Origin: Phycisphaerae bacterium
GTDB taxonomy: Bacteria; Planctomycetota; Phycisphaerae; UBA1845
Direction of reading: 5' to 3'
Assembly: GCA_963666835.2 (NCBI GenBank)
Contig: CAXXGO010000006.1
Span: 1,504,001-1,568,000 of the forward strand
DNA: 64,000 bases
The notes beneath the pieces were generated by a model, which saw nothing but the letters and a program-made list of their open reading frames with translations, did not search any database and was not told the origin of the DNA. The position numbers were made by a program, and so were the translations under genes. Of this stretch, positions 1-64,000 are shown piece by piece (position 1 is the first letter of the stretch; every line of letters begins with the position of its first letter).

Positions 1-110
1 CAGGCGGGCGGATGCGCCGACAACGAGATCGTCACGGGTTGGTTGACGGCGATGTTCAGTTCGGTTCTGCAGGATTTGGTCTACAGCTCGTTCAACCTTA
101 TCTGACATTG

Positions 111-1115
111 ATGGCTGACCGGATCCCCAGCGTTACGATTATTGGCGACGGCGCGATGGGGACGGTCTGCGCGTTTCTTCTGGCTGACAAGGCGGACGCT
201 TTGACCATGTGGGGGGCGTTTCCGGATTATGTAGATCAACTCAACCGCCGGCGCGAGAACGTTCGGTTCCTGCCGGGTTACCGACTGCCTGATTCGCTCT
301 CCCTTGTGCATGAGCCCGCCGAGGCGTTTGCTCGGACCCCGGCGATGATTGTGTCGGCCGTGCCCTGCCAGTTCATTCGGTCGGTGTGGACCCGGTTGGC
401 GGAATCGGTACCTGCAGCGGTGCCCATAGTGTGTGTGGCCAAGGGTATTGAGGTTGATACGCTTCTGCGCCCGACCGACATTATCGGGGAATGTGTCAGC
501 AACCCGGTGCGGGCGTGCCTGTCGGGCCCGAGTATCGCGGCCGAGGTAGCCGCCAGGAAACCCGCGAGTGTGGTGGTGGCGTCCGACGATGCCCCATTTG
601 CCCGGTTCGCCCAGGAGGCGTTCAGCACGGACTACTTCCGCGTGTATACCAGCTCGGACGTGCTGGGGGTTGAGCTGGCCGGGGCGGTGAAGAACGTGAT
701 TGCCCTGGCGGCGGGGATCTGTGACGGAATCGACGCGGGCAATAACGCGAAGGCGGCGCTACTCACCCGCGGCGTCGTGGAGCTTGCTAGGTTGGGGGCG
801 GCGATGGGAGCCTCGCCCGAGACCTTCCGGGGTTTGGCCGGTGTGGGCGACCTGTTCACCACGTGTGTCTCCGGGCACAGCCGAAACCGAACGGCCGGGG
901 AACGGATTGGCCGAGGAGAGACGGCGGAACAAGCCATCGCGGCCACGTCTTCGGTTATTGAGGGGATCCCGACTACGCGCGCCGTGCTGGAACTTGCCCG
1001 CCGCCATCGGGTGGAGATGCCCATTGTTGAGGCGGTAGCGAGCGTGCTGTTCGACGGAGTCCGCCCACAGGACGCGATCGCGAAGCTGATGACCCGCCGG
1101 CTCCGCGCCGAGTAG
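111..1115 (+). CDS. gpsA: NAD(P)H-dependent glycerol-3-phosphate dehydrogenase
   Basis: Rossmann motif GDGAMG, plus AKGIE, LSGPSIA, GAVKNVIALAAG, GLAGVGDL and SRN motifs of GpsA; start taken at ATG 111 within ORF 12..1115. Confidence 0.95.
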   Translation: MADRIPSVTIIGDGAMGTVCAFLLADKADALTMWGAFPDYVDQLNRRRENVRFLPGYRLPDSLSLVHEPAEAFARTPAMIVSAVPCQFIRSVWTRLAESVPAAVPIVCVAKGIEVDTLLRPTDIIGECVSNPVRACLSGPSIAAEVAARKPASVVVASDDAPFARFAQEAFSTDYFRVYTSSDVLGVELAGAVKNVIALAAGICDGIDAGNNAKAALLTRGVVELARLGAAMGASPETFRGLAGVGDLFTTCVSGHSRNRTAGERIGRGETAEQAIAATSSVIEGIPTTRAVLELARRHRVEMPIVEAVASVLFDGVRPQDAIAKLMTRRLRAE

Positions 1116-1270
1116 CTTGGCGCTCGGCGCGTGCTGCCTGGAACCGGCCCTCGGGGTGCTTTGCTGAGCTGCTTCGCTTGGCCGGTGCGGCGCAGCCAAA
1201 GACGGACCCTTCTTAGACCGATAAAACACCGGAGAATATCGGTACGTCTTGTGGTTAGGAGGCGGTTGAC

Positions 1271-2095
1271 TTGCGCGCACTGGCGACCAGCGGCGGTCCG
1301 TGGGAGGTGTTGGGGTATCGGGAGCTGTTGCTCAGCCTTACGTGGCGGGATCTGCGCGTTCGATACAAGCAATCGCTGCTCGGGATCGCCTGGGCGGTGC
1401 TGCTGCCCCTTTCCATGATGTTGGTCTTCACCTTCGTGTTCACTCGGGCGATCGACGCCCGCTCGGTGCTGCACGTCGACATGCCCTACGCCCTGTTTGC
1501 TTACGCCGGGTTGGTGCCGTGGACGTTCTTCAGCATGAGCCTGAGCGGGTGTGTAAACTCGCTGGTGGCCAATCGTAACCTGGTGACCAAGGTCTACTTC
1601 CCGCGCGAGGTGTTTCCCCTCTCGTGCGTGGGGAGCTGTCTGGTTGATTTCGGCATTGCGATGTCGGTCCTGGTGGGCTTGATGGTCTTCTTCCACCTGC
1701 GTGGAGATTGGGCGTTTGTGCCCAGTTGGGCGCTGATGTTCCTACCGGTGGTTCTGCTGGTGCAGATTACCTTGACGGTAGGCGTCGGGATGTTGCTGGC
1801 GATGGCCAACCTGTTCTATCGGGACGTCCGGCAGATCTTCGGCGTGGTGATTCAGCTTTGGATGTTCGTTTCGGCTGTGGTCGTTCCGGTGCCGCGCGAT
1901 GGCACCTGGCTGGCCACGTTAATCAGCTTGAATCCGCTGGTACCGTTGATCGGGGCGTATCGCGATTGCGTGATCTACGGGCGAATGCCCGCTGCGACGG
2001 GCTTTGTCTATGCGACGGTAGTGGCCGTGATCCTGTTGGCCGGCGGGTGGGTTTGTTTTCGGCGGGCATCGTACAAGTTTGCGGAGTGCATTTGA
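1271..2095 (+). CDS. wzm: ABC-2 polysaccharide/O-antigen export permease (Wzm-like)
   Basis: YRELL...RDLRVRYKQSLLG, KVYFPRE, YRDV and LNPL motifs; several hydrophobic helices; start codon uncertain (TTG). Confidence 0.88.
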   Translation: MRALATSGGPWEVLGYRELLLSLTWRDLRVRYKQSLLGIAWAVLLPLSMMLVFTFVFTRAIDARSVLHVDMPYALFAYAGLVPWTFFSMSLSGCVNSLVANRNLVTKVYFPREVFPLSCVGSCLVDFGIAMSVLVGLMVFFHLRGDWAFVPSWALMFLPVVLLVQITLTVGVGMLLAMANLFYRDVRQIFGVVIQLWMFVSAVVVPVPRDGTWLATLISLNPLVPLIGAYRDCVIYGRMPAATGFVYATVVAVILLAGGWVCFRRASYKFAECI

Positions 2096-3402
2096 TGAGT
2101 ATTCCGGCAGTGCACTTCAACGAGGTCTCGAAGCGTTTTCGCCTGGGCGCTACGCACGATTCCCTGCGTGATCTGCTATCAAGCGGTGTTCGGCGTGTCT
2201 TCCGGCGCGGGGCCGGCTCCAACGGGCGCGATACGTTCTGGGCTCTGCGTGATGTGGATTTCTCGGTGGCCCAGGGGGAGGCGGTCGGGATCATCGGTCC
2301 GAACGGGGCCGGCAAGAGCACCGTTTTGAAGCTGCTCGCGGGAATCCTGCGCCCGGACGGCGGGGAGGTTCGCGTGTGTGGCAGGCTGGCGGCACTCATC
2401 GAGGTGGGCGCGGGTTTCCATGGCGATCTTACCGGGCGCGAGAATATCTTTCTTAACGGGGCGATCATGGGTATGTCCCGAGCCGAGATCCGGCGCAACC
2501 TCGATGCGATCGTGGACTTCGCCGGGATCGAGCGGTTTTTGGATATGCCGGTCAAGCGGTATAGCTCCGGGATGTATGCCCGGCTGGGGTTCAGTATCGC
2601 GTCGCACGTTGATCCGGACGTGCTTTTGGTCGACGAGGTTCTCTCCGTCGGCGACGCCGTGTTCCGGCTGAGATGTGCGGACCGGATGCACGAGCTGGTG
2701 CGCCGCGGGACTACACTCGTGTTCGTTACGCACAATCTGGACCAGATGCAATCCATCTGCCGACGGGCGGTGGTGCTCGATCATGGTCGGACCGTTTTTG
2801 CGGGAGCGTCGCGAGAAGCGGTCGGACATTATCTGCAGGCTATGTCCAAGGCCTACACCACGCAGCCTACGGATATGACCGCTGAAGATCATGAAGACGT
2901 ACAGGCGGCGGAGTTGGTCAACGTGCGTTTCGTTAACGCCGCCGGTGAAGAGCTCGTGTGGGTCCGTTCGCGCGACGAGATTCGCGCGGAAGTGACCTTC
3001 CGAATGCGACGGCCGGTCTCTCGGTTGGTCGTCGAGTTGAACATGCGAGCCTCGGTCAACGAGAATCTGATCAGTATCAACTCGGGGCGGGATGGTAGGA
3101 CATTTGACGTCGCGGAGGGTGTCCAGACGGTGGCACTGTCACTTCCGGCGCTGCCGGTCAGCGGCGGACAGTATTTCTGGAACGTGCGAATGTGGGATGC
3201 TAATCGCGGGACCACCGAGCTGGATACGCCGTTTAGATTCCCGCTGGTGGTAGATGACGAAGGCCGGGCAACGGGAGTTCTCTGCCTGGAGCATGAGTGG
3301 ACGACGTTAGAGAAAGGGGCGGTTCGCTCGGTGGCGAGGTCGTCGGTTGAACCGGCGGCGGTGCGCGCGGGGGCTTGCTGTGAAGATCTGCATCTTCAGT
3401 GA
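2095..3402 (+). CDS. wzt: ABC polysaccharide export ATP-binding protein with C-terminal Wzt_C-like domain
   Basis: Walker A GPNGAGKST, signature YSSGM..RLGF, Walker B LLVDEVL, H-loop VTH; ATG overlaps the wzm stop (TGATG). Confidence 0.9.
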   Translation: MSIPAVHFNEVSKRFRLGATHDSLRDLLSSGVRRVFRRGAGSNGRDTFWALRDVDFSVAQGEAVGIIGPNGAGKSTVLKLLAGILRPDGGEVRVCGRLAALIEVGAGFHGDLTGRENIFLNGAIMGMSRAEIRRNLDAIVDFAGIERFLDMPVKRYSSGMYARLGFSIASHVDPDVLLVDEVLSVGDAVFRLRCADRMHELVRRGTTLVFVTHNLDQMQSICRRAVVLDHGRTVFAGASREAVGHYLQAMSKAYTTQPTDMTAEDHEDVQAAELVNVRFVNAAGEELVWVRSRDEIRAEVTFRMRRPVSRLVVELNMRASVNENLISINSGRDGRTFDVAEGVQTVALSLPALPVSGGQYFWNVRMWDANRGTTELDTPFRFPLVVDDEGRATGVLCLEHEWTTLEKGAVRSVARSSVEPAAVRAGACCEDLHLQ

Positions 3403-4480
3403 CGCTCGGTCCGTGCACATTCAGCGGATCGTGCCCGGGCTAATCGCTCGGGGGCTCGAAGTCCATGTGGTGACGCACAAGCCGGCCGAGTTGCCGGGAG
3501 CCTGCGTTGAGAAATTCACCGTGCCGGCGCCCGGGCTGAACAACCTGCGCCGGTGGCACGGACGTTGGCGGCGGTACCTGCGGGATTTCATGGACCGGTT
3601 CGATGTCGTCCACGTCCATTTCTTGCAGGATTGGGGGTTCACCCCGGAGATAATCTCCTCCGGATGCTTCGTAGCCACGCCGTGGGGTTCGGATATCGTC
3701 CAGCCGCCGGGCGAGGGGTTTCCTCCGATCGAACTTGCCGAAGCCCGGCTGGCCATGCTGCGTCACGCTACGGCTGTGACGACTTGGGGACCCGGTTTCG
3801 CCCGGATCGTGGCGGAATACGCCGGGTTGGATGTGGAGGACATCGATCTGCTTCCGCTGGGAGTCGATCTGGCTCTGTTTCGTCCGGATTTATCGCGATT
3901 GAGTGACGAACGCCGTCCTTTGCGGGTCGGGTTCTTCAAGGGTTTTCGCGAGGTCTATGGCGCCACCTATCTCATGCGGGCGATCCCGACGGTCGTGGAA
4001 GAGGTTCCGAACGTACGTTTCGACCTGATCGGCGACGGACCCCAACTGGAAAAGTGCAAGGCCCTCGCGGGCCGGCTCGACGTGGACGATTGCGTGAACT
4101 GGGTCCGACGTCAGCCGCACCGCAATATCCCGAACTACCTGGCCAACTGGGATCTAACGGTCGTTCCGTCGGTTTGCGAGAGTTTCGGGGCGGCCGCGTT
4201 GGAGTCGTCGGCCATGGGTGTGCCGGTGGTGGCGTCGGACGTAGGGGGGCTGCCGGACACGGTCCGACACGGGGTCACCGGTTTGCTCACCCCGCCGCAG
4301 GCTCCCGAGCAACTGGCCGATGCGTTGATTACGCTGTTGGAAGACCCGCCGCGCCGCCGGGAAATGGGGGCTGCCGGCCGGGAGATGGTCGAGCGCGAGT
4401 ACAACTGGCAGACCATTCTTGATAAGTGGGTTACCACGTACGAAAAGGCCCGCGATTGTGCGGGGGCGGTATTGTGTTAA
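3380..4480 (+). CDS. Glycosyltransferase family 4 (GT-B)
   Basis: PSVCESFGAAALESSAMGVPVVASDVGGLPD and HGVTG motifs; probable GTG start at 3380 overlapping the wzt end. Confidence 0.9.
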   Translation: MKICIFSDARSVHIQRIVPGLIARGLEVHVVTHKPAELPGACVEKFTVPAPGLNNLRRWHGRWRRYLRDFMDRFDVVHVHFLQDWGFTPEIISSGCFVATPWGSDIVQPPGEGFPPIELAEARLAMLRHATAVTTWGPGFARIVAEYAGLDVEDIDLLPLGVDLALFRPDLSRLSDERRPLRVGFFKGFREVYGATYLMRAIPTVVEEVPNVRFDLIGDGPQLEKCKALAGRLDVDDCVNWVRRQPHRNIPNYLANWDLTVVPSVCESFGAAALESSAMGVPVVASDVGGLPDTVRHGVTGLLTPPQAPEQLADALITLLEDPPRRREMGAAGREMVEREYNWQTILDKWVTTYEKARDCAGAVLC

Positions 4481-4566
4481 GTTTGCCAAATGACGCAAAC
4501 TTGTCACCCGACGGGCCGGTGGAGACACGAAACCTGAAAAGCGCCGGGATAAACCGGCATGGAGGC

Positions 4567-4600
4567 CGTAGGGCAGGTCGAGGTACGAGACCTGCCGCAA
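4567..4600 (+). repeat. Solo GTAG-type REP-like palindrome
   Basis: CGTAG-GGCAGGTC-gaggtacga-GACCTGCC-gcaa; the same core recurs at 4718, 6974, 9211, 38618-38831 (reverse strand), 54724-57460 and 60946. Confidence 0.8.
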
Positions 4601-4717
4601 CCTCGTCTCGCCACCCGATGTTCCCATAAAACCCGGGCTCGCGCACCACTCGACGGTTTCATAACATCCGATCTCGGATCACCAGCCCCCGCCAGGGGCC
4701 TACAGCTCTTCTTAGCC

Positions 4718-4975
4718 CGTAGGGCAGGTCGAGGCACGAGACCTGCCGCAACGGCGACCATCGTGCGAATACCTGCTACGATGGCGTCCATCGCGCGAAG
4801 ACCCGCCTGCATTCCCAAGGGGTGGCCCACCTCTTTAGAGGTGGGGAATCCGATGATCCGACCTTTGAGACGTAAGTGCCCATACAATGACACTCCACGG
4901 GCCGACAAGCCGGCCCACCCGACAAACCAGCGTCGAGTCTTCGTCCCCCACGGCTGAAGCCACGGGCCACCCGAC
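4718..4975 (+). repeat. Composite REP mosaic, copy A
   Basis: REP core + GGGTGGCCCACCTCTTTAGAGGTGGG hairpin + conserved gtgcccatacaatgacactccacgggcc + cccacggct.aagcc...gggccaccc; homologous to copies B and C. Confidence 0.85.
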
Positions 4976-6766
4976 CTACGGGCAATCCGCCGGGGCGCTG
5001 AACGGATACGCCAGCCCCCGGAAGCCTTGACCGATTCGCATGATGTCCGTCATATTGACCACCGCGTTGGGAACCTCGGGTTCGACGTCCGACCAGGTCC
5101 AACGTGGGGCGCTCGGGTTTCGCTGGAAGACCTGCACGGCCGCCATGACGTCGTCCATACTCACAATCCCGTTAGGAGCCGACCAAGACCCGCCCGTGAA
5201 CGGACCCACAACGTCACACCAGTACTTCGGAGCCGGTATCGCCGTAGACGTGAGTTCAATGGAATCGCTCGTTCCCGCACCTGCCAGCGTCGCCCGGACC
5301 TCATAAGCCGAGCCCGGCACGATCATACAGCCGCGAAGTTGAATGACGCCCTCCGGCCAGAGCCGCACTACCGGATAACTCACCACCGAAGACGCGAAGT
5401 CCCCGGACTCTGTTTCCACCGGCGCGCCGGCCCAGCCGACCACGCCGACCGAATCAGGGAACAGCTCGCTGGAAGTCAGGATCACCTCGAAAGCCACCGG
5501 AGTACCCGCGTTCTGCGGAACGAAGGATATATAGCGATTGGTGGGCACATCGTCCGGCGCCCCGGCCGCCAGCGGAGCCTCGACCTCAAAAGAGCATACG
5601 CAGTACCCGTACATCGGGTCTACCGGATCCGTCTCGCATATCCAATCGTCCGGGCAATCGACGTCGCCGCCGGGGCAGGCGATCATCTCGTCCGCCGGCA
5701 GCCCGCCCACGCACGCCCCGGCCGTGGCCGTGCCGTCGCAGGTGTCGTCGATGGAACACGGGTTACCGTCGTCGCAACCGGTTCCTGACGGAAGCGGATC
5801 ATGCACCACAATGCCCGTTAACGGATCGCAGACATCCTCCGTACACTCGATGCCGTCGTCTAAGAGAATCACCGTGCCGCCATCCGGATCGCAGCATTCG
5901 GTACCGACTTCGTAGTTTGGATCGAAGTGACACCAGCCCGTCTCCGTATTACACCAGTCGTTTGTGCAGGAGTTCCCGTCGTCACATGTGGTGCACGGCT
6001 CGCACGCGTTCGTCGCACAGGTGCTGCCGTCGGAGAAGAAGGAGTACATCCCCCCGTCCGCCAACGCCGCACACTCCGCCTCGGTGACGTCGTCGGCACA
6101 GCCGCCCCCGCTACCGGTGTCGTAACAGCATTGGCCGGTAACCACAGTCAGCAAGGCCGACGTGCGGACCAGACCTGGGATGAACTGCGCAATCTCATCG
6201 TGCATGAACGTTCTCGACGTATCCGCCATCATCTGGATTTCGTAGGTGCCTTTTGCGTACGTGGGCACGTCCACGATCCACGTTCCGCCATAGCACGTCG
6301 TACCGGGGTCCGTCACGGAACCGCCCATACACACGCTGCCTAGCTCACAATCATCGTGGGGCCCCGGCAGAGGTGTTAACCCGAAGAACACCCAATCCGG
6401 ACGGTTGGAATCGATGAAGCAGCCGTCTTCAGTGAACGGACGCCACGTACTCAACGGCTCCCCAATCCCGTTGTCGTACGATGCCGGATTGTCCGACGTG
6501 GCCTGATACGCCCCCAGCGCCGGGTCACCCGGCGCCTGGCCCCAGCCGCGCACCTTCAGTTCGAACGTGACCTGACAATCCCCGGTTTCGAGGATAATCT
6601 CCGACGGCACGCCCTCCGTCGTCGAATTGTCAATGATCGCACCGGCCCCCGTCGTGCTGACCGGCTGGTACCGAAACTCCTGGCCGGAAACCTCCCCAGA
6701 GTGGCCCGAAACAACCAACATTGCCACAACCACCATCATCCACATTTCTCGAGAACATGCGTTCAT
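4976..6766 (-). CDS. Secreted Cys-rich multidomain protein (signal peptide, N-terminal beta-rich domain, CDDGNxCT repeats, C-terminal dockerin-like region); paralog of 7307..9118
   Basis: GGAGG RBS upstream of ATG 6766; hydrophobic N-terminus; CDDGNSCTNDWC, DDGIECTEDVC and CDDGNPCSIDDTC repeats; aligns collinearly with the neighbouring gene. Confidence 0.8.
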   Translation of the reverse strand: MNACSREMWMMVVVAMLVVSGHSGEVSGQEFRYQPVSTTGAGAIIDNSTTEGVPSEIILETGDCQVTFELKVRGWGQAPGDPALGAYQATSDNPASYDNGIGEPLSTWRPFTEDGCFIDSNRPDWVFFGLTPLPGPHDDCELGSVCMGGSVTDPGTTCYGGTWIVDVPTYAKGTYEIQMMADTSRTFMHDEIAQFIPGLVRTSALLTVVTGQCCYDTGSGGGCADDVTEAECAALADGGMYSFFSDGSTCATNACEPCTTCDDGNSCTNDWCNTETGWCHFDPNYEVGTECCDPDGGTVILLDDGIECTEDVCDPLTGIVVHDPLPSGTGCDDGNPCSIDDTCDGTATAGACVGGLPADEMIACPGGDVDCPDDWICETDPVDPMYGYCVCSFEVEAPLAAGAPDDVPTNRYISFVPQNAGTPVAFEVILTSSELFPDSVGVVGWAGAPVETESGDFASSVVSYPVVRLWPEGVIQLRGCMIVPGSAYEVRATLAGAGTSDSIELTSTAIPAPKYWCDVVGPFTGGSWSAPNGIVSMDDVMAAVQVFQRNPSAPRWTWSDVEPEVPNAVVNMTDIMRIGQGFRGLAYPFSAPADCP

Positions 6767-6973
6767 CTTCACTACCTCCATCTGGCATGTGGTCCTTCGA
6801 AACTCTACGCCATCCCAACTAAGTGCCGCCCCTGGCGTTCTTGACAATCGTCGCACCGCGCGGGTGAACAACTGTCAAGACAGTAGGGGCTTCGTTCACC
6901 TAACTCCCGCATTCCCGCGGCTTACGCCACGGGCTTCGAAGATCTTCCGCCCTGACGGGCTAATACCGCAATC

Positions 6974-7296
6974 CGTAGGGCAGGTCGAGGCACGAGACCT
7001 GCCGCAACGGCGACCATCGCGCGAAGACCCGCTACCATAGCGACCATCGCGCTAATACCTGCCGTAACGGCGACCATCGCGCGAAGACCCGCCTACATTC
7101 CCACAGGGAGGCCCGCCTCTTTAGAGGTGGGGGACCCGATGATCCGAACCTCAAGACGTTAGTGCCCATACAATGACACTCCACGGGCCAACAAGTTGGC
7201 CCATACCACCCACCGTCGAGTCCTTCTCCCCCACGGCTAGAGCCATGGGCCACCCAATCCGCCTTTGTCCCCCACGGCTAAAGCCATGGGCCACGC
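6974..7296 (+). repeat. Composite REP mosaic, copy B (contains internal gcgaccatcgc duplications)
   Basis: Direct similarity to 4718-4975 and 9211-9412. Confidence 0.85.
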
Positions 7297-7306
7297 GACG
7301 GCGTTC

Positions 7307-9118
7307 CTACGGACAATCCGCCGGATCGCTAAATGGATACGGCTGTCCCTGGAACCCGAACACTATCTGCATGACGTCCGTCATGTTGACAATCGCGTTG
7401 GGTTCCTCACCGTCAACGTCCACCCTCGTCCATACGGGGGCCGTCGCCGAATGTTGGAACCCCTGAATCGCGGCCATGACGTCGTTCATCCCTACGACCC
7501 CGTCCGCCGCCGTCCACACTTCGCCCGTAAACTCACCGACCACGTCGGCCCAGTGTTTCGGAGTCGGCTCTGCCACCGTCGCGCGAAGCAGCGGAGAGCC
7601 GAAGACCAACCCGTCGGTCGTGGTGCGGATCTGATAAACGCCGGCCGGCGTAATCTCACAATCTGCCAGGTGCAATAATACGGAAGAATACGGCCACTCG
7701 CGGTAGACCGGCGTATCCACCACGCGGACCACGTATTCGCCGGACGCAACTTCCGTCGGATCACCAACCCAGCCAACGACACCCGTGGAGGCAGGGAACA
7801 GCGTGCTGGAAACAAGAGAGACCTCGCAGGCTGCGGCACCGTAATGATTGAGTAAGGCAAAGGACACATAGCGATTCGTGACCGTATCATGTGGCGGCCA
7901 CGGCATAACTACGGCGTTAAGCTCACTCGTGCAATCGCAATAACCGTACATTGGATCAAGCATATTCCTCTGACACCACCAAGGGGCCGGACACTCCATA
8001 TCCGAAACACACTCGATCATCTGATCTTCCGGCATGACGCCGACACATGCATCCGGATCACCCGTACCGTTGCAGACGCTCTCCGTTGTGCAGAAGTCGG
8101 CGTCATCGCATGGCTCGCCGGCCGGGAGAGGATTGTGCGAAACCTCGCCAGTCCACTCGTCGCAGATGTCTACAGTACACGGTAGACCGTCGTCAATTGG
8201 AGTCAACGCCCCGCCATTCGGATCGCAGCAGTCGGTTATGAAGTTGTAGATTGGGTAGTTGTAGCAGTACCCGTTGTACTCGCATACATCCATAGTGCAA
8301 TCGCTCCAATCGCTGCAGTAGGAATCCCCCATGCACGGATCACATGAGTAGTCTTCACAAACCGCACCCGCGAAGAACATGTACGAATGGCCGGGCGAAG
8401 TTAACGCGTCGCACTCGGCCTCTGTTACGCCGTCGGCGCAGCCGTTTTCGATACCCATATTATAGCAGCACTGCCCCGTAACGATCGTCACCAACCCCGG
8501 CGTGCGAACCAGACCGGGAATCAGGTTGGCGAAGTCGTCGTTCATGAACGTTTTCGCCGTGTCATCCACTATCTGAATCTCGTACGTGCCCTTGGCCCCG
8601 CCCGGTAGATCCAGGATGAGCGTACCGCCGTATTGAATCGCACCCGGATCGGACGGGAATTCTCCCATACACGTTGAACCCATCTCATAGTCCGGACTGC
8701 CAACGTAGACCGCGGCGAGCGGATCCAAACCGAAATAAACAAAGTCCGACCGGGTTTCGTCGATGAAGCAGCCGTCCTCGGTCAACGGGTGATATGCCCC
8801 GATCGTCGCCCCGATCCCGTTATCGTACGACGCCGCGCTGTCCAAAGTCGCCTGATAAATACCCAGTGCCGGAGAGCCCGGCGCGTGCCCCCAGCCGCTC
8901 ACCTTCAGCTCGAGCGTTACCTGGCACCCGGCGGCATCCAGAATGATCTCCGACGGCGTACCCTCCGTCGCCGAGTTGTCGATGATGGTGAAATCCCCGG
9001 TCGCACCGACCGGCTGCCACCGCAACTCTTGCCCATCAACCGCGGCTCCGCCACCAACGATCGCAATGACCGCAACAATCCCAACGACCGCCCGAAATGT
9101 ACGACGACTCGCCTTCAT
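7307..9118 (-). CDS. Secreted Cys-rich multidomain protein; paralog of 4976..6766
   Basis: Signal peptide MKASRRTFRAVVGIVAVIAIV; shares the blocks IIDNS.TEG.PSEIIL, AKGTYEIQ, TGQCCY, DPMYGYC, TNRY.SF and NAIVNMTD...PYPFS.PADCP. Confidence 0.82.
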   Translation of the reverse strand: MKASRRTFRAVVGIVAVIAIVGGGAAVDGQELRWQPVGATGDFTIIDNSATEGTPSEIILDAAGCQVTLELKVSGWGHAPGSPALGIYQATLDSAASYDNGIGATIGAYHPLTEDGCFIDETRSDFVYFGLDPLAAVYVGSPDYEMGSTCMGEFPSDPGAIQYGGTLILDLPGGAKGTYEIQIVDDTAKTFMNDDFANLIPGLVRTPGLVTIVTGQCCYNMGIENGCADGVTEAECDALTSPGHSYMFFAGAVCEDYSCDPCMGDSYCSDWSDCTMDVCEYNGYCYNYPIYNFITDCCDPNGGALTPIDDGLPCTVDICDEWTGEVSHNPLPAGEPCDDADFCTTESVCNGTGDPDACVGVMPEDQMIECVSDMECPAPWWCQRNMLDPMYGYCDCTSELNAVVMPWPPHDTVTNRYVSFALLNHYGAAACEVSLVSSTLFPASTGVVGWVGDPTEVASGEYVVRVVDTPVYREWPYSSVLLHLADCEITPAGVYQIRTTTDGLVFGSPLLRATVAEPTPKHWADVVGEFTGEVWTAADGVVGMNDVMAAIQGFQHSATAPVWTRVDVDGEEPNAIVNMTDVMQIVFGFQGQPYPFSDPADCP

Positions 9119-9210
9119 CTGTCTGACCTCCGTCCTTTATGTGGTCGATCTGAATCCAATACCCGAACCACCTTGATTACTCTTCCGCCCTCACGGGCTA
9201 ATACCGCAGC

Positions 9211-9412
9211 CGTAGGGCAGGTCGAGGCACGAGACCTGCCGCAACGACGACCATCGCGCGAATACCCGCCTACGTTTCCAAGGGGTGGCCCACCTCTTTC
9301 GAAGTGGGGGACCCGATGATCCGACCTTCGAGACGTAAGTGCCCATACAATGACACTCCACGGGCCGAGAAGTTGTTTGTCCCCCCACGGCTAAAGCCGT
9401 GGGCCACCCGAC
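9211..9412 (+). repeat. Composite REP mosaic, copy C
   Basis: Direct similarity to copies A and B; also shares the upstream cttccgccct.acgggctaataccgca with copy B. Confidence 0.85.
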
Positions 9413-9873
9413 CGCGACCGTCTTGGTCGAGCCAATTGGGAGTAAACCGACATCGAATTGCGGCAGGCTTGCTTGCGGCATCGTCAGCCACCCTTTCGGA
9501 TCTCGGCTTCCTCGCTACGCCGCCATCCCCGGGGCGATAACACTGAAGTCCATTGTACGCTTCCACCATTCCAAATGGAATCTTTTTCACCTACAATTAA
9601 TGCCGCGCCGCATACTCGCAAGCGAATATGTGGGCGATATCGCTACAGATGCCACCGGCGCACGAGAGTTGCGAGTGAAGCTGTCCGTGAGGCCGCTGAT
9701 TCGAAAGGGAAGTTGGGGGCGACGCCGTCAAACGTGCCGAGAAACGCCACGCAGTAAGAGTGACATAATCACGGCACATTCCGGTTCCGAATCCCGGCAT
9801 TGACTGACCGCCGCACGGCCGGTTCTAACCAACGGAGGCGGTTTTTGACTCTGCCCGCCCCCACCCCCGGGGC

Positions 9874-10989
9874 TCAGAAAGTGAAGTAAGCGTGATAGTG
9901 GTCGCGGATGGCCAGGTCGACGTTGAAGATCGAGGCGATCAGCGCCGCGCGCATCCACATTCCGTTACGAACCTGATCCCAGTACTTCGCCTGGGGGGCG
10001 GAATCCAGCCGCTGGTCGATCTCATGCCGCCGCGGCAAAGGGTGCAGGATGGCCAGGTCCGGCTTGAACTCCTTGGCCAGCTCCGGTGTGAGGGCGAAGC
10101 TGTTGTAGTCGATCAACTTAGACTCGCCGTCGACGTCGTGCTCGTCCTGCAGGCGGGTCATATACACGGCGTCGAGATCCCCGATATGGCGCCGAAGATC
10201 GCCGGCTATTTCATACTCGACATTGTGCCGCTTCACGTATTCCAGAATATCTTCGCCGATCTGCAGCTCCGGCGGCGAGACGAAGAGCAGCCGCACTCCG
10301 GGATAGCGGCACAGCAAATAGGTCAACGACCTCACGGTCCGCCCCCGCTGAAGATCACCCACGAAGGCGATCGCCTTGCCCTCGAACAGATTCTGCATGT
10401 AGCGCTGCTCGATCGCTTTTTCGCCCTCGCCGGCGAAGCAGCGCGACAGAGTATAAATATCCAAAAGCGCCTGCGTCGGGTGCTGATCCCGCCCGGAGCC
10501 GCCGTTTATTACGGGAATGGTCCGGGGCATATCGTTCAGGATATGCGCCACATGCTCGGCGAACCCCTCGGCCGGGTGCCGCATGATGATCAGATCGAAA
10601 TACTGGCTCAAGACGCGGATCGTATCGTCTTCCGACTCGCCCTTGACTTCGGACGAAGTCGAACGATCACGCACCTCGTTGTACGGCATCCCGACAATCT
10701 GACAGGCCGCCGTGAAGGACAGGAAGGTACGCGTCGACGGTTGGATGAAGTACAACATCGCCCGCCGGTGGCTCAGCAGCGACAACAAATACTGCGTACC
10801 CTGCCGTGTTCCGCTGACCGTGCGGATCATATCCGCCAACTGACAAAGCCGCTCGATCGCCGTCCGGTCAAACTGCTGCGCCAGAACGACGTGAAAGGCC
10901 TTGTCGTTCCGGTTCAATTCTGCGAGGCGTTGCCCTCGATCAGCGTCCTGCGGCTTCGCGACACCCGTAGTCATCTTGCGCACCTTCAT
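9874..10989 (-). CDS. pyrB: Aspartate carbamoyltransferase catalytic subunit
   Basis: F.QPSTRT carbamoyl-phosphate motif, KGES, IMRH, QHPTQALLD, VGDL..GRTVRSL, YMTRLQ and HPLPR. Confidence 0.92.
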   Translation of the reverse strand: MKVRKMTTGVAKPQDADRGQRLAELNRNDKAFHVVLAQQFDRTAIERLCQLADMIRTVSGTRQGTQYLLSLLSHRRAMLYFIQPSTRTFLSFTAACQIVGMPYNEVRDRSTSSEVKGESEDDTIRVLSQYFDLIIMRHPAEGFAEHVAHILNDMPRTIPVINGGSGRDQHPTQALLDIYTLSRCFAGEGEKAIEQRYMQNLFEGKAIAFVGDLQRGRTVRSLTYLLCRYPGVRLLFVSPPELQIGEDILEYVKRHNVEYEIAGDLRRHIGDLDAVYMTRLQDEHDVDGESKLIDYNSFALTPELAKEFKPDLAILHPLPRRHEIDQRLDSAPQAKYWDQVRNGMWMRAALIASIFNVDLAIRDHYHAYFTF

Positions 10990-11041
10990 CCTGAGACGTA
11001 CCTCAATCTCCGGTCTCGTTCAGACCACCCTTCGAGACTGC

Positions 11042-11833
11042 TCAGTTTTGCTCAAGCAGTCCCTCAGTAGAATCGACCGGAGCGGGTGTGTCAAACTCCC
11101 CACCCAATCCCAGGGTGCGCTCATTCGGATCGGGGAGGATCACGGCTCGGTGGATACACGTGCCTTCGCTCATCGCCGCCTCGACGTGGGAATGATGGCG
11201 GCAGATCGTGCGGGGGGGCAAAACGGGGCCGACGTTGTGCTCCGAATCGGCCACGAACTCGTCCTCGGAGGAGGATTCATCGACTACAGTCTCCACTTCC
11301 CACGGGTAAACATCGTCCGAAAGCGGATCAACGCCGTCGGCGGACGGATCAAACCACACGTCCGCCGACTGCGCAGACGCCGGCAGCTCCGCCGGTTCGC
11401 CAGGGCCGACCCGCTGCGACGCCCAGAACAGCCCTACGGCAAAGAGGATCACCGCGGCCGCAGCCTTCGGCCAGAACAGCCGCACGGCCGCCCCCGGGCT
11501 CTCGACCACACGCGGCTCTTCCAAATCGGGAACTTCCACCCGACCCGTTAGCACCGCTCCGCTCTTCAGGGCGGCCAGCGCCTGCTCTTCAGCCCGACGC
11601 TGAAGGTCCTCCAGCGGCTCCAGCCCGGCCAGCCCCTCGATGGCCCCGGTAACCGCCTGGATCTGCTCAGCCAGGGCTCGGCAGGACTCACAATGTGCTA
11701 AATGAGACGCCAAACCCAGCGGCAACGGTTCATCGCCGGATGTCAGCTCGTCGTCGGACAACGTCAACATAACCCAAAGCCGCTTCGGGCAGATGCTGCT
11801 ATCAGCGGGCGTATTCAGTTCTGTATTACTCAT
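11042..11833 (-). CDS. Putative zinc-binding (ZAS/zf-HC2) membrane anti-sigma factor
   Basis: HLAHCESC (HxxxCxxC) motif, one TM helix (AAAAVILFAVGLFW); start overlaps the stop of the upstream ECF sigma gene (ATGA). Confidence 0.75.
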   Translation of the reverse strand: MSNTELNTPADSSICPKRLWVMLTLSDDELTSGDEPLPLGLASHLAHCESCRALAEQIQAVTGAIEGLAGLEPLEDLQRRAEEQALAALKSGAVLTGRVEVPDLEEPRVVESPGAAVRLFWPKAAAAVILFAVGLFWASQRVGPGEPAELPASAQSADVWFDPSADGVDPLSDDVYPWEVETVVDESSSEDEFVADSEHNVGPVLPPRTICRHHSHVEAAMSEGTCIHRAVILPDPNERTLGLGGEFDTPAPVDSTEGLLEQN

Positions 11834-12483
11834 GACTCGCTTCCCTCACCGAGGAGTTCTGCCAGTTTGACGACCGCATGGCGCCGATACACCCGGGCCG
11901 TGGCCGGGGCAATGCCGAGGGTTATGCCGACCTCCTCGTATGTCATCTTGCTCAAGTCACGCAGGATGACCACATTTCGAAGGTGGTTCGGCAGCTCCGA
12001 CAGCGCGGCACGAAGGTCAACCTGGTTCTCGGACTCCTCAGTCTGTGGGACGTTCCTCGCATCCTCTCGGTCCTGATCGGCCACAATCGCCGGCCAGTGT
12101 GCTCGACGCCGGTTCCGCTTGCGGATCATCTCGACCGCGATGTTCGCGGCCGTGCGAAACGCGTAGGCCTTCTCACATTTCACATCCCCGCGGTTCGCTC
12201 GAGTAGCAAGCTTGCAGAAGCAGTCCTGATATGCGTCCTGCACGTCCGGTTCGCTCCCGAGCAATCGCCACAGCATCCGGGTTATTGCGGGGCCTTCGAC
12301 CTTCATGAGCCGGACCACCCACGTGTGATCTACCCCTTTCGGCACCGCCTCGGCGCGCGGAGCAACCGCCTCATTCACTACCCCCGGAATAGCGCTGGCC
12401 ACACTGCTCACCGACGGATTAGATGCGCGAGGTGATTCCGTGTTAGCGCGGCCTGGCTGATTCGGTTCCGATCTTCGGGGCAT
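11830..12483 (-). CDS. ECF RNA polymerase sigma factor
   Basis: Region 2 DVQDAYQDCF...AFRTAANIAVE; region 4 ALSELP..LRNVVILR...MTYEEVGITLGI...TAR; start uncertain. Confidence 0.88.
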   Translation of the reverse strand: MPRRSEPNQPGRANTESPRASNPSVSSVASAIPGVVNEAVAPRAEAVPKGVDHTWVVRLMKVEGPAITRMLWRLLGSEPDVQDAYQDCFCKLATRANRGDVKCEKAYAFRTAANIAVEMIRKRNRRRAHWPAIVADQDREDARNVPQTEESENQVDLRAALSELPNHLRNVVILRDLSKMTYEEVGITLGIAPATARVYRRHAVVKLAELLGEGSES

Positions 12484-12639
12484 GAAACAAGGGCTCCGCA
12501 AGAGCAGCTATCCAGCGACGCGGCCTACCCGACAACAAATGGTAGGCACACTGATGTGAATCGTCACGGGGTCTCCGTGATTTAGGGCGGCGTATGTCGC
12601 GGCGGGGCGGGATCGTTGCGGTAAGGCGGGTCCGTTACG

Positions 12640-13010
12640 CTGGCGGGTCCGGTAACGTCCGAGCCCGTAACGCAGGCATCCTGCCTGCCAAGTGCTACGC
12701 AACAGGTCCGCTGTGCGGACCATCGCCCTCACCGATCTACGGACTGCGTTCCGTCGGAGTACGCCAACGGCATTTCGTCCTCCAGCCCAGGGTCTCCGCG
12801 CAGCGGCTACCCTGGGTCCACGGTCAAGAGAGGAACTTACCCAGACGGGGTTACGCTGTGGTGGCGAGACCCACGAAGTAGGTAGCGCCCGCTGTGCGGA
12901 CCATCGTCCTCTGAACGTCCGGCCGCGAATGCGGTCCGCTCAACCGGCAGGGCAACGACCTGCCTTCACGGTGAGGCGTCGACCCCAGGCAGGTCGTTGA
13001 CCTGGTCTAC
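12640..13010. repeat. Cluster of short palindromic repeats (ggtccgctgtgcggacc, cccagggt...accctggg, gcaggcatcctgcctgc)
   Basis: Several local inverted repeats; ccgctgtgcggaccatcg occurs twice and ggtccgctgtgcgg recurs in the 38.6-kb array. Confidence 0.55.
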
Positions 13011-13016
13011 GAGGCT

Positions 13017-13937
13017 TCAACGGTTCCCGCTCTTCTTCGCCGTCATTCCGTCGAAGACCAAGCCGACCCACGTATCGGCATCGAGCCAGCTTTGACCCCA
13101 GCGGTCATCGAACTCCTTCGTGGGCTTCTCCGCGATGATCTCGGCGCGTGACTTGCCCTGGTCGATCAACGCTCGGACGCGGTCCCGCACCGTCGCCAAC
13201 ATGTCACGATAGGTCTTAAGTTCCACGCTGTTCAACAGCCGGCCATGGCCGGGGATCACCGTGGTTTTGTCATCTGTCAGCGTCAAGGCGCGATCCAGCG
13301 CGGCCACCATCCCATCCAACGAGCCCGCCGCGTTGACGTCCATGAACGGGTACATGCCGTTAAAGCAAGTATCGCCCACGTGCAGGACGTTAGCCGTGCG
13401 AAAGAAGACGAGACAGTCACCGTCGCTATGGGCCGGCTCGATCGGAAAGACGTCCACCTTTTCGCCATTCCAATGGAAGGTCAATGGGCTATCGAACGTA
13501 ATCACCGGCAACGCGGCGGCCGGGGAAGGCTCCATCTCACGGTCGATCACGGCAATGAAGCGCTTCTCGGTCATCAGCTTCCGGGTGCTTTTGTGGGCCA
13601 CAATGACCGCCCCGGTTTTGGCCAGGTGCTCGTTGCCCCCGACGTGGTCGAAGTGCCAATGCGTATTGATGACCATGCGGACCGGATTCTTGCTGACCTC
13701 GCCGACTGCCTCCGTGATCTTCTCGGCAAGCTGCTCGAACCCGGTATCGACCATTAGCGCTCCATCTTCGCCGACCAGCAAGGCGATGTTCCCCCCGCCG
13801 CCTGCCAGCACGTAAAGGTTCTCGGCCAGCGGCACGGTGTGAATCCGAACCTTCGACCAGTCCTGCGCTTGTAGTGGTGACGTTAACGAGACACTAAGAA
13901 GTAGAACCAAGCCCGCATGCCAACGTGTTGTCTTCAT
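13017..13937 (-). CDS. Secreted MBL-fold metallo-hydrolase
   Basis: NTHWHFDHVGGN (HxHxDH), AHSDGD, HVGD and IPGHG; signal peptide after MKTTRW. Confidence 0.9.
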   Translation of the reverse strand: MKTTRWHAGLVLLLSVSLTSPLQAQDWSKVRIHTVPLAENLYVLAGGGGNIALLVGEDGALMVDTGFEQLAEKITEAVGEVSKNPVRMVINTHWHFDHVGGNEHLAKTGAVIVAHKSTRKLMTEKRFIAVIDREMEPSPAAALPVITFDSPLTFHWNGEKVDVFPIEPAHSDGDCLVFFRTANVLHVGDTCFNGMYPFMDVNAAGSLDGMVAALDRALTLTDDKTTVIPGHGRLLNSVELKTYRDMLATVRDRVRALIDQGKSRAEIIAEKPTKEFDDRWGQSWLDADTWVGLVFDGMTAKKSGNR

Positions 13938-14081
13938 CGAATCACCCTTCCGCTCAACAAGCCGTGCGCCCCACCACTCCCACGCGGGGGATGTCACCGC
14001 AAGCGTGGTATTCTAGACTTCTTTCCAACGTCGCGCAAGCGACTTGACAACACCGTACAAAACGGCCGGGAACAACCGCGA

Positions 14082-14245
14082 TAATCGGGGGACACTCGCG
14101 CGGGTGGCCCATCCAATCGGTAATCGGGGGACACCATACATGAATGGTAATCGGGGGACACCATACGTATTTCTGTTGGCGTGCCGACGGGTAGGGCGCA
14201 GGCATGCTACGAATAGCGCGGGTTGTTGCCCTTGGTCTTCTGGAT
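14082..14245 (+). pseudogene. Remnant end of an HUH/Y1 transposase element: three TAATCGGGGGACAC repeats followed by a truncated 5' end of the transposase
   Basis: Repeats at 14082, 14121 and 14148; ATG 14204 reads MLRIARVVALGL versus MPRIARVVAPGL in the intact gene at 17001, after which similarity stops. Confidence 0.75.
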
Positions 14246-14399
14246 CGCGATTACCGGACGATAGTTCTTCAATGGATAATCTGCTACAATGACAGCATAT
14301 GGCAGATGCGCTTTGAATCGATGTTGACGACCTGGACGGTTCGCTCCGCCGGAGCGGCCACCGAAGCGTGTTGCCCCGTCGTATCTGGAGGACTATCAC

Positions 14400-16169
14400 A
14401 TGCCCCCGACAACGCCGTACGCTTCGCGCACGTTCGCCATCGCTGTCATGACGATTGCTCTGTCAACGTGCCTGGCTCAATCGTCGCCTGCCTCGACGCC
14501 CACTTCGGGTTCGGACCGCACGTCCTGCTATGGCGACCTTGACGATAATGGACTGGTCGACCTGGACGATTTCGCGTCGCTGCTCAACTGCGTCGCAGCG
14601 GGGCAGCCCTTGCCCTCTGCCTGTACGCAGGCTGATACCGACAGCGACGGTGACGTGGACCTGCTAGACTTCGCACGGCTCCAAACAGCCTTCACCGGTT
14701 GCCGTTCGTGCGGCGCTTGCAGGGATTCCGTCAGCGTGACCCCAGGGGCAACCGAGTTGGACTACTGGCGCATAGTCACGCCGAACGCAGTGGCACGCGG
14801 GGCTGTGTGCAACGACGGATGCCCGTACGTGTACTACGTTCGACCAGGTCGCAACGGCAACGAAAACAAATGGGTGTTCTTCCTGAAAGGCGGTGGCGGC
14901 TGCGCCTCGCCGGAAAGCTGCGCCGTGCGCTGGCGCGCCCAGTCCCATTGGATGAGACCACGGACCCAAAACTGGCGGCCGCCGACAGAAGGCATCCTCA
15001 ACCCTGATACCACGCGCAATCCCGATTGGGGTGACTGGACGTTGGTCTACTTGCACTACTGCTCCTCAGACTTGTTCACCGGCGACCGGCCCGCCAGTTG
15101 CGAGACGGACGGCTGGCACTTCCGCGGGCACCGCATCATCCAAGCCGTTTTGGAGGACCTGCACAGCCCGCCGAACGGGCTCCCCAACCTCGGCGACGCT
15201 ACGGAGGCGATGTTTACCGGCGGGTCGGCCGGCGCCTATGGAGTGATCCACAACCTCGACTGGGTTGCCGCCCAGTTGGCACCCACTCCCGTCAAGGGTG
15301 TGGCGGATTCCGCTACGGCCGCCACCGTCGTCCCTGAACTCATCGAGCCCATGCGGCTCACGTCCCTGACGCAGAGCATCTTCTGGAACGCTCAGCTCGA
15401 CGAATCCTGCCTGGCCAGTGAGGCCGACCCCTTGGATTGCCTGGATACACAGAACGTCGTCCCGAATCACCTGTCGACACCCTGTTACGTCTATCAGGAT
15501 CAGTTCGATGCGAATGCGTTCACCATGCAGCAAATCCACGGCCTCTGCCTCGAAGAAGCGTGCAGCGATGCGGAGCCGTGCGCAGGGGACGATGAGTGCT
15601 TCCAGAACATCTGCATGGGCCCGACCTGCGATGTCGACACACCGTGCCCCGTTGGCTACTGCAACGAGGCCGGCCTGTGCTTCGGGCGTGAATGTGTGGA
15701 AGACGGACAGTGCGCGTCCGAAAGCGTGTGCGACCAAGGCTTCTGCGCAGATCCCTTACCCTTGTGCGAGTCGGACGTAGACTGCCTGTCGGACGAGTTC
15801 TGTTTGAACTCGGTCTGCGCACGCAGCGTTGACTGCCTCACCGATGGCGGTTGCCGCCAGAGTGAGACGTGTATTGCCGATATGGCCGTCTGTGTGCGAC
15901 GTCCCGGCTGCGACACGTCCGCCGCGTGCGACACTGGGGAATTCTGCCTGAACCAGATGTTCACGCCCTACGGCCAGGCATTTGCTGCAGACGTGCGCGC
16001 GTTCATGCAGTCGCTCCCGCACGGCTACTGCACGCGTTGGGGATCCCACGTGTTGTTGCCTAAACCCCGCTTCTTTGACGGTCACGTTCAGGGCATCAAC
16101 TACGCGAATCTCCTCGCCAACTGGTACTTCGAGCGCCCAGGCCGAACGCACGTAATCGATCTGCCATAG
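14400..16169 (+). CDS. Secreted pectin acetylesterase/Notum-family alpha/beta hydrolase with N-terminal dockerin-like pair and internal Cys-rich insertion
   Basis: CNDG, WVFFLKGGGGC, HYCSSDLFTG and GGSAG nucleophile elbow; GDLDDNGLVDLDDF and ADTDSDGDVDLLDF Ca-binding repeats. Confidence 0.8.
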   Translation: MPPTTPYASRTFAIAVMTIALSTCLAQSSPASTPTSGSDRTSCYGDLDDNGLVDLDDFASLLNCVAAGQPLPSACTQADTDSDGDVDLLDFARLQTAFTGCRSCGACRDSVSVTPGATELDYWRIVTPNAVARGAVCNDGCPYVYYVRPGRNGNENKWVFFLKGGGGCASPESCAVRWRAQSHWMRPRTQNWRPPTEGILNPDTTRNPDWGDWTLVYLHYCSSDLFTGDRPASCETDGWHFRGHRIIQAVLEDLHSPPNGLPNLGDATEAMFTGGSAGAYGVIHNLDWVAAQLAPTPVKGVADSATAATVVPELIEPMRLTSLTQSIFWNAQLDESCLASEADPLDCLDTQNVVPNHLSTPCYVYQDQFDANAFTMQQIHGLCLEEACSDAEPCAGDDECFQNICMGPTCDVDTPCPVGYCNEAGLCFGRECVEDGQCASESVCDQGFCADPLPLCESDVDCLSDEFCLNSVCARSVDCLTDGGCRQSETCIADMAVCVRRPGCDTSAACDTGEFCLNQMFTPYGQAFAADVRAFMQSLPHGYCTRWGSHVLLPKPRFFDGHVQGINYANLLANWYFERPGRTHVIDLP

Positions 16170-16244
16170 AGAGCGTAGTAATCCCGGCGCGGCGTAATCC
16201 GGCGTAATCGCCCTAATCGGGCGCCCTCCCTAATCGACTAATCG

Positions 16245-17149
16245 TAATCGGGGGACACCATTAATCGGGGGACACCATACCTTAATCGGGGGACACCATA
16301 TTAATCGGGGGACACCATACCTATTGCGACGTTTCAACGGGTGGCCTCTTTGGTTTGCGGCCGGGTTTGCGGGGGCGGAGGGGGCGGCCCAGGCGTTTCT
16401 CGAGCTTTGCCAGGAACGAGTCGTTTCCGAGCGGGCGGCCGGTGCGCTCGTGCATCTGAAGCCGCTCGATTGTCTGGCCGTCTTGCGATTGCGACAGAAA
16501 CCGACGCCACGGACCGACTAGTGACAGAAGCGGCTCCACCCGAACGAGGCGATCGTCGCGCTTCTTCAAGTGGGCGCTCGCACTGCTCCAGCGGTAGGTC
16601 TGCGGCGTCGCCACCAGGCCGGCCTTGACCGGGTTCATCTCGACATACCGAGCCGCGGCCAGTAGATGCTGCTCGTCCAGAACGCACGACGAGAACCGCC
16701 CCTGCCAAAGATGGCCCCGCCATCGCTTGCGGAAGTTCACCCGGCGCGTGTATCGGCGATGTGCTTCGCCCAGCCCGCGCCGCAGCCCGTCTTCCGACTC
16801 CGGCACCACAATCAGATGAACATGGTTCGGCATCAGGCAGTAGGCCCAAACCTCCACCCCGCACGCCCGACACCACTCGGCCATCAGCTCGATGTAGGCC
16901 TCGTAGTCGCCATCCCCGAAGAACGTCCGCTGCCTGCGGTTCCCCCGCTGAGTCACATGATGCGGAAGACCAGGAGCAACAACCCGCGCGATTCGAGGCA
17001 TGGCACGACCCTACACGCCGCCCGCCGGCACGTCAACAGTAATAGGTATGGTGTCCCCCGATTGCCCCCCCGATTGCCCGGCACGTCAACAGTAATAGGT
17101 ATGGTGTCCCCCGATTGCCCGCCCCGATTGCCCGCGGTGTCCCCCGATT
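16245..17149 (-). mobile_element. TIR-flanked HUH tyrosine transposase element (RAYT/TIRYT-like)
   Basis: Four TAATCGGGGGACACCA copies on the left (16245-16317) and three GGTGTCCCCCGATT copies on the right (17050-17149); perfect 23-bp IR at 16303-16325 / 17041-17063. Confidence 0.85.
16321..17001 (-). CDS. REP-associated-type tyrosine (Y1/HUH) transposase
   Basis: MPRIAR...HHVTQRGNRR, AYCLMPNHVHL (HUH), GHLWQGRF, RYVEMNP (catalytic Tyr), YRWSSA. Confidence 0.93.
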   Translation of the reverse strand: MPRIARVVAPGLPHHVTQRGNRRQRTFFGDGDYEAYIELMAEWCRACGVEVWAYCLMPNHVHLIVVPESEDGLRRGLGEAHRRYTRRVNFRKRWRGHLWQGRFSSCVLDEQHLLAAARYVEMNPVKAGLVATPQTYRWSSASAHLKKRDDRLVRVEPLLSLVGPWRRFLSQSQDGQTIERLQMHERTGRPLGNDSFLAKLEKRLGRPLRPRKPGRKPKRPPVETSQ

Positions 17150-17166
17150 GCCCGATTACCTTCAAT

Positions 17167-17235
17167 AGCTTACACATAAATTCGGGTGTGGCAGTAGGTT
17201 ACGTTCTCGGCGTCCATCACGCTCATAACCCGGAG
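17167..17235 (+). repeat. 69-bp direct repeat, left copy (flanks the selenium cassette)
   Basis: 67/69 identical to 21760-21828; ends in GCTCATAACCCGGAG. Confidence 0.9.
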
Positions 17236-17601
17236 CAGCCAGCGCCTTGGCGGTCGACGACGCTTGCATGTCTGGCCTGGACGCGTCGAGGACATGCTAC
17301 TAGAATGGGAGTGTTATGGAGGCGCGACGTTTGATGGCAAGACGACGAACATGACTCGATCTGACAGCCGCCCTGGTTCAGGGCGGACAAGGCTCTGGCA
17401 CTACTGTCGCTCCGTGCGTGCGCCGCGCGCACTGATCAGTCCGCGCCCGTTCACTTCGCTGGATGCTCTCGCCACAGATCGCAGAATCCGGCACACCTCT
17501 GCGCGTAATCGCCACGTTTCTGATCGCACGGACCTAGGTTCCGCAAGGCCTCGGCTGCAACAAAGCAACGGCGCGCCTGCGCCAAAAAGGAGTCTCCTGA
17601 C

Positions 17602-18720
17602 ATGAGCAAACGGAAGGACTATTTCGCGACGCTCGCCGGCATTATTGTTGTCGGCCTGGTGATTGGCGGCCTGGCGGCGATGCTACAAAGGATCGGTAAT
17701 CCTGCAAACATGGGCGTCTGTGTGGCGTGTTTCACGCGCGACATTGCCGGCGCGTTGGGTCTGCATCGCGCCGGGATCGTTCAATATCTGCGCCCGGAGA
17801 TCCCGGCCTTTTGCCTGGGCTCGTTTCTCGCCGCGATGGTCTTTCGTGAGTTCCGACCGCGCAACGGCTCGGCTCCGGTCATCCGGTTCTTCCTGGGCAT
17901 GTTCGCGATGATCGGCGCACTGATCTTTCTCGGCTGCCCCTGGCGGGCGATGTTGCGTTTGGCCGGTGGCGACTGGAACGCCATCCTCGGCATCGTAGGT
18001 CTGATCGTGGGGATTTCCATCGGCGTGGGCTTTCTGCGTGGTGGCTTTAACCTCGGGCGATCCTATCGGAGCCGCACGGTCGCCGGTCTGGCCATGCCCG
18101 CCGTGATGCTTGTGCTGCTGGTTCTGGCCTTTCTATATCCTCAGTTCGGTGAGGAAGGAAAGGCCGCGCTCTTCCGAAGCGCTAAAGGGCCCGGTGCGGC
18201 CAGCGCCGCTGTCGTCGTGTCAACCATCGCTGGTCTGGTCATCGGTTTTCTTGCCCAACGCACGCGATTCTGTACCGTCGGTGGCATTCGTGATGTCATC
18301 CTAATGCGCGACTTCCATTTGCTCAGCGGTGTGGCCGCCTTTCTAGTCGCTGCCTTTGTTATGAACCTAGTCTTCGGCCAGTTCCATGCAGGTTTCACGC
18401 GCGGCGTGAAGGACGCCGGGGAGATCCTGCAACAACCGGCTGCACACACGACGCATTGGCTCAATCTCGCCGGCATGCTGCTTGCCGGCCTCTCTTTTAC
18501 ACTCGCTGGCGGTTGCCCCGGACGGCAGATATTTCTTGCCGGGGAAGGCGATGGCGATGCTGCGGTGTTCGTGCTCGGCATGCTTACCGGTGCCGCGGTG
18601 GCGCACAACTTCATGATGGTCGCCGCGCAGCCGACCGCACCTTACATAGTCGTGATCGGTCTTGCCCTTGTGATGATCATTGGCTTCATGGGCCGCGAAC
18701 GATTGGCCCCCGCGAGGTGA
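17602..18720 (+). CDS. yedE: YedE/YeeE-family selenium-metabolism membrane protein
   Basis: GNPANMGVCVACFTRDIAGALGLH, YLRPEI, FLGCP, QRTRFCTVGG and GGCPGRQ motifs; many TM helices; AGGAG RBS. Confidence 0.88.
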   Translation: MSKRKDYFATLAGIIVVGLVIGGLAAMLQRIGNPANMGVCVACFTRDIAGALGLHRAGIVQYLRPEIPAFCLGSFLAAMVFREFRPRNGSAPVIRFFLGMFAMIGALIFLGCPWRAMLRLAGGDWNAILGIVGLIVGISIGVGFLRGGFNLGRSYRSRTVAGLAMPAVMLVLLVLAFLYPQFGEEGKAALFRSAKGPGAASAAVVVSTIAGLVIGFLAQRTRFCTVGGIRDVILMRDFHLLSGVAAFLVAAFVMNLVFGQFHAGFTRGVKDAGEILQQPAAHTTHWLNLAGMLLAGLSFTLAGGCPGRQIFLAGEGDGDAAVFVLGMLTGAAVAHNFMMVAAQPTAPYIVVIGLALVMIIGFMGRERLAPAR

Positions 18721-18724
18721 TATT

Positions 18725-18937
18725 ATGCCTGAGAAAGTCGACGCCCGCGGACTTTCCTGTCCGCAACCTGTCATAATGACCCGCACCGCGCTCGAGAAGG
18801 TGGGCAGAGGTGAAGTCTCTGTCGTAGTGGACACGATGACACAGGTCCACAACTGCACGCGCGCTGCCGAGAAACTCGGCTGGCAGGCGAGCTACGAGGA
18901 ACAAGAGGACGTCTTCATACTAACGTTCAAGAGGTAA
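18725..18937 (+). CDS. SirA/TusA/YedF-family sulfur/selenium carrier protein
   Basis: VDARGLSCPQPV (CPxP) motif, 70 aa, GAGG RBS. Confidence 0.88.
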   Translation: MPEKVDARGLSCPQPVIMTRTALEKVGRGEVSVVVDTMTQVHNCTRAAEKLGWQASYEEQEDVFILTFKR

Positions 18938-18955
18938 CTGCTGGGCGCGCCTGCT

Positions 18956-20110
18956 ATGATCTATCTCGACAACGCCGCGACTTCCTGGCCGAAACCCGAC
19001 GGTGTGAATGAAGCGATCACCCGGTTCCTTTGCGACGTGGGCGCCAACCCGGGACGTAGCGGCCACCGACTTGCCAACGAGGCCGAACGTATGCGCTTCG
19101 ACGCCCGCGAGGCCATCGCAGCGCTCTTTGGCCTTTCAGACCCGTTGCGAATCGTCTTCACACCCAACGCCACCGCGGCGCTTAACATCGTGATTCAGGG
19201 TCTCTTGCCGCCTGGTTCCCATGTCGTTGCAACCGGCATGGAGCACAACGCGGTCATGCGACCGCTCCGCATGATGGAGCAACGTGGTGTGTCGATCAGC
19301 ATCGCACCATGTGGGTGCGATGGCACCATGCGCGCATCGAGTGTTGACGAGCTGATTCGCCCAGACACTCGCCTCATTGTTGCGAACCACGCTTCAAACG
19401 TCAGCGGTACTCTGCTGCCCATCCGTCAGGTTGGGGATGTTGCCAGCGCGCGCGGTATCCCGCTTCTCGTCGATGCCGCCCAGACGGCCGGTTGTGTGCC
19501 GATCAACCTTGGCGCCGACAACATCGACCTTCTTGCCTTCACCGGTCACAAGGGGTTACTGGGCCCGACCGGCACCGGCGGCTTGGCCTTTCGCGACGAA
19601 TTTGACATTGGCCGCCTTCCTCCGCTGATCTACGGTGGAACCGGCAGCCGATCAGAGCACGAGGTACAACCCGACTTCCCACCGGATAAGTACGAGGGTG
19701 GCACATCCAACATTCTCGGGTTAGCTGGTCTGGCGGCCAGTGTTCGCTACGTCCTGGATCGCGGTGTCGAGGCCGTCCGCGCCTATGAGGCGGGGCTCAT
19801 TGGCCGGTTGATCGACGGGCTGGCCCGCATCCCGCGCATCACCATTGTCGGACCGTGCGACCCCGACAGACAGACCGGGATCGTTTCCATCGTGATCGAC
19901 GGCATGCTCTGCTCCGAGGCGGCTTTGGCCATGGACGAGCGGTTCGACATCATGTGCCGCCCGGGTCTTCACTGTGCACCGCTGGCTCACAGATCACTCG
20001 GCACTCTGCCGGACGGCACGGTTCGCTTTGCTCCCGGGCCGTTCACAACTGAGGGTGAGATTGACCAGGCTATCGCCGCCGTAGCAAAGATCGCCGGGGG
20101 CGACACATGA
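18956..20110 (+). CDS. PLP-dependent class V aminotransferase (cysteine desulfurase/selenocysteine lyase-like)
   Basis: MIYLDNAATSWPKP, EHNAV, DAAQTAG, TGHKGLLGP.GTG and RPGLHCAP. Confidence 0.9.
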   Translation: MIYLDNAATSWPKPDGVNEAITRFLCDVGANPGRSGHRLANEAERMRFDAREAIAALFGLSDPLRIVFTPNATAALNIVIQGLLPPGSHVVATGMEHNAVMRPLRMMEQRGVSISIAPCGCDGTMRASSVDELIRPDTRLIVANHASNVSGTLLPIRQVGDVASARGIPLLVDAAQTAGCVPINLGADNIDLLAFTGHKGLLGPTGTGGLAFRDEFDIGRLPPLIYGGTGSRSEHEVQPDFPPDKYEGGTSNILGLAGLAASVRYVLDRGVEAVRAYEAGLIGRLIDGLARIPRITIVGPCDPDRQTGIVSIVIDGMLCSEAALAMDERFDIMCRPGLHCAPLAHRSLGTLPDGTVRFAPGPFTTEGEIDQAIAAVAKIAGGDT

Positions 20111-20328
20111 ATAAGTATGCCGTCATCCTGGTCCACAGCACCAGCCACGCCATCCAGGCGGAGCGCGTGCTGAAGAGGGCCAACCTTCTCGTCAAGCTGA
20201 TTCCGACGCCGCGGCACCTCAGTAGCGACTGTGGCTCGGCGATTCGCATCGACGCTGCGGACCAGGAGGCCAGCACTGCAGTGCTGAAGCAGGCCGGCGT
20301 TCCGATTCAGCGAGTCGAACCTCTGTGA
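20107..20328 (+). CDS. DUF3343-like putative Se/S carrier protein
   Basis: STSHAIQAE, LIPTPRHLSSDCG motif; ATGA overlap with the upstream gene. Confidence 0.8.
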   Translation: MNKYAVILVHSTSHAIQAERVLKRANLLVKLIPTPRHLSSDCGSAIRIDAADQEASTAVLKQAGVPIQRVEPL

Positions 20329-20343
20329 CAGTGGAACCTTAAC

Positions 20344-21402
20344 ATGAACGCGAACACGCCAATACGACTGACACAGCTGACAACGGCCGCGGGGTGAGCC
20401 GCCAAGATGGCGCCTGACGCGCTGGCGCAGGTACTGCGCCCCCTAGCCGGTATGTTCTCGGTCGATCAGTTCCCCCAGCTTCTGGTTGGGTTAGGGGGTA
20501 CCGACGATGCAGCCGTGTACAAAGTCACGGATGACGTGGCTCTCATCGCCACTCTCGACTTCTTCACTCCGATTGTCGATGACCCCTACCAGTACGGCGC
20601 CGTCGCGGCCACCAACGCCCTCAGCGATATCTATGCCATGGGAGGCGAGGTTGCGATTGCTCTGAACATATGCTGCCTCTCCGAGTGCCTGCCGGTTGAC
20701 ATCATCAGCGAGATCCTGCGTGGCGGAGCTGACAAGGTCCACGAGGCTGGCGGGGTCCTCGCGGGCGGTCATTCCGTTGACGATAAGGAGCCCAAATACG
20801 GCCTGGCCGCGATCGGCTTTGTCCATCCAGACCGGGTGCTTACCAAGAACGGTGCCAGGCACGGCGATGTTCTCGTGCTCACCAAACCGCTGGGCGTCGG
20901 CATCATCAGCACCGCCTTCAAGGCCGATCATGCGCGTCCTGAGCACATGACGGCGGCCGTCGAATCCATGCTCAGGCTCAACCGCACTGCGTCGCAATTG
21001 CTTCAAGCACATGGCGCCCGTGCCTGCACTGACGTCACCGGTTTTGCTCTCCTCGGCCATTGCTCTGAGTTGGCCGAGAAGAGTGACGTGTGCCTTCGCA
21101 TTCATGCCACTACCATACCTTTCCTGCCGGGCGCCGAAGAATATGCCGACAGCTGGCTGTTTCCCGGCGGCACTGCGCGCAACAAGCACGCATATCAATC
21201 GCGCGTTCGCGTGGCCGACGGCGTCATCGAAGAAGTCGAACAGTTGCTCTACACGCCGGAGACCTCCGGCGGCCTGATCGCGACGATCCCGGCAGACCGG
21301 CTCGATGACCTGAAGTCCGCCTTCGACGCTGCCAGGCACCCCCTGTGGGTGATCGGCGAGGTGAGCGCCGCCTCCGATCATCACATCGAGATCATTCCTT
21401 GA
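20344..21402 (+). CDS. selD: Selenide, water dikinase (selenophosphate synthetase), predicted selenoprotein with Sec at codon 18
   Basis: ATG 20344 reads MNANTPIRLTQLTTAAG-TGA(20395-20397)-AAKMAP, in frame with ORF 20407..21402 (DDAAVY, DFFTPIVDDP, NALSDIYAMGG, TDVTGFALLGH, ETSGGL); the TGA sits at the catalytic Cys/Sec of the G[C/U]xxK motif. Confidence 0.93.
20424..20440 (+). promoter_or_regulatory. Candidate bacterial SECIS hairpin
   Basis: GGCGCAG-GTA-CTGCGCC perfect stem with a G-initiated loop about 33 nt after the in-frame UGA. Confidence 0.65.
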
Positions 21403-21445
21403 CACACGATGCACTCACGCGCGCCGTTCGGCAATCGTCTTCCGT

Positions 21446-21640
21446 CTAATCTTGGACATGAAAGGTGATCGACGCCCAGAAACTCTCCCAGTCAGCCGCA
21501 GGCGAGCCTTTGTTGCCCTCGTTCACGTCCCTGATTCGCCTGATGAGGTGAGTCCGGAAGAACCAGACACCAGCGCGCTCCAGAGTCAGGGTAGCCTCTC
21601 CGTTCGCATCGGTAAGAACGTTTTCGACGTAATCGTGTGA
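21446..21640 (-). pseudogene. C-terminal fragment of a DUF4198/NikM-like periplasmic protein
   Basis: TDANGEATLTLERAGVW...ADWESFWASITF resembles the C-terminus of that family; no plausible N-terminal part upstream. Confidence 0.5.
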
Positions 21641-21759
21641 TTCCGACTTTCGGTGCGTGTGCGTGACCAAGTGTCGCTTGACGAGTGTAAACATAACGTC
21701 CATCATTCTGTCCTCGTCATGCTCAACATGCTGGTTTTGGTTAGTCTCTGCAGAACAAG

Positions 21760-21828
21760 AGCTTACACATAAACGCGGGTGTGGCAGTAGGTTACGTTCT
21801 CGGCGTCCATCACGCTCATAACCCGGAG
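21760..21828 (+). repeat. 69-bp direct repeat, right copy
   Basis: 67/69 identical to 17167-17235; continues GGTTCAATCC (T-loop-like). Confidence 0.9.
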
Positions 21829-21880
21829 GGTTCAATCCAGATCGGCGACGAACGGTTAGGACGGATACACCGGCTGTCGA

Positions 21881-23584
21881 TTACGCGTCAGCATCAGCAT
21901 CGCCGGCGGAGCGGGTGGCCAGATGTCGCGCGGCGGGAGTGCCTTGCATCGCGTCGCAGAGGGTCTGCCACGCGGCTTGGGCTCTGTCGAGCAGGCCCAT
22001 GTCCTGCAGGCAGAGAGCGAGATTCGCGACGTAATCCACCTTCTCCGGGGCTTCGGCGGCGGCGGTTTCGAACTGCTCCAGAGCCGAGGCGAACTCCCCG
22101 CGATCGGCGAACATCAAACCCAGTTGGTAATGCAGGTCCACCGACTCCTGGTCGACCCGCATAGCCCGCTCGACCGCGCAAACTGCCGCTTTAGTGTCAC
22201 CCGCTTCGCGAAGGGCCAGACCCAGCTTGGCGAGCGCCTTGGAGTAGTTCGGGTTGATCCTCACCGCTTCGCCGAAAGCTCTGATAGCCCCGGTCAAATC
22301 GCCCACATGACGCAACAGCATACCCAGTTGATAGTGCAGGTCGGCGTGGTCCGGATGCTCGCGAAGCGTCGTGCGCAGATTGTGGATCTGCCGATCGATC
22401 ATCTCCGAGATTCCCGAGCCGGGCGGACCTTCCGGAGTATCGACGACCGCTCGCGGCGAAAGGTATTTCTTGTGCTGCTCGGCCCCCGACAGCAGCAGTT
22501 GCAGGCGAGCAGTCTCGGCGAAAAGTAGAGTACTGTTCGGCTCGATGCCGGCGGCCATTTCGAAACTGGCTTTGGCGTCCGCGGTTCGGCCCAGACCTTG
22601 CTGCGCAACGCCCAGCCCGAGATACGCACTGAGGATCCGATCGTTGATCTCCACTGCCCGGCCGAACAGCCGCGCCGCCTCCATGTAATCGCCGCGGCGC
22701 AGGTAACCGGTCCCGGCCTTGACCGCAGCTTCGAGATAGTCCGGATTAAGCCGCACCGCCTGAACAAAGGCCTCCAACGCCTCGGGTTCGCGACCGGCCC
22801 GCCGGTAGACATCCCCCAACTGCAGGTACTGCTCGGCACATTCCGGACGTTGCTCGATCAGCTCGTTCAGCGCCGCCGCGGCTTCGTCAAACCTCCCCGC
22901 ATTGACGCACGCGGTAACCAGATCCGCCTGGGCCTCCCAATTGTCGGGGTCCATGGCCAGCGCGAACTGGAATCGCTCAATCGCATCTTCGAAAAGACCC
23001 ATACGGACGTACAGGTTCGCCAGAGTAAGTGACGCTGGTATGTCATCCGGCTCACAGCGGCAGAGGTACTCATAATGAACGACGGCCAGGTTGACCTCGT
23101 CCAGCTTCAGGTAGATTGCCGCCATTCGCTCATGGGCATTGCGGAGCTGCGGGATTGCGTCGAGCGCCGTCTCGTAGGAAGTCAAAGCCGCTTCCGCATC
23201 ACCGAGCTTCTCTTGGCAGAACCCCAGCCCGAACCAGGCCGCTCCGTCTTCGGGAAGCTGCCGAAGGACGATCTCCAGTTGCTCGACGGCGGCCCGGGTT
23301 CGGCCTTGCTCGTCATGAGTGCACGCAAGTCCCAGTCGGGCAACGTGATCAAACTCATCCAGCCGCAGCGCTTTGGTGAACTCATCTTGCGCTCGGCAGA
23401 ACTGCCGGTCTTCGAGCATTCGAATGCCCATCCGGCGCCGGTACTCCGCTTGTTGAGGGTTCTGCTCGATACGAACGGCCAACTCGCGCGTGGAGAGTCG
23501 GCCGTCATCGTGCAGCAGATCACGAAACGCCGCGGAGAGCTCCGCAAGAAGACCCCGCCCGAGGATTTCCAGCAGGTGCGACAT
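21881..23584 (-). CDS. Tetratricopeptide repeat protein
   Basis: Many 34-aa TPR-like units (AWFGLGFCQEKLG, QYLQLGDVY, HADLHYQLG). Confidence 0.85.
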   Translation of the reverse strand: MSHLLEILGRGLLAELSAAFRDLLHDDGRLSTRELAVRIEQNPQQAEYRRRMGIRMLEDRQFCRAQDEFTKALRLDEFDHVARLGLACTHDEQGRTRAAVEQLEIVLRQLPEDGAAWFGLGFCQEKLGDAEAALTSYETALDAIPQLRNAHERMAAIYLKLDEVNLAVVHYEYLCRCEPDDIPASLTLANLYVRMGLFEDAIERFQFALAMDPDNWEAQADLVTACVNAGRFDEAAAALNELIEQRPECAEQYLQLGDVYRRAGREPEALEAFVQAVRLNPDYLEAAVKAGTGYLRRGDYMEAARLFGRAVEINDRILSAYLGLGVAQQGLGRTADAKASFEMAAGIEPNSTLLFAETARLQLLLSGAEQHKKYLSPRAVVDTPEGPPGSGISEMIDRQIHNLRTTLREHPDHADLHYQLGMLLRHVGDLTGAIRAFGEAVRINPNYSKALAKLGLALREAGDTKAAVCAVERAMRVDQESVDLHYQLGLMFADRGEFASALEQFETAAAEAPEKVDYVANLALCLQDMGLLDRAQAAWQTLCDAMQGTPAARHLATRSAGDADADA

Positions 23585-23601
23585 CGGGCCCCCAGAGAGG
23601 A

Positions 23602-24804
23602 TTAGGACGACAATGCCGCCAGCGCGTTCCGCGCGGCCGCAAAGCTCCCGTTCAGGTCCAGAGCATGTTCATAGGCGTCGCGCGCCCGGGTGACCTCGCC
23701 GCCCTGGCGGTAGACGTTGCCCAACATGAAATAGACATCGGGGTACTCCGCCCCGGCAGCCACGGCCTGCTCCAGCCGAGTAGCGGCATCCGCATTCCGA
23801 TCGGTGCGATGATAGAGCCGCCCAAGCTCGATAAGCGCGCGGGTGAACCTCGGATCGAGTTTCACCGCTCGTTCGTTTCGGTTGATCGCCTCGTCATGCC
23901 GCCCCAGCCGCTCCAGCACGCGGCCGCAGTGGAAGTGCAGCTCGGCGTGTTCCGGCTGCCGCTCCAACGCCACCTCCAGGGTACGAAGCAACATGGCGAA
24001 GATCCGCGGGCCCGCCATTCCGGACGGCAAAGACAGAAAAGCATCAACGAAGCCTGGATCCTGTTGGATTACGGATGATAACTCGTCCACACCGCGGCAA
24101 TCAGCCTCCAACTCATCCTCCGGCATGACCGCCCGAACGCGGTGATCTTCACCTTGTTCGCTAACAGCCTTGGCGGCCTGGGCCAGCAGCAGCCCGATGC
24201 GAGCGTCATAAGGCCTGCGAGACTGGGCGCGCTGCAGAAGCTTAAACGCCTCGTCGGGGGCGTTACGAACCCCGCAACACATCGCCAAGCTGACCAGAGA
24301 ATCCGTGTGGTCGCCGTCGAGGTTCAAGGCCTGCGTAAACCGTAACTCTGCTTCGTCGTAGCGCTCTACCAACGTCAGTAGCGTGCCAAGCTGGAAGTGC
24401 AGTTCCGCATGTTCCGGGTTGATGCTGATAGCCGCCCGCAGGGTCGTGATTGCTTCATCGCGCATTCCTGCCGCCCATTGGCTAAGCGCTTGCCGTATCC
24501 GCAATTCCGCGCGCGAAGGATGCGCATCGACCGCCTTGGCCATTGTGTCGGCGGCGTCTGTTGGCTGCCCCTTGGCGAGATAGCACGCGGCTAAGTACGA
24601 GGGCAGCGATCGGTCCACGCACCCCAGCTCGGCGGCGCGCGAGAACGCCTCCACGGCCTGCGTATGCTGCCCCACATTGAGCAGGCAGATTCCGCGGCGA
24701 ACCTCTCGAGACGCCTCGAAATGCCGTTGAATAACCTCGAGAAGGGTATCAGCCTCAAGCACCGGCTGCTCCGTTAGTACTGCCGTTGGCGCGTTATCGG
24801 ACAT
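23602..24804 (-). CDS. Tetratricopeptide repeat protein
   Basis: TPR-like units (PEHAELHFQLG, PEHAELHFHCG, YPDVYFMLGNVY); co-oriented with the downstream TPR gene. Confidence 0.85.
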   Translation of the reverse strand: MSDNAPTAVLTEQPVLEADTLLEVIQRHFEASREVRRGICLLNVGQHTQAVEAFSRAAELGCVDRSLPSYLAACYLAKGQPTDAADTMAKAVDAHPSRAELRIRQALSQWAAGMRDEAITTLRAAISINPEHAELHFQLGTLLTLVERYDEAELRFTQALNLDGDHTDSLVSLAMCCGVRNAPDEAFKLLQRAQSRRPYDARIGLLLAQAAKAVSEQGEDHRVRAVMPEDELEADCRGVDELSSVIQQDPGFVDAFLSLPSGMAGPRIFAMLLRTLEVALERQPEHAELHFHCGRVLERLGRHDEAINRNERAVKLDPRFTRALIELGRLYHRTDRNADAATRLEQAVAAGAEYPDVYFMLGNVYRQGGEVTRARDAYEHALDLNGSFAAARNALAALSS

Positions 24805-25052
24805 GGTGGGCTCGCTCCCGTTGCCTCAGTTAGGTCTCCGTCTCGCCCGATATATCGGAAGTTCCTCCCGCGAGGGTTACTAGGGAACATCGTTATCATA
24901 CCGCACCGTGCCACTGCTGCCGATAAACGAGACCGTTGTCTGTTTCCAGGAGTTCAATTATCGGACCACGGCCTACCTGACAGCGCCGCCATACTGGACA
25001 GCATCCAGGGTCGCCTCTACGCTGCTTCGACGTTGCCAAACGAGGATCGCTT

Positions 25053-26522
25053 ATGCTCGTCGACGCACTGCTTGAAACCCAACGCCGGAGTCCGGCCCGG
25101 CTTGCTGTTGCGGACGGGACCAGGGGACTGACCTACCGACAGTTGGCCCGTTTGGCTGCGGTGCTCCGCAAGATCATCGCTCGCGAGACATCCGCCAATC
25201 GGGTCGGAATCATGCTTCCGGCCTCCGCGGCGTTCCCGGCCGTTCTCTTCGGAGCGCTTTGGGCCGGCAGGACTGCTGTTCCCTTGAACTTCCTGTTAAA
25301 CGACGAGGAACTCTCCCCTTCAATCGACGACGCACACCTCGACCTAATCGTCACAACTCGCCACTTCGCCAAGCTCGCCGCGAAACTCCCGGCACGCGCC
25401 GTTTTCCTGGAAGACCTTCCCCTGAAGCGTGGAATGGTCTTCGCCTCGCTGAGGCGCTTGCCCAAGCCTCCGCAGATCGATGCGGACGAGACGGCCGTGG
25501 TCCTGTTCACGTCCGGAACAACGGCACGCCCTCGCGGCGTGGAACTTACGTATACTAATCTGTATTCAAACTGCGTCGACCTTTTGCACTCTCTTAATAT
25601 AGAGGCCCCGCAGAGGTTCTTGAACATTCTGCCCCCGTTTCACGTGTTTGGGCTGACGGCCAATGTGCTCGCCCCGGTGGTTCTGGGGGCTACCGTTTTC
25701 GCGATCCCCCGTTTCAATCCGGCGGCCGTGCTCAAGACGGCGGCGAAGGAGCACATCTCGATCATCCTGGCGATTCCCAGCATGTACGCCGCCATGCTCC
25801 GCTCGAAATCCGCCCCGGCCGAAGCGTTGAAGTCGATCTTCCTCGCCGTCAGCGGGGGAGAGCCTCTGCCGGACAGAGTGCGCACCGGAATGCGCGAGAA
25901 GTTCGGCGTATCACTGCACGAGGGCTACGGGCTGACCGAAACGTCTCCCGTGATCGCTGCTTCCAGCCCAACCGATTACCGGGACGGCACGGTCGGAAAG
26001 CCCCTCCGGAACGTGGAGATACTTGTGAAGGGAGACGACGGCCGCCCTGCGCCCGTGGGAACGGACGGCGAGATCTTCGTCCGGTCGCCCGGCGTCATGA
26101 AGGGCTACCTCGACCGGCCGGAAGATACTCGGCAAGCAATCGACGCGGACGGCTGGTTCGCAACCGGAGACCTCGGCCACTTGGATGCCGACGGGTTCCT
26201 GACTATCTCAGGTCGGGCCAAAGAGCTTTTGATCATCGGCGGAGAGAATGTCTTCCCCCGTGAAATCGAGAATGTTCTCGAGCAGCACGAGAGTGTGGTT
26301 CAGGCAACGGTGATCGGGGTCCCGGACGATCTACGGGGTGAGGTCCCGGTAGCGTTTGTAATACCCAAGCCAGAAAAGGACGTCGACGAGCAGGCGCTGC
26401 GTTCCTTTGCCAAGCAGTTTCTGGCGGGTTTCAAGGTCCCCCGCAGGATCATAATCCGGGAAGACCTCCCCAAAGGGCCGACCGGCAAGATCCAGAAACG
26501 CCGACTCCACGAGTTGCTCTAA
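25053..26522 (+). CDS. AMP-binding acyl-CoA ligase (long-chain-fatty-acid--CoA ligase-like)
   Basis: FTSGTTARPRG, EGYGLTETSP, TGDLG, GENVFPREIE and LPKGPTGKI. Confidence 0.9.
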   Translation: MLVDALLETQRRSPARLAVADGTRGLTYRQLARLAAVLRKIIARETSANRVGIMLPASAAFPAVLFGALWAGRTAVPLNFLLNDEELSPSIDDAHLDLIVTTRHFAKLAAKLPARAVFLEDLPLKRGMVFASLRRLPKPPQIDADETAVVLFTSGTTARPRGVELTYTNLYSNCVDLLHSLNIEAPQRFLNILPPFHVFGLTANVLAPVVLGATVFAIPRFNPAAVLKTAAKEHISIILAIPSMYAAMLRSKSAPAEALKSIFLAVSGGEPLPDRVRTGMREKFGVSLHEGYGLTETSPVIAASSPTDYRDGTVGKPLRNVEILVKGDDGRPAPVGTDGEIFVRSPGVMKGYLDRPEDTRQAIDADGWFATGDLGHLDADGFLTISGRAKELLIIGGENVFPREIENVLEQHESVVQATVIGVPDDLRGEVPVAFVIPKPEKDVDEQALRSFAKQFLAGFKVPRRIIIREDLPKGPTGKIQKRRLHELL

Positions 26523-26573
26523 ACAGCCTTGGCCGACATCTCATTTACCGTTTGGCGGAAGTACGCCGCGCGC

Positions 26574-26611
26574 AAAGAAACGGGCCGACCCGATCAGTTC
26601 GGAACGGCCCG
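26574..26611 (-). terminator. Putative intrinsic terminator of the PEP-CTERM gene
   Basis: CGGGCCG...CGGCCCG stem followed by TTTCTTT on the minus strand. Confidence 0.6.
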
Positions 26612-26652
26612 CGGAAAAGCGAAACGCGCTGCGCCGAGCGGCGCGGCCAAAC

Positions 26653-27519
26653 CTAGCGGCGACGGCGAAGCAGGCTCAGGCCGCCCAAACCGAGCAGCAT
26701 CAGCGTAGCGGGCTCCGGCACAACGGCCAACCCAGCGAAACCGTCGGAGAAGATCGTGCTATTGAAATTCCCAATCTTCGTGGCGACTCCGGTGTAGGGA
26801 TCGAACGAATAGAGCTCATTCGAGCCCGGAGCATTCGCGTCACTTATGGGGCCGCCCGTGGCGAAGAACCCGTAGTCACTGCCCAAAGCCATGCCGCCGA
26901 TCCCGCCGAAAACCGGTTCCGTGTAGGTGGTTATCGTGGAGGAGATCACTCCCGTTGTCGGATCGATCTCAACCAGCGAATTTGTGTAGCGATCGAGCCC
27001 GACCAACACGCCATCGTCGCGCCAGCCTAGTCCGTTGACGTCGCGGCGTACGCTGCTCATGTTGTCGAAGAAACCTATTTGCGTGCCGGCTCCGGTCGTC
27101 AAGTCCAGAGAGAGCAGCCTGGGGTACGTAACCGGTCCGAAATTGGTCGCATAGGCCGTGCCGTCTGAACCGAAGGCCAACGATCCTTCATATCCAGTCA
27201 GGCGGCCGGTGTCGAGATCGAGAACCTTTGTAGCGAGAGCGGTTGTCGGATCGATGGAGTACAACTGGGCATCCGTCGTTATCCCGTAAAGGATGCCGTC
27301 GGGTGACATCTCCAACGCCCCGAGATTGTCCACGCCGGTGTATCCGATTAGAGTGAGCGAGGCATCAGCGGTCGAAATGCTGAACAGCCTTCCGGTATCC
27401 TGCTCAACCCCAACGAGGTCGACCTGCGGGACCGGACTGCCTTGCACCACCGTGGGAACTAGCAGTGCCACGCACGCTAGCGCGAAAACCTGCGTACAAA
27501 CAGAAATGGACGGCTTCAT
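26653..27519 (-). CDS. PEP-CTERM exosortase-target surface protein (beta-propeller-like)
   Basis: Signal peptide; repeated LYSIDPTT / LVEIDPTTG blades; C-terminal VPEPATLMLLGLGGLSLLRRRR. Confidence 0.92.
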   Translation of the reverse strand: MKPSISVCTQVFALACVALLVPTVVQGSPVPQVDLVGVEQDTGRLFSISTADASLTLIGYTGVDNLGALEMSPDGILYGITTDAQLYSIDPTTALATKVLDLDTGRLTGYEGSLAFGSDGTAYATNFGPVTYPRLLSLDLTTGAGTQIGFFDNMSSVRRDVNGLGWRDDGVLVGLDRYTNSLVEIDPTTGVISSTITTYTEPVFGGIGGMALGSDYGFFATGGPISDANAPGSNELYSFDPYTGVATKIGNFNSTIFSDGFAGLAVVPEPATLMLLGLGGLSLLRRRR

Positions 27520-28518
27520 CAGCTCTCCCCTTGTTCAATTATCCAAATCGACCATCGAGACGCGACACTTTCCCCGCCGCGTGCCAAAGTGAGGACCGGA
27601 GCACCCGCGCACAACCCACCGTGACGAATCCGATCCGGTATCTTTTATACGCCTGCCATCGGCGCACGTCAAGAACCAGCGGGCTCGCTCGTTATCCGGA
27701 ACAACCCTCGTAACGGTATTATGGCACCTTGGGCCCCCTTTTGCAAACCCCAGGAGAGGGCGGCCGCCGAAAATCACGGGCCGACGGAGGACGAAGCGCC
27801 CCGGCCGCTGGACAAACGCGTCCGGATTCAGCGGCGGTTGGCGCTCGCAAGGCGTACGAAGTCCGTCTTTGGGATCCGGAATCTCGGAGTATCCGAGACC
27901 ACCCCCTACGGCGGGATCAATGTGGAATCGGGCTATGTTCAACGCCGGATGCGCAGATTCTGCAGCGCGTCGATCACCTGCCGACGCGGGAGGTGTGCTG
28001 AGGCTGGTTGGCGGAGACCGGTGCATTCAGGGGCCAACATGCCCGGTGACTTCCGGTTGTTGAGTCGGCCTCACTCGTTGTCTCTCAGGGTTACGTCGTA
28101 GTCAAAATCCCGCCATACGCCCGCGTTATTCGCCGAACTGTCGGATGAATGCGAGGTGACAATTGCTCACTAGTTTACCCTCATGCGCGCGTTGTAGTGG
28201 AGAAGCTGGCACGGAACCTGAGCCGCGCGCTTGACACCGCTTGCAGGTTCGCCGATGCTTCAGAGGAAGATCGAGGGTCTTTCTGTCCGTCGATTGGCCA
28301 CCCTGATCGGGGAATGAGCCGGTTCGGAACGTAATGCTCGTTGGAGAATGGGCTCCCCGGTTGATGTTCGAGGCGATCAGGTCAAGTGGATTACGCAGGG
28401 CGAGTTGGCGGATGACGCATTCAATGGTGAGCGACGTGCTTGTGTCGCTGACCCGGTACCGGGAGACCGGTTCGGCGCAGGCAGTTACTACGACTCTGAA
28501 CATAGCGAGGTCATTGAA

Positions 28519-29625
28519 ATGAGGACTACACACGGAAAAGGCATCGTTGCCGTACTGATTGCTGGAGCGTTGCTGTTCAAAGCCGGCTGCGGTAGTGGCG
28601 ATTTCCTGGGTCTGGAGGACTACCAGCGAGATTTGCTGGTCGGCGGTGTCGCGGCCGCCTTGCTGCTGGCGAACCAGACCGGCACTGCTGATGACGCTAC
28701 CGATCCGGAAGCCGGACAAGCCTTGCCAGGCCCCGAGGGAGAACAGGGCGTCCCCGGCGAGCAAGGCGAGCAGGGTGAGCAAGGAGCGCAGGGTGCGCAG
28801 GGCGAGCAAGGTGAGCAAGGAGAGCAAGGCGCGCAAGGAGAGCAGGGCGAACCGGGGCCGGCCGGTCCGCAAGGAGAGCAGGGCGAGCAAGGAGAGCAGG
28901 GCGAGCAAGGAGAACAGGGGCCCGTTGGGCCGACCGGTCCCACCGGTCCGAAGGGCGATCCCGGAGAAGACGGGACCGCTCTGTTCAGCGTCTTCATTGA
29001 CGACTTCTTCACCATCGCCGGGAGCACGCCCGGAGATTTGCCCATGGCGACGATATCAATCTCCGAGCCCACGCTCGGTCCTCCGAACCCGGATACGGGC
29101 GAGCCGGGAGTGATCGCCTATCGCATGGCTATCCCAGAGCATTACGCGGAAGGGAACGACGTCACCATGCGTCTGTTATTCCATCGGACCGGCCCAGGCG
29201 CCGAGGGCTGTCTGGTCTTCACCCTGGATGCAGCCCGCCTGGTCAACGGCCAGGATGTCTCACCGTACGACGGCAGCGCCCGCTACGTGAGGATCGACCT
29301 CAACCAACCGGTTGTGGTCGAGAAGTCGATCTCCGAGACCCTTCTCGACAACGGCAGCGAGGGCGTATACCTGGTCGTCGATCTGCCGATAAACGACGGT
29401 GTCGACCAGCCGGGCCTGGAGCTGGGCGGCGGGCTCGCGGCTACGGATATGCTCGCCTTCGAGCTTGCGGTCTACACGACACCGGACCGCACCTGGCACG
29501 ATGGGGGGCATTACCATCTGCTCGGAGTTGAGTTCTTCGAGTCGGCTGCGGGTGAAGCGGAGCTGGTGGGCGCCACCATCTTCACTTCTGAGCAGGATGT
29601 GATGTGCTTCAACGAAGGGTTCTGA
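28519..29625 (+). CDS. Collagen-like (Gly-X-Y) putative lipoprotein
   Basis: Start MRTTHGKG; lipobox-like LLFKAGC; 27 uninterrupted GXY triplets at 28729-28971, followed by a globular C-terminal domain. Confidence 0.8.
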
Positions 29626-29685
29626 TTCAGTAGCATCGGACGCTCCTAGACTCGCCGGTAGTCAGGAACGGCCAAGGCACGATTC

Positions 29686-29725
29686 AAAAGCCCGCCCGGG
29701 TCCTTCGGATCCGGGCGGGTTTTTT
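29686..29725 (+). terminator. Intrinsic terminator (possibly bidirectional)
   Basis: AAAA-GCCCGCCCGGGTCC-TTCG-GATCCGGGCGGG-TTTTTT. Confidence 0.85.
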
Positions 29726-30099
29726 GTCAGGTCTTTCTTCCGATTGCCGCTTCGGGAATCGGAGGGAATCTGTGAAAGGACGCGCCCCAAGTCTTCGAAG
29801 GCGACCCTCGCCACCGTAGCCGGGGATGGATTCGGAGCCCATACCCGCCTTCAGCGGGCGAGGCCCGATTCCGGCCTTACGCCCGTGCTTACGCGTGGCG
29901 ACCGTTTCCACCCCGCGCAGCTTCCGATAATACGATCCGACCCGGCCCGCCGTTTGCACGGGTTTTCGCGGTGCCGCATACGCCGACCGGACTCTTGCGA
30001 GCCGCTCGCCCGCTCGCGGCGGGTTACCGGTGATTTGCTGCTACGTAGACGCTCTCGTAGAATGCGGAACTCGACGTTCGAGACAGGAGTAACCCGGCG

Positions 30100-32064
30100 A
30101 TGACGATCGCTTTCAAACCGTATAATGCGATGACTCCCGAGGACTACGCAGACATCGGACTGCGCTGCGGGCTGGAGGTTCACCAACAGCTTCTCACGAA
30201 GACCAAGCTGTTCTGCCGCTGCCCCGCCGGTCGATATAGCGAGGCGTTCAACGCCGAGATCCTCCGGCACATGCGCCCGACTCTCTCCGAGCTGGGAGAG
30301 TATGACGGCACGGCCTTGATGGAGAAGAAGACGCGGAAGAACATCTATTACCGCATCCACCACGATACGGTATGTACGTACGAGTTCGACGACACCCCGC
30401 CGTTCTTCATCGCAGACGACGCTCTCGATTACGCCCTGCAAGTCGCAATGTTGCTTCGCTTGAACATCGTCAGCGAGTTGCACATCGCCCGTAAGCAGTA
30501 CCTGGACGGGTCGATTCCAACAGGGTTTCAGCGAACCACTATTGTGGGAGTGGACGGCTGGATCCCGTTCAAGGACCGCAAGATCCGGATCAGACAGCTC
30601 GGATTGGAAGAAGACGCCTGCCGAGAGGTCTCGGACATCGGCCACGACCGAGTCTACCTGACGGATCGGCTGGGCATGCCGCTCATCGAGCCGGTGACAG
30701 AGCCGGACATGCGCACCCCGGAAGAGGCGGCCCAGGTCGGAGAGATTCTCCGTCGCCTGTGTCGTAGCACCGGGAACGTCCGCACCGGGTATGGAGCCGG
30801 AAGACAGGACGTCAACGTCAGTGTGACCGGCGGCACCCGTATCGAAATCAAGGGCGTGCCCCAGCTCTGGCGGATTCCTCGCCTGGTTTATAACGAGGCT
30901 CGTCGGCAATGTTCCCTGCTGGCCATCCGCGACCAGTTGAAGGAGCGGGGCATCACGCCGGACACCTTCAAACACTACGTTGACGATGTTACTCGCATCG
31001 TCGCCAAGACCCAGTATGAGCCGATGCGGGCCGCCCTCCAGCGGGGTGATCGAGTGAAGTGCATAGTCCTGAAGGGCTTCGCCGGAATCCTCAATGAACC
31101 CACACAGGAGCACACGACGTTTGCCAAGGAATTCTCCGATCGCGCCCGCGTAATCGCCTGCCTGACGCGCCTGCCCAACATCATCCACTCGGACACGGCG
31201 TCCGAGTCCCTCTACGGCAAGGATTGGCAGAAGCTGCACCGCAAGATGAAGGCGGACCACGGCGATGCCCTGATCCTCGTCTGGGGCGACGAGGCGGACA
31301 CCCGCTGCGCCGCGGAGGAAATCGCCATTCGGGCGAAGGAAGCCACAATCGGCGTGCCCAGCGATACCAGACAGGGGCTCAAGGACGGCACTAACGGCTT
31401 CGAACGGGTCCTGCCGGGGGCCGATCGCATGTACCCGGACACGGATCTGCCGCCGATGGCGATTCCCAGCGAGCGCCTCGAACGGATTGCGGCCCGGCTT
31501 CCCGAGTATGTCTGGGATCGCGAACAACGATACCGATCAATGGGGCTGGGGGAGGAGCACATCGCCACGTTGTGCCTCTCGCGCAAGGCCGGTCTGTTCC
31601 AACGTCTCGTGGATGAGCTTAAGTGCGCTCCGACCTTCGCCGCAGTCGTTATCTGCGAGCGGCTCAAGGCCTTCCGGCGGGACGGCTTGGCCCTCGACCG
31701 GCTTGCCGACGACACCATCTTCGAGGTGTTCGAAGCCCATACGACCGGCCGGCTTGCCCGCGAAGGCGTGGTCGACGCTATCAGGAAACTCCTGACGAGC
31801 CGAAGTGATCCGGCCGCGGAACAGCTCACCGTGAGCGACATTCTTCAGCAGTACGCCCCCGTAACGGAAGATGAGTTGGCCGCCGACGTAACCCATACCG
31901 TTGCCCAATTGGATCGTTCCAACTTCAGCTCCGCGGATCAGGTTCGGCGCCATGCGATGGGCCTGTTGATGAGCAAGTTCCGCGGACGCGTGGATGGGAC
32001 GACGGTTGCCCGCCGGATCGAGCAGGTTCTGCCTCCCGAAGACGCAAGGGTCGCTGCTTCGTAG
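30100..32064 (+). CDS. gatE: Glu-tRNA(Gln) amidotransferase subunit E (archaeal type)
   Basis: GLEVHQQL..KLFCRCP, RKQYLDGSIPTGFQRT, LEEDACR, DRLGMPLIE, RQDVNVSV.GG.RIEIKGV and LPGADRMYPDTDLPP, plus a large central insertion characteristic of GatE rather than GatB; 654 aa. Confidence 0.92.
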   Translation: MTIAFKPYNAMTPEDYADIGLRCGLEVHQQLLTKTKLFCRCPAGRYSEAFNAEILRHMRPTLSELGEYDGTALMEKKTRKNIYYRIHHDTVCTYEFDDTPPFFIADDALDYALQVAMLLRLNIVSELHIARKQYLDGSIPTGFQRTTIVGVDGWIPFKDRKIRIRQLGLEEDACREVSDIGHDRVYLTDRLGMPLIEPVTEPDMRTPEEAAQVGEILRRLCRSTGNVRTGYGAGRQDVNVSVTGGTRIEIKGVPQLWRIPRLVYNEARRQCSLLAIRDQLKERGITPDTFKHYVDDVTRIVAKTQYEPMRAALQRGDRVKCIVLKGFAGILNEPTQEHTTFAKEFSDRARVIACLTRLPNIIHSDTASESLYGKDWQKLHRKMKADHGDALILVWGDEADTRCAAEEIAIRAKEATIGVPSDTRQGLKDGTNGFERVLPGADRMYPDTDLPPMAIPSERLERIAARLPEYVWDREQRYRSMGLGEEHIATLCLSRKAGLFQRLVDELKCAPTFAAVVICERLKAFRRDGLALDRLADDTIFEVFEAHTTGRLAREGVVDAIRKLLTSRSDPAAEQLTVSDILQQYAPVTEDELAADVTHTVAQLDRSNFSSADQVRRHAMGLLMSKFRGRVDGTTVARRIEQVLPPEDARVAAS

Positions 32065-32132
32065 ATCAAAGGTGAGAGAGTCGATACGGATCACGGGACA
32101 ATTGCGGTGGTCCATTTGCTCAGGAAGACAAC

Positions 32133-33515
32133 ATGAGTGACACAGCCCAGGGTTATCGCGGGATCGGAAAGGCCACGCTCGACAAGTACGACGTCTCCGT
32201 TTGGAGCGATGTCGAGGTGAACACCGATAACGGCAGCTTCCGCGGCATTATCCTACCGCGCTCAGAGACGGCCGACGAAAAGCACATCGTCTTGAAACTC
32301 ACCAGCGGCTATAACGTCGGCGTCGCGGCCGACTCGGTCACGAAAATCGTCCAGCACGGTCGGCGCGAAGCCCACTACAAGATCCCCGAGAAGGAGTTCC
32401 CCTACGACGCGGCAAAACCGAACGTCACCCTTTTCGGCACCGGCGGCACCATCGCCAGCCGTTTGGACTACCGCACCGGAGCGGTGATTCCCGCATTCTC
32501 TCCCGGTGAGTTGTACGGCTCGGTCCCCGAACTGGCGGACATCTGCAACCTCACCACCGAGAAGCTCTTCGGGGTCTTCAGCGAGAACATGGGTCCGCAG
32601 CAGTACATCCGTCTCGCCGAGCGAATCAAGGAGGTCATCGAGCAGGGGGTCAGCGGTATTGTCATCGGGCACGGTACCGACACCATGCACCACACCGCGG
32701 CCATCCTGAGCTTCATGGTGCAGGATTCACCCGTTCCCATAGTCATGGTCGGGTCTCAGCGTTCGTCCGACCGGCCCTCATCGGATGCGGCTATTAATCT
32801 GATAAACGCGGTCAAGGCGGCCGCGACGAGCGACATCGCCGAGGTCAGCGTATGCATGTTCGGGCCTACTTCGGATCAGTACTGTCTTTTGCACCGCGGC
32901 ACGCGCGTCCGCAAGATGCACTCCAGCTACCGATCGACTTTCCGAACGATTGGTGACATTCCTCTGGCAATGATCGATCCGGAGAAGATCGAACTTCTAC
33001 GAACGGACTACAAGCGTCGGCGGGATGATCGCAACGTGAAGATCAATACGGCCTTCGAAGAGAAGGTCACGATTCTCTACTACTACCCAAATATGATGCC
33101 CGACTTGGTCGATGCCATCGTCGACAAGGGCTACCGCGGTATTGTCATCGCTGGGACGGGCCTGGGCCACGTCAACCGTCCGCTCTATGCGGCGCTCGAG
33201 CGCGCCACTGCCAAGGGCGTACACATCTACATGACGGTTCAGACTTTGTGGGGTTACGTGCAGATGTACGTGTACGAAACCGGACGGGAGATTATGGGGC
33301 TGGGCGTGGTGCCGGCCGCCAATATGCTTCCGGAAGTCGCCTTCATGAAACTGTCCTGGGCGCTGGGGCAGTCCGATGACCGCGACGAGGTCCGCCGGAT
33401 CATGCTGACTCCGGTCTGCGACGAGATCACCGAGCGGGAGCCCTATAACGGCTACCTGATTTTTCAGGGCGAAATCCCCGAGGTGCAGGACTTCCTTCGC
33501 ACTATCAAACGCTGA
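32133..33515 (+). CDS. gatD: Glu-tRNA(Gln) amidotransferase subunit D (type I asparaginase-like, archaeal type)
   Basis: N-terminal GatD domain (VLKLTSGYNVGV), TGGTIASRLDYRTGAV, HGTDTM, GSQRSSDRPSSDA and HRGTRVRKMHSS. Confidence 0.93.
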   Translation: MSDTAQGYRGIGKATLDKYDVSVWSDVEVNTDNGSFRGIILPRSETADEKHIVLKLTSGYNVGVAADSVTKIVQHGRREAHYKIPEKEFPYDAAKPNVTLFGTGGTIASRLDYRTGAVIPAFSPGELYGSVPELADICNLTTEKLFGVFSENMGPQQYIRLAERIKEVIEQGVSGIVIGHGTDTMHHTAAILSFMVQDSPVPIVMVGSQRSSDRPSSDAAINLINAVKAAATSDIAEVSVCMFGPTSDQYCLLHRGTRVRKMHSSYRSTFRTIGDIPLAMIDPEKIELLRTDYKRRRDDRNVKINTAFEEKVTILYYYPNMMPDLVDAIVDKGYRGIVIAGTGLGHVNRPLYAALERATAKGVHIYMTVQTLWGYVQMYVYETGREIMGLGVVPAANMLPEVAFMKLSWALGQSDDRDEVRRIMLTPVCDEITEREPYNGYLIFQGEIPEVQDFLRTIKR

Positions 33516-33968
33516 TTTCGTTCGGTGCGGCGGGAGGATCAACCGTCGCTACGCAGTCACGTTCACGATCGGGACGTTACTATCGGAAGAGCCCTCCGCG
33601 GAGTATTGCCCCGCGTCTAATGCGGAGGTGCCCCGGTCGTTTTGAGCGTGAGCGGAAAGCGTCATCGCTAAGCCCATAAAAATCGTTTCGTTCGAAATTC
33701 GCGTGAGCGCGCGCCTACGATTCTTCGTTTAGTTACCTTGAGGACTGCCGGCAGAAGGCTTTCCGTAAGTAGCATGAGGGGAGAGGGGTCGCGATTCCGC
33801 GGCCTCAGGTGCGCAACCGCCTGCCTGCAGACTGCCGTCCTTACGTAGCCCATAGCCCACGGGGTGAACTCCGGGGACTCCGTCTAAACACCTCGACCAG
33901 GTGTCGCGCGCGAGGTCTGCGCGCCGGGATCCCGGTCCATCTCCCCGGCAACCGAGCGAGGTGACACG

Positions 33969-34580
33969 ATGAACCGCAGAAACGTCAGAACGGCCCTGGG
34001 ATTGTTGACGACCGTCGCAGCTTTTGGAGCCCCCGCCCTATCGGCGCGGGCGGCAATCCCCGCCGCCCGAGACGTTTACTACTACGTCTACTCCATCCCC
34101 GAGGATCTTACGAGTGACATTGCTCTGTCTGTACGGCTGAGCCTCACCGCGGTCGAGGTGGAGGGTTCCGCGGTCGGATGGGAGATCACCTACGCCGAGT
34201 TTCGCGAACCGGGAACTACATCGGAGGACGACGTAGTCTGGTACGCGGAATACCCGGCGGTCGACACGGCCGACGGTCTGTGGTGGGTTGAACACGCCGA
34301 TCCGTCCGCCCCGGTGCTTGCCGAATTCGCCACACCGCCGCGCTTGGTGGGCACGGCCACCGCAGTCGATTCGCAATATGCCGACCTTGAATACGATCTG
34401 CAGGGCGCCGTTGCCGTGTCCGAGACGGAAACAGAGACGAAAAGCACCAAGACTGCGCTGACTTTCAATATCCACGCCGCCGACACCGGAGAGACGATGT
34501 ACACCGGCGTTGCGGAAACGGTCAGCACAGGCGAGGACGAGCCGCCTACGATGGCCGGTTCGGGGACGGAGGCGGACTAA
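33969..34580 (+). CDS. Secreted hypothetical protein
   Basis: GAGG RBS, signal peptide ending ARA, acidic beta-rich body. Confidence 0.65.
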   Translation: MNRRNVRTALGLLTTVAAFGAPALSARAAIPAARDVYYYVYSIPEDLTSDIALSVRLSLTAVEVEGSAVGWEITYAEFREPGTTSEDDVVWYAEYPAVDTADGLWWVEHADPSAPVLAEFATPPRLVGTATAVDSQYADLEYDLQGAVAVSETETETKSTKTALTFNIHAADTGETMYTGVAETVSTGEDEPPTMAGSGTEAD

Positions 34581-34634
34581 CTCGACAACGCGAGTGTGCC
34601 TGTCAACGAGTTGCCAGGCCCGCTACGTGTAACG

Positions 34635-36728
34635 TCAGTCCGTACGGTTGGAAAACTCGGCCTCGCGCCTAGCGAGATACTCCAATACGGCGCGGACATC
34701 GCGGAGCGTCGTCGACACATCCCGGCTGCGCGGAGCAGACTTGCCGGACTCGACAAGCCCAAGCACACGTCGCTCCGCCCGTTCCAGGAGGTCGCGCGCA
34801 AGCTCGTAGAGTTCGGGATCGTGCAAGAACAAATGCCCGATGGCTATCCTTGCCTCGGTCCTAGACAACTCTATCGTATAGTCGAGTGAATCCGGATCGG
34901 CCTGGTAGAGCATCTGCAGGATCTCGCGTGCAGCAGAGTAACATTGGATAGCCTCACCAAATGCCCGCGTTCCCTGGCGGCTCTCGCCATCTTGACCGAG
35001 CGCGACAGCTAGCTCGAAACTCAAGCTGGCATTATCAGGATCAGCGCCAAGCAACGCGCGACGAGTCGACACTACTTTCTGAAGGTCTCGCCGTGCGAAC
35101 TCCCACTCGTCACGAGCCATCGCCAACCGCGCGCGCGACGCGAGCGCGTCGGCTAGCGACCGCTGCCACTCGAGGTTCTCCGGCTCTCTCCGCACTAACT
35201 CCTCGGCCAAGGACATGAGACTCTGAAAATGCGGCTCGGCCTCATCCAGCTTCCCTTCTTCGAGCAGCAAGGTCCCGATACGGTGGTGCGCGCCAATGCG
35301 ATAGCGATCAACGACCGGGTCACCCGCAACGTCATCCCCGGCGAGTTCCAGGGCCTTCTCGAACATCGCCATGGCCTGTTCCAGACGACCCTCGTCGCGT
35401 TCTACTGCACCGAGTTTCAGATACGAGCCCATCTGGAGTCCCGCCTGGTAGATTCGCGCTTGGGTTTCAGCTCTCTGCCGTTGGGTTTCCGCTCTTTGCC
35501 ACAGAATCCCCATGCCCACCGCGGACCCGATCACCAGCAAGAGAAACGCGGCGGCAATCGCCACCTGCAAGCGAAAGCGGCGGATCGTTTTGCCGAGCAC
35601 GTAAAACGCATTCGCCGACTTCGCCTCCACGGCATCACCGGCCAGGTAGCGGCCGAGATCTTCCGCGAGCGCCGCAACCGACTGGTACCGGTCCCCCTTA
35701 TCCTTCTCCAGGGTCTTCAGGAGAATGGCTTCGAGATCGCCACTCATCTCCCGGCGGGTGAAGCCTCCGTCCAGACTCTCGTCGCTCAAGGCCTTCCGCG
35801 GTGGAATCGGCTCTCGGCCCACAATGTTGTTCTGCACGTCGAGCGGCGCCCCCTCCACCGGGTACGGGAAGCTGCCGGTGAGTATCTCGTATAGCACCAC
35901 TCCAAGGGAGTAGATGTCGGATCGAACATCCACATCGTCTACCGCGCCGCGGGCCTGCTCCGGGCTCAGATACGGTAGGGTGCCCACAACCTGCCCGGTC
36001 ATAGAGATGCTGGTGGATGAGCCGCTCCCGCCGGTCGGCGAGTAGTCCTTAGCCAAGCCGAAATCCAGAATGTGCGGTTCGCCGTCGTCATCCACCAGAA
36101 TATTCGAAGGCTTGAGATCACGATGGATGATCCCCCGCTGGTGGGCGAAACTGACCGCGCGGCAGATCGTGGCGAAAAGCTCCACCCGCGCCGTCCCACT
36201 CAACCCATGGAGCAGGATGTAATCGTCGATCGACATCCCGTCCACGTACTCCATCGCGAAGTACGGCCGACCGTTGACTATGCCGCTGTCGTAGACGGTG
36301 ACGATATTAGGATGCCGCAGCCGGGCGATCAGCTCGACCTCGCGGGAGAAGCGGTGCCTCTGTTGACCGGTGGCGAAGGGCCCGTCCAACAGAACCTTGA
36401 TTGCAACGGTTCGATTGGTGGAAAGCTGCATTGCCTTGAAGATGACGCCCTGCCCCCCGCGACGCACGCGCTCGATCACCTCATACCCGGCAAGACTCTC
36501 GCCCAGCAACATGGCATCGGTCGGTCCGTCGACATCGCCCGACTCCGGCTGCGCGGTGGCACACTCGGCGGCAACCTCGATCGCGCGCAGAGTGGCCAGC
36601 CGTCGACGCAACTCGGGCAGCAGGTGGCGATGTTGTCGCTCTACGTCTTCGAAGGAAACGTCTTCACCGGCCTGGCGACGACGGAGCACGTCCTCGACGA
36701 TGCGGTCAATCTCGGCGTTTCGATCCAT
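34635..36728 (-). CDS. Hanks-type Ser/Thr protein kinase with TM segment and C-terminal TPR-like region
   Basis: [29 protein letters not shown] and DIYSLG; start taken at MDRNAE. Confidence 0.92.
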
Positions 36729-36792
36729 GACGCTACGGCTCCCCGCGGGCCGAGCCCGGACGAGCGGTACCACCGGTCCATCGGCGGATTCC

Positions 36793-37422
36793 TCAATCGC
36801 CGGACACTTCCTCCAACGGAAGCGCATCGCTGAAGAACTTCTCCGCGGACCCGAGATGCGTACGCAATTCGCGCAGGCCGTGGAAGATCAGACTGTGAAC
36901 CGCCGGAACCGTCCGCTGCATCAGCCGGGCTATCTCGGAAAGAGGACGCCCCTCTATATGACGCATCCGCACCGCCCGGGCACGGTCCGCCGATACGTGG
37001 CCCAGTGCCGCGGTAACGGCAGCAGCGGCCTCCTTGGCGGAAGTTACCCGGCTGGGGGTCACCCCGGGCGCCGCCGCCCCGGCCACCAGGTCGATGATTG
37101 ACGAGTAAGGGTCACTCCCGCAACCCTGCACCGGAACCCCACCCCCGCGTTTGATCGCCAGGGCAATCCGGAGCGTATCCACCGTTTTGCGGTTGGCAAT
37201 CGTGGTCAGCCAATGTTCGAAATCCGCGTCTCGCCGCCCTCGGAAACCCCCGGCCGTGCGAAACGCCGCAATCCAGACATCTTGCAGAACGTCATCCGCA
37301 GAAACTACGCTTCGCAGCCCGCGCGGGATTTTACCGTCGATGTACTGACGCAAACGCTCCGCATGGGCAAGGAGCATCTTCTGCATGGCCGCCTGCTTGC
37401 CGGATTTTGCGGATAGGATCAT
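36793..37422 (-). CDS. ECF sigma factor (planctomycete kinase-associated type)
   Basis: SADDVLQDVW, WLTTIANRK, TPSR motif and RMRHIEGRPLSEIARLM; lies directly upstream of the Ser/Thr kinase; start uncertain. Confidence 0.8.
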   Translation of the reverse strand: MILSAKSGKQAAMQKMLLAHAERLRQYIDGKIPRGLRSVVSADDVLQDVWIAAFRTAGGFRGRRDADFEHWLTTIANRKTVDTLRIALAIKRGGGVPVQGCGSDPYSSIIDLVAGAAAPGVTPSRVTSAKEAAAAVTAALGHVSADRARAVRMRHIEGRPLSEIARLMQRTVPAVHSLIFHGLRELRTHLGSAEKFFSDALPLEEVSGD

Positions 37423-37628
37423 CAGTCTGCCCGGACGGATAACAGCCTTCGCGGGTTTTCCTAAAAAAAAACGCCCAATCTGGGGTTTTCCGTGAGCGCT
37501 TCGGCCACGGTTTTCGTTTAGGACTATGTTACCGGGTTTTCGGCCGCGCGCCAACATTTGAGGCACGTGGTGCTTCCCAATTGAGCCTCGCAAGGCCGAC
37601 ATGAAAGAGTGGAAATGGATTTACACCT

Positions 37629-38603
37629 ATGACACTTAATGACACAACAGAGAGACTTAACGCCCTGGCGAAGGAGGCATACGCGAGAATTCGGGCAACG
37701 GACTCGTTCCCCTCCCCGTCCGGCGTAGCCAAGAGGGTGTTGCAGCTCGTCAACGACGAGGAGGCTACTATCGAAGCCTTGGCGACGCTTCTCGAGACCG
37801 ACCCGGCAATCGCCGCGAGGATTCTGCGCTTTGCGAACTCCCCGATCGTCGGCGCGCCTCGGAAGATTGCATCAGTGTCCGGCGCGGTCAGGATGCTGGG
37901 GCTCCGGACCGTCAGGAGTCTGGTCCTGGGTATCTCGATGGTGTTTGCCCCGAAGCGGGTGCGGTGCGAGGGGTTCGCCTTCGATCCGTTTTGGTCAGAG
38001 TCCGTCGCCTGTGCCGCCGCCGCCCGACGGTTGGCCATCACGCAGGACGCTATCCCGCCGGACGACGCTTTCACCTGCGGCTTGCTCAGCCAGATAGGTC
38101 GATTGGCCTTTGCCACAACATATCGAACCGAGTATGCCAAGGTCCTCCGTCAGGCCTGCGGGGGCGGACCGGGGGCGCTAGCCGTGTTCGAGCGGGGGGC
38201 CTTCGAGATCGACCACACCAATCTTGCCGCGGAGATGATGAACGACTGGGGGATCCCGTCCGCGTATTGCGAAGCAGTTCGCCGTCAGGACAACCCGGAT
38301 GCCCCGGGATTGGAGCCCGAATCGCTTACGGTTCGGATGGCGCGGGTTCTCGGTTTGGCCGGTGCGGTTGCGGTCGTGCTGGTCGATCCCGCTCCGGATT
38401 TGCTCGCGCTTAATGCCATGATCGGCGATGCCGGGGCGCTGCGGATATCGCCGGACGATTTCCATGTTTTGTTCGATGCGGTCGGGTTGGAGTGGCGCGA
38501 GGCCGCGGCGATCTTCGGCGTGTCCGGTCGAAAGCAACCGCCCCTGGCGATCCTGTTCGAACGAGCCCGAGCGGCCTGGAGCGGCTCGTCGGGCACGGAG
38601 TGA
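37629..38603 (+). CDS. HDOD-domain protein
   Basis: FPSP, ETDPAIAARILRFANSP, AVRMLG, FW.ES, AFTCGLLSQIGRL and IDHT...DWGIP. Confidence 0.88.
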   Translation: MTLNDTTERLNALAKEAYARIRATDSFPSPSGVAKRVLQLVNDEEATIEALATLLETDPAIAARILRFANSPIVGAPRKIASVSGAVRMLGLRTVRSLVLGISMVFAPKRVRCEGFAFDPFWSESVACAAAARRLAITQDAIPPDDAFTCGLLSQIGRLAFATTYRTEYAKVLRQACGGGPGALAVFERGAFEIDHTNLAAEMMNDWGIPSAYCEAVRRQDNPDAPGLEPESLTVRMARVLGLAGAVAVVLVDPAPDLLALNAMIGDAGALRISPDDFHVLFDAVGLEWREAAAIFGVSGRKQPPLAILFERARAAWSGSSGTE

Positions 38604-38617
38604 CACACGTCAAATGT

Positions 38618-38831
38618 GGCAGGTCTCGTTCCTCGACCGTGCCCTACCAGGGTCCGCTGTGCGGGCTAATCCAACTTGCATAACCTTGGCGTCACGCGTG
38701 TCATTGCGGCAGGTCTCGTTCCTCGACCGTGCCCTACCAGGGTCCGCTGTGCGGGCTAATCCAACTTGCATAACCTTGGCGTCACGCGGGTCATTGCGGC
38801 AGGTCTCGTTCCTCGACCGTGCCCTACCAGG
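38618..38831 (-). repeat. 90-bp tandem REP-containing repeat (2.4 copies)
   Basis: Units start at 38618, 38708 and 38798; each contains the reverse-strand REP core GGCAGGTCTCGTTCCTCGACCGTGCCCTAC. Confidence 0.9.
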
Positions 38832-38875
38832 TACGGGGTCGGGCTCTGCCCGACGCGGCCGTGATCGCGGTCCAC

Positions 38876-38916
38876 AAATAAAAGAGCCCCCCGCAACCTT
38901 TGGTTGCGGGGGGCTC
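38876..38916 (-). terminator. Intrinsic terminator of the large secreted protein gene
   Basis: 15-bp stem GAGCCCCCCGCAACC/GGTTGCGGGGGGCTC with an A-rich run on the plus strand. Confidence 0.85.
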
Positions 38917-38964
38917 CGTTAGGGTCACTTCATCGTCGAGGCCGGCTCGGCCTCGCGGTTGTTA

Positions 38965-41900
38965 TTACGGACACGTACTCGGCACGGTCTCGCCGGTCCA
39001 TCCATCGAACTCGTGAGCACCGTTGAACAGATCGATCAGCCGCAGAATATCCTCGGCGTTCGTCGCTCCGCTACGATTGATGTCGGTTTGCCACGTATCG
39101 CACGTTCCGGAGTTCAGACATCCGACCAACGCCGTGAGGTCCGCCGCGTTGACGACCTTGTTCCCGTCGACGTCGCCCGGCAGGAAGAAGAAGCTTCCGG
39201 TCTGCGACCCCCCAGCCATAGGCTGGTAGGTGATCTCGATCATCTCACCGGCCGGGACGGGGTCATTCAGCACGATTGCGTACGAACCGCCGAGGTCGAC
39301 GATGCTATCGATGCTGTTGGCACCGCCGCCGGTCTGGCAGATCGACCAGCAATCCGTTCCCAAGCTCGGGGCGGTGACCTCGAAGGTATCCCAACCCTGC
39401 GCCGTCGCTGCGTTCATGAGCGGATGCGGCTGACGGGCGTCGACCGCTCCGTCCGTCGGATCGACCCAGGTCACCACGCCGTCCCCACACTCACACGTGT
39501 CGGGAATGCCGTTCGTGTTGGTGTCGGGGCTGCAGTTGTGTGTGCAGAAGCCGTGTCCGGCGTTGCACGGGCTGTGAGTCACGCACACTTCCACGGACTC
39601 GCACGTTTGACCAGTGGGACAATCGCTACTGGTGGTGCAATACTTGCCGGTACCCGAGCAGGTCTTGCAATTGACGTCGTAGCTACACCTATGCCCCGTG
39701 CGGGTGTCGCCGCGCATGCACTCCTTACAGATCACCTCCGGATCGATCGTGATCTGACATTCGTCCGGAATGCCGTTGCCGTCACAGTCTTCCGACACGA
39801 TCCCGTCACCATCCGGATCGCTCGGATTAACGTCGCACTCGTCCGGGTTGCCGTTGAAGTTGCAGTCTTCAGAACGCCCGTCGGCGATATCGAAGAGGTC
39901 CGGCAGGAGGTTGTTGTTGCAGTCGTCCGGCACACAGGCGATCGTAAGGTCGCCCGCCGGCTCCGTGCCATACTCTCCACCGATGCGGATCTTACATATA
40001 TCACCGAGCATTACCGGTGCGACAACCGAAGAGGCCGGAGCGCAATCGCTGTCGCAGGTTGCCGGCTCACAGTCGTCATCCTTGATGCAGTGGACGGCCA
40101 CGGTCTCATTACCATCCACAGTCCATCCGCAGCTCGGCCAGTATGCTTCGCATTCGGCGCCGTAATCGCAATCGTCCTTTCCATTCGGGCAATAGGTAAC
40201 CGATCCTTCGGTGCAACGCATCTCGAAGACCGCGGTATCGCAACTCTCCGATTCGTTACCGTCACAGTAACCCGCCGTGCACTGTGCATCGGTAAAGCAG
40301 GCTCCACCCGAAACGCTGCACTCGGCCTGCAACCGCAGATCGCACGTAGACGAGCCCGGGCAATCATCGTCGCTGCTGCAGAGGATTCCCAAACCGGTAC
40401 AGCCGAGGACGCAATCGTCCGCGTCCTCGCACGCCTGGCCACCGATCGAGCACGTCTTGTTCAATTCAGACTCGTCATTCATGGCCGATGCGACGGCGTC
40501 AGGCGGGCAATTCTCCTCACCGAAGGGAGCGCAGTAAACCGCAAGCGTCGTGCCGGGATCCTCGTCCGCCGGCGTCAGGCCGCAAGTCCGCACATCCAGG
40601 TTCCCGATGCAGCTTGCGGCATGCTCGAACCAGATGTCGTTCATCATCGCCGGCATGTCGTCCTCGCCCGGACAGTCAAGATCCGCGTACTGGAGGCTGA
40701 ACGACGTTGTGCCTGCTGACACACTCTGTGCGAGTTCACACAGGCTGCCACTCGGCGGGAGCGACGAGTGCGGACAAGGCGACTCCACTTTTAAAACGAA
40801 CTCGCCTTTGGCATCCTCGCCGGCCAACGTGCTGCCTGCGAGGAGAATATAATAGGTTTTCCCATAGGAAAGACCGGTCACGCAGATGTCCGACATGGTT
40901 CCTTCGCTACCGCAGCCTGGGGTATCATCGTCGCACCCGATGATCTCCAAAGACTCGCACGCCGCCTGCGGACTCGAATCGTCCCCGGCCTCGTAAATCT
41001 GAAGCAGGGAATCCTGCTTGAATGAGGCCGTACTGCACGTGTTGATCCTGGCGCTGCTGTGAACGGCCGTGAACTTGTACCAGATATTGCCGACCCCCAG
41101 ATTGTCCAACCCGGCCTTATTGCAGCAGAAGCCCGGATCGTCCGCATAGGTCTTGGCGCCGCTGTTGTTCGCGACCGCCAATCCCTCGCAGGATTCCGAA
41201 ATCTGTGTACACGCTTCTTCGGTATCCTCATCCAGGATCTCGATTTCAACGGCGCCCACATCTTCATCCTCCGGATCCCAACAGACGTCGTTAAGTGGCG
41301 GATATAGGCACTCCAGATCGGCCATACTGTTCGCCCGGCTGGCGCACCCTCTATCCCATCCGCCGTCGAGCGCGTTGCAGCAATACGGGTCTATACCACA
41401 AACCGCGTTGCAGCAACGCAGGTTTCCGCAACCGGCCCGCATCAGGCAGCGAGGCAACTGACCCGGCGCCGTGTAGCACATTCGTCCATCCGGGCAATCG
41501 GAATCGCCGTTGGGGCAGAAGATGAAATCTGCCGGTCCGTCCATGCAGTCGCCCTCGGCATCGTAGCACTGGAAGATCATGCACTCATCGTCCGGATCCG
41601 TGCCACAGAACGTCCCGGGTGCCCAATGCCCGCGGCTCAGGTCGCATTCACCCGGCACCACATCACCCACGCACGTTCCCGCGGTTTCGCCCGGCTCATT
41701 GCAGTCTGCATCAGTCATACAATCCTGCTGTTCCTTGGAACCACCCACGCACTCTCCGAGAATGCCGCATGTGCGGGAACCCGGGCAGTCGTCGTCGGTT
41801 GTGCACAAGACGGGGTCGTAGTTCGGGGCTCGCAGAGCATGGCAATCATCGTATGTAAGATCGTTGCAGCTACCGTTCGGCATGCAACACTGGTGCGTTC

Positions 41901-43449
41901 CGCAGGGCGGGTCGAACTTGTTTTCCGCACAGGTGGCATCCATGATCCAACGGGCCGACGGGCAGCCGATGACGGGAACATCGTCCCGGCAAATCGGATC
42001 GCGGCCGGGCTGCTCCGGCTGGTCCGGACAGCAGGCTCCGGTCGGAGCGTCACCGCGGCAATAGACCGCGATGTGGGCAATACCGGGAACGCCGGACCCG
42101 GGACGCACTAGTTCCCAGGGACCGGGATTCTCAGGATCGGTAACGTCCTGCATGCCGAGCCACACATCGCTGTTTCCGGCTTGGTTGCGCCCGACAATCG
42201 GTACCGCTACGTTACCCATGTTCGGCAACCAGTTGATATAGAACGGCTGGTCGTTCGTGTTGAGGAAGTGCCCCTCATCATACAGGAATCGGGCTACTGA
42301 CAGACTTCCCTCACCGCGCCCCTCGTAGACTTGGTGCATATCCTGGACATCGTCGCGTTCCGGCCAGGCGAGGTCGACGTCCAGGGTGAAGTCGCCGGCA
42401 TTGCCGATTACCCCGATCTCAACCGCGCTGATCTCGCACGAGATCGGCTGGGGAGTGCCCGATACGCCCGCGGAGCTCACAATCAGCTCGATATCGTCGG
42501 ACAGCAGAGTATGCGTGGGGTCCGGCGCCATCCAGAACTCGCCGCTATTCGACACCGCCCGGTAAGCCAGAAAGTGCGTCGGGCAGTAGTCGGGATCCTC
42601 GTCATCGAGAGTCCCGGGTACGGAAACCTGCGACCAGAAGCTGGAGTGCGGGAAGCGCGGATAACCACCGAGCCACGAGGTGCAGGGAGCGTACACGTGA
42701 TGGTACGAGTCCGCAGAATAACCCAATTCCGCCGCGTTTCCGGCAATCACGCCGGCCGTGTTGCTGTCGAAGCGATACTGCAGCCAGATCGTCGGGGGCA
42801 ACTGGGGCAGATTCTGCTCACAGATCGACGAGTCCGAGCAGTTCTGGTGTGAAACCAGGCACTCCGTCCCATTGGCGCAAATGCCGATGTCGCGGAAATC
42901 GACTTCGAGCTCGTGAGTCTCTTCGATGTTGTCCTCAAGGCTGTCGAACGTGAACTCGGTGCCCGCACCGAAGAGGTTCACGGCGTTGCGAAGACCCGGG
43001 CACCGATCCCAGACACTGACGGAGACGGAGAACTCATCGTCCCCGTCCTCAACTCCGCCGTTGACCCGGAATATGATGCGTTTCACACCGCACTCTGACA
43101 CCGCATCGGAACCGATATCGTCCGCGATCGGGATTCCGGTACCGGGGGCATATAGAAAGTCCCCGTAGGTGTTGCTGTATACTAACTTCTCGTCGGGATC
43201 ATCATCCCGCGTGGACGCGATCCCCGAGGATCCGTCGGCGTAGTGCCGAATCACCCTGGTGGTCTCCGGCAGTGGAGTAAGCGTACCTCTGACCCGGCCG
43301 CTTGCCCCGGCGTCTGCCATCAGGGCAGGAGCCGCCCCGGCAGTTACGCAAACTTGGTTTGGAACCGGATCCGCCGCATGAGCCCCTACCATCACAGCAG
43401 CGAAGACGCACACCGTTAAGCTGCACGTCCAAAGCATTCTTCTTCGCAT
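38965..43449 (-). CDS. Large (~1,490 aa) secreted Cys-rich protein with Ca-binding DCNxNGxPDEC repeats and C-terminal dockerin-like domain
   Basis: GAGG RBS; signal peptide MRRRMLWTCSL...AHA; many CxxDxDC repeats; GDVDGNKVVNAADL and DINRSGATNAEDIL. Confidence 0.85.
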   Translation of the reverse strand: MRRRMLWTCSLTVCVFAAVMVGAHAADPVPNQVCVTAGAAPALMADAGASGRVRGTLTPLPETTRVIRHYADGSSGIASTRDDDPDEKLVYSNTYGDFLYAPGTGIPIADDIGSDAVSECGVKRIIFRVNGGVEDGDDEFSVSVSVWDRCPGLRNAVNLFGAGTEFTFDSLEDNIEETHELEVDFRDIGICANGTECLVSHQNCSDSSICEQNLPQLPPTIWLQYRFDSNTAGVIAGNAAELGYSADSYHHVYAPCTSWLGGYPRFPHSSFWSQVSVPGTLDDEDPDYCPTHFLAYRAVSNSGEFWMAPDPTHTLLSDDIELIVSSAGVSGTPQPISCEISAVEIGVIGNAGDFTLDVDLAWPERDDVQDMHQVYEGRGEGSLSVARFLYDEGHFLNTNDQPFYINWLPNMGNVAVPIVGRNQAGNSDVWLGMQDVTDPENPGPWELVRPGSGVPGIAHIAVYCRGDAPTGACCPDQPEQPGRDPICRDDVPVIGCPSARWIMDATCAENKFDPPCGTHQCCMPNGSCNDLTYDDCHALRAPNYDPVLCTTDDDCPGSRTCGILGECVGGSKEQQDCMTDADCNEPGETAGTCVGDVVPGECDLSRGHWAPGTFCGTDPDDECMIFQCYDAEGDCMDGPADFIFCPNGDSDCPDGRMCYTAPGQLPRCLMRAGCGNLRCCNAVCGIDPYCCNALDGGWDRGCASRANSMADLECLYPPLNDVCWDPEDEDVGAVEIEILDEDTEEACTQISESCEGLAVANNSGAKTYADDPGFCCNKAGLDNLGVGNIWYKFTAVHSSARINTCSTASFKQDSLLQIYEAGDDSSPQAACESLEIIGCDDDTPGCGSEGTMSDICVTGLSYGKTYYILLAGSTLAGEDAKGEFVLKVESPCPHSSLPPSGSLCELAQSVSAGTTSFSLQYADLDCPGEDDMPAMMNDIWFEHAASCIGNLDVRTCGLTPADEDPGTTLAVYCAPFGEENCPPDAVASAMNDESELNKTCSIGGQACEDADDCVLGCTGLGILCSSDDDCPGSSTCDLRLQAECSVSGGACFTDAQCTAGYCDGNESESCDTAVFEMRCTEGSVTYCPNGKDDCDYGAECEAYWPSCGWTVDGNETVAVHCIKDDDCEPATCDSDCAPASSVVAPVMLGDICKIRIGGEYGTEPAGDLTIACVPDDCNNNLLPDLFDIADGRSEDCNFNGNPDECDVNPSDPDGDGIVSEDCDGNGIPDECQITIDPEVICKECMRGDTRTGHRCSYDVNCKTCSGTGKYCTTSSDCPTGQTCESVEVCVTHSPCNAGHGFCTHNCSPDTNTNGIPDTCECGDGVVTWVDPTDGAVDARQPHPLMNAATAQGWDTFEVTAPSLGTDCWSICQTGGGANSIDSIVDLGGSYAIVLNDPVPAGEMIEITYQPMAGGSQTGSFFFLPGDVDGNKVVNAADLTALVGCLNSGTCDTWQTDINRSGATNAEDILRLIDLFNGAHEFDGWTGETVPSTCP

Positions 43450-44399
43450 CGTGTCCACCTCTGTTCCTCTGAATAACCCAACGCGAACTAGACAGCCCCA
43501 GCCCAGGCCCACCACCGAGCCGAATCCCAGAAACTACTCTGGATTACCTCACCTGGAGCCCCGCACGAGCCGCGCAATAACCAGCCCGCGCTTCGCAAAC
43601 CCCCTCAGTTTGCAATGCCCGACATCCCGTCGGACCTTGCATGAAATTACCCCACAATCCGACCCGCAATCTGCCGCACAACGACAGCATTACGTCCGAA
43701 AACGAACATTCCTCTTTCCCTGACGCCCGGGTATATAAACCCAGGCCACGGCCATAGTACCGATGAGGCCGCAAACAAACAAGACCTTATAGGCAAAACG
43801 GGGGAAATTTAAGTCCCCGCTTCGTGATAATGGGTGCTCTACGTCGTCCTGCTACCCTTGTCTTTCGGTCGGGACCGGCAAAATCCGCTCGATAACCTCC
43901 GCGAGAGCCAGCGGACACAATCGGGCGGGGCGGCCAACAGCCGACGACGCTCGGCAAACCTAAGTCGGCACGCTGGAGCAACCATCAACCCCATAAAGGC
44001 CCGTGCCACCGGCTGCAAAGGCCCCCAGCCCCTGCGAGAACCGGATTATCACACCTGATATTAGGCCTGCCCGTTCGGGGCAGTAAAGCCGAAAAACCGC
44101 CCTCGCCGACATTCCGTTGTCAGTGTACTAATGCAATAGGAGGGCGAGGTCTGCACGGTTGAGAACCGGACTTCCGGTGAAAGGAGTCAGCCGAGAGTCC
44201 CTCACGAGGATGCCGCCGAAAGTACACCTTCGCCCCAACGCACAACACGATCACCCCGCCAATCGCCCAACCTGCCCGAAAACAGGTATTTGCGAACGAT
44301 CGGCACACGTTGATAGGCGCACTTCGACCCATCACGGTCGACGATCGCAGCGCGCCACATCATCTATTGATCGGCGAGCTACGATCATCTCCGTAACAC

Positions 44400-44474
44400 T
44401 CGGGGCGACTGGATTTGAACCAGCGACCTCAGCGTCCCGAACGCTGCGCTCTAGCCAAGCTGAGCTACGCCCCG
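44400..44474 (-). tRNA. tRNA-Pro (anticodon CGG), CCA not encoded
   Basis: Reverse complement CGGGGCGTAGCTCAGCTTGGCTAGAGCGCAGCGTT-CGG-GACGCTGAGGTCGCTGGTTCAAATCCAGTCGCCCCGA folds as a cloverleaf. Confidence 0.97.
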
Positions 44475-44962
44475 CAGGATACGCCGGTACTCTAATGGAG
44501 ATGACCCGCGACGTCAATCGGGCCGCAGATTAGGCGCGGTCTTGCCCGATAACCGGCCGGCCGAGGGTCGGCGGGCGGGAAACTGAGAGCGTAAATCCGG
44601 TTGCCTTCATCCCTGGTCGGTGGGGCGGTTATCGCTTGTCGCTTGACGCTGCTCCGAGCCCGCCGGGGCGTAGTCGGGTCGGACTCGTTGCGAATGCCCG
44701 GCAGGACAGTGCTTCTTGCGTGGCACTTTCTGGAAAACAACCCAAGGGAAACCCCGCGATCCCGGTGTACTGACGCATCAAACTGGTCTGAGTAATTCAA
44801 TATCGGCCGACACAATCCGATAAGCACGTCATCGATATGGGGCAAACGGAGCCCCTCGGTCACGGATTACGCTTCCGTTCGCAACGGCAGTGGTGTTCGC
44901 ACATTTCGTGAAACTGACGAGAAGAGAACGTTACATTTTCGAGAAGAAGGACGGTGACGAGT

Positions 44963-47900
44963 ATGCCCAGGTCAATCAAGTTCGTTAGTGCCGTAGTTGT
45001 GTCGCTTGGATTCGCATGCGCTACTCCCCAAGCTCTTGCTACGGATGTCTCCAGCAGCACGACCATGAGCGCTATTCAAGCGAGCGTGACCAGCGACGGG
45101 ATCATCGCCTTCACGGCCGATGCGACGCTGACCATGAACCAAAACGGTACCGGAGTCGCGTCGATCACGGTCGCCACCGGCGTCGCTGCGACGATCGACT
45201 TCGGATCGAGCAGCAACAACTACAAACTCATCTTCAAGAACGACGCCGGTGCCATTACCTTGTCCGGCACCGGCACGCTGACTATTGCCGGTACCGACAC
45301 CGGCAGCGGATTCGACTTCTCGACGACCGCCGCCAGTAAGACGCTGACCCTGACCTCTTCAACGTCCGGGACCTTCAGCACGGCCGTTGCCTCCAACCGC
45401 TTCATTCTGGGTAATGGCAATACTCTGAAGATCGCATCCGGCGGTACCCCGGTGATCTACTCGGTCGTAACCGGGGGAACCACGACGATCGACGTCGACG
45501 CCGATGTCACTTTCACCGCCTTGACCAACGCCGGGGCAACGGCAACGACCATTGACATCGCCGACGGTGTAACCGCAACGGTTACCACGCCCACGCTGTC
45601 GACGGCGGTTACCCTCAACGGAGCCGATACCGACTCGGTGCTGGCGTTTACCAACGCCGGAACACTCACCGGGACGATTACCGCCACGGGTTCGGCGGAG
45701 TTGCAGGTCGGCGGAGCCAGCACGATAACGTCAATCGACCATAACGCCACGGCGCTGGTTCTGGACATCAACGAGAGCGCGACCATTACGACCCTGGACA
45801 ACGCCGGAGGTACGGCCACCACCGTCGATATCGCGGCCGGCAAGACTCTCACGGTCACCACCGCCACGCTTTCACATGCGTGGACCCTCAATGGAGGCGA
45901 TACCGACTCGGTCATGGCCTTAACCAACGCCGGGACGCTCACCGGAACCCTGACGGCCACCGGGTCGGCGGAACTCGAAGTGAACGGGGCGAGTACGTTT
46001 ACCTCAATCGATCACAACGCCACGGCGCTGACTTTTGACATCAACAATGACGTCACCATGACCGCGCTGGATAATGCGGGGGCGAGTGCGACCACCATCG
46101 ACATCGCCGACGGTAAGACGCTCACGGTCACTACCGGCACGCTGACCACGGCGGTCACCGTTAACGGGGCGGACACGGACTCGGTGCTCAAGTTCACCAA
46201 TGCCGGCACGCTCACCGGGACGATTACGACGACCGGGTCCGCCGAGATCGAAGTCGACGGCGCGAGCACGATCAGCTCGATCGATAACAACGCCACCGCC
46301 CTGGTGCTCGACATCGATAATGATGTGACCATAACAGCCCTGGACAACGCCGGGGCGACCGCCACGACCATCGACCTCGTGGCGAGCAAGACTCTGACCG
46401 TTACCACGCCGACTCTGAGCACGGCGGTAACGGTAAACGGGGCGGCCGCGGATTCGGTGCTCAAGTTCACCAACGCCGGAACGCTTACCGGGACGATTAC
46501 GGTTACCGGGTCCGCCGAGATCGAAGTCGACGGAGCGAGCACATTCACGTCGATCGATCACAATGCCACTGCCTTGACGCTAGACATCGACAACGACGTG
46601 ACCATTACCGCGCTGGACAACGCCGGGGCTTCGGCGACAACGATCGATATTGCCTCAGCCAAGACCCTGACGGTAACCACGCCGACGCTGAGCACGGCGG
46701 TGACGGTCAACGGAGCGGCCACGAGTTCGGTCCTGGCGTTTACGAACGCCGGAACGCTCACCGGGACCATTACGGCTACGGGTTCGGCGGAAATCGAGGT
46801 CGGGGGAGCGAGCACGATCAGCTCGATCGATCACAACGCTACGGCGCTGGTTCTGGACATCAATGAGAGCGCGACGATTACGGCCTTGGACAACGCGGGA
46901 GGCAGCGCCACCACCGTCGATATTGCCGACGGCAAGACTCTCACCGTTACCACCGCCACTCTCTCGGCGGCGTGGACCCTCAACGGAGCCGATACGGATT
47001 CGGTTATGGCGCTGACCAACGCCGGGACTCTTACCGGAACTCTGACCGCCACCGGGTCGGCGGAACTCGAAGTAAACGGAGCGAGCACCTTCACCTCGAT
47101 CGATCACAATGCCACGGCGCTGACTCTGGACATCAATAACGATGTCACCATGACCGCCCTGGACAATGCCGGAGCCACCGCCACCACGATCGATATTGCG
47201 GACGGTAAGACCCTCACGGTTACAACCGGAACGCTGAGCACCGCGTTCACCCTGAACGGGGCCGACACGGATTCCGTGCTCAACTTCACCAACGCCGGTA
47301 CGCTTACCGGGACCATCACCACCACGGGATCCGCGGAGATCGAGGTCAACGGAGCGAGCACGATCAGCTCGATCGACAACAACGCCACCGCCCTGGTGCT
47401 CGACATCGACAACGATGTGACGATCACGGCGCTCGACAACGCCGGGGCGACGGCCACGACCCTCGATCTCGTGGCGAGCAAGACCCTTACCGTCACCACA
47501 CCGACTCTGAGCACGGCGGTGACGTTCAACGGGGCGGCAACGGATTCGGTACTCAAGTTTACCAATGCAGGGACCCTTACCGGGACCATAACGGTTACCG
47601 GCTCCGGCGAAATCGAAGTCGACGGCGCTAGTACGTTCACCGCAATCGACAGCAATGCCACAGCGTTGACTCTCGACATCGACAATGACGTGACTATCAC
47701 GTCGCTGGACAATGCCGGAGCGTCGGCCACGACCATCGACATCATCACCGGCAAGACCCTTACCGTAACCACGCCGACTCTGAGCACGGCATTCACGGTA
47801 AACGGGGCGGCCGCGACTTCGGTTCTGGCGTTTACCAATGCCGGAACCTTGACCGGGACCATGACGGTCACCGGTTCCGCCGAGGTTGAGGTCAACGGCG

Positions 47901-50900
47901 CAAGTACGTTCACCTCGATCGATCACAATGCCACGGCATTGACTTTCGACATCAACGAGAGTGCAACGTTCACCGCGCTGGACAACGCCGGGGCTACGGC
48001 CACAACCATCGACGTCGCCGACGGCAAGACCCTTACGGTCGCCACCCCGACGCTCTCCACCGCGTGGACTCTCAACGGGGCCGCCGATGACTCGGTGATT
48101 GCGTTCAGCAATGCCGGAACCCTTACCGGGACGATTACGGTTACGGGCTCGGCGAAGATGCGGATCGGCGGAGCGAGCACGATCACCTCGATCGATCACA
48201 ACGCCACGGTTTTGACCATCGATGCCGACGAGACCGCGACCATAACCGCGCTGGACAACGCCGGGGCTACGGCGACCGCCATCGACATTGCCGACGGCGA
48301 GACTCTGACGATCACCACCCCGACCCTTTCCACGGCCTGGACCTTGACCGGAGCGGACACCGATTCCGTTCTGGTCTTCACCAATGCCGGAACGTTGACC
48401 GGCACGGTAACGGTCACGGGATCGGTGGAGTTGGAGCTTGACGCCGCCAGCACGGTTTCGTCAATCGACAACAACGCCACATCGTTCACCGTGGACGTCG
48501 ACGAGAGTCTGACCATCACGGCGCTGGACGGTACCGGAGCGGCCGGGACGACAATCGATGTCGCGTCCGGAAAGACGCTTTCCGGGACGATGACCATCGG
48601 TACGTCTACACTTGTCTTGACGGGCACCGGCACGATCGCTCGAGTCGACGCTACGACCGGAACGGTGTCGGACGACGGCGGCTCAACGATCAGCGATCTG
48701 CGGGCGCTACCCGGCGCCGGCAACACGTTCACCTTCACCGGGACCGGGAATTCCACCATCACGACGTTGGCCAACGCTCTTACCGGAGCAGGTAACGTCT
48801 TCAACAAGAACGGTACCGGTCAGGTCACCATAACTTCCGGGTTGACCACCCTCTTCGACAACGCTGCCGGGGTGTTGATCGATATCGACGGCGGGACCGT
48901 AGTCGTAGGTGCCGCCGGCACGAACGACGACATCACGTTCGACGATGACGCCGATGAGATCACGGTCGCCAGCGGCGGGACTCTGACGACCTACGGTTCG
49001 TTTACCGTCGGGGCCGCCGGGACCAACGTGAACCTGGATGCGGCCGCGGGCTCGACCGTCAACCTCAGCTCGACCGGCGGGGCGGAGACCATCACGGCCG
49101 CGGCGAATGACGACTTCCACCTGCTGGGGACCGTGAACATCAACGGTTCCGATGGTGACTACACCTTGGCAGGCGGAGCGTTCATGTTCCAGCTCAACGA
49201 CGTAAACGTCAACACCACCGGTTCCTTGATCATGACGGCGGATACGGCGAAGATCGACTTCTCGCCGTCCGCAACCGTCACTTTGACGGGTAGCGCGACT
49301 CTGACTCTCGGCGCCGCGGCCAACGGTAACGAGGTCGTACTTGATACCATCGGTGATACCGGCACGTTCACCATAGATCGCGGCGAATCCGGAGTGATTA
49401 CTTTCAATCACATTAGCCTGACTCGAGCGACCTACACCAGTTCCACCGGTTGCCCGGCGGAGGCCGACTCGATCACCCTGACCAATATCGACTTCGTCTC
49501 CGACAACACCAACTGGGAGGGCGCCTGCCCGAGGCCGAACGGTGGCGGCGGAGGCGGTGGCGGCGGCACCACCGAGGACGATACTGAGGACAGTACCGAC
49601 GATACCGCGGACGACACAACCGACGATACTACGGATGACACTGCTGACGACACCGTCGACGATACGGCTGACGATACGACGGACGAAGCCGACGTGGTCG
49701 GCGATGACGGTACCGCCGAAGTCGGCAACGAGGAGGTTGACGTAGTTGTTGATGGCGTGGACGAAGGTACGGAAGTGACCCTCGAAACCACGGACGGCGA
49801 GACGACCCTCAACATCGGCGAGGATCTGACCGTAACCGTGGACGGGTTGGATGAAGGTGCCGAGATCGACGTTGCTATCGACGACAACGGCGATCAAGCC
49901 CTGGTCTTCACGAACGCCGACGGAACGGAAGCGCTGGCTCTGGAGGTCGAGGGACTTGGAGTCGGTTCTGACATCGACGTGTCCGTCGACGCAGAAGGCA
50001 ACCAGACCGTGACGCTGACCGACGCCGACGGGAATGCGGCTTTGGCCCTGGAGGTGGACGGGCTCGGAGCCGGAGCGGGGATCATCGTCTCCGTCGACGA
50101 GGCCGGTGACCAATTCGTCGTTCTTACGGATGCGAGCGGGAACGAGGCTCTGTCGCTCGAGGTCGGCGGCTTGGCTAATGCCGGCACGATCGACGTTTCG
50201 GTTGACGATGAGGGTGACCAGACCGTGGTTCTCACGGACGCGGCGGGAATGTCGGTCACGCTCGATCTGAACTCCCTGCCTGACGAGGCGGTTGTCTTCG
50301 CCGGAACCGACGACGAAGGCAACATTCTGGTTGACGTTGCCGACCCATCCGACGAACGGGCCGGAGTCGCCATCATGGCTCCCGCCGGCACCGGGGATGC
50401 GACGTTCGTCGTTACGTACGATGAGGAACCGGAATCGACCCCGGCGGGCAGAGTAGTACCTCTGATACCGGGTCTGAAAGACGAGCTCGCCTATGGCGGG
50501 ACCGTGACAGTTGCAGCGAGTGGATTGGCGTCAGGCGCCGTGGTTACCGTAGCGCTGAGCTACGACGATGAGGACGTCACCGAAATCGATGAGTCCGAAC
50601 TGAGACTCCATCGGTTCAGCAACGCCGACGGTAAGTACGTTCCGGCCGGCGCCAATGACGTCGGAGCCGTCGAAGCGACGGGCGTACTGGACGACTACGG
50701 CGTCGACGTCGACGCGAACGAGGCTTGGGTAGAGACTCAGACTCTGGGGAGTTTCGCCATCGGGATACCCGAGGATGAGACGCTCCCCCTCGTCATTGAC
50801 GACGGGACCCGAAGCGGTTGTGCAAGCGGCGGAGGCATGTGTGGCGCGTTCGGTATGCTCTGCCTGCCCATGACCGCACTTACCCTGCTGAGTATGCGAC

Positions 50901-50920
50901 GACGCACGCGCCGTCGCTAG
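44963..50920 (+). CDS. Giant Thr/Ala-rich repetitive surface protein (adhesin/S-layer-like, probable beta-solenoid) with C-terminal Cys-Gly/TM/basic tail
   Basis: Signal peptide ending ALA; 11 repeats of 91 aa; Gly-rich and DDT acidic linker; about 40-aa acidic repeats; ends GMCGAFGMLCLPMTALTLLSMRRRTRRR. Confidence 0.85.
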   Translation: MPRSIKFVSAVVVSLGFACATPQALATDVSSSTTMSAIQASVTSDGIIAFTADATLTMNQNGTGVASITVATGVAATIDFGSSSNNYKLIFKNDAGAITLSGTGTLTIAGTDTGSGFDFSTTAASKTLTLTSSTSGTFSTAVASNRFILGNGNTLKIASGGTPVIYSVVTGGTTTIDVDADVTFTALTNAGATATTIDIADGVTATVTTPTLSTAVTLNGADTDSVLAFTNAGTLTGTITATGSAELQVGGASTITSIDHNATALVLDINESATITTLDNAGGTATTVDIAAGKTLTVTTATLSHAWTLNGGDTDSVMALTNAGTLTGTLTATGSAELEVNGASTFTSIDHNATALTFDINNDVTMTALDNAGASATTIDIADGKTLTVTTGTLTTAVTVNGADTDSVLKFTNAGTLTGTITTTGSAEIEVDGASTISSIDNNATALVLDIDNDVTITALDNAGATATTIDLVASKTLTVTTPTLSTAVTVNGAAADSVLKFTNAGTLTGTITVTGSAEIEVDGASTFTSIDHNATALTLDIDNDVTITALDNAGASATTIDIASAKTLTVTTPTLSTAVTVNGAATSSVLAFTNAGTLTGTITATGSAEIEVGGASTISSIDHNATALVLDINESATITALDNAGGSATTVDIADGKTLTVTTATLSAAWTLNGADTDSVMALTNAGTLTGTLTATGSAELEVNGASTFTSIDHNATALTLDINNDVTMTALDNAGATATTIDIADGKTLTVTTGTLSTAFTLNGADTDSVLNFTNAGTLTGTITTTGSAEIEVNGASTISSIDNNATALVLDIDNDVTITALDNAGATATTLDLVASKTLTVTTPTLSTAVTFNGAATDSVLKFTNAGTLTGTITVTGSGEIEVDGASTFTAIDSNATALTLDIDNDVTITSLDNAGASATTIDIITGKTLTVTTPTLSTAFTVNGAAATSVLAFTNAGTLTGTMTVTGSAEVEVNGASTFTSIDHNATALTFDINESATFTALDNAGATATTIDVADGKTLTVATPTLSTAWTLNGAADDSVIAFSNAGTLTGTITVTGSAKMRIGGASTITSIDHNATVLTIDADETATITALDNAGATATAIDIADGETLTITTPTLSTAWTLTGADTDSVLVFTNAGTLTGTVTVTGSVELELDAASTVSSIDNNATSFTVDVDESLTITALDGTGAAGTTIDVASGKTLSGTMTIGTSTLVLTGTGTIARVDATTGTVSDDGGSTISDLRALPGAGNTFTFTGTGNSTITTLANALTGAGNVFNKNGTGQVTITSGLTTLFDNAAGVLIDIDGGTVVVGAAGTNDDITFDDDADEITVASGGTLTTYGSFTVGAAGTNVNLDAAAGSTVNLSSTGGAETITAAANDDFHLLGTVNINGSDGDYTLAGGAFMFQLNDVNVNTTGSLIMTADTAKIDFSPSATVTLTGSATLTLGAAANGNEVVLDTIGDTGTFTIDRGESGVITFNHISLTRATYTSSTGCPAEADSITLTNIDFVSDNTNWEGACPRPNGGGGGGGGGTTEDDTEDSTDDTADDTTDDTTDDTADDTVDDTADDTTDEADVVGDDGTAEVGNEEVDVVVDGVDEGTEVTLETTDGETTLNIGEDLTVTVDGLDEGAEIDVAIDDNGDQALVFTNADGTEALALEVEGLGVGSDIDVSVDAEGNQTVTLTDADGNAALALEVDGLGAGAGIIVSVDEAGDQFVVLTDASGNEALSLEVGGLANAGTIDVSVDDEGDQTVVLTDAAGMSVTLDLNSLPDEAVVFAGTDDEGNILVDVADPSDERAGVAIMAPAGTGDATFVVTYDEEPESTPAGRVVPLIPGLKDELAYGGTVTVAASGLASGAVVTVALSYDDEDVTEIDESELRLHRFSNADGKYVPAGANDVGAVEATGVLDDYGVDVDANEAWVETQTLGSFAIGIPEDETLPLVIDDGTRSGCASGGGMCGAFGMLCLPMTALTLLSMRRRTRRR
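45526..48530 (+). repeat. Intragenic 273-bp (91-aa) tandem repeat, 11 units
   Basis: NAGTLTGT recurs every 273 bp from about 45654 to about 48384. Confidence 0.9.
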
Positions 50921-50942
50921 GACTCAGCGCACTTAGGCCTTC

Positions 50943-50998
50943 GAGCGGTGCTGCGGCCGGTCCCTCCGATGACCGGCTTCAGCGCCGCTCCCTTTTTT
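50943..50998 (+). terminator. Putative intrinsic terminator
   Basis: GAGCGGTGCTG...CAGCGCCGCTC stem followed by CCTTTTTT, just after the stop at 50920. Confidence 0.7.
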
Positions 50999-51346
50999 AT
51001 GTACCGAGGGATAGATTCGCCCCCCACCCCGTAGCGCAGGATTCCAGCCTGCTGGAGCGAAAGCAGGGTGCCCCGTCCTTCGCCCTGTGTTGTGTTGCAG
51101 CGGAAAGAGGGCCTCGGATACGGGTGGGGTTGCGGCGCAGGCGCTATCCGCCGGGCGAAGGGTGGGAGACTGATCGCCGAATGCCAGCCTTTCGCGGAGT
51201 CTTATCCGTCCCCCACCCATTCCGGCGGCGAGTTAACGTGGCAGGGTGCCCCGTCCTTCGCCCTGTGTTGTGTTGCAGCGGAAAGAGGGCCTCGGACACG
51301 GGTGGGGTTGCGGCGCAGGCGCTATCCGCCGGGCGAAGGGTGGGGG

Positions 51347-53273
51347 GAAAGCGCCGGTAAGCCGGTGAGGAGTAGTGGATGAGAGAGCCATACGGTGAAG
51401 GAATAGCGAACCACACCGACCCCGAGTCATACTGTGGTGTCCGCAAGGGCATGGCGGGAGCGTTGACAGGGGCACGTGCGGGCCGGCCATTGAGCCGTGA
51501 AAGCCTTTTACTCCGGAGTGCCGACGCCGTCCCCCAAGGCGGAAGGCAACACCGGAGGGCGTCGTTAACGCGAGACGCCTTTCGGACTCCGCGCGGTCTT
51601 AGAACCCGAGCACGCACGGAAACTCCTCACGCGGAACCCGGGAGATCCCGCGTTCGGCCTCGAACATGGCATCGAGGTCCGCAGTGTGAATCCATAGGAG
51701 CACGACACTGATGCACGGGCGCGGGAAGTCGGACAGGCCCATAGTACCGAAGAAGACTGCGAACAACGGTGATCCCCCGGCGGGGAGGTCGTCCGCGGAG
51801 CAGTTGGAGGAAAGGGGCCTGGCCAAGGGCAACTCGATTCGACACGACAGGCACCGTACGCAGAGCCGGGATCGTCTGCAAAGCGGGTTGGATCGGGTAC
51901 GACAGGCAGCGGTAAAGGATAAGGATTTACAGTTCACCACGCTTTGGCACCATGTCTATGATGTCGCTCGCCTCCGGGAGGCGTACTTGAGCCTCAAGCA
52001 TGCTTCGGCACCGGGGATGGACGGCATGACATGGGAGGCGTACGGCAGGGACCTAGAAGAACACCTCTTGGATCTGTCGGCACGTCTACAGCGCGGAGCG
52101 TACCGAGCGAGGCCGGTCAAGCGGGTCTACATTCCGAAACCCGATGGACGGCAGAGACCAATAGGGATTCCCGTGTTGGAAGACAAGATCGTCCAACGGG
52201 CGATGACCGATGTGCTCTCGGCTGTCTACGAGGCAGACTTCCTCGGGTTCTCCTACGGATTTCGACCAGGACGGGACGCCCATCAGGCGTTAAGTGCCCT
52301 GACTGTCGGCATCGAGAGGAAGAAGGTGAATTGGGTGCTGGATGCAGACATTCGTGGATTCTTCGATGCCATAGACCACGATTGGCTGATCAAGTTCGTC
52401 GAGCACCGGATCGCAGACCAGCGTGTCGTGCGTCACGTGAAGAAGTGGCTGAACGCCGGCGTGCTGGAGGACGGGTGTCGAAGGGACACGGAGACGGGGA
52501 CGCCGCAGGGGGGCAGTATCAGCCCGCTATTGGCGAACATCTATCTCCATTACGCCTTCGACTTATGGGCCCGCCAATGGCGACGGACGCAAGCTCACGG
52601 AGAGGTGATTATCGTGAGATATGCGGACGACTTCGTGGTGGGATTTCAACAGCGAGAGGATGCCGAGCGGTTTCGGGATGAGCTGACGGATCGCCTCCGG
52701 AAGTTCAAGCTGGAGCTACATGCGGACAAGACTCGTCTGATTGAGTTCGGCCGTTTTGCGTCGACCAATCGCAAGCGAGAAGGCCGCGGCAAACCGGCGA
52801 CCTTCGAGTTTCTGGGTTTTCGCCACATCTGTGGCAAGACCCGGCGTGGGAGGTTCACGGTACTACGGCAGACTGTCGCGAAACGACGGCGTGCGAAGCT
52901 CAAAGCGATTAAGCAAGAGCTTCGGCGACGTATGCATGCCCCCGTCCGAGAGGTGGGCGCGTATTTGCGGGCGGTGGTTCGCGGGTACTATCAGTATTAT
53001 GCGGTACCGCGGAACTACCCGGCCTTAACGGCATTTCGGGATGAGGTTGTCCGTCTTTGGCGCTGGACGCTCCGGCGTCGCAGCGAGAAGACTCGGATTA
53101 CCTGGGCCCGCATGAACCGTTTGGCCAAGCAGTGGATACCTGCTCCCAAAATCCTACATCCTTACCCCGACCGACACCTGGCCGTTATGACCCAAGGCAG
53201 GAGCCCAGTGCGGTAGTCCCGCACGCTGGGATCTGTGGAGGGGGTCCCGGGTAACCGGGATTCCTACTCCGAC
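51347..53273 (+). mobile_element. Group II intron (IIB-like; resembles bacterial class E), 1,927 nt
   Basis: DV GAGCCCAGTGCGGTAGTCCCGCACGCTGGGATC (AGC triad); DVI with bulged A at 53266 and AC 3' end; EBS1 CCCCCA (51531-51536) complementary to exon end TGGGGG (51341-51346); boundaries consistent with the uninterrupted sister repeat. Confidence 0.9.
51711..53216 (+). CDS. ltrA: Group II intron reverse transcriptase/maturase (no obvious En domain)
   Basis: APGMDG, YIPKPDGRQRPIGIP..EDKIVQ, SYGFRPGR, DADI.GFFD, GTPQGG.ISPLL, RYADD, FLGF, RGYYQYY (X domain). Confidence 0.95.
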   Translation: MHGRGKSDRPIVPKKTANNGDPPAGRSSAEQLEERGLAKGNSIRHDRHRTQSRDRLQSGLDRVRQAAVKDKDLQFTTLWHHVYDVARLREAYLSLKHASAPGMDGMTWEAYGRDLEEHLLDLSARLQRGAYRARPVKRVYIPKPDGRQRPIGIPVLEDKIVQRAMTDVLSAVYEADFLGFSYGFRPGRDAHQALSALTVGIERKKVNWVLDADIRGFFDAIDHDWLIKFVEHRIADQRVVRHVKKWLNAGVLEDGCRRDTETGTPQGGSISPLLANIYLHYAFDLWARQWRRTQAHGEVIIVRYADDFVVGFQQREDAERFRDELTDRLRKFKLELHADKTRLIEFGRFASTNRKREGRGKPATFEFLGFRHICGKTRRGRFTVLRQTVAKRRRAKLKAIKQELRRRMHAPVREVGAYLRAVVRGYYQYYAVPRNYPALTAFRDEVVRLWRWTLRRRSEKTRITWARMNRLAKQWIPAPKILHPYPDRHLAVMTQGRSPVR

Positions 53274-53548
53274 ACTGATCGTCGAATGCCAGCCCTTCGC
53301 GGGGTCTCATCCATCCCCCACCCATTCCGGCGGTGAGTTAACGTGCTTGCCGCAGCTCAGCAAACGCCGGAATGGATGGGGCACCCGCGCTTTCTGTGCA
53401 AGCTGGGCTCACGTGTTTCAGGGTTCCGAGGCACGAGCGGTTGACTTACGTGAGTTTATGCCCACAACATGAGTATGAACGGGTGTTCCCTCGCCGGGTG
53501 GCCCATCGCTTCAGCGGTGGGGGACGCCGTTGCCCGAGAGGCGAGCTG

Positions 53549-54658
53549 ATGGCCGAGGACTCCGCTGCCGATTCGCCGTTGCTGGATGTCCAGGACCTTC
53601 GCGTTACGTTTGCGAATGACGTGCGGGAAGTGCCGGTTGTGGACGGGGTCTCGCTGCGCGTTCCGCGCGGGAGAACCGTGGCGCTGGTCGGTGAGAGCGG
53701 CTGCGGCAAAAGTGTCACGGCGCTGTCGATAATGCGGCTGATTCCGCAGCCGCCCGGGCGGATTGCCGCCGGACGAGTGCTGCTGGCCGATCACCGTTCG
53801 GCGGAGCCCGTCGATTTGCTTCAACTGCCCGAACGGGAGATGCCCGCGGTCCGTGGTAAGCGCGTGGCCATGATCTTCCAAGAGCCCTTCGCGTCGTTGA
53901 CCCCGGTGTATTCGATTGGCGATCAGCTTATCGAGGCATTGACGTTACATCGGGCGATGCACGGAAGTGCCGCCCGTGCCGCGGCCGTCGAGCTGCTCGA
54001 CCGGGTCGGGATCGGCGAGCCCGCCCAGCGCCTGCGCGAGTATCCGCACCAGCTTTCCGGGGGTATGTGCCAACGGGTGATGATTGCGATGGCTCTGGCC
54101 GGCCGGCCGGAGCTGCTGATTGCCGATGAGCCGACTACCGCTCTCGACGTCACCGTGCAGTTGCAGATTCTCGATCTTATGCGGTCGCTACAGGCCCAGA
54201 CCGGTATGGGTATTATCATGATTACGCACGATTTGGGCGTGGTGGCCGAGGTCGCGGATTACGTCTACGTGATGTACGCGGGGCGGATTGTTGAACACGC
54301 CCCGACCGCGTCGCTGTTGACTCATCCGCTGCACCCGTACACGAACGGTCTGCTCCGTTGCATCCCGCGGCTGGACGATGATCGTGATCGCCTCGAAGTA
54401 ATCCCCGGCCGCGTCCCCGATCCCGCCGATCTTCCCGCCGGCTGCCCGTTCCACCCGCGTTGTGATCTTGCCGCCCGGCTGGCTGAGAGTGCGGGCAAGG
54501 AGGCCGCCGACAAGAAGACCGCGGCAACTTGCGCGTCGACCGGTTGTGAGGTCCTTTCGCGCTGTGCGGGCGTCGGTTCTGGGGAATCCGCCGGCCCACC
54601 TGGCTTGACCGAGATTGCGGAAGGCCACTGCGTTGCCTGCTGGGAAGCGCACTCATGA
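53549..54658 (+). CDS. Oligopeptide/dipeptide ABC transporter ATP-binding protein (OppD/DppD-like)
   Basis: GESGCGKS, MIFQEP, YPHQLSGGM.QR, IADEPTTALD, ITHD, HPYT..LL and GCPFHPRC. Confidence 0.93.
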   Translation: MAEDSAADSPLLDVQDLRVTFANDVREVPVVDGVSLRVPRGRTVALVGESGCGKSVTALSIMRLIPQPPGRIAAGRVLLADHRSAEPVDLLQLPEREMPAVRGKRVAMIFQEPFASLTPVYSIGDQLIEALTLHRAMHGSAARAAAVELLDRVGIGEPAQRLREYPHQLSGGMCQRVMIAMALAGRPELLIADEPTTALDVTVQLQILDLMRSLQAQTGMGIIMITHDLGVVAEVADYVYVMYAGRIVEHAPTASLLTHPLHPYTNGLLRCIPRLDDDRDRLEVIPGRVPDPADLPAGCPFHPRCDLAARLAESAGKEAADKKTAATCASTGCEVLSRCAGVGSGESAGPPGLTEIAEGHCVACWEAHS

Positions 54659-54964
54659 TTGCCAATCGGTGTCGGTCGGCCGGCTGGTCCATCTCCTTGG
54701 AGGCGGGGGGCGAACTGCCAAAGCTGGTAGGGCACGGTCGAGGTACGAGACCTGCCACAAAGGTTCGCATCGCGCGAAGATCTGTCTTGACCGAGATTGC
54801 GGAAGGCCACTCCGTGGTCTGTTGGGAAGCGCACTCATGATTGCCAATTGGTGTCGGTCGGCCGGCTGGTCCATCTCCTTGGAGGCGGGGGGCGAGCTGC
54901 CAAAGCTGGTAGGGCACGGTCGAGGTACGAGACCTGCCACAAAGGTTCGCATCGTGCGAAGATC
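54604..54964 (+). repeat. 182-bp-period tandem duplication that includes the last about 17 codons of the ABC ATPase gene
   Basis: 54604-54782 versus 54786-54964; both encode LTEIAEGHxVxCWEAHS*. Confidence 0.9.
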
Positions 54965-55557
54965 ACGGCAGGTCTCGTTCCTCGACGCTGCCCTACACCC
55001 GGCTGCGCCGCCCCGTAGCGCAGGCTTCCAACCTGCCCCCGTGGTTTGTGGCATGGGCCGGGTGGTCCTTTGGGACTTAGCTGGTAGGGCACGGTCGAGG
55101 TACGAGACCTGCCACAAAGGCGCGCATCGCGCGAAGATCACGGCAGGTCTCGTGCCTCGACGCTGCCCTACACTCGCCTGCGCCGCCCCGTGGCGCAGGC
55201 TTCCAACCTGCCCCCGTGGTTCGTGGCATGGGCCGGGTGGTCCTTTGGGACTTAGCTGGTAGGGCACGGTCGAGGTACGAGACCTGCCACAAAGGCGCGC
55301 ATCGCGCGAAGATCACGGCAGGTCTCGTTCCTCGACGCTGCCCCACACCCGCCTGCGCCGCCCCGTGGCGCAGGCTTCCAACCTGCCCCCGTGGTTCGTG
55401 GCATGGGCCGGGTGGTCCTTTGGGACTCAGCTGGTAGGGCACGGTCGAGGTACGAGACCTGCCACAGAGGCTCGCATCGCGCGAAGATCACGGCAGGTCT
55501 CGTACCTCGACGCTGCCCTACACCCGCCTACGTTGCCCCGCAGCGCAGGCTTCCAAC

Positions 55558-57094
55558 CAATAGTGTCCGGGATTCTCGGGGGAGTTCGGGGCGGTGGGCG
55601 CGGGCCCTCAGAAGGCGTGCAGCCAACCTAACATAAACCAAACTTGCGCCCAGCCTCACTTTGTGCTCTACTCTGGGCACGATGACGCGCAGGCGAAAGA
55701 AAGCCCAGAAAGCAGAGGAGAAGCGCAAAAGGCGTGCGCGCCGGGCCAAGTTGCCGCCCGATTTGATCGGAATCCGCTACACACGATTGATCGAAGACTA
55801 CCTCGAACACCTCCATGACCAGCCGGCCCACGCCAACCGGGACGTGTTCTACGATCAACTGGTGGTGGCTCACCTGTTGGCCTTCTTCAACCCGTCGGTT
55901 ACAGGCCTGCGCAGCATCGAGGATCTCTTCGAACATCCTCGGATTCGAAAGCGGTATGGAATCCCTCGGATGCCCAAGAGCACAGTCTCCGACGCCCAGA
56001 AGGTCTTCGACCCGGCCCTACTGCTGCCGTTGATCGACTCGCTTGTGGAGCGTGCCGACATCCAACCACATGACAACCGCCTGGATAGCCTGACACAGAA
56101 GCTCCTGGCCGTCGACGGCACCTTCTTCGCGGTGGCTCCGCGAATCGCCTGGGCGTTGTACAACCAATCCGAGAAGAAGGGGGTCCGTAAGGGCCAGATC
56201 CGCGTGCACGTCGATTTCGATGTCCTCAAGGGCGTTCCCGAATGTTGCACGGTCACGGATGGACAGATGCGTGAAGCCAAGGTGCTCGGAACGCATCTTG
56301 AGCCCGATTGCCTGTACGTCATGGACCGCGGTTTTCAATCGTATGGCCTCCTCGAGGAAATCATTAAGGTCAAGAGTTCCTTCGTCGTGCGTTTGCGTAA
56401 GAACGTGCATACCAATTCCGTAAGGGTCAAACCGCTCAGCGATGAGGATGTGGCCGCAGGTGTTGCGATCGACACCGAGGTTACCTTGGGCGTTGATCCC
56501 GAGGCGCACGACTTACCGCGTTTACGTGAGGTAGTGGTCGAGTTCACCGACCGCGAAGGTAAACAGAAGCGGATGCGTTTGCTTACGGACTTGTTGGACA
56601 TCCCGGCCTGGATGATCGCGCTGATCTACCAGCACCGGTGGCAAGTAGAGCTGTTCTTCCGATGGCTGAAGAGTTCTGCGAGTTTCCAGCATTTCTTCTC
56701 GGAAGACGAATCCGGGATGACCGTGCAGGTCTACGTGATGATGGTGGCGTTGCTGCTGATCGCGGTCGAGACTGGCTCGCGGCCATCGAAATACGACTTT
56801 GTGATTGTCTCAGCCGTAGTTTCCGGGTTAATGCCGCGGCAAGGATCGTTCGAGATTGCTGAGCGACGGCGTCGTGAACGCCGCCGCGCCGCCGAACGGC
56901 AACGCGAAAAAAACAGGAAGTAGCGTTCCGCGCCGGTCCGCAGCCCGACCAGCGCGGCTATCGGTATGCGCCGAGTAAGGCAGCTTGCGCCCGTCGCTCC
57001 ACGGGGCCTGCGCCGCCCGCGCACCGCCTCAGCTCGCGGCTCACGCCAGCGAGCCCGGATCCGCCGTGAAATCAACGGGTTCCGGACATTATTG
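55558..57094 (+). mobile_element. IS4-family insertion sequence, 1,537 bp, with 9-bp TSD
   Basis: IRs CAATAGTGTCCGG / CCGGACATTATTG (12/13 match); TSD GCTTCCAAC at 55549-55557 and 57095-57103. Confidence 0.93.
55682..56923 (+). CDS. IS4-family DDE transposase
   Basis: AVDGT, MDRGF and YQHRWQVELFFRWLK (Y-2-R-3-E-6-K signature). Confidence 0.93.
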   Translation: MTRRRKKAQKAEEKRKRRARRAKLPPDLIGIRYTRLIEDYLEHLHDQPAHANRDVFYDQLVVAHLLAFFNPSVTGLRSIEDLFEHPRIRKRYGIPRMPKSTVSDAQKVFDPALLLPLIDSLVERADIQPHDNRLDSLTQKLLAVDGTFFAVAPRIAWALYNQSEKKGVRKGQIRVHVDFDVLKGVPECCTVTDGQMREAKVLGTHLEPDCLYVMDRGFQSYGLLEEIIKVKSSFVVRLRKNVHTNSVRVKPLSDEDVAAGVAIDTEVTLGVDPEAHDLPRLREVVVEFTDREGKQKRMRLLTDLLDIPAWMIALIYQHRWQVELFFRWLKSSASFQHFFSEDESGMTVQVYVMMVALLLIAVETGSRPSKYDFVIVSAVVSGLMPRQGSFEIAERRRRERRRAAERQREKNRK

Positions 57095-57542
57095 GCTTCC
57101 AACCTGCCCCCGTGGTTCGTGGCATGGGCCGGGTGGTCCTTTGGGACTTAGCTGGTAGGGCACGGTCGAGGCACGAGACCTGCCACAGAGGCTCGCATCG
57201 CGCGAAGATCACGGCAGGTCTCGTGCCTCGACGCTGCCCTACACCCGGCTGCGCCGCCCCGTAGCGCAGGCTTCCAACCTGCCCCCGTGGTTTGTGGCAT
57301 GGGCCGGGTGGTCCTTTGGGACTTAGCTGGTAGGGCACGGTCAAGGCACGAGACCTGCCACAGAGGCTCGCATCGCGCGAAGATCACGGCAGGTCTCGTA
57401 CCTCGACGCTGCCCTACACCCGCCTACGTTGCCCCGCAGCGCAGGCTTCCAACCTGCCCCCGTGGAACAAGCCCTGGTTGTTCTCCACATTATTCGACGC
57501 ATGTACCAACCACAGCCGTTTGATCTTCGATCGCGATTCTCC

Positions 57543-57849
57543 AGCCCGAAGGGCTCAGATGAAGTAGCCGGGGGCAAGTCCGCCATCGGCGGACGCCGCC
57601 CCCGGACCCGATCCCCACAACCTACCTTACCCCGGTAGGGGTCAAAATGCCTTGGGCGAATGCATCTCGCGAGTCCGCCATGTCTTTCGACGAGTTCTCG
57701 ATAAAACCGGATAGCGGAAACGGACGCGCGGCTCATCGACGCCGTCTGTTTCACCCTTCAGGGTGATTGCGGTTGTTGGGCTCCCACCGGGGGCGGCGGC
57801 CGCTGCGCGGCCTTGCCCCCGGCTATTACCTTGCAGACTTTCAGCCTGA
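57543..57849. repeat. Long imperfect inverted-repeat (MITE-like) element
   Basis: TAGCCGGGGGCAAG...GCCGCCCCCGG (about 57564-57604) is inverted relative to CCGGGGGCGGCGG...CTTGCCCCCGGCTA (about 57787-57825). Confidence 0.6.
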
Positions 57850-58155
57850 ACACCGAGCCGGCTTGCAGCTTGTCAGGCTCTTGGCCTTAGCACGCGTCCC
57901 GCCGAATCGGCAAACGCTCGAGCCAATGCCGCCCGGACGTGGGGGAGCCGATGACGAACATCGCGTCCAGTCTCTCGATCCTCGCCCGGGCAGCCACCAG
58001 ACGTGACGTCGTCCACGCCGGGGTATTGTGCTACACTGGCCACAAGTCGAAATCGGGGTGGGACCTAGTTTCTGAAGGCGGGCCGCGTTGGGGTGGCAGC
58101 GGGCCGGTCTTCATGGGTCGTTTACCCCGGCGACCTGCGGAGGACAATCGCGACC

Positions 58156-59250
58156 ATGAGATTCCGTATCCATTGGGTACTCGGGACGGCTATCGTGGTT
58201 ATGGTCTGCCTGATCCCGCTGCTGCTTTGGGCGTATGAGATCGACCTCGTCTCGCAGGTCATTGCGGTGACCATCGCAGTGGCGAGCGTGGCCGCCCTTG
58301 CCACCTTGGCGTTCAGCCGGGTCAAGAGAACGTGCGAGAAGACCATCGACTCGCCGGTTCAAGGCGACGCGAGCACGCCGGGCGACATTCCGGACGACGT
58401 CTTCTGCCCGGCGTGCAGCTACAGCCTTCGTGGCGCTCCCGGGGGGAAGTGTCCGGAATGTGGTTACGGGCTGGCGAGTATAAGATCAGGCGTCTGCCGA
58501 ATCCCGTGGGTCCGGCGGCGAGAGATAGGGCGGTTTCGCAGTTTCTGGTCTACCGTGTGGATGGTAATCGTCCGCCACAAGACCTTCTGCGAGGAGTTCG
58601 CTCACGCGGTCAACTTCTCCGATGCACGCGCCTTCCGCTGCGTATCCGTTCTGCACGTATACATCCCCGTGCTGCTGGCTACCCTTCTTTTATACGCCAC
58701 AGTGCCGCCTTGGTCTGAAGTCGGCAACCCGATCTGGCAAGTCGCGGTGACGGGTGCGGTGAAGTACGGTTCGTCCTTTTTTGACCGGGTCTACATAGAA
58801 GTCTGGCCGGCGGCGCTGCTGCACGTTTGCTTCCTAATGCTCCTGTTCGCCGCCACCTCGGAACCCAGCTACTTCGTTCGGGCGAAGTCAGCGAGTGCTC
58901 GACGACAACACAACATCATGGCGATGAGCTACTACACTTGCGGCTCACTCGCGCTGATGTCTGTTCTGTGTGGGGGCATTCTGGTAGTCCTCGGTCTCAT
59001 ATCGATTGACGGGAGCCGGTCGGTCGGCGGAGCGTGGGCTTGCGGGGTGGCCGGGGGAGTCGCCGTGGCGATCTGGTGGTGGAACCTGGTCCGCCTGGTC
59101 CGGCGGACAATGCCGCAGTTGCGAAAGAAGGCCGCGATCTTAACGTTCGGCGTTCCCGCTACGTGGCTTGGCCTGAGCATTCTGTATCTGATCGTGCTGC
59201 CCTCGATCGTGTCGTTCGTTCTTGTCGTCGTTTTCAGTCTCGCGGATTGA
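58156..59250 (+). CDS. Membrane protein with zinc-ribbon motif
   Basis: CPACSYSLRGAPGGKCPECG between N-terminal and C-terminal TM helices. Confidence 0.78.
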   Translation: MRFRIHWVLGTAIVVMVCLIPLLLWAYEIDLVSQVIAVTIAVASVAALATLAFSRVKRTCEKTIDSPVQGDASTPGDIPDDVFCPACSYSLRGAPGGKCPECGYGLASIRSGVCRIPWVRRREIGRFRSFWSTVWMVIVRHKTFCEEFAHAVNFSDARAFRCVSVLHVYIPVLLATLLLYATVPPWSEVGNPIWQVAVTGAVKYGSSFFDRVYIEVWPAALLHVCFLMLLFAATSEPSYFVRAKSASARRQHNIMAMSYYTCGSLALMSVLCGGILVVLGLISIDGSRSVGGAWACGVAGGVAVAIWWWNLVRLVRRTMPQLRKKAAILTFGVPATWLGLSILYLIVLPSIVSFVLVVVFSLAD

Positions 59251-59260
59251 CGCGTCGGCA

Positions 59261-60682
59261 TCAAGATTCAGGTTTGCCGTCGAGGTAGAAGGGGATGTCA
59301 CTTTCTTCCATGTTGCGACTGCCATCCGGCTTCAGGATCTCCTGGCCTTTGTGGTCGCGACCGTCGAAGCCGACGCTGTACAGAAGGGCCGGATCGGCGG
59401 CCGGTAGGTAGCCGAGTTTCGCGCCGTCGGCGGAGAACGGATCTTGCGGCACCGTGTGCAGGTAGTGCGGAACGAGATCGGCAAGCTCCGCCGGTCGTTT
59501 TCGATGATCCACCTCATACAACCGGATCGCCAGAGCGACGGCAGCCATGCGCCTCCTCGCGAGAAACTCGAAGAAGGACCGCACGCTCAGTTGCACACTG
59601 GCGGAGCTAGTGCCGAATGGCGTAAACGTGATCGGGTGCGTTAGCCTGTACATCAGGTGGGCGCTGACCGGCTCATCATGAAAACGACGATCCGCCTCGC
59701 GCCAGGTTGGCTCCGCGACCGCCTCCGATGCAAGTGTGTCGCAATGTACTTCCCGCCCGATGTCCAATACCAACACGGGATGGAATGTGAAGTCCACTAT
59801 ATGCTTGAGCGGCTTGATCCCCAACAGGGAACCGAGACTCTGCGGTGCTACGGCATCAAGCAGACCGCAGGTCTCCAAAGTGTCCAAGAGCAAGGACCGA
59901 GAGCCGAGGTAAGCCTGAACCTCATTCTTTCGCGCTAACCGCTCGGACACCAGTTCGCGGACCAGCTCTTCAACTTGCTCACGCGCTGCGGGCGTTAGGG
60001 TCTCTTCGGACTCGTGCGCGCGGCCAGCGACCCTCAGGATACTGCCATACTCCTCGATCAGTCTGAACTCCATGTCCAAGTACGCTTGAGCGAGCATGGG
60101 TGATATCATCGCGGGGTGAGCACCGACCGCTTCAGTGAATGCTAGAAGGTCCCGCAGTGTAGCCACTGCGCTTGCGTGATCGCCGGTTCGGAAACTGTGA
60201 GCAGCGACAAACCACAGGAACCTCGCAAAAGAGAGCTGTCGGTGGGCGCTTAATACTCCCGCTGTGGGTTGTCCAAGTTTCTTGGTCCACGCCACGTCCG
60301 GCAGTTGCCGAGCCTGGCGAACAAGGGCGAGCACCTCGGCGTTGCTCTCCATCAGCTCCCGCGCGTCGGAAGCGTTCTTCTCGAAGCTGCTCGGCTCGTA
60401 GAAGAACGTGGAGGCGTCGATGCCGGACGCCGTCGTTGGGACATACTTGTCCATCGCTTTCTCGAGCAGGACCGCGGCGTTGCGGCTTTCCTCAACGGCA
60501 TCCAACTGGGCGTTGAATTCCGCTGCGTAGACAAGCTGACCGGCCGCCCGGTATTGCTCGATCTGCCGGGCCAGCCGTTGGTTCGCCGCGAACCCCCAGA
60601 GTCCCCGCAGCAGGATCAGACCCACTACGATGAGGCCGGTGCCGATGGCGAGTCGCCTCCGCCACGTGAGCCGGCGTCTCAT
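59261..60682 (-). CDS. Membrane-anchored hypothetical protein with a pseudopilin/GspG-like C-terminal motif
   Basis: N-terminal TM segment; C-terminal LAIRLY...P..LADLVPHYL..VPQDPFS...LYSVGFDGRD; start uncertain because the frame stays open further upstream. Confidence 0.65.
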   Translation of the reverse strand: MRRRLTWRRRLAIGTGLIVVGLILLRGLWGFAANQRLARQIEQYRAAGQLVYAAEFNAQLDAVEESRNAAVLLEKAMDKYVPTTASGIDASTFFYEPSSFEKNASDARELMESNAEVLALVRQARQLPDVAWTKKLGQPTAGVLSAHRQLSFARFLWFVAAHSFRTGDHASAVATLRDLLAFTEAVGAHPAMISPMLAQAYLDMEFRLIEEYGSILRVAGRAHESEETLTPAAREQVEELVRELVSERLARKNEVQAYLGSRSLLLDTLETCGLLDAVAPQSLGSLLGIKPLKHIVDFTFHPVLVLDIGREVHCDTLASEAVAEPTWREADRRFHDEPVSAHLMYRLTHPITFTPFGTSSASVQLSVRSFFEFLARRRMAAVALAIRLYEVDHRKRPAELADLVPHYLHTVPQDPFSADGAKLGYLPAADPALLYSVGFDGRDHKGQEILKPDGSRNMEESDIPFYLDGKPES

Positions 60683-60943
60683 CCGAGAAAGGGAGCTGGG
60701 TCTGCGCGGTTTACCGCCGGCGGTACCGTGAGACGCCTGCGGTGAACCGCCTGTACCGTTGTCCAACGAACCGTCAGTTGGCGAGCCGCTGTTCGACGTC
60801 GATTCGTCTGAGCTGTTCTCGGTGGTATCGATGTTGTCCCGTCCTGCGAGCTTCGTGTTCGTGGATCCCAGTCTACTCGGTATTCCAGAAAGCGAAAACT
60901 CTGTTGTCTTTCCTCGCCGGGTGGCCCACGTTGTCTTGGACTC

Positions 60944-61059
60944 AGCTGGTAGGGCACGGTCGAGGTACGAGACCTGCCACAAAGGCGCGCATCGCGCGAA
61001 GATCACGGCAGGTCTCGTTCCTCGACGCTGCCCTACACCCGCCTACGTCGCCCCGCAGC
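60944..61059 (+). repeat. Solo REPIN unit of the 175-bp array family
   Basis: Near-identical to the units at 55081-55550. Confidence 0.85.
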
Positions 61060-61363
61060 TTCCTGCAGGCACGATGCCTTCCGCGTGGCCCGTCCTCTTG
61101 GCCTTAGCGCGCGTCCCGCCCAGTCAAGAATCGCCCAACCCAAAGTCAACAGGACGCGGGGGAGCCGATGATGAACGGTGTCAACCGCTCCGATGTATTG
61201 TCGTCCCGTCAACGATCATCGGGTCCCCCACGTCCAGCGTGCGTTGCCCAGTGTGTTTCGCGGTATATCGAAGCAGACGCCAGGTTCAATAGGACATGGG
61301 CCACCCAACGCCGCGCTGTCGAACGCCACGGGTCAACAACTCACCCACCCATCTGGGTGCCGG

Positions 61364-61543
61364 TTATTCACCGTTCGGCATGCTGTCGTGCTTGTCAGGC
61401 GTACGCCGCTTTCGGCGGGCGGCTTCTCGGAGGATATACTCGATCTGGGCGTTCAGGCTGCGCAGTTCGTCCTTGGCCCACCGGTTCAGCTCGTCGAGCA
61501 AGTCCGGGGGAAGACGCAAGAGGAATGACTTTCGCTGAGCCAT
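61364..61543 (-). CDS. Small Arc/ribbon-helix-helix DNA-binding protein (59 aa; not in the ORF track)
   Basis: MAQRKSFLLRLPPDLLDELNRWAKDELRSLNAQIEYILREAARRKRRTPDKHDSMPNGE; FLLR beta-ribbon and RSLNAQIE helix; lies downstream of the SPFH gene. Confidence 0.85.
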   Translation of the reverse strand: MAQRKSFLLRLPPDLLDELNRWAKDELRSLNAQIEYILREAARRKRRTPDKHDSMPNGE

Positions 61544-61706
61544 GCTATCACCCGTTACCGGCTTCAGCGCCGCGAGCCCCGAGCTTCACGCCCGGGGCTC
61601 TCTTTCCGCCGCACGCCCGTATATCGCAATCCGGTTCGGGCACGCTGACTCACATTATGACGCTCTTATGGCACTATATTCGCCACCCTATGCCGCGCGT
61701 CCGAAC

Positions 61707-62606
61707 CTAGCTATAGAGTGTTCCCGCGTTGACCACCGGGTGGGCAGCCTTGTCGCCGCACAGGACGACGAGCAGGTTGCTGACCATTGCGGCCTTGCGC
61801 TCCTCGTCGAGGTCGATGGTCTTGTGCTCCTCGAGTTTCTCCAGAGCCATCTCCACCATACCGACCGCTCCGTCGACGATCCGCTGTCGAGCCGCCACGA
61901 TCGCCTCGGCCTGCTGGCGTTGCAGCATTGCTCCGGCGATCTCCGGTGCGTAGGCCAGGTGCGCTATGCGCGCTTCCTCCACCAACACACCCGCTCGAGC
62001 CACGCGGTTCTGCACCTCTTTCTCCAGACCCTCCGATACTTCATCCACGCTACCCCGCAGGGACAGTTCCTCAGCCTCGAACGTGTCGTACGAGTACGAC
62101 ATGGCTAAGTGACGCAGAGCCGCCTCGCTTTGAACGGTGATGTAGTCCTCGTAGTCTTCGACATCGAACACCGCCTTGGCCGTGTCGACCACTCGCCACA
62201 CGATAACCAGAGCGATCTCGATCGGATTACCCCGCAGGTCGTTGACCTTGAGCTTCTCGCCGTTGAGGTTGTGCGACCGGAGCGAGACTTTCTCCTTCAT
62301 CAACAGCGGGTTGGCCCAGCGGAATCCGCTGGTCTGTTCGGTGCCGGTATATTTCCCGAACAGAATCAGCACCGCGGCCATGTTCGGCTGCAACGTAAAG
62401 AACCCGAACAGCATTACGACCCACACCAGCACGGCCAGCGCACAAGCCACGATGGCGACCACATGGGTGGCCGTCACCGGCTGCGCCGCATTGGCAGAGC
62501 TGACGGCCAAGTAGCTTAAGTACCCCAGCCCCACACCCACCAGCAAGAGAATCGTGAGCATCCCCCAACCGCCGAACGTCGTAGTCTTCAGTTCCTTCGT
62601 TTCCAT
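61707..62606 (-). CDS. SPFH/Band 7 domain membrane protein
   Basis: Two TM helices; [39 protein letters not shown] and [20 protein letters not shown]. Confidence 0.9.
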
Positions 62607-62818
62607 CGTAAGCGTTCTCCTATAGCATTGTGATATAAGAAATATACCACATCAGTTGCACCAACGCCAGGAGAATCTCGCCTTTTTCCGCGGAATCGAC
62701 ATTGTCTTTCTAAGGAAGAGTCAGGTTCTGCGCCGAAAAGAACGGTTCTGCGCTCGATACATAGCGCAAACCGCCTCCGCACGCCCTCTAAAACCCGTCT
62801 CGCGAGAGCGTCCGGACC

Positions 62819-64000
62819 CTATCCATGAAAGGCATGTCCCGGTCAAGTATAAAACATTCCCATTCGGCCCGGCTGCTTGCTGATTCGGCAGGCAACGGGG
62901 CTGTTCGATTGGGGTCAATCCGATTATCCTGGCGTTGTCTTGCGAGAGGGTAGGGCAACGCAGGAGTGCGACCCGAGCGCCCGCAAGACCCGAGGGCAGA
63001 CTCTTGACGACCTGGTCAAGGGCAGGGGCGTCCATCGTAGCTGGTGGACGCCTCTTATCATATGTTCTGCAGTCTGCTCTTGGTCCAAAGCGATAAACTC
63101 CGGGGGTCTGGGGGCAGCGCCCCCAGTTCCGCCGTAGGCGGGAAAGCCCGACCCCGCGGGCGTTTCCCAGTGTCTTTCTCGTATCTGTCTCGTCCGTGTA
63201 CCGGTTCGGACTAGATCTCTCGATCGGTCCATCTATCCATTCGCGCTACCGCTTGCCTGCCGACATAACAACATGATGTCGATCCGATGCCACCATGGGA
63301 CACCGGGCGCGGGGTCGCATGATCTCGTCCGGTACGGGCGGCCCATTTACTACGAGGCCTGGAGCCGTCTTCTCAGACAGCAACGACCATAGGGTCCTCG
63401 GGCTGGCCCGTTCCCGGACGAGATTTCTTTCGAAGTCGCTTCCTTGCCGTTCTTGCCGGACGGCGTTTCTTTGATGCTGTCCGTGGACGATCCGGCGGAT
63501 CGTCCATGTAGTCGATCTCCTTTTTCCACATCACGTGTACCACACGCGTCAAATCGTGAGCCACGGTGATGTAGCCGCGATTGCGGTCCTTCTTCCCCCC
63601 GTCTGTGCGTCGGTCAAAGATCTCCCGAAAACGCTTATCCTTCCGTACTGCGCCGCGGGCGGCCTCGATAAACGCCCATTTCAGCGTACGGCGACCGATC
63701 CGTCCCACATGCCGCCCCTTGGGTGTCTCATCGTCCTCATCACCGCTGTCGTCCGCGCGCGGAGCCAACAAGGCGTACGAAGCCAAGTGTTTCCGGTTTG
63801 GGAATCGGCTGATTCGTCCGATCTCCGCCAGAATCGTATACGCCAAAACCACGTCAATCCCCGGGATCGTACGCAAGCGTTCGCCGTTTGGATCCTTCTT
63901 GAGCTCCCGGCGAATTTCTCGCGTGACCCGTGCAATCTGGCGACGCACATGATCGAGCAATTGCAGATACCCCTTCAACGCAGCCTTCGCGCTGGCTCGA
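62819..64000 (-). mobile_element. IS110-family element, partial (runs off the window), with a long 3' non-coding end
   Basis: Transposase C-terminus plus about 550 nt of structured downstream sequence ending in CTTGACC...TTTCATGGATAG on the minus strand; the right boundary is inferred. Confidence 0.65.
63373..64000 (-). CDS. IS110-family transposase/recombinase, C-terminal part
   Basis: LRTIPGID...AYTILAEIG..SRF...HLASYALLAP....SG (conserved Ser), G.RTLKWAFIEAA; 5' part lies outside the window. Confidence 0.9.
   Translation of the reverse strand, partial: RASAKAALKGYLQLLDHVRRQIARVTREIRRELKKDPNGERLRTIPGIDVVLAYTILAEIGRISRFPNRKHLASYALLAPRADDSGDEDDETPKGRHVGRIGRRTLKWAFIEAARGAVRKDKRFREIFDRRTDGGKKDRNRGYITVAHDLTRVVHVMWKKEIDYMDDPPDRPRTASKKRRPARTARKRLRKKSRPGTGQPEDPMVVAV

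Follow-up and report, generated by a model that had tools for sequence, protein, structure and literature searches.

Archaeal GatDE, an amidotransferase that acts on Glu-tRNA(Gln), reads the A1-U72 base pair of its tRNA. Two papers still confine the enzyme to archaea, a claim that is used in arguments about how glutamine coding first evolved (PMC9499178, PMC2811023). Among the matches listed, no paper in the GatDE literature from 2013 on dealt with bacterial GatDE by its title or abstract, and nothing relevant was found on amidotransferase subunit E in bacteria. The listing for GatDE, bacteria and horizontal transfer likewise contained no paper on the bacterial enzyme, and no literature linking GatDE with 'Planctomyc' was found. 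The sequence-only reading of the DNA analyzed here had also called GatDE an archaeal signature and its bacterial form little-described. Both statements hold for the literature only; genome data contradict the archaea-only claim, as several bacterial phyla commonly carry GatDE, thousands of bacterial GatE are annotated in databases, and NCBI already names bacterial proteins GatE. Indeed, gatED is not rare in bacteria, and the copy described below is a typical representative of a large bacterial branch of GatDE. Taken singly, the locus contributes little, given that databases already name such proteins, and it offers a clean example from a chromosome that is nearly complete.

Within the window, by which we mean the whole 64-kb stretch of DNA analyzed, the ORF list contains two intact plus-strand ORFs, gatE followed by gatD (Table 1), with 68 bases between them, whereas the two genes abut or overlap in related loci. 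We compared 80 such loci and found a GatE ORF in 71, of which 58 have the order gatE-then-gatD. A sequence scan returned no promoter-like site and a single terminator-like site, located within gatE; since both counts were below the shuffle means, the scan is uninformative. No sigma-70-like site was present in the upstream intergenic region, which is uninformative for the phylum of the host. The same region contains a 119-aa ORF (29744-30103) with no Pfam match and no relative in the 80 related loci, which is probably not a gene.

Table 1. Features of the gatE-gatD locus (positions within the window)
Feature	Position	Strand	Description
Upstream intergenic region	29626..30099	+	474 bases; presumed promoter location for the operon
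gatE	30100..32064	+	654 aa; cradle (GatB_N) domain, GAD insertion at residues 310-399, YqeY-like tail
gatE-gatD spacer	32065..32132	+	68 bases; no terminator-like site inside
gatD	32133..33515	+	460 aa; GatD_N plus asparaginase N and C domains; TGGT, HGTDT, RSSDRPSSDA, VRKMH

Both proteins exceeded the NCBIfam equivalog cut-offs, in agreement with the initial description of an intact and adjacent gatE and gatD. GatE scored 543 bits against NF003107 (cut-off 456) and 482 bits against TIGR00134 (cut-off 320), but only 160 bits against the best GatB model (cut-off 338), while GatD scored 515 bits against NF003217 (cut-off 310) and 513 bits against TIGR02153 (cut-off 324). Moreover, GatE residues 15-641 align end to end, tail included, with the archaeal GatE chains 1ZQ1_C and 2D6F_C. 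The family scores and the full-length alignments to solved chains identify the pair as a true GatDE and not as GatB next to an ordinary asparaginase. The GatB_N domain of GatE (PF02934, residues 22-460) is split by the GatE-specific, AspRS-like GAD domain (PF02938, E 1.9e-8), a region that matches the same part of 1ZQ1_C and 2D6F_C and accounts for the central insertion by which GatE had been told apart from GatB. The tail (residues 499-644) gave a weak YqeY/GatB match (PF02637, 23.8 bits; PF09424, 23.4 bits; Pfam cut-off 27). All cradle motifs are kept (GLEVHQQL, DGSIPTGFQRT, LEEDACR, RQDVNVS and RMYPDTD) and are conserved alike in 51 bacterial-type and 78 archaeal-type GatE rows. In GatD, the GatD_N domain and both asparaginase domains were matched (PF18195, PF00710, PF17763), and the asparaginase motifs reported from the sequence (TGGT, HGTDT and RKMHS) were confirmed, with TGGTIASR, HGTDTM and VRKMHSS lining up with the same motifs in 1ZQ1_A and 2D6F_A. 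We take the TGGT, HGTDT and VRKMH motifs to hold the catalytic residues.

The host genome also encodes GlnRS (744 bits, cut-off 426), AsnRS, GatC-GatA, GatB (with GatA, GatB and GatC all over their cut-offs), a single GluRS and four genes of the AsnB type that pass the cut-off. This differs from the archaeal indirect pathway, in which there is no GlnRS and GatDE is the sole route. GatDE had been suggested to replace or supplement GatCAB and GlnRS; with gatCAB, glnS and asnS all present in the inventory, it is a supplement, and nothing was replaced. A co-adapted tRNA(Gln), which had also been suggested, was not found. In the host, both genes for tRNA(Gln) specify U1-A72, and not A1-U72, together with G73, and no credible A1-U72 tRNA occurs among the 52 tRNAs called in the host. 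The acceptor stems of tRNA(Gln) showed no difference between 14 gatE-plus and 16 gatE-minus relatives, by which a special tRNA(Gln) tracking gatE was rejected; U1-A72 likewise occurs in relatives of both kinds. The two host isoacceptors differ further along the stem, tRNA(Gln)CUG having G2-C71 and G3.U70 (G3-C70 in relatives) and tRNA(Gln)UUG having A2-U71 and C3-G70. The single host GluRS is of the bacterial type and carries Gly at the position aligned to T. thermophilus Arg358, which is a sequence proxy only, with a 1-residue indel adjoining the site. R358Q is reported to turn the Thermus enzyme non-discriminating (PMC2978374), a rule that derives from this one enzyme. Given that Gly was found in 30 of 30 family rows, gatE-plus and gatE-minus alike (G196, without a GluRS match at the threshold, was omitted), the type of GluRS does not track gatE and the Gly does not tie GluRS to GatDE.

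The analyses show what the pair is, that it is intact, resident and redundant with other routes, that it belongs to a bacterial clade and that its distribution is patchy; its activity, its substrate and the reason for its retention we infer. We favor, with some reserve, the reading that the host GatDE is a functional, accessory second Glu-tRNA(Gln) amidotransferase beside GatCAB and GlnRS, with altered tRNA-contact motifs. On the model of the archaeal enzymes of known structure, GatD, an asparaginase-type amidase, would free ammonia from Gln or Asn, and GatE would phosphorylate the side-chain carboxyl of Glu on tRNA(Gln) and then amidate it to Gln. The Glu-tRNA(Gln) substrate would come from the single host GluRS, in which the Arg that makes the Thermus enzyme discriminating is missing. 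The tRNA-contact elements lie off the archaeal consensus, as would be expected if GatDE reads the bacterial U1-A72 tRNA(Gln). Several observations stand against this reading. Every job that GatDE could do in the host is already covered by GlnRS, AsnRS, GatCAB and the four AsnB-type genes; gatE is dispensable in the lineage, where the presence of GlnRS does not track it; the archaeal enzyme reads A1-U72, whereas the host tRNA(Gln) has U1-A72; and GatE has not kept the GXXAXGX motif of the tail.

Alternatively, the substrate might have shifted or widened, such that bacterial-type GatDE amidates Asp-tRNA(Asn), alone or besides Glu-tRNA(Gln), resulting in tRNA-dependent asparagine synthesis, which we consider unlikely. 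The host tRNA(Asn) shares U1-A72 and G73 with tRNA(Gln), as this reading would have it, and the closed chromosome behind L039 yielded no match for either AsnRS or GlnRS; GatA, however, is still present in that genome, and the host itself has AsnRS, GatCAB and the four AsnB-type genes. GatE also retains the GAD insertion domain, by which tRNA(Asn) is excluded. The tail points both ways. Its GXXAXGX motif (PMC2811023) lacks conservation among the 51 bacterial-type rows, where the consensus at this site is PEARLRY, and is only moderately conserved in the 78 archaeal-type rows (G 52%, A 61%, G 26%). The host protein does not keep the motif, and the two alignments of its tail disagree: MAFFT places ADQVRRH there (0 of 3 fixed positions), while the HMMER pairwise alignment places RRHAMGL (2 of 3).

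The distribution of gatE bears on whether the pair is of any use to its host. Among 150 other genomes from the host's order, gatE was found in 36 and not found in 114; it also occurs in 25 of 250 genomes of the phylum and in MAGs labelled as other phyla. Even members of one genus can differ (in g6, one of two genomes has it), and gatE is dispensable in the host lineage. The possibility that gatE compensates for a missing GlnRS was rejected, as within the order GlnRS was found in 34 of 37 genomes with gatE and in 100 of 114 without it; of the three gatE-plus genomes scored as GlnRS-less, two contain partial GlnRS matches. Across the whole comparison, two closed chromosomes, those behind L036 and L039, as well as G040, have gatE but gave no GlnRS, and in the gatE-bearing MAGs G282 and G284 neither GatA nor GatB was found, all of which speaks for the favored reading. 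The Melioribacteraceae genome G281 was rejected as a GatDE-only genome: it has no GlnRS, a GatA with 2 in-frame TGA codons, a GatB in two frames and shortened gatE and gatD ORFs, which we attribute to assembly frameshifts.

This patchy spread (14/32, 4/32, 14/32 and 0/32 in four families of the order), together with the full redundancy of gatED in the host, would suit a near-neutral gene pair from an old acquisition that is heading for loss and has little or no role. Neighboring genes are not conserved across the 80 loci either: none of 10 flanking window proteins recurred beside gatED, generic kinase/TPR matches occurred in 7 loci only, and the genomic context therefore gives no functional hint. 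Yet both ORFs are intact with all catalytic motifs retained, and of the 37 matches to gatE in the order, 34 score above the equivalog threshold and have no internal stops. In addition, GatD is 67-89% identical across related loci among bacteria labelled as different phyla, which implies long purifying selection. We thus regard a surplus gene pair as improbable. A role outside translation, for example as a regulated Gln/Asn amidase or as an amidotransferase on a non-tRNA acceptor, would address the otherwise unexplained redundancy with three translational routes, and GatD does reach 385 bits with the model for the type I asparaginase subfamily; given that GatE keeps all its tRNA-binding parts (cradle, GAD insertion, helical region and tail) and that no conserved partner gene links the operon to another pathway, we consider such a role very improbable.

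The operon is resident in a bacterial chromosome and is not chimeric. Its neighbors include a PEP-CTERM protein, an ECF sigma factor, a Ser/Thr kinase, an HDOD protein and a dockerin protein, and none of 14 neighbors scanned belongs to a mobile-element family. The G+C content of the operon (0.60-0.62) resembles that of the window (0.585-0.641) and of the contigs (0.60-0.61). The bacterial surroundings, host-like GC content and lack of mobile-element scars that had been read from the sequence were therefore all upheld. Public contigs from runs of two studies span both the upstream and the downstream junction, which settles the proposed check of the flanks for chimerism. One of the bridging populations differs at 14 (X2) or 10 (X3) of 15 listed variant positions in 10 kb and is thus a different strain. 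Seven runs from 2 studies, of DNA or unknown kind, were listed as holding window positions 29600-34000, with no RNA run among them. That archaeal DNA was joined to a bacterial contig through assembly or binning is rejected in practice, with a negligible probability, by these bridging contigs, by the location of the window at 1.50-1.57 Mb of a 2.67-Mb contig with even G+C, and by the closest relatives of the operon, which sit on bacterial contigs, three closed chromosomes among them.

In IQ-TREE phylogenies, all bacterial GatE formed one clade with 100% SH-aLRT, apart from the named archaeal GatE. The gene pair had been proposed to be old, and we agree, because this clade is common to many bacterial lineages. 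In a free quick tree, the Heimdallarchaeota GatE P0158 was sister to the bacterial clade (support 97), which would nest this clade in the archaea. However, this position was not robust: the tree in which all archaeal GatE were held together was better by 7.17 log-likelihood units (p-AU 0.665), and the AU test does not reject one archaeal clade with the bacterial clade as its sister. We therefore do not claim a donor. We also raise, as a tentative possibility that goes beyond the reading favored above, that bacterial GatDE might not be a stray import from archaea but an old, separately evolving lineage, possibly sister to all archaeal GatDE, whose tRNA-reading elements were re-tooled for U1-A72 and which may accept more than Glu-tRNA(Gln). 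If this were true, the status of GatDE as an archaeal signature would be overturned, and the amidotransferases of the last common ancestor would become a question again.

Compared with the archaeal GatDE of Pyrococcus abyssi (1ZQ1) and Methanothermobacter thermautotrophicus (2D6F, with tRNA(Gln)), the host enzyme has the same two subunits in the same domain order, matches both over the full length (GatE 344 and 323 bits, GatD 406 and 392 bits, respectively) and shares the GatD amidase motifs and the GatE cradle motifs. It differs in the loop next to base pair 1-72 of the tRNA (VRTGYGAGRQD instead of the archaeal consensus VKRGLGTIRQD), in the clade signatures DGSIPTGFQRT and RKQYL (DGSNTSGFQRT and RKTVI in archaea) and in the tail, where the archaeal GXXAXGX is not kept in the MAFFT alignment. 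As two tRNA-contact motifs differ by clade, altered tRNA recognition by the host enzyme is plausible. The cellular setting differs as well, with U1-A72 in tRNA(Gln) instead of A1-U72 and with GlnRS and GatCAB coexisting with GatDE, unlike in the archaeal indirect pathway without GlnRS. An archaeal GluRS-GatDE transamidosome has been described (PMC9499178); with a GluRS of the bacterial type, this complex need not form in the host. GatCAB (Staphylococcus aureus 3IP4/2DF4; in the host, gatC-gatA and gatB) resembles GatDE in that GatB shares the cradle domain and the YqeY-type tail with GatE, and both enzymes would be expected to use U1-A72 tRNAs in the host cell. In contrast, GatCAB employs the amidase-signature GatA and not the asparaginase-type GatD, GatDE has no GatC, and the GAD insertion of GatE is missing from GatB. 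Furthermore, GatB reads U1-A72 with a 3-10 turn (S. aureus 183-186; PMC2811023), in place of which GatE has a short loop. Closest to the bacterial clade among archaeal sequences is the Heimdallarchaeota GatE (P0158; cluster member TET29438.1), with 40% identity and 440 bits, whereas no full-length row of the archaeal-type clade exceeds 391 bits. This protein has the bacterial-type signatures DGSIPTGFQRT and RKQYL and, unlike the bacterial clade, retains the archaeal loop VKRGIGTIRQD and the G..A..G tail.

The gatE-gatD operon of the window is a real, intact and long-resident bacterial operon, and the GatDE that it encodes, known as the Glu-tRNA(Gln) amidotransferase of archaea, belongs to a large bacterial clade in which it is nothing unusual. 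The two genes are separated by 68 bases and were identified by family models: GatE scored 543 bits on NF003107 (cut-off 456) and 482 bits on TIGR00134 (cut-off 320), with only 160 bits on the best GatB model (cut-off 338), and GatD scored 515 bits on NF003217 (cut-off 310). According to Pfam, residues 22–460 of GatE form the GatB/GatE cradle domain, split at 310–399 by a GAD insertion, and the YqeY-type tail is matched weakly, while GatD consists of GatD_N and two asparaginase domains. Family scores and PDB alignments agree with every detail observed in the sequence-only reading, namely a full-length gatE followed by gatD with its characteristic motifs.

Coordinates of the operon and of other features in the window and the host genome (G000; C1 and C6 are host contigs)
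Feature	Location	Strand	Length	Source
gatE	window 30100-32064	+	654 aa	NCBIfam equivalog models, Pfam
gatD	window 32133-33515	+	460 aa	NCBIfam equivalog models, Pfam
Class-V aminotransferase and AIR-synthase-family genes	window 18956-21402			
Collagen-triple-helix-repeat protein	window 28348-29625			
Giant ORF	window 38965-43515		1516 aa	
Giant ORF	window 44954-50920		1988 aa	
AsnRS	G000:C6:1858421-1859905			
tRNA-Gln(CUG), L136	G000:C6:688760-688834			
tRNA-Gln(UUG), L137	G000:C6:1395007-1395078			
tRNA-Glu, two genes	C6:870715-870787; C6:1115969-1116041			
Over-long tRNA calls, three	G000:C1:279033-279126; C1:1822143-1822234; C6:1113519-1113609		91-94 bases	ARAGORN

The host assembly totals 6.02 Mb over 7 contigs, with a completeness of 92% and a contamination of 1.7%; the window's contig accounts for 2.67 Mb, and the window occupies its positions 1,504,001–1,568,000. 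The bacterial surroundings, host-like G+C and absence of mobile-element traces noted earlier were borne out: G+C is even (0.60–0.62 in the operon, 0.60–0.61 in each contig), the neighbours include a PEP-CTERM protein, a collagen-repeat protein, an AMP-ligase, a Ser/Thr kinase with TPR repeats, an ECF sigma factor, an HDOD protein and a dockerin protein, and none of the 14 neighbouring proteins scanned belonged to a mobile-element family. A chimeric contig is excluded for practical purposes by the proposed check of flank coverage, in which public contigs of four runs, from two samples and two studies (the assembly may itself derive from one of these samples), were aligned to positions 27000–37000. 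Single contigs bridge the upstream flank to gatE and, in both studies, gatD to the downstream flank, such that contigs from two studies span both junctions. Those of the second study differ from the window at 14 of 15 (X2) or 10 of 15 (X3) listed variant positions and therefore represent another strain. The collagen-repeat gene lies just 5' of gatE, and the 1516-aa ORF ends in a C-terminal dockerin domain. Further upstream, a class-V aminotransferase gene adjoins an AIR-synthase-family gene; the host genome has a tRNA-Sec, and the two genes may act together in selenium handling.

Scanning a single genome for each species turned up 87 related gatE loci, 80 of which were kept. Most are labelled Phycisphaerae, Phycisphaerales or Planctomycetota (59–83% identity to the window GatE); loci labelled Ignavibacteria, Melioribacteraceae, Calditrichia, Zixibacteria, Bacteroidetes or Lentisphaerae share 45–58%, and three related loci lie on closed chromosomes. 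ORF searches recovered GatE in 71 and GatD in 58 of the 80 loci, and every GatD so recovered lay directly 3' of GatE; beside gatE, none of the window's other neighbours recurred in this set. In L025, L035, L049, L052 and L063 no gatD ORF was found in about 6 kb of downstream flank, and gatE and gatD are therefore apart in some relatives. Among other genomes, gatE occurred in 36 of 150 of the same order, in 6 of 150 of the same class (all six in the window's order, 0/130 outside it) and in 25 of 250 of the same phylum (13 families outside the class). Within the order it was patchy, with 14/32, 4/32, 14/32 and 0/32 genomes in four well-sampled families and one of two in a split genus. A collection of 5.8 billion proteins contained at least 8000 candidates at E ≤ 1e-20 to the window GatE; the best 120 of these all showed at least 62% identity, and many carry the NCBI name 'Glu-tRNA(Gln) amidotransferase subunit GatE [Phycisphaerae bacterium]'. 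The bacterial clade is annotated in databases but still ignored by the searchable literature, in which we found no account of a bacterial GatDE.

To place GatE phylogenetically, HMMER was run in full against 1.84 billion cluster representatives and yielded 671 proteins at E ≤ 1e-30, with a step among near-full-length matches between 40–60% identity (at least 425 bits) and 30–38% identity (at most 391 bits). A FastTree of 131 rows (115 of 150 listed representatives, the 35 outside 560–720 aa being dropped, plus 14 named bacterial loci, the window and the host GatB) separated groups of 51 rows (support 100) and 78 rows (support 99), with representative P0158 between them. Organism names were obtained for 9 of the 30 representatives that were looked up. 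All 16 named rows of the smaller group were bacterial (the 14 loci, CSSED10-310 and Deltaproteobacteria), all six of the larger were archaeal (Thorarchaeota, Odinarchaeota, Methanobrevibacter, Methanofastidiosum, Parvarchaeota and 'archaeon'), and P0158 has a named cluster member from Heimdallarchaeota. In a quick IQ-TREE (PMSF) search of 54 hand-chosen rows, with three GatB as the root, the bacterial-type clade was monophyletic (SH-aLRT 100), P0158 was its sister (support 97) and Asgard rows lay at the base. The GatE/GatB phylogeny that had been suggested as a check thus firmly places the window GatE in one bacteria-only clade. When all 24 archaeal rows were constrained to a single clade, the log-likelihood rose by 7.17 units over that of the free quick search (p-AU 0.665), and nesting of the bacterial clade is therefore not robust. 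P0158 is the closest archaeal sequence to that clade, in a placement that depends on the tree search. The clade may have arisen by transfer out of an Asgard-like archaeon, or it may be a deep-branching sister to archaeal GatE as a whole. Of the 'old transfer' proposed earlier, long residence within a large bacterial clade stands, while transfer is possible.

Also encoded in the host genome are GlnRS (744 bits, cut-off 426), AsnRS (454 bits, the sum of two stretches), GatA (595 bits) and GatB (466 bits), with gatC directly 5' of gatA, as well as one bacterial GluRS, one bacterial AspRS and four AsnB-type asparagine synthetase homologues above cut-off. Given this complete bacterial set, GatDE replaced nothing; the suggestion that it had taken over from GatCAB/GlnRS fails, and the alternative, that it supplements them, agrees with the inventory, in which it is a third route. 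Matches to the AsnRS model fall into two stretches of a single open frame with some 190 bases between them, which suggests an inserted segment; two closed chromosomes, those carrying L036 and L048, show the same split. Across 151 genomes of the order, GlnRS (E ≤ 1e-100) was present in 134 (34/37 gatE-plus, 100/114 gatE-minus), and GatB in 5/5 gatE-plus relatives tested. Eight other gatE-plus genomes showed no single complement pattern; the other routes accompany GatDE in every combination. One of them (G281), with frameshifts throughout, is unusable as evidence.

Other Gln/Asn routes in eight gatE-plus genomes
Genome	GlnRS	AsnRS	GatA	GatB
G524, closed chromosome (L036)	not found	found	found	
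G525, closed chromosome (L039)	not found	not found	found	
G526, closed chromosome (L048)	found	found	found	
G283, Lentisphaerae label	found	found	found	found
G285, Bacteroidetes label	found	found	found	found
G282, Calditrichia label; completeness not established	found	found	not found	not found
G284, Zixibacteria label; only 2.1 Mb	found	weak partial match, 156 bits	not found	not found
G281, Melioribacteraceae label	not found	found	2 in-frame TGA	in two frames

As to substrate supply, host GluRS carries Gly at the position of T. thermophilus Arg358 ('AGF' vs 'PRF'; a one-residue indel adjoins the site), as does a solved cyanobacterial non-discriminating GluRS. PMC2978374 describes R358Q as making the Thermus enzyme non-discriminating. 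The host Gly suggests that Glu-tRNA(Gln) can form in the host's lineage. Gly was present in all 30 family rows, 14 gatE-plus and 16 gatE-minus alike, and shows no tie to GatDE.

ARAGORN called 52 tRNAs in the host, including tRNA-Gln(CUG) and tRNA-Gln(UUG). The two tRNA-Gln, like tRNA-Asn, have U1-A72 and G73, tRNA-Asp has G1-C72, and none of the 52 is a credible A1-U72 tRNA. Both tRNA-Glu genes start with a G1.U72 wobble, not G1-C72. The over-long calls, Ala(CGC), Ala(UGC) and Thr(GGU), may be false or insert-bearing. In 30 relatives (14 gatE-plus, 16 gatE-minus), tRNA-Gln(CUG) invariably has U1-A72, G2-C71 and G73, and tRNA-Gln(UUG) has U1-A72 with A2-U71 or G2.U71 in 27; the other three (L178, L193, L196), gatE-minus and of one genus, have A1-U72, which resembles the archaeal first pair. 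No acceptor-stem feature of tRNA-Gln tracked gatE in this comparison, and with U1-A72 in both host tRNAs the idea of a co-adapted tRNA-Gln is not upheld. Host tRNA-Gln(CUG) has a G3.U70 wobble, the alanine identity element, at a position that is G3-C70 in 29 and A3-U70 in one of 30 relatives (L138–L167); the wobble may reflect an intermediate stage or a sequencing error, or it may pose a risk of mischarging. The acceptor top of tRNA-Gln(UUG) is non-canonical family-wide (relatives L168–L197), the second pair being combined with C3-G70, unlike in the CUG isoacceptor, and the two may be charged by different routes.

Judged from sequence, the window GatDE probably, though by no means certainly, serves as a second amidotransferase for Glu-tRNA(Gln), one adapted to the tRNA of bacteria. 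The cradle motifs GLE.HQQL, DGS...GFQRT, LEED..R, RQD.N.S and RMYP.TD are conserved alike in the 51 bacterial-type and 78 archaeal-type rows, whereas two tRNA-contact elements vary by clade. These are, according to PMC2811023, a short positive loop by the first base pair, which takes the place of the GatB 3-10 turn, and the tail motif GXXAXGX. The loop, positioned via S. aureus GatB residues 183–186, reads VKRGLGTIRQD in the archaeal consensus, VRRGIGAARQD in the bacterial-type consensus and VRTGYGAGRQD in the window. The tail motif appears lost from the bacterial clade with MAFFT, but HMMER pairwise alignment retains two of three fixed positions in the window GatE, and because the alignments disagree its loss is uncertain. 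The bacterial signatures DGSIPTGFQRT and RKQYL are common to P0158. Compared with the solved archaeal enzymes, the window GatE aligns over its full length with 1ZQ1_C and 2D6F_C (344 and 323 bits), and GatD likewise with 1ZQ1_A and 2D6F_A (406 and 392 bits), retaining TGGTIASR, HGTDTM, RSSDRPSSDA and VRKMH.
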